Of a stretch of 36,388 nt of DNA, positions 1-36,388 are shown piece after piece; positions within the stretch are counted from its first letter, which is position 1; each line of letters opens with the position of its first letter. The position numbers were made by a program, and so were the translations under genes. The DNA comes from Eledone cirrhosa (lineage: Eukaryota). The stretch covers positions 1 through 36,388 of the forward strand of contig CAXHJY010000581.1 in NCBI GenBank assembly GCA_964016885.1, read 5' to 3'. Below the pieces are notes generated by a model that was not told the origin of the DNA, did no database searches, and saw only the letters and a list, made by a program, of their open reading frames with translations.

Positions 1-3000
1 TTCTGTCACCACTACACCCTATATATATAACTTCTGTCACCACTACACCCTATATATATAACTTCTGTCACCACTACACCCTATATAACCTTCTGTCACC
101 ACTACACCCTATATAACTTCTGTCACCACTACACCCTATATATATAACTTCTGTCACCACTACACCCTATATATATAACTTCTGTCACCACTACACCCTA
201 TATATATAACTTCTGTCACCACTACACCCTATATAACTTCTGTCACCACTACACCCTAATATATAACTTCTGTCACCACTACACCCTATATATATAACTT
301 CTGTCACCACTACACCCTATATAACTTCTGTCACCACTACACCCTATATAACTTCTGTCACCACTACACCCTATATATATAACTTCTGTCACCACTACAC
401 CCTATATATAACTTCTGTCACCACTACACCCTATATAACTTCTGTCACCACTACACCCTATATATATAACTTCTGTCACCACTACACCCTATATAACTTC
501 TGTCACCACTACACCCTATATATATAACTTCTGTCACCACTACACCCTATATATATAACTTCTGTCACCACTACACCCTATATATATAACTTCTGTCACC
601 ACTACACCCTATATATATAACTTCTGTCACCACTACACCCTATATATATAACTTCTGTCACCACTACACCCTATATATATAACTTCTGTCACCACTACAC
701 CCTATATATATAACTTCTGTCACCACTACACCCTATATAACTTCTGTCACCACTACACCCTATATATATAACTTCTGTCACCACTACACCCTATATAACT
801 TCTGTCACCACTACGACCCTATATATATAACTTCTGTCACCACTACACCCTATATATATAACCTCTGTCACCACTACACCCTATATATATAACTTCTGTC
901 ACCACTACACCCTATATAACTTCTGTCACCACTACACCCTATATATATAACTTCTGTCACCACTACACCCTATATATATAACTTCTGTCACCACTACACC
1001 CTATATATATAACATCTGTCACCACTACACCCTATATATATAACTTCTGTCACCACTACACCCTATATAACTTCTGTCACCACTACACCCTATATATATA
1101 ACCTCTGTCACCACTACACCCTATATATATAACTTCTGTCACCACTACACCATATATAACTTCTGTCACCACTACACCCTATATAACTTCTGTCACCACT
1201 ACACCCTATATATATAACATCTGTCACCACTACACCCTATATAACTTCTGTCACCACTACACCCTATATATATAACTTCTGTCACCACTACACCCTATAT
1301 AACTTCTGTCACCACTACACCCTATATAACTTCTGTCACCACTACACCCTATATATATAACTTCTGTCACCACTACACCCTATATATATAACTTCTGTCA
1401 CCACTACACCCTATATAACCTCTGTCACCACTACACCCTATATAACTTCTGTCACCACTACACCCTATATATATAACCTCTGTCACCACTACACCCTATA
1501 TATATAACTTCTGTCACCACTACACCCTATATAACTTCTGTCACCACTACACCCCTATATATATAACTTCTGTCACCACTACACCCTATATATATAACTT
1601 CTGTCACCACTACACCCTATATAACTTCTGTCACCACTACACCCTATATAACTTCTGTCACCACTACACCCTATATAACTTCTGTCACCACTACCCCCTA
1701 TATAACATCTGTCACCACTACACCCTATATAACTTCTGTCACCACTACACCCTATATAACCTCTGTCACCACTACACCCTATATAACTTCTGTCACCACT
1801 ACACCCTATATATATAACTTCTGTCACCACTACACCCTATATAACCTCTGTCACCACTACACCCTATATAACCTCTGTCACCACTACACCCTATATAACT
1901 TCTGTCACCACTACACCCTATATATATAACTCTGTCACCACTACACCCTATATATATAACTTCTGTCACCACTACACCCTATATATATAACTTCTGTCAC
2001 CACTACACCCTATATATATAACTTCTGTCACCACTACACCCTATATAACTTCTGTCACCACTACACCCTATATATATAACTTCTGTCACCACTACACCCT
2101 ATATAACTTCTGTCACCACTACACCCTATATATATAACTTCTGTCACCACTACACCCTATATAACTTCTGTCACCACTACACCCTATATATATAACTTCT
2201 GTCACCTACTACACCCTATATAACTTCTGTCACCACTACACCCTATATAACTTCTGTCACCACTACACCCTATATATATAACTTCTGTCACCACTACACC
2301 CTATATATATAACATCTGTCACCACTACACCCTATATAACTTCTGTCACCACTACACCCTATATAACTTCTGTCACCACTACACCCTATATAACATCTGT
2401 CACCACTACACCCTATATATATAACTTCTGTCACCACTACACCCTATATAACCTCTGTCACCACAACACCATATATATATAACCTCTGTCACCACTACAC
2501 CCTATATATATAACTTCTGTCACCACTACACCCTATATAACATCTGTCACCACTACACCCTATATAACTTCTGTCACCACTACACCCTATATAACTTCTG
2601 TCACCACTACACCCTATATATATAACTTCTGTCACTACTACACCCTATATATATAACTTCTGTCACCACTACACCCTATATAACATCTGTCACCACTACA
2701 CCCTACATAACTTCTGTCACCACTACACCCTATATAACTTCTGTCACCACTACACCCTATATATATAACCTCTGTCAACACTACACCCTATATATATAAC
2801 TTCTGTCACTACTACACCCTATATATATAACATCTGTCACCACTACACCCTATATATATAACTTCTGTCACCACTACACCCTATATATATAACCTCTGTC
2901 ACCACTACACCCTATATATATAACTCTGTCACCACTACACCCTATATATATATAACTTCTGTCACCACTACACCCTATATATATAACTTCTGTCACCACT

Positions 3001-6000
3001 ACACCCTATATAACTTCTGTCACCACTACACCCTATATAACTTCTGTCACCACTACACCCTATATAACTTCTGTCACCACTACACCCTATATATATAACA
3101 TCTGTCACCACTACACCCTATATAACTTCTGTCACCACTACACCCTATATATATAACTTCTGTCACCACTACACCTTATATAACTTCTGTCACCACTACA
3201 CCCTATATAACTTCTGTCACCACTACACCCTATATATATAACTTCTGTCACCACTACACCCTATATAACTTCTGTCACCACTACACCCTATATATATAAC
3301 TTCTGTCACCACTACACCCTATATAACCTCTGTCACCACTACACCCTATATAACTTCTGTCACCACTACACCCTATATATATAACATCTGTCACCACTAC
3401 ACCCTATATAACTTCTGTCACCACTACACCCTATATAACTTCTGTCACCACTACACCCTATATATATAACTTCTGTCACCACTACACCCTATATAACTTC
3501 TGTCACCACTACACCCTATATATATAACCTCTGTCACCACTACACCCTATATATATAACTTCTGTCACCACTACACCCTATATATATATAACTTCTGTCA
3601 CCACTACACCCTATATATATAACTTCTGTCACCACTACACCCTATATAACTTCTGTCACCACTACGCCCTATATATATAACTTCTGTCACCACTACACCC
3701 TATATATATAACTTCTGTCACCACTACACCCTATATAACTTCTGTCACCACTACACCCTATATATATAACTTCTGTCACCACTACACCCTATATAACTTC
3801 TGTCACCACTACACCCTATATATATAACTTCTGTCACCACTACACCCTATATATATAACTCTGTCACCACTACACCCTATATATATAACTTCTGTCACCA
3901 CTACACCCTATATATATAACTTCTGTCACCACTACGCCCTATATATATAACTTCTGTCACCACTACACCCTATATATATAACTTCTGTCACCACTACACC
4001 CTATATATATAACTTCTGTCACCACTACACCCTATATAACTTCTGTCACCACTACACCCTATATATATAACTTCTGTCACCACTACACCCTATATAACTT
4101 CTGTCACCACTACACCCTATATATATAACTTCTGTCACCACTACACCCTATATAACTTCTGTCACCACTACACCCTATATATATAACTTCTGTCACCACT
4201 ACACCCTATATATATAACCTCTGTCACCACTACACCCTATATATATAACTTCTGTCACTACTACACCCTATATAACTTCTGTCACCACTACACCCTATAT
4301 ATATAACTTCTGTCACCACTACACCCTATATATATAACCTCTGTCACCACTACACCCTATATATATAACATCTGTCACCACTACACCCTATATATATAAC
4401 TTCTGTCACCACTACACCCTATATAACTTCTGTCACCACTACACCCTATATAACTTCTGTCACCACTACACCCTATATATATAACTTCTGTCACCACTAC
4501 ACCCTATATAACTTCTGTCACCACTACACCCTATATAACTTCTGTCACCACTACACCCTATATATATAACATCTGTCACCACTACACCCTATATAACTTC
4601 TGTCACCACTACACCCTATATATATAACTTCTGTCACCACTACACCCTATATAACTTCTGTCACCACTACACCCTATTTAACTTCTGTCACCACTACACC
4701 CTATATAACTTCTGTCACCACTACACCCTATATATATAACATCTGTCACCACTACACCCTATATAACCTCTGTCACCACTACACCCTATATAACTTCTGT
4801 CACCACTACACCCTATATAAATAACATCTGTCACCACTACACCCTATATAACTTCTGTCACCACTACACCCTATATAACTTCTGTCACCACTACACCCTA
4901 TATATATAACTTCTGTCACCACTACACCCTATATAACTTCTGTCACCACTACACCCTATATAACTTCTGTCACCACTACACCCTATATATATAACCTCTG
5001 TCACCACTACACCCTATATATATAACTTCTGTCACCACTACACCCTATATATATAACTTCTGTCACCACTACACCCTATATATATAACCTCTGTCACCAC
5101 TACACCCTCTATATATATAACTTCTGTCACCACTACACCCTATATATATAACTTCTGTCACCACTACACCCTATATAACTTCTGTCAACACTACGCCCTA
5201 TATATATAACTTCTGTCACCACTACACCCTATATATATAACTTCTGTCACCACTACACCCTATATAACTTCTGTCACCACTACACCATATATATATAACT
5301 TCTGTCACCACTACACCCTATATAACTTCTGTCACCACTACACCCTATATATATAACTCTGTCACCACTACACCCTATATATATAACTTCTGTCACCACT
5401 ACACCCTATATATATAACTTCTGTCACCACTACACCCTATATATATAACCTCTGTCACCACTACACCCTATATATATAACTTCTGTCACCACTACACCCT
5501 ATATATATAACTTCTGTCACCACTACACCCTATATAACTTCTGTCACCACTACGCCCTATATATATAACTTCTGTCACCACTACACCCTATATATATAAC
5601 TTCTGTCACCACTACACCCTATATAACTTCTGTCACCACTACACCATATATATATAACTTCTGTCACCACTACACCCTATATAACTTCTGTCACCACTAC
5701 ACCCTATATATATAACTCTGTCACCACTACACCCTATATATATAACTTCTGTCACCACTACACCCTATATATATAACTTCTGTCACCACTACACCCTATA
5801 TAACTTCTGTCACCACTACACCCTATATATATAACTTCTGTCACCACTACACCCTATATATATAACTTCTGTCACCACTACACCCTATATATATAACTTC
5901 TGTCACCACTACACCCTATATAACTTCTGTCACCACTACACCCTATATATATAACTTCTGTCACTACTACACCCTATATAACTTCTGTCACCACTACACC

Positions 6001-9000
6001 CTATATATATAACTTCTGTCACCACTACACCCTATATATATAACCTCTGTCACCACTACGCCCTATATATATACTTCTGTCACCACTACACCCTATATAA
6101 CTTCTGTCACCACTACACCCTATATATATAACTTCTGTCACCACTACACCCTATATATATAACTTCTGTCACCACTACACCCTATATATATAACTTCTGT
6201 CACCACTACACCCTATATAACTTCTGTCACCACTACACCCTATATATATAACTTCTGTCACCACTACACCCTATATAACTTCTGTCACCACTACGCCCTA
6301 TATATATAACTTCTGTCACCACTACACCCTATATAACATCTGTCACCACTACACCCTATATATATAACTTCTGTCACCACTACACCCTATATAACTTCTG
6401 TCACCACTACACCCTATATATATAACTTCTGTCACCACTACACCCTATATAACTTCTGTCACCACTACACCCTATATAACTTCTGTCACCACTACACCCT
6501 ATATATATAACTTCTGTCACCACTACACCCTATATATATAACTTCTGTCACCACTACACCCTATATAACTTCTGTCACCACTACACCCTATATAACTTCT
6601 GTCACCACTACACCCTATATATATAACATCTGTCACCACTACACCCTATATAACCTCTGTCACCACTACACCCTATATAACTTCTGTCACCACTACACCC
6701 TATATATATAACATCTGTCACCACTACACCCTATATAACTTCTGTCACCACTACACCCTATATAACTTCTGTCACCACTACACCCTATATAACTTCTGTC
6801 ACCACTACACCCTATATATATAACCTCTGTCACCACTACACCCTATATATATAACTTCTGTCACCACTACACCCTATATATATAACTTCTGTCACCACTA
6901 CACCCTATATATATAACTTCTGTCACCACTACACCCTATATAACTTCTGTCACCACTACGCCCTATATATATAACTTCTGTCACCACTACACCCTATATA
7001 TATAACCTCTGTCACCACTACACCCTATATATATAACTTCTGTCACTACTACACCCTATATAACTTCTGTCACCACTACCCCCTATATATATAACTTCTG
7101 TCACCACTACACCCTATATATATAACCTCTGTCACCACTACACCCTATATATATAACATCTGTCACCACTACACCCTATATATATAACTTCTGTCACCAC
7201 TACACCCTATATAACTTCTGTCACCACTACACCCTATATATATAACCTCTGTCACCACTACACCCTATATATATAACTTCTGTCACCACTACACCCTATA
7301 TAACTTCTGTCACCACTACACCCTATATATATAACATCTGTCACCACTACACCCTATATATATAACTTCTGTCACCACTACACCCTATATATATAACTTC
7401 TGTCACCACTACACCCTATATAACTTCTGTCACCACTACACCCTATATAACTTCTGTCACCACTACACCCTATATATATAACTTCTGTCACCACTACACC
7501 CTATATATATAACTTCTGTCACCACTACATCCTATATAACTTCTGTCACCACTACACCCTATATAACTTCTGTCACCACTACACCCTATATATATAACAT
7601 CTGTCACCACTACACCCTATATAACCTCTGTCATCACTACACCCTATATAACTTCTGTCACCACTACACCCTATATATATAACCTCTGTCACCACTACAC
7701 CCTATATATATAACTTCTGTCACTACTACACCCTATATAACTTCTGTCACCACTACCCCCTATATATATAACTTCTGTCACCACTACACCCTATATATAT
7801 AACCTCTGTCACCACTACACCCTATATATATAACATCTGTCACCACTACACCCTATATATATAACTTCTGTCACCACTACACCCTATATAACTTCTGTCA
7901 CCACTACACCCTATATATATAACTTCTGTCACTACTACACCCTATATAACTTCTGTCACCACTACACCCTATATATATAACTTCTGTCACCACTACACCT
8001 TATATAACTTCTGTCACCACTACACCCTATATAACTTCTGTCACCACTACACCCTATATATATAACTTCTGTCACCACTACACCCTATATAACTTCTGTC
8101 ACCACTACACCCTATATAACTTCTGTCACCACTACACCCTATATATATAACATGTCACCACTACACCCTATATAACCTGTCACCACTACACCCTATATAA
8201 CTTCTGTCACCACTACACCCTATATATATAACATCTGTCACCACTACACCCTATATAACTTCTGTCACCACTACACCCTATATATATAACTCTGTCACCA
8301 CTACACCCTATATATATAACTTCTGTCACCACTACACCCTATATATATAACTTCTGTCACCACTACGCCCTATATATATAACTTCTGTCACCACTACACC
8401 CTATATATATAACTTCTGTCACCACTACACCCTATATATATAACTTCTGTCACCACTACACCCTATATATATAACTTCTGTCACCACTACACCCTATATA
8501 ACTTCTGTCACCACTACACCCTATATATATAACTTCTGTCACCACTACACCCTATATAACTTCTGTCACCACTACGCCCTATATATATAACTTCTGTCAC
8601 CACTACACCCTATATATATAACCTCTGTCACCACTACACCCTATATATATAACTTCTGTCACTACTACACCCTATATAACTTCTGTCACCACTACCCCCT
8701 ATATATATAACTTCTATCACCACTACACCCTATATATATAACCTCTGTCACCACTACACCCTATATATATAACCTCTGTCACCACTACACCCTATATATA
8801 TAACTTCTGTCACCACTACACCCTATATAACTTCTGTCACCACTACACCCTATATATATAACCTCTGTCACCACTACACCCTATATATATAACTTCTGTC
8901 ACCACTACACCCTATATATATAACATCTGTCACCACTACACCCTATATAACTTCTGTCACCACTACACCCTATATATATAACTTCTGTCACCACTACACC

Positions 9001-12000
9001 CTATATAACTTCTGTCACCACTACACCCTATATAACTTCTGTCACCACTACACCCTATATATATAACTTCTGTCACCACTACACCCTATATAACTTCTGT
9101 CACCACTACACCCTATATAACTTCTGTCACCACTACACCCTATATATATAACATCTGTCACCACTACACCCTATATAACTTCTGTCACCACTACACCCTA
9201 TATATATAACTTCTGTCACCACTACACCCTATATAACTTCTGTCACCACTACACCCTATATAACTTCTGTCACCACTACACCCTATATATATAACATCTG
9301 TCACCACTACACCCTATATAACCTCTGTCACCACTACACCCTATATAACTTCTGTCACCACTACACCCTATATAAATAACATCTGTCACCACTACACCCT
9401 ATATAACTTCTGTCACCACTACACCCTATATAACTTCTGTCACCACTACACCCTATATAACTTCTGTCACCACTACACCCTATATATATAACTTCTGTCA
9501 CCACTACACCCTATATAACTTCTGTCACCACTACACCCTATATAACTTCTGTCACCACTACACCCTATATATATAACCTCTGTCACCACTACACCCTATA
9601 TATATAACTTCTGTCACCACTACACCCTATATATATAACTTCTGTCACCACTACACCCTATATATATAACCTCTGTCACCACTACACCCTCTATATATAT
9701 AACTTCTGTCACCACTACACCCTATATATATAACTTCTGTCACCACTACACTCTATATAACTTCTGTCACCACTACACCCTATATATATAACTTCTGTCA
9801 CCACTACACCCTATATAACTTCTGTCACCACTACACCCTATATATATAACTCTGTCACCACTACACCCTATATATATAACTTCTGTCACCACTACACCCT
9901 ATATATATAACTTCTGTCACCACTACACCCTATATAACTTCTGTCACCACTACGCCCTATATATATAACTTCTGTCACCACTACACCCTATATATATAAC
10001 TTCTGTCACCACTACACCCTATATATATAACTTCTGTCACCACTACACCCTATATAACTTCTGTCACCACTACACCCTATATATATAACTTCTGTCACCA
10101 CTACACCCTATATAACTTCTGTCACCACTACACCCTATATATATAACCTCTGTCACCACTACACCCTATATATATTACTTCTGTCACTACTACACCCTAT
10201 ATAACTTCTGTCACCACTACCCCCTATATATATAACTTGTGTCACCACTACGCCCTATATATATAACTTCTGTCACCACTACACCCTATATATATAACCT
10301 CTGTCACCACTACGCCCTATATATATTACTTCTGTCACTACTACACCCTATATAACTTCTGTCACCACTACCCCCTATATATATAACTTCTGTCACCACT
10401 ACCCCCTATATATATAACTTCTGTCACCACTACACCCTATATAACTTCTGTCACCACTACACCCTATATATATAACTTCTGTCACCACTACACCCTATAT
10501 AACTTCTGTCACCACTACGCCCTATATATATAACTTCTGTCACCACTACACCTATATAACATCTGTCACCACTACACCCTATAATATAACTTCTGTCACC
10601 ACTACACCCTATATAACTTCTGTCACCACTACACCTATATATATAACTTCTGTCACCACTACACCCTATATAACTTCTGTCACCACTACACCCTATATAA
10701 CTTCTGTCACCACTACACCCTATATATATAACTTCTGTCACCACTACACCCTATATATATAACTTCTGTCACCACTACACCCTATATAACTTCTGTCACC
10801 ACTACACCCTATATAACTTCTGTCACCACTACACCCTATATATATAACATCTGTCAGCACTACACCCTATATAACCTCTGTCACCACTACACCCTATATA
10901 ACTTCTGTCACCACTACACCCTATATATATAACATCTGTCACCACTACACCCTATATAACTTCTGTCACCACTACACCCTATATAACTTCTGTCACCACT
11001 ACACCCTATATAACTTCTGTCACCACTACACCCTATATATATAACTTCTGTCACCACTACACCCTATATAACTTCTGTCACCACTACACCCTATATAACT
11101 TCTGTCACCACTACACCCTATATATATAACCTCTGTCACCACTACACCCTATATATATAACTTCTGTCACCACTACACCCTATATATATATAACTTCTGT
11201 CACCACTACACCCTATATATATAACTTCTGTCACCACTACACCCTATATAACTTCTGTCACCACTACGCCCTATATATATAACTTCTGTCACCACTACAC
11301 CCTATATATATAACTTCTGTCACCACTACACCCTATATAACTTCTGTCACCACTACACCCTATATATATAACTTCTGTCACCACTACACCCTATATAACT
11401 TCTGTCACCACTACACCCTATATATATAACTCTGTCACCACTACACCCTATATATATAACTTCTGTCACCACTACACCCTATATATATAACTTCTGTCAC
11501 CACTACACCCTGTATAACTTCTGTCACCACTACGCCCTATATATATAACTTCTGTCACCACTACACCCTATATATATAACTTCTGTCACCACTACACCCT
11601 ATATATATAACTTCTGTCACCACTACACCCTATATAACTTCTGTCACCACTACACCCTATATATATAACTTCTGTCACCACTACACCCTATATAACTTCT
11701 GTCACCACTACGCCCTATATATATAATTTCTGTCACCACTACACCCTATATATATAACCTCTGTCACCACTACACCCTATATATATAACTTCTGTCACTA
11801 CTACACCCTATATAACTTCTGTCACCACTACCCCCTATATATATAACTTCTGTCACCACTACACCCTATATATATAACCTCTGTCACCACTACACCCTAT
11901 ATATATAACATCTGTCACCACTACACCCTATATATATAACTTCTGTCACCACTACACCCTATATAACTTCTGTCACCACTACACCCTATATATATAACAT

Positions 12001-15000
12001 CTGTCACCACTACACCCTATATAACTTCTGTCACCACTACACCCTATATATATAACTTCTGTCACCACTACACCCTATATAACTTCTGTCACCACTACAC
12101 CCTATATAACTTCTGTCACCACTACACCCTATATATATAACTTCTGTCACCACTACACCCTATATATATAACTTCTGTCACCACTACATCCTATATAACT
12201 TCTGTCACCACTACACCCTATATAACTTCTGTCACCACTACACCCTATATATATAACATCTGTCACCACTACACCCTATATAACCTCTGTCACCACTACA
12301 CCCTATATAACTTCTGTCACCACTACACCCTATATATATAACCTCTGTCACCACTACACCCTATATATATAACTTCTGTCACTACTACACCCTATATAAC
12401 TTCTGTCACCACTACCCCCTATATATATAACTTCTGTCACCACTACACCCTATATATATAACCTCTGTCACCACTACACCCTATATATATAACATCTGTC
12501 ACCACTACACCCTATATATATAACTTCTGTCACCACTACACCCTATATAACTTCTGTCACCACTACACCCTATATATATAACCTCTGTCACCACTACACC
12601 CTATATACATAACTTCTGTCACCACTACACCCTATATAACTTCTGTCACCACTACACCCTATATAACTTCTGTCACCACTACACCCTATATATATAACTT
12701 CTGTCACCACTACACCCTATATAACTTCTGTCACCACTACACCCTATATAACTTCTGTCACCACTACACCCTATATATATATAACTTCTGTCACCACTAC
12801 ACCCTATATATATAACTTCTGTCACCACTACATCCTATATAACTTCTGTCACCACTACACCCTATATAACTTCTGTCACCACTACACCCTATATATATAA
12901 CATCTGTCACCACTACACCCTATATAACCTCTGTCACCACTACACCCTATATAACTTCTGTCACCACTACACCCTATATATATAACATCTGTCACCACTA
13001 CACCCTATATAACTTCTGTCACCACTACACTCTATATATATAACTTCTGTCACCACTACACCCTATATAACTTCTGTCACCACTACACCCTATATATATA
13101 ACTTCTGTCACCACTACACCCTATATAACTTCTGTCACCACTACACCCTATATATATAACTTCTGTCACCACTACACCCTATATATATAACTTCTGTCAC
13201 CACTACACCCTATATAACTTCTGTCACCACTACGCCCTATATATATAACTTCTGTCACCACTACACCCTATATATATAACTTCTGTCACCACTACACCCT
13301 ATATATATAACTTCTGTCACCACTACATCCTATATAACTTCTGTCACCACTACACCCTATATAACTTCTGTCACCACTACACCCTATATATATAACATCT
13401 GTCACCACTACACCCTATATAACCTCTGTCACCACTACACCCTATATAACTTCTGTCACCACTACACCCTATATAACTTCTGTCACCACTACACTCTATA
13501 TATATAACTTCTGTCACCACTACACCCTATATAACTTCTGTCACCACTACACCCTATATAACTTCTGTCACCACTACACCCTATATATATAACTTCTGTC
13601 ACCACTACACCCTATATATATAACTTCTGTCACCACTACACCCTATATATATAACTTCTGTCACCACTACACCCTATATAACTTCTGTCACCACTACACC
13701 CTATATAACTTCTGTCACCACTACACCCTATATATATAACTTCTGTCACCACTACACCCTATATATATAACTTCTGTCACCACTACACCCTATATAACTT
13801 CTGTCACCACTACTCCCTATATATATAACTTCTGTCACCACTACACCCTATATATATAACTTCTGTCACCACTACACCCTATTTATATAACTTCTGTCAC
13901 CACTACACCCTATATAACTTCTGTCACCACTACACCCTATATATATAACTTCTGTCACCACTACACCCTATATAACTTCTGTTACCACTACACCCTATAT
14001 ATATATAACTTCTGTCACCACTACACCCTATATAACATCTGTCACCACTACACCCTATATAACTTCTGTCACCACTACACCCTATATAACTTCTGTCACC
14101 ACTACACCCTATATAACTTCTGTCACCACTACACCCTATATAACTTCTGTCACCACTACACCCTATATATATAACTTCTGTCACCACTACACCCTATGTA
14201 TATAACTTCTGTTACCACTACACCCTATATATATAACATCTGTCACCACTACACCCTATATAACTTCTGTCACCACTACACCCTATATATATAACTTCTG
14301 TCACCACTACACCCTATATATATATAACCTCTGTCACCACTACACCCTATATAACATCTGTCACCACTACGCCCTATATATATAACTTCTGTTACCACTA
14401 CACCCTATATAACATGTCACCACTACACCCTATATATATAACTTCTGTTACCACTACACCCTATATAACATCTGTCACCACTACACCCTATATAACATCT
14501 GTCACCACTACACCCTATATAACTTCTGTCACCACTACACCCTATATAACTTCTGTCACCACTACACCCTATATAACTTCTGTCACCACTACACCCTATA
14601 TAACTTCTGTCACCACTACCCCCTATATATATAACCTCTGTCACTACTACACCCTATATATATATAACTTCTGTCACCACTACACCCTATATAACTTCTG
14701 TCACCACTACACCCTATATAACATCTGTCACCACTACGCCCTATATATATAACTTCTGTCACCACTACACCCTATATAACATCTGTCCCCACTACACCCT
14801 ATATAACATCTGTCACCACTACACCCTATATAATTTCTGTCACCACTACACCCTATATAACTTCTGTCACCACTACACCTTATATAACTTCTGTCACCAC
14901 TACACCCTATATATATAACTTCTGTTACCACTACACCCTATATAACTTCTGTCACCACTACACCCTATATATGTAACTTCTGTCACCACTACACCCTATA

Positions 15001-18000
15001 TATATAACATCTGTCACCACTACACCCTATATAACTTCTGTCACCACTACACCCTATATATATAACTTCTGTCACCACTACACCCTATATATATAACATC
15101 TGTCACCACTACACCCTATATAACTTCTGTCACCACTACACCCTATATAACTTCTGTCACCACTACACCCTATATATATAACATCTGTCACCACTACACC
15201 CTATATATATAACTTCTGTCACCACTACCCCCTATATAACTTCTGTCACCACTACACCCTATATATATAACTTCTGTCACCACTACACCCTATATATATA
15301 ACTTCTGTCACCACTACACCCTATATATATAACTTCTGTCACCACTACACCCTATATATATAACATCTGTCACCACTACACCCTATATAACATGTCACCA
15401 CTACACCCTATATATATAACTTCTGTTACCACTACACCCTATATAACTTCTGTCACCACTACACCCTATATAACTTCTGTCACCACTACACCCTATATAA
15501 CTTCTGTCACCACTACACCCTATATAACTTCTGTCACCACTACCCCCTATATATATTACCTCTGTCACTACTACACCCTATATATATATAACTTCTGTCA
15601 CCACTACACCCTATATAACTTCTGTCACCACTACGCCCTATATATATAACTTCTGTCACCACTACACCCTATATAACATCTGTCACCACTACACCCTATA
15701 TAACATCTGTCACCACTACGCCCTATATATATAACCTCTGTCACTACTACACCCTATATAACTTCTGTCACCACTACACCCTATATAACTTCTGTCACCA
15801 CTACACCCTATATATATAACTTCTGTCACCACTACACCCTATATATATAACATCTGTCACCACTACACCCTATATAACTTCTGTCACCACTACACCCTAT
15901 ATAACTTCTGTCACCACTACACCCTATATAACTTCTGTCACCACTACACCCTATATATATAACTTCTGTCACCACTACACCCTATATATATAACATCTGT
16001 CACCACTACACCCTATATATATAACTTCTGTCACCACTACACCCTATATAACTTCTGTCACCACTACACCCTATATATATAACTTCTGTCACCACTACAC
16101 CCTATATATATAACTTCTGTCACCACTACACCCTATATATATATAACTTCTGTCACCACTACACCCTATATAACTTCTGTCACCACTACACCCTATATAT
16201 ATAACTTCTGTCACCACTACACCCTATATATATAACTTCTGTCACCACTACACCCTATATAACTTCTGTCACCACTACCCCCTATATAACTTCTGTCACC
16301 ACTACACCCTATATATATAACTTCTGTCACCACTACACCCTATATATATAACTTCTGTCACCACTACACCCTATATAACTTCTGTCACCACTACCCCCTA
16401 TATATATAACTTCTGTCACAACTACACCCAATATATATAATTTCTGTCACCACTACCCCCTATATAACTTCTGTCACCACTACCCCCTATATATATAAGT
16501 TCTGTCACCACTACACCCAATATATATAACTTCTGTCACCACTACACCCTATATAACATCTGTCACCACTACACCCTATATAACTTCTGTCACCACTACA
16601 CCCTATATATATAACCTCTGTCACCACTACACCCTATATAACTTCTGTCACCACTACACCCTATATATATAACTTCTGTCACAACTACACCCAATATATA
16701 TAACTTCTGTCACCACTACACCCTATATATATAACTTCTGTCACCACTACACCCTATATAACTTCTGTCACCACTACGCCCTATATATATAACATCTGTC
16801 ACCACTACACCCTATATAACTTCTGTCACCACTACACCCTATATATAACTTCCGTCACCACTACACCCTATATATAACTTCTGTCACCACTACACCCTAT
16901 ATAACTTCTGTCACCACTACACCCTATATATATAACTTCTGTCACCACTACACCCTATATATATAACATCTGTCACCACTACACCCTATATAACTTCTGT
17001 CACCACTACACCCTATATATAACTTCCGTCACCACTACACCCTATATATAACTTCTGTCACCACTACACCCTATATAACTTCTGTCACCACTACACCCTA
17101 TATAACTTCTGTCACCACTACACCCTATATAACTTCTGTCACCACTACGCCCTATATATATAACTTCTGTCACCACTACACCCTATATAACTTCTGTCAC
17201 CACTACACCCTATATATATAACTTCTGTCACCACTATACCCTATATAACTTCTGTCACCACTACCCCCTATATAACTTCTGTCACCACTACACCCTATAT
17301 AACTTCTGTCACCACTAAACCCTATATATATAACTTCTGTCACCACTACACCCTATATATATAACTTCTGTCACCACTACACCCTATATAACTTGTCACC
17401 ACTACCCCCTATATAACTTCTGTCACCACTACACCCTATATATATAACCTCTGTCACCACTACACCCTATATATATAACTTCTGTCACCACTACACCCTA
17501 TATATAAAACTTCTGTCACCACTACACCCTATATATATAACATCTGTCACCACTACACCCTATATAACTTCTGTCACCACTACCCCCTATATAACTTCTG
17601 TCACCACTACCCCCTATATAACTTCTGTCACCACTACACCCTATATATATAACTTCTGTCACCACTACACCCTATATAACTTCTGTCACCACTACACCCT
17701 ATATAACTTCTGTCACCACTACGCCCTATATATATAACTTCTGTCACCACTACCCCCTATATAACTTCTGTCACCACTACACCCTATATAACTTCTGTCA
17801 CCACTACACCCTATATATATAACTTCTGTCACCACTACACCCTATATATATATAACTTCTGTCACCACTACACCCTATATAACTTCTGTCACCACTACAC
17901 CCCATATAACATCTGTCACCACTACACCCTATATAACTTCTGTCACCACTACACCCTATATAACTTCTGTCACTACTACACCCTATATAACATCTGTCAC

Positions 18001-18570
18001 CACTACACCCTATATATATAACTTCTGTTACCACTACACCCTATATATATAACTTCTGTCATCACTACACCCTATATAACTTCTGTCACCACTACACCCT
18101 ATATATATAACTTCTGTCACTACTACACCCTATATATATAACTTCTGTCACCACTACACCCTATATAACATCTGTCACCACTACACCCTATATATATAAG
18201 TTCTGTCACCACTACACCCTATATAACTTCTGTCACCACTACACCCTATATATATAAGTTCTGTCACCACTACACCCTATATAACATCTGTCACCACTAC
18301 ACCCTATATATATAAGTTCTGTCACCACTACACCCTATATAACTTCTGTCACCACTACACCCTATATATATAAGTTCTGTCACCACTACACCCTATATAA
18401 CTTCTGTCACCACTACACCCTATATATATAAGTTCTGTCACCACTACACCCTATATATATAACTTCTGTCACCACTACACCCTATATATATAACTTCTGT
18501 CACCACTACACCCTATATATATAACTTCTGTCACCACTACACCCTATATATATAACTTCTGTCACAACAC
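1..18570. repeat. Large minisatellite, unit TTCTGTCACCACTACACCC(TA)3AC (27 bp) or (TA)5 (31 bp); roughly 640 copies; continues beyond the left edge
   Basis: Directly visible tandem array; 9-aa periodic ORFs (IGCSGDRSY) confirm the 27-bp period; ends at ...GTCACAACAC before a TA run. Confidence 0.99.
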
Positions 18571-18578
18571 TATATATA

Positions 18579-18741
18579 TCATCATCACCATCATCATCAT
18601 CACCGTTTTACGTCCGTTCTTCCACGCTAGCATGGGTTAGACGGGTTGTCCTGTTGTGGGCAGTGTCTGGTCGCAACAGGACAACCCGTCTAACCCATGC
18701 TAGCGTGGAAGAACGGACGTAAAACGGTGATGATGATGATG

Positions 18742-18746
<5 letters not shown>
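18579..18746. repeat. Fold-back palindrome made of the 3' end of an RTE-related SINE (73-bp perfect arms, 17-nt loop, (CAT)n/(GAT)n tails outward)
   Basis: 18584-18656 is the exact reverse complement of 18674-18746; sequence matches the SINE tail at about 23045-23130 and resembles the LINE 3' end at 19140-19200. Confidence 0.93.
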
Positions 18747-18780
<34 letters not shown>

Positions 18781-18849
18781 AAAAAGAGATGAAATCGAAA
18801 ATGCAACTGGAGCCTTATTTTTTTTTAAAATATATATATTTATTTGGTT

Positions 18850-18887
18850 CCTTTACCGGTTTCGCAGTTCTTCTGCTTTTCAAAAGG
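18850..18887 (-). ncRNA. Minimal type I hammerhead ribozyme motif (U3-A8 core variant)
   Basis: Minus strand reads CCUU-UUGAAAA-GCAG(aagaa)CUGC-GAAA-CCGG-UA^-AAGG: stem I CCUU/AAGG, core UUGANAA, 4-bp stem II, GAAA, palindromic stem III, GUA cleavage triplet. Confidence 0.7.
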
Positions 18888-18964
18888 TGAGTTGAGATGG
18901 AGGGTCTGTGGTTTTTGTCACATCTCAGATGTGAGAAAAACCACAGACCCTCCATCTCAACTCA

Positions 18965-19002
18965 CCTTTTGAAAAGCAGAAGAACTGCGACACCGGTAAA
19001 GG
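18965..19002 (+). ncRNA. Mirror copy of the hammerhead motif with core mutation GAAA>GACA (18991), predicted inactive
   Basis: CCTT-TTGAAAA-GCAG-aagaa-CTGC-GACA-CCGG-TA-AAGG on the + strand. Confidence 0.62.
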
Positions 19003-19139
19003 AACCAAATAAATATATATATTTTTTTTAAAAATAAGGCTCCAGTTGCATTTTCGATTTCATCTCTTTTTCTTTATACTTTCACTCGTGTAGGACACCT
19101 CGGTTATTTTTCATTTTGTAAAAAATACCTCACTTTCTA

Positions 19140-20981
19140 ATCATCATCATCATCATTTTACGTCCGCTTTTCCCTACTTGCAAGGGTGGGACGGGTCTTA
19201 TTCAGCACAGCATCTTTCCACTCGTCACGGTCCCTCGTCATCTCCACCGTGAGCTTCAATGATCTGAGGTCTGTTCTCACCACCTCCGCCCATGTTTTTC
19301 GTGGTCTACCTCTACCACGTCTTCCTTCAACTGGCATTTCCTGGCACTTCTTCACCCATCGGTCATCCTCCATGCGCATCACATGTCCAAACCACCTCAG
19401 TCTCCTCTCCCGTACACTACATTCTATCCCTCTCAGACACAGTTTCTCTCTCAACACATTTATGCTGGGTCGTTCACGCACATTTACACTGCACATCCAA
19501 CGGAGCATGCTTGCCTCATTTCTCTCCAGCCGTTGCATATCCTCTGCGGTTGCTGCCCATGTCTCACTACCATGCAGCATCGCGCTCCTCACACAGGCAT
19601 CATACAACCGGCCTTTCGTACGCAGGGAGAAACCCTTCTTCGTCAACAGAGGAAGCAGCTCCCTAAACTTCTTCCAACCCGTCCTTATTCTAGATACTAT
19701 GGCCTCGGAACACCCTCCTCCCATGCTAATCTGATCTCCTAGGTACCGGAAGCTATCCACCACTTCTATAGCGCCCTCTCGCATTTGAAAAATGTGTCTA
19801 TCAGTGCGACTTCTACTGTCTAATTTCCCTGTACATCTACTGCATACATATTTCTCCCTACCTGTTAGTTTGCCTGCTATCCCGCTACATCTCTTGTGTA
19901 CCCAGGACCTGCATTGTGTGCATTTTATAGAATTTATGCCAGTTCCTTTTCTGCATATCGAACATGGCCATTTCCCTGACGGAATCAGGGTTTTGTCCTC
20001 TTTTCTACTCATCAACACTTTTGTCTTAGCTAGATTTACTCTGTCCTCTTGCTTCCAACTGCTGTTTCCATAGCCGGAATTTATTCTCTAGCTCCTCTAC
20101 TGATTCTGCTATAAGAGCCAGATCGTCAGCATAGAGAAGTTCCCATGGACAGCCAGTCTTAAACTCCTCTGTTATGGCTTGGAGGACTATAATGAACAAG
20201 AGCGGGCTGAGGACCGAACCCTGATGTACTCCTACTTGTATCTGGAATTCCTCACTAAACTCCATTCCTACCCTGACTTTACTGAGAGTACCTCTGTACA
20301 AAGTTTGCACTGTCCTCACAAGCCATTCCTCAACACCTAGCTTCCTTAGGGACCACCAGATGACAGATCGGGGTACCCTATCAAAGGCCTTCTCTAGGTC
20401 AACAAAGGCTAAGTATAGTGGCTTATTCTTCTCTAAGAACCTCTCTTGCATTTGTCTCACCAAGAAGAGGGCATCTGTTGTACTCTTCCCAGGCACAAAA
20501 CCAAACTGCATCTCATCTAGTTTGACCCTTTCTCTAATTAGTTGTGCTAAAATCCTTTCTGCCACTTTCATAACCTGATCTATCAGTTTTATACCCCTAT
20601 AATTGCTCCTCTCCAAAGCATCCCCTTTACCTTTGTAGCAATTTATGAGAATACTGCTGCACCAGTCTTTGGGTATGACACCACCATATATAGCCTGATT
20701 GATTATGCGTGCAACCAGTTTAGTGCCTACGTCCCCTGATGCCTTCAGCATCTCAGCAACTATTCCCGATGGTCCGGCCGCCTTACCATTTTTCATTTCC
20801 CTAATCGCCTCTTGGACCCTATATTCGTCAATCTCAATAGCTGGTCCCTCTGTCGGATCTACCAAGGGTAATTTCTCTCTCTCCCATTCGTTCTCCACAT
20901 TCATCAGTCTCTCATACTGACATTTCCAGGCCTCCTTTTTCTGGTCATTCGTGACACTAAGTACACCGGCATTATTATATA
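19140..20981 (-). mobile_element. 5'-truncated RTE-clade non-LTR retrotransposon (RT domain, PHD finger, C-terminal region; endonuclease missing)
   Basis: RT motifs YRGIKL, QFGF, FVDLEKAFDRV, GVHQGSVLSPLLF, YADD, FRYLG; RTE-type C-terminus RRLRWFGHVMRM...GRRGRGRPRKTW; (ATG)n tail at 19140-19156; candidate target-site duplication TTTCTAAT at 19134-19141 and 20982-20989. Confidence 0.95.
19158..20973 (-). pseudogene. LINE ORF2 reverse transcriptase remnant, about 600 codons with one frameshift near 20043
   Basis: ORFs 20026..20904 and 19158..20018 join as ...LEARG-[frameshift]-RVNLAKTKVLMS...; frame stays open upstream to about 20973 (NAGVLSVTNDQKKEAWKCQYERLMNVE). Confidence 0.9.

Positions 20982-20987
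<6 letters not shown>

Positions 20988-21054
<67 letters not shown>
20988..21054. repeat. (TA)n microsatellite
   Basis: Direct observation. Confidence 0.98.
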
Positions 21055-21057
<3 letters not shown>

Positions 21058-21228
21058 TGCTTCTTTGCAGCAAGCTTTCCTCTAAATATACAAAGATTTT
21101 GGTCTGTAAAAACCAATAAATAATAAACTTCCCAACATTGAATTAGTCTGTGTGCTGTGAGAAGAAATGAACTTTAATGCCTCAAGTCATTAAGAACACT
21201 ATCTGAAATATTAAAATTCATTTCTACT

Positions 21229-21431
21229 CTAACCCTTTAATGTTCAAACCGGCCAGAATTCTCTACCTCTTACTGTTGAAACTGGCTGTATGATGTTAAG
21301 GTATTGTTCTCAAAATAAATACTTTAAACATCTCATAGATTCAATATGATGTGAGATAATTATGTGAGTTAAAGCATTTACCATGAAAATACAATAGTAA
21401 ATATAGAGTAATGTAAATGCTAAAGGGTTAA
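21229..21431. mobile_element. MITE with piggyBac-like termini (TTAA-CCC...GGG-TTAA)
   Basis: Left cTAACCCTTTAatgtt, right aatgcTAAAGGGTTAA; about 200 bp, non-coding; related copy at 27352-27530. Confidence 0.7.
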
Positions 21432-21956
21432 ACATGTTTGAATGTTGTGAACTGTCTCTTAAACCTCTGCACTTTTATATTTGAAAACCATTCCCTGATA
21501 CAACCATTAATTTCCTTATCTTTTCCTACACTATTTTTATTGTATTCTTTTACTGAGCAAACTTATTCTATTTTCTTGTGGAAATACTAGTCGCCAACTT
21601 GTGTCTACCTGCTGTTAGTAAATTACATATCCATAAATATATTATCTCTTTCTATTACATATGGTAGCAGTGAGCTACATTTTCCTCCAATAATAATTAT
21701 TTAAATGGTTTAGAATCGTGTAGACCAGAAAAACATATATATTAAAATCTATATATTAACCCTGTTGAAAATGTTAGCAGTAAACTTGTGTGTAAACCAT
21801 TGGTATTGGTCAGTTAGTTATCTGGAGTTACTGCCCTTTAAGACAAGGCAGACGACCACATCTTGCTCATGTATTCCATTGTGTGTGTATATGCGTACAT
21901 ACCCATGTATATGTTTTTTGATAAATTATTGCTGCTATTAAGTATATGGAAAGTAG

Positions 21957-22108
21957 ATGTATGTATGTATGTATGTATGTATGTATGTGCGCGCGTGTGT
22001 GTGTGTGTGTGTGTGTGTGTAAAGGCAAACAGAAATAACAAGCAAACGACACAGTACAATGAAAAATATATTAGTTTTACACTTGATATAGTCAGAAAAT
22101 AGAATGAG

Positions 22109-22167
<59 letters not shown>
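21957..22167. repeat. Compound microsatellites (ATGT)n, (GT)n and (TA)n
   Basis: Direct observation at about 21957-22020 and 22113-22167. Confidence 0.95.
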
Positions 22168-22170
<3 letters not shown>

Positions 22171-22432
22171 TAGATTGTTATAATGATTTAAATCCGAAAA
22201 TAGAAATAGAATAATATTAATTCTTCTGGTTTTAGATAACATTGAAATACGATTTCAACTCAGACATCTTAATAATATTATGTCCTGGGCATTTTTATGT
22301 CTTTTACTTTTTGAGTTTTGGTTTGTTTTAATCATTTTCTGTGATGTAATTGAATAAATTTTATAGTTTTCTAACGAAAACGATGATAGATGTTGTTTCA
22401 TCTGAGTCTTGATTTGTTTACTTAACTTGAAG

Positions 22433-22552
22433 GAAGATCCACGGAAAACACGTTCCAATTCCTTAAGATCGGCTGCTACCCCAGACGCTCCTAAACCTTT
22501 TGTACGATCATCATCTAATGAAGATCTTTTAAATAATCTCGGACCTCTGCCG
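22433..22552 (+). CDS. NEDD4: NEDD4-like E3 ligase exon A (end of penultimate WW domain plus linker): EDPRKTRSNSLRSAATPDAPKPFVRSSSNEDLLNNLGPLP
   Basis: AAG|GAA acceptor, CCG|GTAAGT donor, 120 nt, phase 0-0; EDPR...LGPLP flanks match the NEDD4 WW3-WW4 linker. Confidence 0.88.
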
Positions 22553-22558
22553 GTAAGT

Positions 22559-22643
22559 TACCACCTTGAAATATATCTGTTATTGATAGCACCTTGAGAT
22601 ATATCTGTTATTGATACCACCTTGAGATATATCTGTTATTGAT
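22559..22643. repeat. Three tandem copies of a 28-bp unit (TACCACCTTGAGATATATCTGTTATTGA)
   Basis: CACCTTG at 22562, 22590 and 22618; begins immediately after the GTAAGT donor. Confidence 0.93.
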
Positions 22644-22774
22644 TGATTTTGTCTGAGGCAGACAATAAAAGGCAGTAACTAGTGGTATGAATAGAACAAG
22701 CCGCTAGAAATGGCAGCTTATACCCATTCAATTTATAGTTCTCAACAGCACCTCTCAAAGATCATGACACAAGA

Positions 22775-23130
22775 CCATGACCTCTGGCGTCACACAGTAA
22801 TACAGAAGACCCGACTTCCCACGGGTACAAGCTGAAGCTGAAGCATATAGACAATATGCGCCCATCCCCTCCCACTGCAAAGTGGTCGTGGAAGTGTCAC
22901 ACCAAAAAAGCACTGTAAAATGGTCGTATAGGCGTCACGGAAAAAAAAGTACCCGGCAAATGTAAATGAGGTTGGTGTTAGGAAGGGCATCCAGCTGTAG
23001 AAATCAAGCCAGAATCAGTTCCCGTATGAGCAAGACAAGGTCAGCCGACCTGGCATTGCCCATAACAGGACAACCCGTGTGACCCATGCTAGCGTGGAAG
23101 AATGGACGTAAAATGGTGATGATGATGATG
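22775..23130 (+). mobile_element. RTE-tailed SINE-like element (GGAAGGGCATCCAGCTGTAGAAA core, stem-loop 3' end, (GAT)n tail); 5' boundary uncertain
   Basis: 3' end ACCCATGCTAGCGTGGAAGAATGGACGTAAAA-(GAT)n resembles the LINE 3' end; other copies lie in this window. Confidence 0.75.
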
Positions 23131-23169
23131 AATTGTTGTTTATTTGAAATAAATCTTTTCTATTTCTAG

Positions 23170-23224
23170 CCTGGCTGGGAAGAACGTATCCACACAGATG
23201 GCAGAGTATTTTATATAGATCACA
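23170..23224 (+). CDS. NEDD4: NEDD4-like exon B (last WW domain, first half): PGWEERIHTDGRVFYIDH
   Basis: TTTCTAG| acceptor, A|GTAAGT donor, 55 nt, phase 0-1; WW signature. Confidence 0.96.
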
Positions 23225-23252
23225 GTAAGTGCTTTTAAAATATTTTAGATGT

Positions 23253-23360
23253 CCATCACTAAACTACTTGTGTATAATCTCAGTATGTTTAATTTACCAC
23301 TAAACTATTTGTGTATAATATGAGTGTTTGGTCTACCACTAAACTATTTGTGTATAATCT
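23253..23360. repeat. Three degenerate tandem copies of an about 40-bp unit (CACTAAACTAYTTGTGTATAAT...)
   Basis: CACTAAACTA at 23257, 23298 and 23337. Confidence 0.88.
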
Positions 23361-23527
23361 AAGAAATATGTGACAAAAATTTAATTACAAAAGGGTCAGT
23401 TGGATAATATTTGAGGTAAATATTATTCCAATTTTCACCAACACCAGCATCTCTGTAAAAATGACACCAAAATATCTGGTGTGATATATATGGTTACTTC
23501 CAGTAATTTCCATGAAAAAAAGGGACA

Positions 23528-23717
23528 GCCATTTTCCACACTAGCATAGGTAGGACGGACTGTTCCTTTAGGAGAGATCAGGTCAAAGGACCATGTTTCG
23601 GTGACACACGGCTGATTTTGGCTTGGTTTCTACAGCTGGATGCCATTCTTAATGCCAACTACATTTACAGTGTGGACTGGGCTCTTTTTGTTGTGACTCC
23701 TACATGACCACTTTACC
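23528..23717 (-). mobile_element. Diverged minus-strand copy of the RTE-tailed SINE family
   Basis: Reverse complement reads ...TGTAAATGTAGTTGGCATTAAGAATGGCATCCAGCTGTAGAAACCAAGCCAAAATCAG...CCTATGCTAGTGTGGAAAATGG, aligning to 22915-23110. Confidence 0.75.
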
Positions 23718-23778
23718 GCATGGGCTGGGCCATATATATATATAGAGAGAGAAAGAGGATTTGCTTTGAAATCACCAG

Positions 23779-23871
23779 ACGTATCTGAGGAACTTGCGAA
23801 TCCAGACTCGGGTTCGATCCACAAACAGATCGAATCTCGAGCTGTTCGCCGGAGAAACAATTGTAATACGT
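23779..23871 (+). ncRNA. Type I hammerhead-like motif with long stem II, within a probable Penelope-like remnant (about 23755-23912)
   Basis: ACGTAT-CTGAGGA-[62-nt imperfect hairpin]-GAAA-CAATTG-TA^-ATACGT, then AATAAA; 6-bp stem I, palindromic stem III; base of stem II mismatched. Confidence 0.62.
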
Positions 23872-23912
23872 AATAAATTGTGTTCCTATGCATCACTGAT
23901 TCTTCGTTTTCC

Positions 23913-24104
23913 ATATATATATATATATATGTGGGTATATATGTATGTGGGTATATATGTATGTGGGTATATACGTATGTGGGTATATACGTATGTGGGT
24001 ATATATGTATGTGGGTATATATGTATGTGGGTATATATGTATGTGGGTATATATATATGTGGGTATATATATATGTGGGTATATATGTATGTGGGTATAT
24101 ATAT
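23913..24104. repeat. 18-bp minisatellite (ATATATGTATGTGGGTAT), about 10 copies, contiguous with (TA)n
   Basis: Direct observation; 6-aa periodic ORFs. Confidence 0.96.
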
Positions 24105-24250
24105 CTTGTCCATTGAAACACTGTTATGATAAATATAAAAACTTTTATAAATATACTGAAACACTGACACACACATTTATATTCATGCATAGACACAAAC
24201 ATATACTTATGACCACATAAATGTAAACAGACTATATCTATAATTATAAA

Positions 24251-24336
24251 GAACGAGGAATCAGTGTTGTATCATATCAGACTTATTAACATATTACATA
24301 TGTTTCTCCGCCGATCAGCTTGAGGCAAGATCTGTT
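24251..24336 (-). mobile_element. Inverted, truncated, diverged copy of the hammerhead-bearing element at 23824-23910
   Basis: Reverse complement AACAGATCttgcCTCaAGCTGaTCGgCGGAGAAACAtaTGTAATAtGT...CACTGATTCcTCGTT aligns to 23824-23909; lacks the CTGANGA half. Confidence 0.7.
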
Positions 24337-25059
24337 ACAGATATATAGGTATATGAGATATCGTTTTCGGTTTCTCTAGTTTGGAGTGAGTTGTCTATAT
24401 AGAGTCCTACTGTATTGCTTATCTGTATAAATCTTTATCTATCTATATATATACACTTATGCATTTTATTTGATTAAATAGAAAAAACTTGTAGATGGTG
24501 CTATTGCTGTTTGCTAAAAGGAGTAAACAAAAATTTTATAAACTTGTTGACATTTTATAAAACTTTATAAAAAATCATTGTTTAATGAAGATACTCCAAA
24601 CAACACTTTAAAATAATTTAGATATCAAAATATTTTCCATTCACTGGAATTTACAAAACTGTGCCATCTAAACATAATGTGTTGATTAGCTGCCTTTTTA
24701 TATATTTCTGAAAACACTGTGTAACTCCAGATAAAATTGTGTGAAATAATTCTCAGAACTTCTGCCTATTCTAATATTTAGCTAAACTGTTGTATAGAAA
24801 AACTCTATTGCCTACTGACATATGAACTTATGACCAATTAAGTCTTTTAGTAGAATAAGCTTCTAATAAATATTTTTTGGTTTTTACTGAATAAATATCT
24901 TTATTTCCATTATTATTTTAGTTTAATAATATTTTTGTTTTATTTTTCCAAGAGTTTCACATAAGGATAGGATCAGAATAACATAGGAGATATATTGAGA
25001 GTCATTTTTCTTTCTTAGACTTTATTATTCTGAATTATTTCATGTTTCTGTGTCTTCAG

Positions 25060-25112
25060 ATACTAGAACGACTATGTGGGAAGATCCCCGACTACAGAAG
25101 CTTGGAGGTCCA
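25060..25112 (+). CDS. NEDD4: NEDD4-like exon C (last WW domain, second half): (N)TRTTMWEDPRLQKLGGP
   Basis: TTCAG| acceptor, CCA|GTAAGT donor, 53 nt, phase 1-0; completes the WW motif TxWEDPR. Confidence 0.96.
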
Positions 25113-25579
25113 GTAAGTATATTTATTTCATAATTAGGCAACAAGTCTTAGACAAGTGAAATAATTTTCTCTATCACCAACACAATACAATGTTGATAAT
25201 GTAAGAAATGGTTACAATTATAATTTAGTAAATCACGGCATTATCTTCTGTATAGTCAAGTAATTAAATTTATTTCTGAGAAGACTCTTCAGTTGTGTCA
25301 AAGACATGACAACCTCTCCTGTGCACTTTAAAGAATGAGATGAGACTGTATGTAAGTGACATGCAGATCCCTGGTCTATATGGAAGATCAGTAGATCCAC
25401 TTCAGTACTGACTTGGTCTTTGTAAACCCTTCTAACCCTTGCTATCAGGGAAAGCTGATTCTAAAATGATGTTGATGTGACTAAAGGAAGCTTCTTATTT
25501 AACAATTACTCTGACTAAACACAAACATTTTAGGAATTATTCTTGTGAAATGGATTTAATTTCTTCTCTTTCTTTGTAG

Positions 25580-25645
25580 GCGGTTCCATATTCTCGAGAT
25601 TATAAAAGAAAATATGATTACTTCCGATCCAAACTTCGCAAACCT
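25580..25645 (+). CDS. NEDD4: NEDD4-like exon D: AVPYSRDYKRKYDYFRSKLRKP
   Basis: Polypyrimidine tract plus TAG|, CCT|GTAAGT donor, 66 nt, phase 0-0; NEDD4-type pre-HECT helix. Confidence 0.97.
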
Positions 25646-25704
25646 GTAAGTTATAATTCTGGAAAATATTTTCATAGTGATTTCATTTCCTCTCATAATC
25701 AACA

Positions 25705-26300
25705 TTATCACAATAGACGTTATCACAATCAATAGACATTATCACAATAGACGTTATCACAATAGACTTTATCACAATAGACGTTATCACAATAGACTTT
25801 ATCACAATAGACGTTATCACAATGGACGATATCACAATGGACGTTATCACAATGGACGTTATCACAATGGACGTTATCACAATGGATATTATCACAATCA
25901 ATAGACGTTATCACAATAGACGTTATCACAATAGATGTTATCACAATGGACGATATCACAATAGATGTTATCACAATGGACGTTATCACAATGGACGTTA
26001 TCACAATAGATGTTATCACAATAGATGTTATCACAATGGACGATATCACAATAGATGTTATCACAATGGACGTTATCACAATGGACGTTATCACAATCAA
26101 TAGACGTTATCACAATCAATAGACGTTATCATAATGGACGTTATCACAATAGATGTTATCACAATGGACGTTATCACAATAGACGTTATCACAATGGACA
26201 CTATCACAATGGACGCTATCACAATGGACGCTATCACAATGGACGCTATCACAATGGATGTTATCACAATGGACGCTATCACAATGGACGCTATCACAAT
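25705..26300. repeat. 15-bp minisatellite (TTATCACAATRGACG), about 39 copies, with occasional 19-bp units (+CAAT)
   Basis: Direct observation; 5-aa periodic ORFs. Confidence 0.98.
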
Positions 26301-26505
26301 AACTTAACTATCATAACAACCTCTCAATTAATCTCCTCTATACAAATGTTTAAACCTATATCCTAGTTAATCTGTCCTCACATTAGTTCACTGCTTCATA
26401 TCACACTATATCTAGTCTCATTAACTAAATCCTACTATAATTAATGTTCTGTTGTCATCTCTATCATTTTACATTAACTGTTGACATTATTGTAATTATC
26501 CCTAA

Positions 26506-26732
26506 GGGCTGTTGATTAGCAGAATCGGTAGAGCACTAGACAAAATATTTCATAGTATTTGTGTACAGTTCTTTACATTCTGAGTTCAAATCCCACTGAG
26601 GTCAAATTTGCTTTTCATCTTTCCGAGGATGATGAAATAAAGTACCAGTAATGTACTGGGATCAATGAAATAATTGACTTTGCACTCCCCCCACAAATTG
26701 CTGGCCCTGTGCCTAAATTAGAAATCATTATT
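26506..26732 (+). mobile_element. tRNA-derived SINE
   Basis: A-box-like TAGCAGAATCGG, B-box GAGTTCAAATCCC, core GCTTTTCATCTTTCCGAGG...AAAGTACCAG, short (ATT) tail; homologous to copies at 34770-35245. Confidence 0.8.
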
Positions 26733-26880
26733 GAAAGTATTCTCATTATCATTGCCAAGTCAATGATAATTTGTTATAATTAATTTCATTTTGGTTTTGT
26801 TGCTAATTTAGAAAAGAATCCATTCTCGCCTACAGTTTTATTGTAGTGTCTGATTCTTTATAAACTGATTATAAGCAATG

Positions 26881-26963
26881 AAGGCGGCTTAGTGGTTAGA
26901 GAGTTGGATTGACAATTGTGAGGTTGTGAGTTCAATTCTTGGGCTAAGTGAAGTGTTATGTCC
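26881..26963 (+). mobile_element. tRNA-like SINE head fragment (second family)
   Basis: A-box GGCTTAGTGG and B-box GAGTTCAATTC at tRNA-like spacing; no intact cloverleaf. Confidence 0.55.
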
Positions 26964-27351
26964 AGTTGCAACCAGTAGATAGTAAGAGCAATGGAAACAA
27001 TGTTTCCTTGGTCCAACGAGTTCCAGCCCAAGTCTAGGATGTTAATTTAGATCAATATAACAAGTTTAGTTATTAAAATTAATGAATATTAACTATATTT
27101 TAGAGTTGTAGAAACTACTTCCAGCTTTGAGTTTAATTTCTGTTTGTCTAACTAGGCCTTTCATTAAACTGTTGTTTTGTGGTGGAGCTGGGGTTTTAAA
27201 CAGTTGTGGTACCTTCTACCCCAAATATAGAGATGTTGGTACCAAAAAAATGTAGCTATTTATAATTGTTGTACCAAACTAATAAATATTAAAAAAACTT
27301 GTCTACCAGGTTAGATTCCCTAAGCATCTAAGGCAATTTAATGAATTATAT

Positions 27352-27530
27352 CCCTTCCTTGGCCATATCCGGCCAGAATTTGCCATAACCAGCCACTCAT
27401 ACCAATGTTATGGTATTAATCTCAAAATAAATAACATCATAATCTAATAGATTTGATATTATGTGAGATAAAGCCTTTACCATGAAAACATAATAGTAAA
27501 TATAGAGTAATGTAAATACTAAAATATTAA
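27352..27530. mobile_element. Degenerate second copy of the MITE at 21229-21431
   Basis: Shares CCGGCCAGAATT, CTCAAAATAAATA, ATGTGAGATAA, TTTACCATGAAAA, AATAGTAAATATAGAGTAATGTAAAT. Confidence 0.75.
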
Positions 27531-28107
27531 GAAAAAAATTAAAATTTAATCATACTTCGAATGCAAATTGAAGGGAGAAAACTTTAGCATAAATTTATTC
27601 ATAGATTTCTCGTTGCTATTTTCAATGGCTTCGTTGTTATTTTGTTAAGTATGTTATGTTATGTTGTTAAGTTGCTCAACTAAAAGATCTCTTTTCACAT
27701 CTCAGATACGTAGAAAGTACTTTCTGGAAAATAGGTGCTAGTTCATCTATAGGGTTAATATTGACAATTATAGTTTAAGATCTTAGAATTAATGTTAGGA
27801 CCCAAACTGACCAGTTGTTCCTATTCACCATTAATTATGTATTAACTTGATCTCAATAACAATCACCATCTTTGGAACCAAAGTTACCTTTATATTTTAT
27901 ATTTCGGAATTAGTACCCTCTTTTCAAAGAACTGATATGGAGTGTGAAGATGATCATCATTTTCGTCATTTTTAGATTCATTTTATATTCTCATACTGGC
28001 ATTGGTAGAACTATTCTACAATATAGCAGCTTTTCACATATTCAGAAGTAACATCATCATCATCACCATTTTATATAAAACTCTTGATTATTGTTTTGTT
28101 TTTTCAG

Positions 28108-28214
28108 GTTAATGTACCAAACAAAATTGATATCAAAATATCACGCTCAAATGTGTTTGAAGATTCTTTCCGTGTCATAATGAATGTAAAGAAAGTAGAT
28201 TTCTTAAAAACAAG
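28108..28214 (+). CDS. NEDD4: NEDD4-like exon E (start of HECT): VNVPNKIDIKISRSNVFEDSFRVIMNVKKVDFLKT(R)
   Basis: TTTTCAG| acceptor, AG|GTTTGT donor, 107 nt, phase 0-2; RxxxFEDS HECT motif. Confidence 0.96.
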
Positions 28215-28718
28215 GTTTGTTTTAAGAAACATTATTTCCCTCCTCTCTTGATACTTTAAAACAACACTAACGCATTAAGGAACGAGAAATTAATTTTTTA
28301 TGATTACTTTTAGAATATATTTTAGAGTTACTGAAGTTTAATTTCCAATTTCCCAAATATAATCAAACATGACCCCCACCCCCACCTAGTCTTCCTTCCA
28401 TTATAAAGACATTTGATCATAGGCTGACATGTTGCAGTTGGTTGAATCAAGATACTTTGTTATTCCACTATTAATTCTTGTAAATCCTGTCACATTTACT
28501 GTTGTCTATATTGGTTATCATTAATTCATATTCTACAAGTTTCTCACAAAATTTTAGATGTAAAAATTAAATTCTCTCACACATGATTTATTACCCTAAC
28601 TTATTCAATAAAAATACTGGGTGCTTTTTGTCATGGCCCCAACGTGACCACTCTACAGAGAGGACTGGGTGCTCTTTAATTAATGTCCATTTCATTGAAT
28701 CTGTTGTTATTACTTTGA

Positions 28719-28874
<156 letters not shown>

Positions 28875-29011
28875 TAAGTTGAGAATTCTCTTAAGCATAG
28901 TTTCATTCATCTTCTTATTATTGTTGTCACCATCATCACCTTCATCACCACCATCTCCATCATCACTAATTTGAAAATGTTTTTTAATATTTCTACATAG
29001 TTATAAATATG

Positions 29012-31720
29012 TAATGTACTGTACCTCAACTGGTGACAACTGTACTCCAGATAATGTATTGTACCTCATCTGGTGACAACTGTACTCCAGATAATGTATT
29101 GTACCTCATCTGGTGACAACTCTACACCAGATAATGTATTGTACCTCAACTGGTGACAACTGTACTCCAGATAATGTATTGTACCTCAACTGGTGACAAC
29201 TGTACTCCAGATAATGTATTGTACCTCATCTGGTGACAACTCTACACCAGAAAATGTATTGTACCTCATCTGGTGACAACTCTACACCAGATAATGTATT
29301 GTAACTCATCTGGTGACAACTCTACACCAGATAATGTATTGTAACTCATCTGGTGACAACTGTACTCCAGATAATGTATTGTACCTCATCTGGTGACAAC
29401 TGTACTCCAGATAATGTATTGTACCTCATCTGGTGACAACTGTACTCCAGATAATGTATTGTACCTCAACTGGTGACAACTGTACTCCAGATAATGTATT
29501 GTACTTCATCTGGTGACAACTGTACTCCAGATAATGTATTGTACTTCATCTGGTGACAACTGTACTCCAGATAATGTATTGTACCTCATCTGGTGACAAC
29601 TGTACTCCAGATAATGTATTGTACCTCATCTGGTGACAACTGTACTCCAGATAATGTATTGTACCTCATCTGGTGACAACTGTACTCCAGATAATGTATT
29701 GTACCTCAACTGGTGACAACTGTACTCCAGATAATGTATTGTACTTCATCTGGTGACAACTGTACTCCAGATAATGTATTGTACTTCATCTGGTGACAAC
29801 TGTACTCCAGATAATGTATTGTACCTCAACTGGTGACAACTGTACTCCAGATAATGTATTGTACCTCATCTGGTGACAACTGTACTCCAGAAAATGTATT
29901 GTACCTCATCTGGTGACAACTGTACTCCAGATAATGTATTGTACCTCATCTGGTGACAACTGTACACCAGATAATGTATTGTACCTCATCTGGTGACAAC
30001 TGTACTCCAGATAATGTATTGTACCGCATCTGGTGACAACTGTACTCCAGATAATGTATTGTACCTCAACTGGTGACAACTGTACTCCAGATAATGTATT
30101 GTACCTCATCTGGTGACAACTGTACTCCAAAAAATGTATTGTACCTCATCTGGTGACAACTGTATTCCAGATAATGTATTGTACCTCATCTGGTGACAAC
30201 TGTACTCCAGATAATGTATTGTACCTCATCTGGTGACAACTGTACTCCAGATAATGTATTGTACCTCATCTGGTGACAACTGTACTCCAGATAATGTATT
30301 GTACCTCAACTGGTGACAACTCTACACCAGAAAATGTATTGTACCTCATCTGGTGACAACTGTACTCCAGAAAATGTATTGTACTTCATCTGGTGACAAC
30401 TGTACTCCAGATAATGTATTGTACCTCATCTGGTGACAACTGTACTCCAGATAATGTATTGTACCTCATCTGGTGACAACTGTACTCCAGATAATGTATT
30501 GTACCTCATCTGGTGACAACTGTACTCCAGAAAATGCATTGTACCTCAACTGGTGACAACTGTACTCCAGATAATGTATTGTACCTCATCTGGTGACAAC
30601 TGTACTCCAGATAATGTATTGTACCTCATCTGGTGACAACTGTACTCCAGATAATGTATTGTACCTCATCTGGTGACAACTGTACTCCAGATAATGTATT
30701 GTACCTCATCTGGTGACAACTGTACTCCAGATAATGTATTGTACCTCAACTGGTGACAACTGTACTCCAGATAATGTATTGTACCTCATCTGGTGACAAC
30801 TGTACTCCAGATAATGTATTGTACCTCATCTGGTGACAACTGTACTCCAGATAATGTATTGTACCTCATCTGGTGACAACTGTACTCCAGATAATGTATT
30901 GTACCTCATCTGGTGACAACTGTACTCCAGAAAATGCATTGTACCTCAACTGGTGACAACTGTACTCCAGAAAATGCATTGTACCTCATCTGGTGACAAC
31001 TGTACTCCAGATAATGTATTGTACCTCATCTGGTGACAACTGTACTCCAGATAATGTATTGTACCTCATCTGGTGACAACTCTACACCAGAAAATGTATT
31101 GTACCTCAACTGGTGACAACTGTACTCCAGAAAATGCATTGTACTTCATCTGGTGACAACTGTACTCCAGATAATGTATTGTACCTCATCTGGTGACAAC
31201 TGTACTCCAGATAATGTATTGTACCTCATCTGGTGACAACTGTACTCCAGAAAATGTATTGTACCCCATCTGGTGACAACTGTACTCCAGATAATGTATT
31301 GTACCTCAACTGGTGACAACTGTACTCCAGATAATGTATTGTACCTCATCTGGTGACAACTGTACTCCATATAATGTATTGTACCTCATCTGGTCACAAC
31401 TGTACTCCAGAAAATGTATTGTACCCCAACTGGTGACAACTGTACTCCAGATAATGTATTGTACCTCATCTGGTGACAACTGTATCCGCCAGATCATGTA
31501 TTGTACCTCATCTGGTCACAACTGTACTCCAGATAATGTATTGTACCTCATCTGGTGACAACTGTACTCCAGATAATGTATTGTACCTCATCTGGTGACA
31601 ACTGTACTCCAGATAATGTATTGTACCTCATCTGGTGACAACTGTACCCGCCAGATCATGTATTGTACCTCATCTGGTCACAACTGTACCTGCCAGATCA
31701 TGTATTATTCTACATCTGGT
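29012..31720. repeat. 40-bp minisatellite (TAATGTATTGTACCTCATCTGGTGACAACTGTACTCCAGA), about 67 copies, with 42-bp variants at the exon-proximal end
   Basis: Direct observation; unit resembles the acceptor/exon junction at 31737-31776. Confidence 0.99.
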
Positions 31721-31753
31721 GTGTATATATATTTTCTATTATTTCTCATCTAG

Positions 31754-31875
31754 TGACAACTATACCCTCCAGATAAACCCTTTGTCAGGTGTGGCTAACG
31801 AAGAACATTTAAGTTACTTTGAGTTCATTGGGCGGATTGCAGGAATGGCTGTGTATCATGGGAAATTGTTAGATG
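31754..31875 (+). CDS. NEDD4: NEDD4-like exon G (HECT): [40 protein letters not shown]
   Basis: CTAG| acceptor, G|GTAAGT donor, 122 nt, phase 2-1; [12 protein letters not shown]...HLSYF fits the NEDD4/NEDD4L subfamily. Confidence 0.98.
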
Positions 31876-32058
31876 GTAAGTGGTAGCTTAACCTTTTAAA
31901 GTTCTTATAAAATTGAATTTGTCATCATTTTTACTGAAATAAATGTAGACATGACAATCAAATGGTTTCTGGTGTGATTTCACTTCATGGCACTTGGGGC
32001 CACAAATATCTTTTTACCTTGTCAAGATTTTGATTGGCAGAAACTCTGAAGAAGCCTC

Positions 32059-34249
32059 TTGTGTGTAATCTGTGTTGTGTTGTGTGTGATCTGTGTTGTG
32101 TTGTGTTGTGATCTGTGTCGTGTATGATCTGTGTTGTGTCGTGTGTTGTCGTGTGTGATCTGTGTTGTGTTGTGTTGTGTGTGATCTGTGTTGTGTTGTG
32201 TCGTGTGTGATCTGTGTTGTGTCGTGTGTTATGTGTTGCCGTGTGTGATCTGTGTTGTGTCGTGTGTTATCTGTGTTGTGTCGTGTGTTATCTGTGTTGT
32301 GTTGTGTCGTGTGTTATCTGTGTTGTGTCGTGTCGTGTGTTATCTGTGTTGTGTCGTGTTATCTGTGTTGTGTCGTGTGTTATCTGTGTTGTTGTGTCGT
32401 GTGTTATCTGTGTTGTGTTGTGTCGTGTGTTATCTGTGTTGTGTCGTGTCGTGTTATCTGTGTTGTGTCGTGTGTTATCTGTGTTGTTGTGTCGTGTGTT
32501 ATCTGTGTTGTGTTGTGTCGTGTGTTATCTGTGTTGTGTCGTGTGTTATCTGTGTTGTGTCGTGTGTGATCTGTGTTGTGTCGTGTGTGATCTGTGTTGT
32601 GTCGTCTGTGATCTGTGTTGTGTTGTGTCGTGTGTTATCTGTGTTGTGTTGTGTCGTGTGTGATCTGTGTTGTGTCGTCTGTGATCTGTGTTGTGTTGTG
32701 TCGTGTGTTATCTGTGTTGTGTTGTGTGTCATCTGTGTTGTGCTGTGTGTGATCTGTGTTGTGTCGTGTGTTATCTGTGTTGTGTGTTATCTGTGTTGTG
32801 TTGTGTCGTGTGTTATCTGTGTTGTGTTGTGTCGTGTGTTATCTGTGTTGTGTCGTGTGTGATCTGTGTTGTGTCGTGTGTGATCTGTGTTGTGTCGTGT
32901 GTGATCTGTGTTGTGTCGTGTGTGATCTGTGTTGTGTTGTGTCGTGTGTGATCTGTGTTGTGTTGTGTTGTGTGTGATCTGTGTTGTGTCGTGTGTTATC
33001 TGTGTTGTGTTGTCGTGTGTTATCTGTGTTGTGTCGTGTGTTATCTGTGTTGTGTCGTGTGTTATCTGTGTTGTGTCGTGTGTGATCTGTGTTGTGTCGT
33101 GTGTTATGTGTTGTGTTGTGTCGTGTGTTGTGTATTGTGTTATCTGTGTTGTGTTGTGTCGTGTGTTATCTGTGTTGTGTCGTGTGTTATCTGTGTTGTG
33201 TCGTGTGTTATCTGTGTTGTGTTGTGTCGTGTGTTATCTGTGTTGTGTTGTGTCGTGTGTTATCTGTGTTGTGTCGTGTGTTATCTGTGTTGTGTTGTGT
33301 CGTGTGTTATCTGTGTTGTGTTGTGTGTTATCTGTGTTGTGTTGTGTCGTGTGTTATCTGTGTTGTGTTGTGTCGTGTGTTATCTGTGTTGTGTCATGTG
33401 TGATCTGTGTTGTGTCGTGTGTGATCTGTGTTGTGTCGTGTGTGATCTGTGTTGTGTCGTGTGTGATCTGTGTTGTGTTGTGTGTGATCTGTGTTGTGTT
33501 GTGTGTTATCTGTGTTGTGTTGTGTCGTGTGTTATCTGTGTTGTGTCGTGTGTTATCTGTGTTGTGTTGTGTCGTGTGTTATCTGTGTTGTGTTGTGTGT
33601 TATCTGTGTTGTGTCGTGTGTTATCTGTGTTGTGTTGTGTCGTGTGTTATCTGTGTTGTGTCATGTGTGATCTGTGTTGTGTCGTGTGTGATCTGTGTTG
33701 TGTCGTGTGTGATCTGTGTTGTGTCGTGTGTGATCTGTGTTGTGTTGTGTGTGATCTGTGTTGTGTTGTGTCGTGTGTTATCTGTGGTGTCGTGTGTGAT
33801 CTGTGTTGTGTTGTGTGTTATCTGTGTTGTGTTGTGTGTCATCTGTGTTGTGTCGTGTGTTATCTGTGTTGTGTCGTGTGTTATCTGTGTTGTGTCGTGT
33901 GTTATGTGTTGTGTCATGTGTGATTTGTGTTGTCGTGTGTTATGTGTTGTGTCGTGTGTGATTTGTGTTGTGTGTTATCTGTGTTGTGTTGTGTCGTGTG
34001 TGATCTGTGTTGTGTTGTGTCGTGTGTTGTGTTGTGTTGTGTGTTATCTGTGTTGTGTTGTGTCGTGTGTTATCTGTGTTGTGTCGTGTGTTATCTGTGT
34101 TGTGTTGTGTGCCGTGTGTGATCTGGGTTGTGTTGTGTTGTGTCGTGTGTGATCTGGGTTGTGTTGTGTTGTGTTGTGTCGTGTGTGATCTGGGTTGTGT
34201 TGTGTTGTGTTGTGTTGTGTGTGATCTCTGTTGTGTTGTGTTGTGTTGT
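32059..34249. repeat. GT-rich minisatellite, 21-bp core (ATCTGTGTTGTGTCGTGTGTK) with variable TGTGT pentamers
   Basis: Direct observation; 7-aa periodic Cys/Val ORFs. Confidence 0.98.
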
Positions 34250-34547
34250 GAACATTTCCAGAGTGAAGTTGTGTGATCTAGTAGTGTGTTGGACTTAAGA
34301 TCATAATATTGTCAGTTTCACTCCTAGATTGGCTTGCATGGTATGTTCTTAATTTATGTTGTTTCAGTACATCAGTTGATAGTAGTGTTAACTTCCAACA
34401 ACTGCCGGTTCTTATTTTCAACTGAGTGAACTTTCTGGTGGGCTGGGGGTCAGCTTTTCTTATTTGGATTGAAACAAAAACGTAAAGATCTTTTTATTTT
34501 CGATTTCTGTAGATTTCTGATCTAAATATTCCTGTTTACTTTTTCAG

Positions 34548-34618
34548 CCTTTTTTATTCGTCCATTCTATAAAATGATGTTAGGGAAAACAATAAAACTC
34601 TCAGATATGGAATCTGTC
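34548..34618 (+). CDS. NEDD4: NEDD4-like exon H (HECT): (A)[23 protein letters not shown]
   Basis: TTTTCAG| acceptor, GTC|GTAAGT donor, 71 nt, phase 1-0; [11 protein letters not shown] motif. Confidence 0.97.
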
Positions 34619-34653
34619 GTAAGTTGATGATTTTCCTTTCTTGTTTCATTTCA

Positions 34654-34725
34654 GTAAAGGGACGTAACTATATGACACAAAGCATGTTGTCCAATGCTCT
34701 GCTGATCCTACTGCCAATCCACCAC
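34654..34725 (-). mobile_element. 5' fragment of tRNA-derived SINE
   Basis: GTAAAGGGACGTAACTAT...AAAGCATGtTGTC...TACTGCCAATCCACC is the reverse complement of 35044-35108. Confidence 0.7.
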
Positions 34726-34771
34726 TCAAATATTTGATGAGTTTGGGGAATTTATTTAAATTACAGAAAAA

Positions 34772-34991
34772 GCAATTAATAATGAATTCTACGATAAGCA
34801 CAAGACCAACAATTTGAGGAGATGGGAAAGTTGATTAAATCAACCTTGGTGTATTACTGGTACTTCATTTATAGAACCCATAAGGATGAAAGACAAAGCT
34901 AATCTTGGTGGGATTTGAAATCAGAATATAAAGGGCCGTAACTATGCTGGAAAGCATGGTGTCCAACACTTTACCATTTCTGCCAATCCAC
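34772..34991 (-). mobile_element. tRNA-derived SINE, near full length
   Basis: Reverse-complement homology to 35044-35235 and 26506-26732 (GGGATTTGAA B-box, CTGGTACTT core). Confidence 0.82.
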
Positions 34992-34998
34992 AATCATT

Positions 34999-35246
34999 GG
35001 TGGATTGGCAGTATCGGTAGAGCGCCAGACGCCCTGCTAGGGCGGTGGATTGGCAGTATCGGTAGAGGGTCAGACACCATGCTTTCCAGCATAGTTACGT
35101 CCCTTTACGATCTGAGTTCAAATCCCACCGAGGTTGACTTTGCCTTTCATCCTTATGGGGTCGATAAAATAAAGTACCAGTAATGCACTGGGTAATTGCT
35201 GGCCTTGTGCCTAAGTAGAAACAATTATTAATAATAATAATAATAA
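34999..35246 (+). mobile_element. tRNA-derived SINE with a duplicated 5' head and (ATT)/(AAT)n tail
   Basis: GGTGGATTGGCAGTATCGGTAGAG twice (34999, 35044); B-box GAGTTCAAATCCC; core GACTTTGCCTTTCATCCTTATGGGGTCGATAAAATAAAGTACCAG. Confidence 0.85.
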
Positions 35247-35247
35247 T

Positions 35248-35933
35248 GATTTCATTTATTGGCCAAAAGGGCCGACATGTAGGGGACAATACAAAGACAG
35301 GGACAGTGGGGGTTTACAATAAGGTCAAGTAAAAGTGCACAATGGCAGGACTAATTTAACAATGAAGATATAAAAATATAAATAAACTATCCATAAATAT
35401 AACAAAATAAATTCCCCTATAGGGGGTGGACGACCCTGGGGTGACTCAGGTACCCCACCAATCCTGAACCACCCTGCGCTTCTAGGGCACCCAGGGAGAG
35501 CACCCCTCTCCTCAAGTTAGCTAGCCTATAGGTGCATGGTCAGAGTAGGCCCATTCACACGAGCCCATTCTCGCCACATTCACCCCACCTTTTAGCAAAT
35601 GTACTGGGGGCAGCACTTCTCTCTCCACCCTCACCCTCCTTTCCAGGTGAAACTTAAAGAAGTTGATGAGGGGATTGGCCGAAGAGAAAAGTGTCTGTCT
35701 TCAGTCCTTTCAATCTGGTCCACCATATAACCTCTTTCGCAACTGCCACCAGACAGAGGAAAATTTCCTGCTCTTCCTGGCCTAATGAAGGCGGCGGGTC
35801 GATCTTTACTATGGACTCGGTCGATAGCCAGATCCGTTTCTACACGCGACAGTAGCTGTTCGACATAACTCCACAAATCAGTAATACACAGACATTGGAC
35901 AAATGTGTGCAGAACGGTTTCGTCACTCTGTGC
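35248..35933 (-). mobile_element. 3' fragment of an L1/Tx1-like LINE (ORF2 C-terminus with frameshifts plus 3' UTR)
   Basis: Minus strand encodes DETVLHTFVQCLCITDLWSYVEQLL (ETxxHxxxxC zinc-knuckle half) and, after a frameshift, FLCLVAVAKEVIWWTR; ends in AATAAA near 35255. Confidence 0.72.
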
Positions 35934-36294
35934 ATATAATGATTGATAATCTAGTGAGGCTGGAAAATGGACATTGATGTCACAGGCTTTATTATATATT
36001 TTTTGCCTGGCTTGAAAATCTTATTTAAATTAACTCCAGTATTTAACTGTTTCGTTCTAACAACTGTTGATGAGATTTGAACTTAGACACATACTTCCCT
36101 GACATTTGTATATTATTCTATGTACTATACATGCACCTTTGACGAGTTCTAGTGCACCTGAGCACTTTACACAATAATTTCATTATTATTTTTTTTATGA
36201 GACATAACTAATTACTGGTATTATTTGTTTGATGCTCTACTGATTATATTCTAACAATAACATTTGTTTATTTTTATTTTTTAATGTTTTGCAG

Positions 36295-36388
36295 GATCTG
36301 AATACCACAATTCTTTAGTCTGGATTAAAGAGAATGATCCGACAGAACTTGACATCAGATTCTGTGTAGAAGAAGACTATTTTGGAGA
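36295..36388 (+). CDS. NEDD4: NEDD4-like exon I (HECT, cut by the window edge): (D)[30 protein letters not shown]; apparent 1-nt deletion at the start
   Basis: Long T-rich tract plus GCAG| acceptor; peptide matches the NEDD4-type [18 protein letters not shown] motif but only in the frame starting at 36297. Confidence 0.9.

Follow-up and report, generated by a model that had tools for sequence, protein, structure and literature searches.

A splice acceptor junction copied as an intronic minisatellite in a cephalopod NEDD4 gene

How does the boundary between an intron and an exon come to be copied many times over inside its own intron, with the acceptor AG absent from every copy, and what becomes of splicing at the original site? 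The question is raised by a stretch of 36,388 nucleotides of the Eledone cirrhosa genome (called the window here), in which a minisatellite fills most of one intron of a NEDD4 gene. The array holds 67 copies of a unit that corresponds to the end of this intron and the start of the exon that follows. Probably they descend from a single local seed placed just upstream of the junction; once its AG had been lost, this seed would have multiplied through unequal exchange or slippage, and the array is likely neutral for splicing.

The window contains the 3′ half of the gene on the forward strand. Judged by its sequence, the host is a cephalopod NEDD4-family HECT E3 ligase gene, of C2-WW-HECT organization and with a HECT domain of the NEDD4 type. 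The exon beyond the array matches the NEDD4 HECT domain in a phmmer search (E = 1.8e-18), with NEDD4 and NEDD4L as the top PDB matches; its match to the Pfam HECT model (E = 0.002, for a query of only 40 amino acids) lies under the curated cut-off. A search with a linker exon led to C2-WW-HECT proteins, and the homologues carry PF00168, PF00397 and PF00632. Of the 229 residues encoded by seven exons, 227 are shared with the cephalopod NEDD4 sequence P0001, 222 with that of Argonauta hians, and fewer with those of a cuttlefish (217) and a bivalve (185), which points to an octopod-like cephalopod. The peptide EYSATDNYTLQ is free of insertion at the junction in 27 of 27 stored homologues. The upstream exon and the intron end in similar octamers (28866–28873 and 31746–31753), which agree at six of 8 positions; the likeness showed up as an overhang of the X4 contig described below and is probably due to chance. 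The features of the locus are collected in Table 1.

Table 1. Positions of the exons, the intron and the elements of the array, in coordinates of the window
Feature	Position	Strand	Basis or remark
Upstream NEDD4 exon (LWIEF...YSA)	28751–28873	+	Ends in phase 2; all 40 residues as in cephalopod NEDD4 P0001
Host intron, 2,880 nt, GT..AG	28874–31753	+	Skipped in the X4 contig
Possible decayed older copy of the junction, TAG intact at 28998–29000	28985–29010	+	Score 25; weak likeness
Full units: 64 with 40 bp and 3 with 42 bp, 67 in all	29014–31699	+	TGG in all, CAG in 65
42-bp unit	31454–31495	+	Three 40-bp units between it and the other 42-bp units
Two 42-bp edge units	31616–31699	+	Start at 31616 and 31658; CAGs at 31654 and 31696
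Partial edge unit, 22 nt	31700–31721	+	15/19 ungapped to 31737–31755
AT/T-rich non-unit spacer, 15 nt	31722–31736	+	Within the 55-nt AG-free zone (31697–31751) ahead of the real AG
Source segment: last 17 nt of intron (AG 31752–31753) and first 22 nt of exon	31737–31775	+	Alignments
NEDD4 HECT-domain exon (DNYTLQ...KLLD)	31754–31875	+	phmmer, Pfam, X4 contig coverage

The relationship between unit and junction was first proposed in a preliminary description of this DNA, and it is well founded. The segment 31627–31656 is identical to 31745–31774 at 27 of 30 positions without a gap, as had been described, and the homology extends over positions −17 to +22 of the junction. Each full unit consists of ATG followed by a copy of these 39 nt. 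The local alignment score of 52 compares with a maximum of 37 in 20,000 shuffled sequences, none of which reached it, and of 26 in 640 background tiles, so that the match lies beyond chance in a test on which the description had staked it. The copy was made from genomic sequence: over −9 to −1, eight of the nine positions of the unit agree with the genomic acceptor and five with the spliced mRNA, which rules out an origin from spliced message and bears out the earlier proposal that the acceptor together with the DNYTLQI codons seeded the array. The origin of the array from the neighbouring splice junction is secure. A seed from A-to-I edited RNA was also considered, prompted by the three of five founder substitutions that are A>G after T, and was set aside: the pattern was recognized post hoc, and the changes at columns 8, 10 and 11 of the unit jointly reproduce its own downstream TGTAC motif, so that they may be one event.

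The array assigned by TRF as a 40-bp repeat runs from 29012 to 31721. Its 2,710 nt make up 94% of the 2,880-nt intron, in agreement with the preliminary description; that account had carried it on to 31776, whereas it stops at 31721 and is followed by the 15-nt spacer. The division into 42-bp units near the exon and about 60 units of 40 bp farther away holds in part. Both classes exist and the shorter dominates, with an exact count of 64, but only 3 of the 67 units are of 42 bp, and 40-bp units starting at 31496, 31536 and 31576 are interleaved with those at 31454, 31616 and 31658. The 42-bp and partial units are all located at the exon-proximal (3′) edge of the array. The 42-bp units keep the ancestral length and have two private changes, while in the 40-bp units those bases are ancestral and 2 bp have been lost. 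The expectation that the 42-bp units would be basal is borne out only in part: a neighbour-joining tree places them as sister to the 40-bp class, but they stand no closer to the junction, at 7–9 events compared with 6–9. The units as a whole are homogeneous, with a mean pairwise difference of 2.0, and multi-unit blocks recur. Homogeneous units, divergent edge units and repeated blocks together point to ordinary minisatellite turnover, of the kind described for mirage minisatellites in the available text of the report on them (PMC3087553).

How does the array end at the exon? The partial edge unit resembles the acceptor to a degree that 47 of 10,000 shuffles equal; it retains the ancestral TATTAT and already has TGG. 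From this TGG to the real TAG is 34 nt, and not the 42 bp that had been supposed to continue up to the junction, so the array is out of register with its source. The spacer matches neither the 3′ half of the unit nor the exon (5,650 and 9,238 of 10,000 shuffles, respectively, score as well). Given the offset and the non-unit spacer, the array does not just run on into the real junction as its final unit. At the opposite end lies an AT-rich segment, 28985–29010, first spotted by eye, that may be a still older copy of the junction with its TAG intact; none of 262 background tiles reaches its score, yet 162 of 10,000 dinucleotide shuffles do. An older array of about 34 bp, composed of the 5′ flank, the partial unit and the spacer, was tried as well and found unsupported (1,203 of 10,000 shuffles).

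Some recurrent variants among the units at 29014–31699 copy motifs from within their own unit. The column 16 T>A change repeats CAACTG (14 units), and column 35 T>A (7 units) is complementary to the other arm of the unit stem. These variants hint at templated mutation inside the array.

Sequencing runs X1, X4, X5 and X6, four of seven runs of one organism, were compared with the window over 31616–32055 only. Of the nine X1 records eight are listed, each of them placed on units and with loose ends that run only into array sequence. Four contig depths (210, 20, 197.9 and 241.6), divided by the corresponding counts in the window (32, 3, 30.8 and 37.7), give 6.4–6.7 per copy, where the k-mer of each contig was deduced from its coordinates; a fifth, for one 31-mer, gives 7.0 or 2.3 according to how its k-mer is assigned. 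The similar depth per copy in these four is consistent with a single array at one locus, with about the copy number assembled. Run X1 is possibly the source of the assembly, and its emptiness over 31691–32055 is a gap that proves nothing. The RAD-seq runs X5 and X6 have no reads over 31616–32055, and this carries no weight; no contig extends over the whole array.

Is the real acceptor still used? A contig of run X4 (2,068 nt, depth 85) covers the exon, and its loose ends correspond to 28836–28865 on one side and to 34548 onward on the other; the 3′ end of the upstream exon at 28873 is joined directly to 31754. As the loose ends are the flanking exons, the contig reads as a normally spliced transcript in which the true AG has been used. 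There is thus regular splicing 28873 to 31754 to 34548 in what is likely an mRNA contig, the type of the X4 library being unrecorded. No X4 contig lies on units within 31616–32055, although contigs drop rare isoforms. The share of T at −20 to −4 is 0.59 for the real acceptor, 0.41 for the TGG site of the unit and 0.18–0.29 for its CAG sites. Use of a cryptic CAG would give a stop codon in 63 of 65 cases, in 51 of them at the second codon; an extension that stays open and in frame would come only from the two CAGs of the edge units, at 31654 and 31696, with predicted lengths of 99 and 57 nt. With its T-rich tract and 55 nt free of AG, the real site has probably been left unaffected by the array. 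It would be expected to win by virtue of these two features and of a strong donor 122 nt downstream, while the CAGs of the units would lose out through their poor tracts and the premature stops that 63 of the 65 would bring.

What has happened to the AG in the units? Every one of the 67 full units reads TGG at the acceptor position, as does the partial unit; none retains TAG, just as had been noted from the units first read. The array is not free of AG, however, since 65 of the 67 units contain a CAG derived from the exon. Four other substitutions relative to the junction are common to 61–67 of the 67 units, and with one founder and shared substitutions the loss of the AG is a single event and not 67. 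The chance that such an event should hit the AG is 0.24–0.33 if 5–7 substitutions are distributed over 39 columns, and 0.2 for two substitutions in the 19-nt core, the part shared by the full units and the partial unit. The partial and full units have just two differences from the junction in common, and the AG change is among them. As the partial unit has TGG and lacks the GTAC change, loss of the AG preceded the changes by which the full units are distinguished. Such an early change is as compatible with selection as it is with chance. The AG was possibly removed by selection, which a single locus cannot show.

These observations can be ordered into a plausible history. About 39 nt (−17 to +22) would have been copied to a point at least 15 nt upstream of the source, by template switching or by repair-mediated capture; alternatively, the seed may stem from a tandem duplication whose last copy then lost its 3′ (exon) half. 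The data fit template switch, repair-mediated capture and tandem duplication alike. Early in the founder TAG would have become TGG. A 42-bp founder then presumably split into a 42-bp lineage, marked by a T>G and an A>C change, and a 40-bp lineage marked by the 2-bp deletion, the latter expanding by ordinary turnover. The TGG of the distal units would on this account reflect inheritance and not repeated selection. The data come from one haplotype, and both the order of events and the mechanism of seeding are therefore reconstructions.

The main alternative gives splicing an active part. An AG-intact copy so near the real acceptor would have been harmful, only a founder with a dead AG would have survived, and truncation of the proximal unit would have restored the AG-free zone. 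The uniform TGG of the full and partial units, the place of the AG loss among the earliest changes, the 55 nt without AG ahead of the real site and the invariance of the protein at the junction in all 27 homologues are as such a filter would leave them. Yet the loss was one event with a chance of 0.2–0.33, and 65 CAGs are tolerated in the array. Moreover, amphioxus mirages that carry AG or GT are spliced normally in the available text of the papers describing them (PMC3087553, PMC3902484), and so is the message of human CBS 844ins68, where the distal copy is used (available text of PMC2630376); the junction repeat of human F7 also retains its signals alongside normal splicing (PMC1557585). The possible relic at 28985–29010, weak as its likeness is, would even have its TAG intact. 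We consider a splicing filter a possibility, though a doubtful one, and the one shared founder event and a CAG in 65 of 67 units leave unproven the earlier idea that nothing but an AG-dead copy could be tolerated. An account of another kind looks to the folding of the unit: the A>G change would have been templated by the opposite arm of an imperfect inverted repeat, and the resulting hairpin of 6–8 bp would have favoured slippage. The stem of the unit does include the changed base (−8.1 and −9.9 kcal/mol, compared with −1.8 for the junction), three consecutive units fold at z = −3.2, and the later changes at column 35, T>G in 3 units and T>A in 7, both improve the same stem; the long fold-backs at 18571–18759 and 18774–19078 suggest template switching in this gene. 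Single units, by contrast, fold in an ordinary manner (z = −0.94 and −1.67), the stem is broken by the common variants column 16 T>A (14 units) and column 41 T>A (12 units), and A>G is an ordinary transition. This makes a templated origin distinctly unlikely. Elements of both accounts can be joined, in that the AG and the nearest exon half would have been lost before any copy could persist, the same A>G completing the hairpin that drove the 67-fold expansion. We think this rather improbable. If it were true, the exon-edge satellites of repeat-rich cephalopod genomes would constitute a natural mutagenesis of 3′ splice-site choice, and loss of the AG would be expected to be concentrated in exon-proximal copies.

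Could the array itself have a function, or be no copy at all? Occupying 94% of the intron, duplicating exon sequence and being able to fold, it might act through decoy elements, exonic or splicing ones, or else as an RNA structure or editing substrate, by which the splicing or expression of NEDD4 is tuned. But the stem exhibits no compensatory changes, other introns of the gene are equally filled with arrays unrelated to this one, and only normal splicing has been observed. We find a function of this kind very improbable, and there is no evidence for the decoy exonic elements suggested in the preliminary description. It can also be argued that the likeness is accidental, that a dispersed satellite family has landed beside a similar junction, or that the assembly is at fault; the genome is repeat-rich, and no X1 contig bridges array and exon. 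The failure of all 20,000 shuffles to attain the score, the confinement of the X1 ends to the array and the scaling of depth with copy number in the window leave such readings scarcely credible. A local seed, multiplied after the loss of its AG and neutral for splicing, is the explanation that we prefer.

The setting of the array is itself repetitive, with tandem arrays covering 24,708 of the 36,388 bases of the window (68%). An intronic satellite with 27/31-bp units occupies 1–18565, a length of at least 18.5 kb, and runs past the start of the window. Beyond it are two adjacent fold-back palindromes, at 18571–18759 (93-nt arms at 92% with a loop of 3 nt) and 18774–19078 (152-nt arms at 96% with a loop of 1 nt), which could form long hairpins in the pre-mRNA and are possible substrates for A-to-I editing. 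On the reverse strand, 19158–20970 holds a 5′-truncated retroelement fragment, in whose two overlapping frames a reverse transcriptase domain (RVT_1, E = 3.8e-25) is recognized along with a PHD-like finger (E = 3e-6); it is likely a non-LTR element. An inverted repeat at 34868–35168, with 124-nt arms of 85% identity placed 53 nt apart, appears by eye to be composed of a short interspersed repeat that is also present near 26500–26720. Four arrays (22559–22643, 23257–23360, 25705–26300 and 32059–34251) begin 6–185 nt past a donor site, and in none of the four is the array's own exon edge copied. Among 17 exon edges scanned in the window, those of one exon being placed 1–2 nt off, no other mirage was found, 16 scoring 24–40 compared with 52 here. 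With arrays over 68% of the window and one edge in 17 with an intronic copy, it takes no special cause to account for an array seeded at the edge of an exon.

How does this array relate to known systems? It is a mirage minisatellite, a kind of repeat already known from amphioxus (lancelets); the amphioxus papers on mirages cite Canestro et al. (2002). The unit spans the boundary, the intronic array lies beside its source, splicing is undisturbed (in one contig), and the units evolve in concert except at the edge, these being the features by which mirages are recognized. We found no cephalopod mirage in the literature covered, which was without most subscription papers. The array extends mirage minisatellites to a cephalopod, and at this locus one can follow, base by base, how a satellite arose from a known single-copy source. 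Many such arrays would provide a test of whether splice signals are purged from copies close to a real site, a question that bears on the part proposed for duplicated junctions in intron gain (PMC3087553).

In amphioxus, mirages are described for Adh3, the globins BflGb6 and BflGb9, troponin C and PGBD5 (available text of PMC3087553 and PMC3902484, to which the comparisons here refer). That of BflGb6, described by Ebner et al., is of the acceptor side, made up of the intron's 3′ end and of the exon's 5′ part. Many units, though not all, retain AG or GT and splicing is regular; edge units escape homogenization, and the origin is called unclear (PMC3087553). The present array shares with these the tandem copies of a boundary within the intron, concerted evolution, divergent edges and normal splicing. 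Like that of BflGb6 it is acceptor-sided, and its unit length falls within the reported range, 10–72 bp at Adh3. It differs in having 67 copies, compared with 3–6 at BflGb6, in that the original AG is present in no unit, in its detachment from the junction by a 15-nt spacer that leaves it out of register, and in its cephalopod host.

Three further systems offer partial parallels, each as given in the available text of its source. The 37-bp VNTR in intron 7 of human F7 likewise has a unit that spans an exon–intron boundary, and its extra sites are silent; unlike the present array it is donor-sided, its pseudo-sites are intact and functional, and its first unit is the authentic junction (PMC1557585). 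In human CBS c.844_845ins68 the acceptor junction of intron 7 and exon 8 is duplicated and, as here, use of the distal site yields normal mRNA, but this is a single 68-bp duplication that has not been amplified (PMC2630376). Repair-mediated duplication yields short local copies that include splice sites or partial exons, with microhomology or filler, and inserts them near their source, which makes it a candidate route to an out-of-register seed; the cases described are from vertebrates, with inserts of at least 50 bp whose distance to the source peaks at about 1.2 kb and which were not amplified afterwards, whereas the seed proposed here would have been shorter and was multiplied into an array (PMC2671141).
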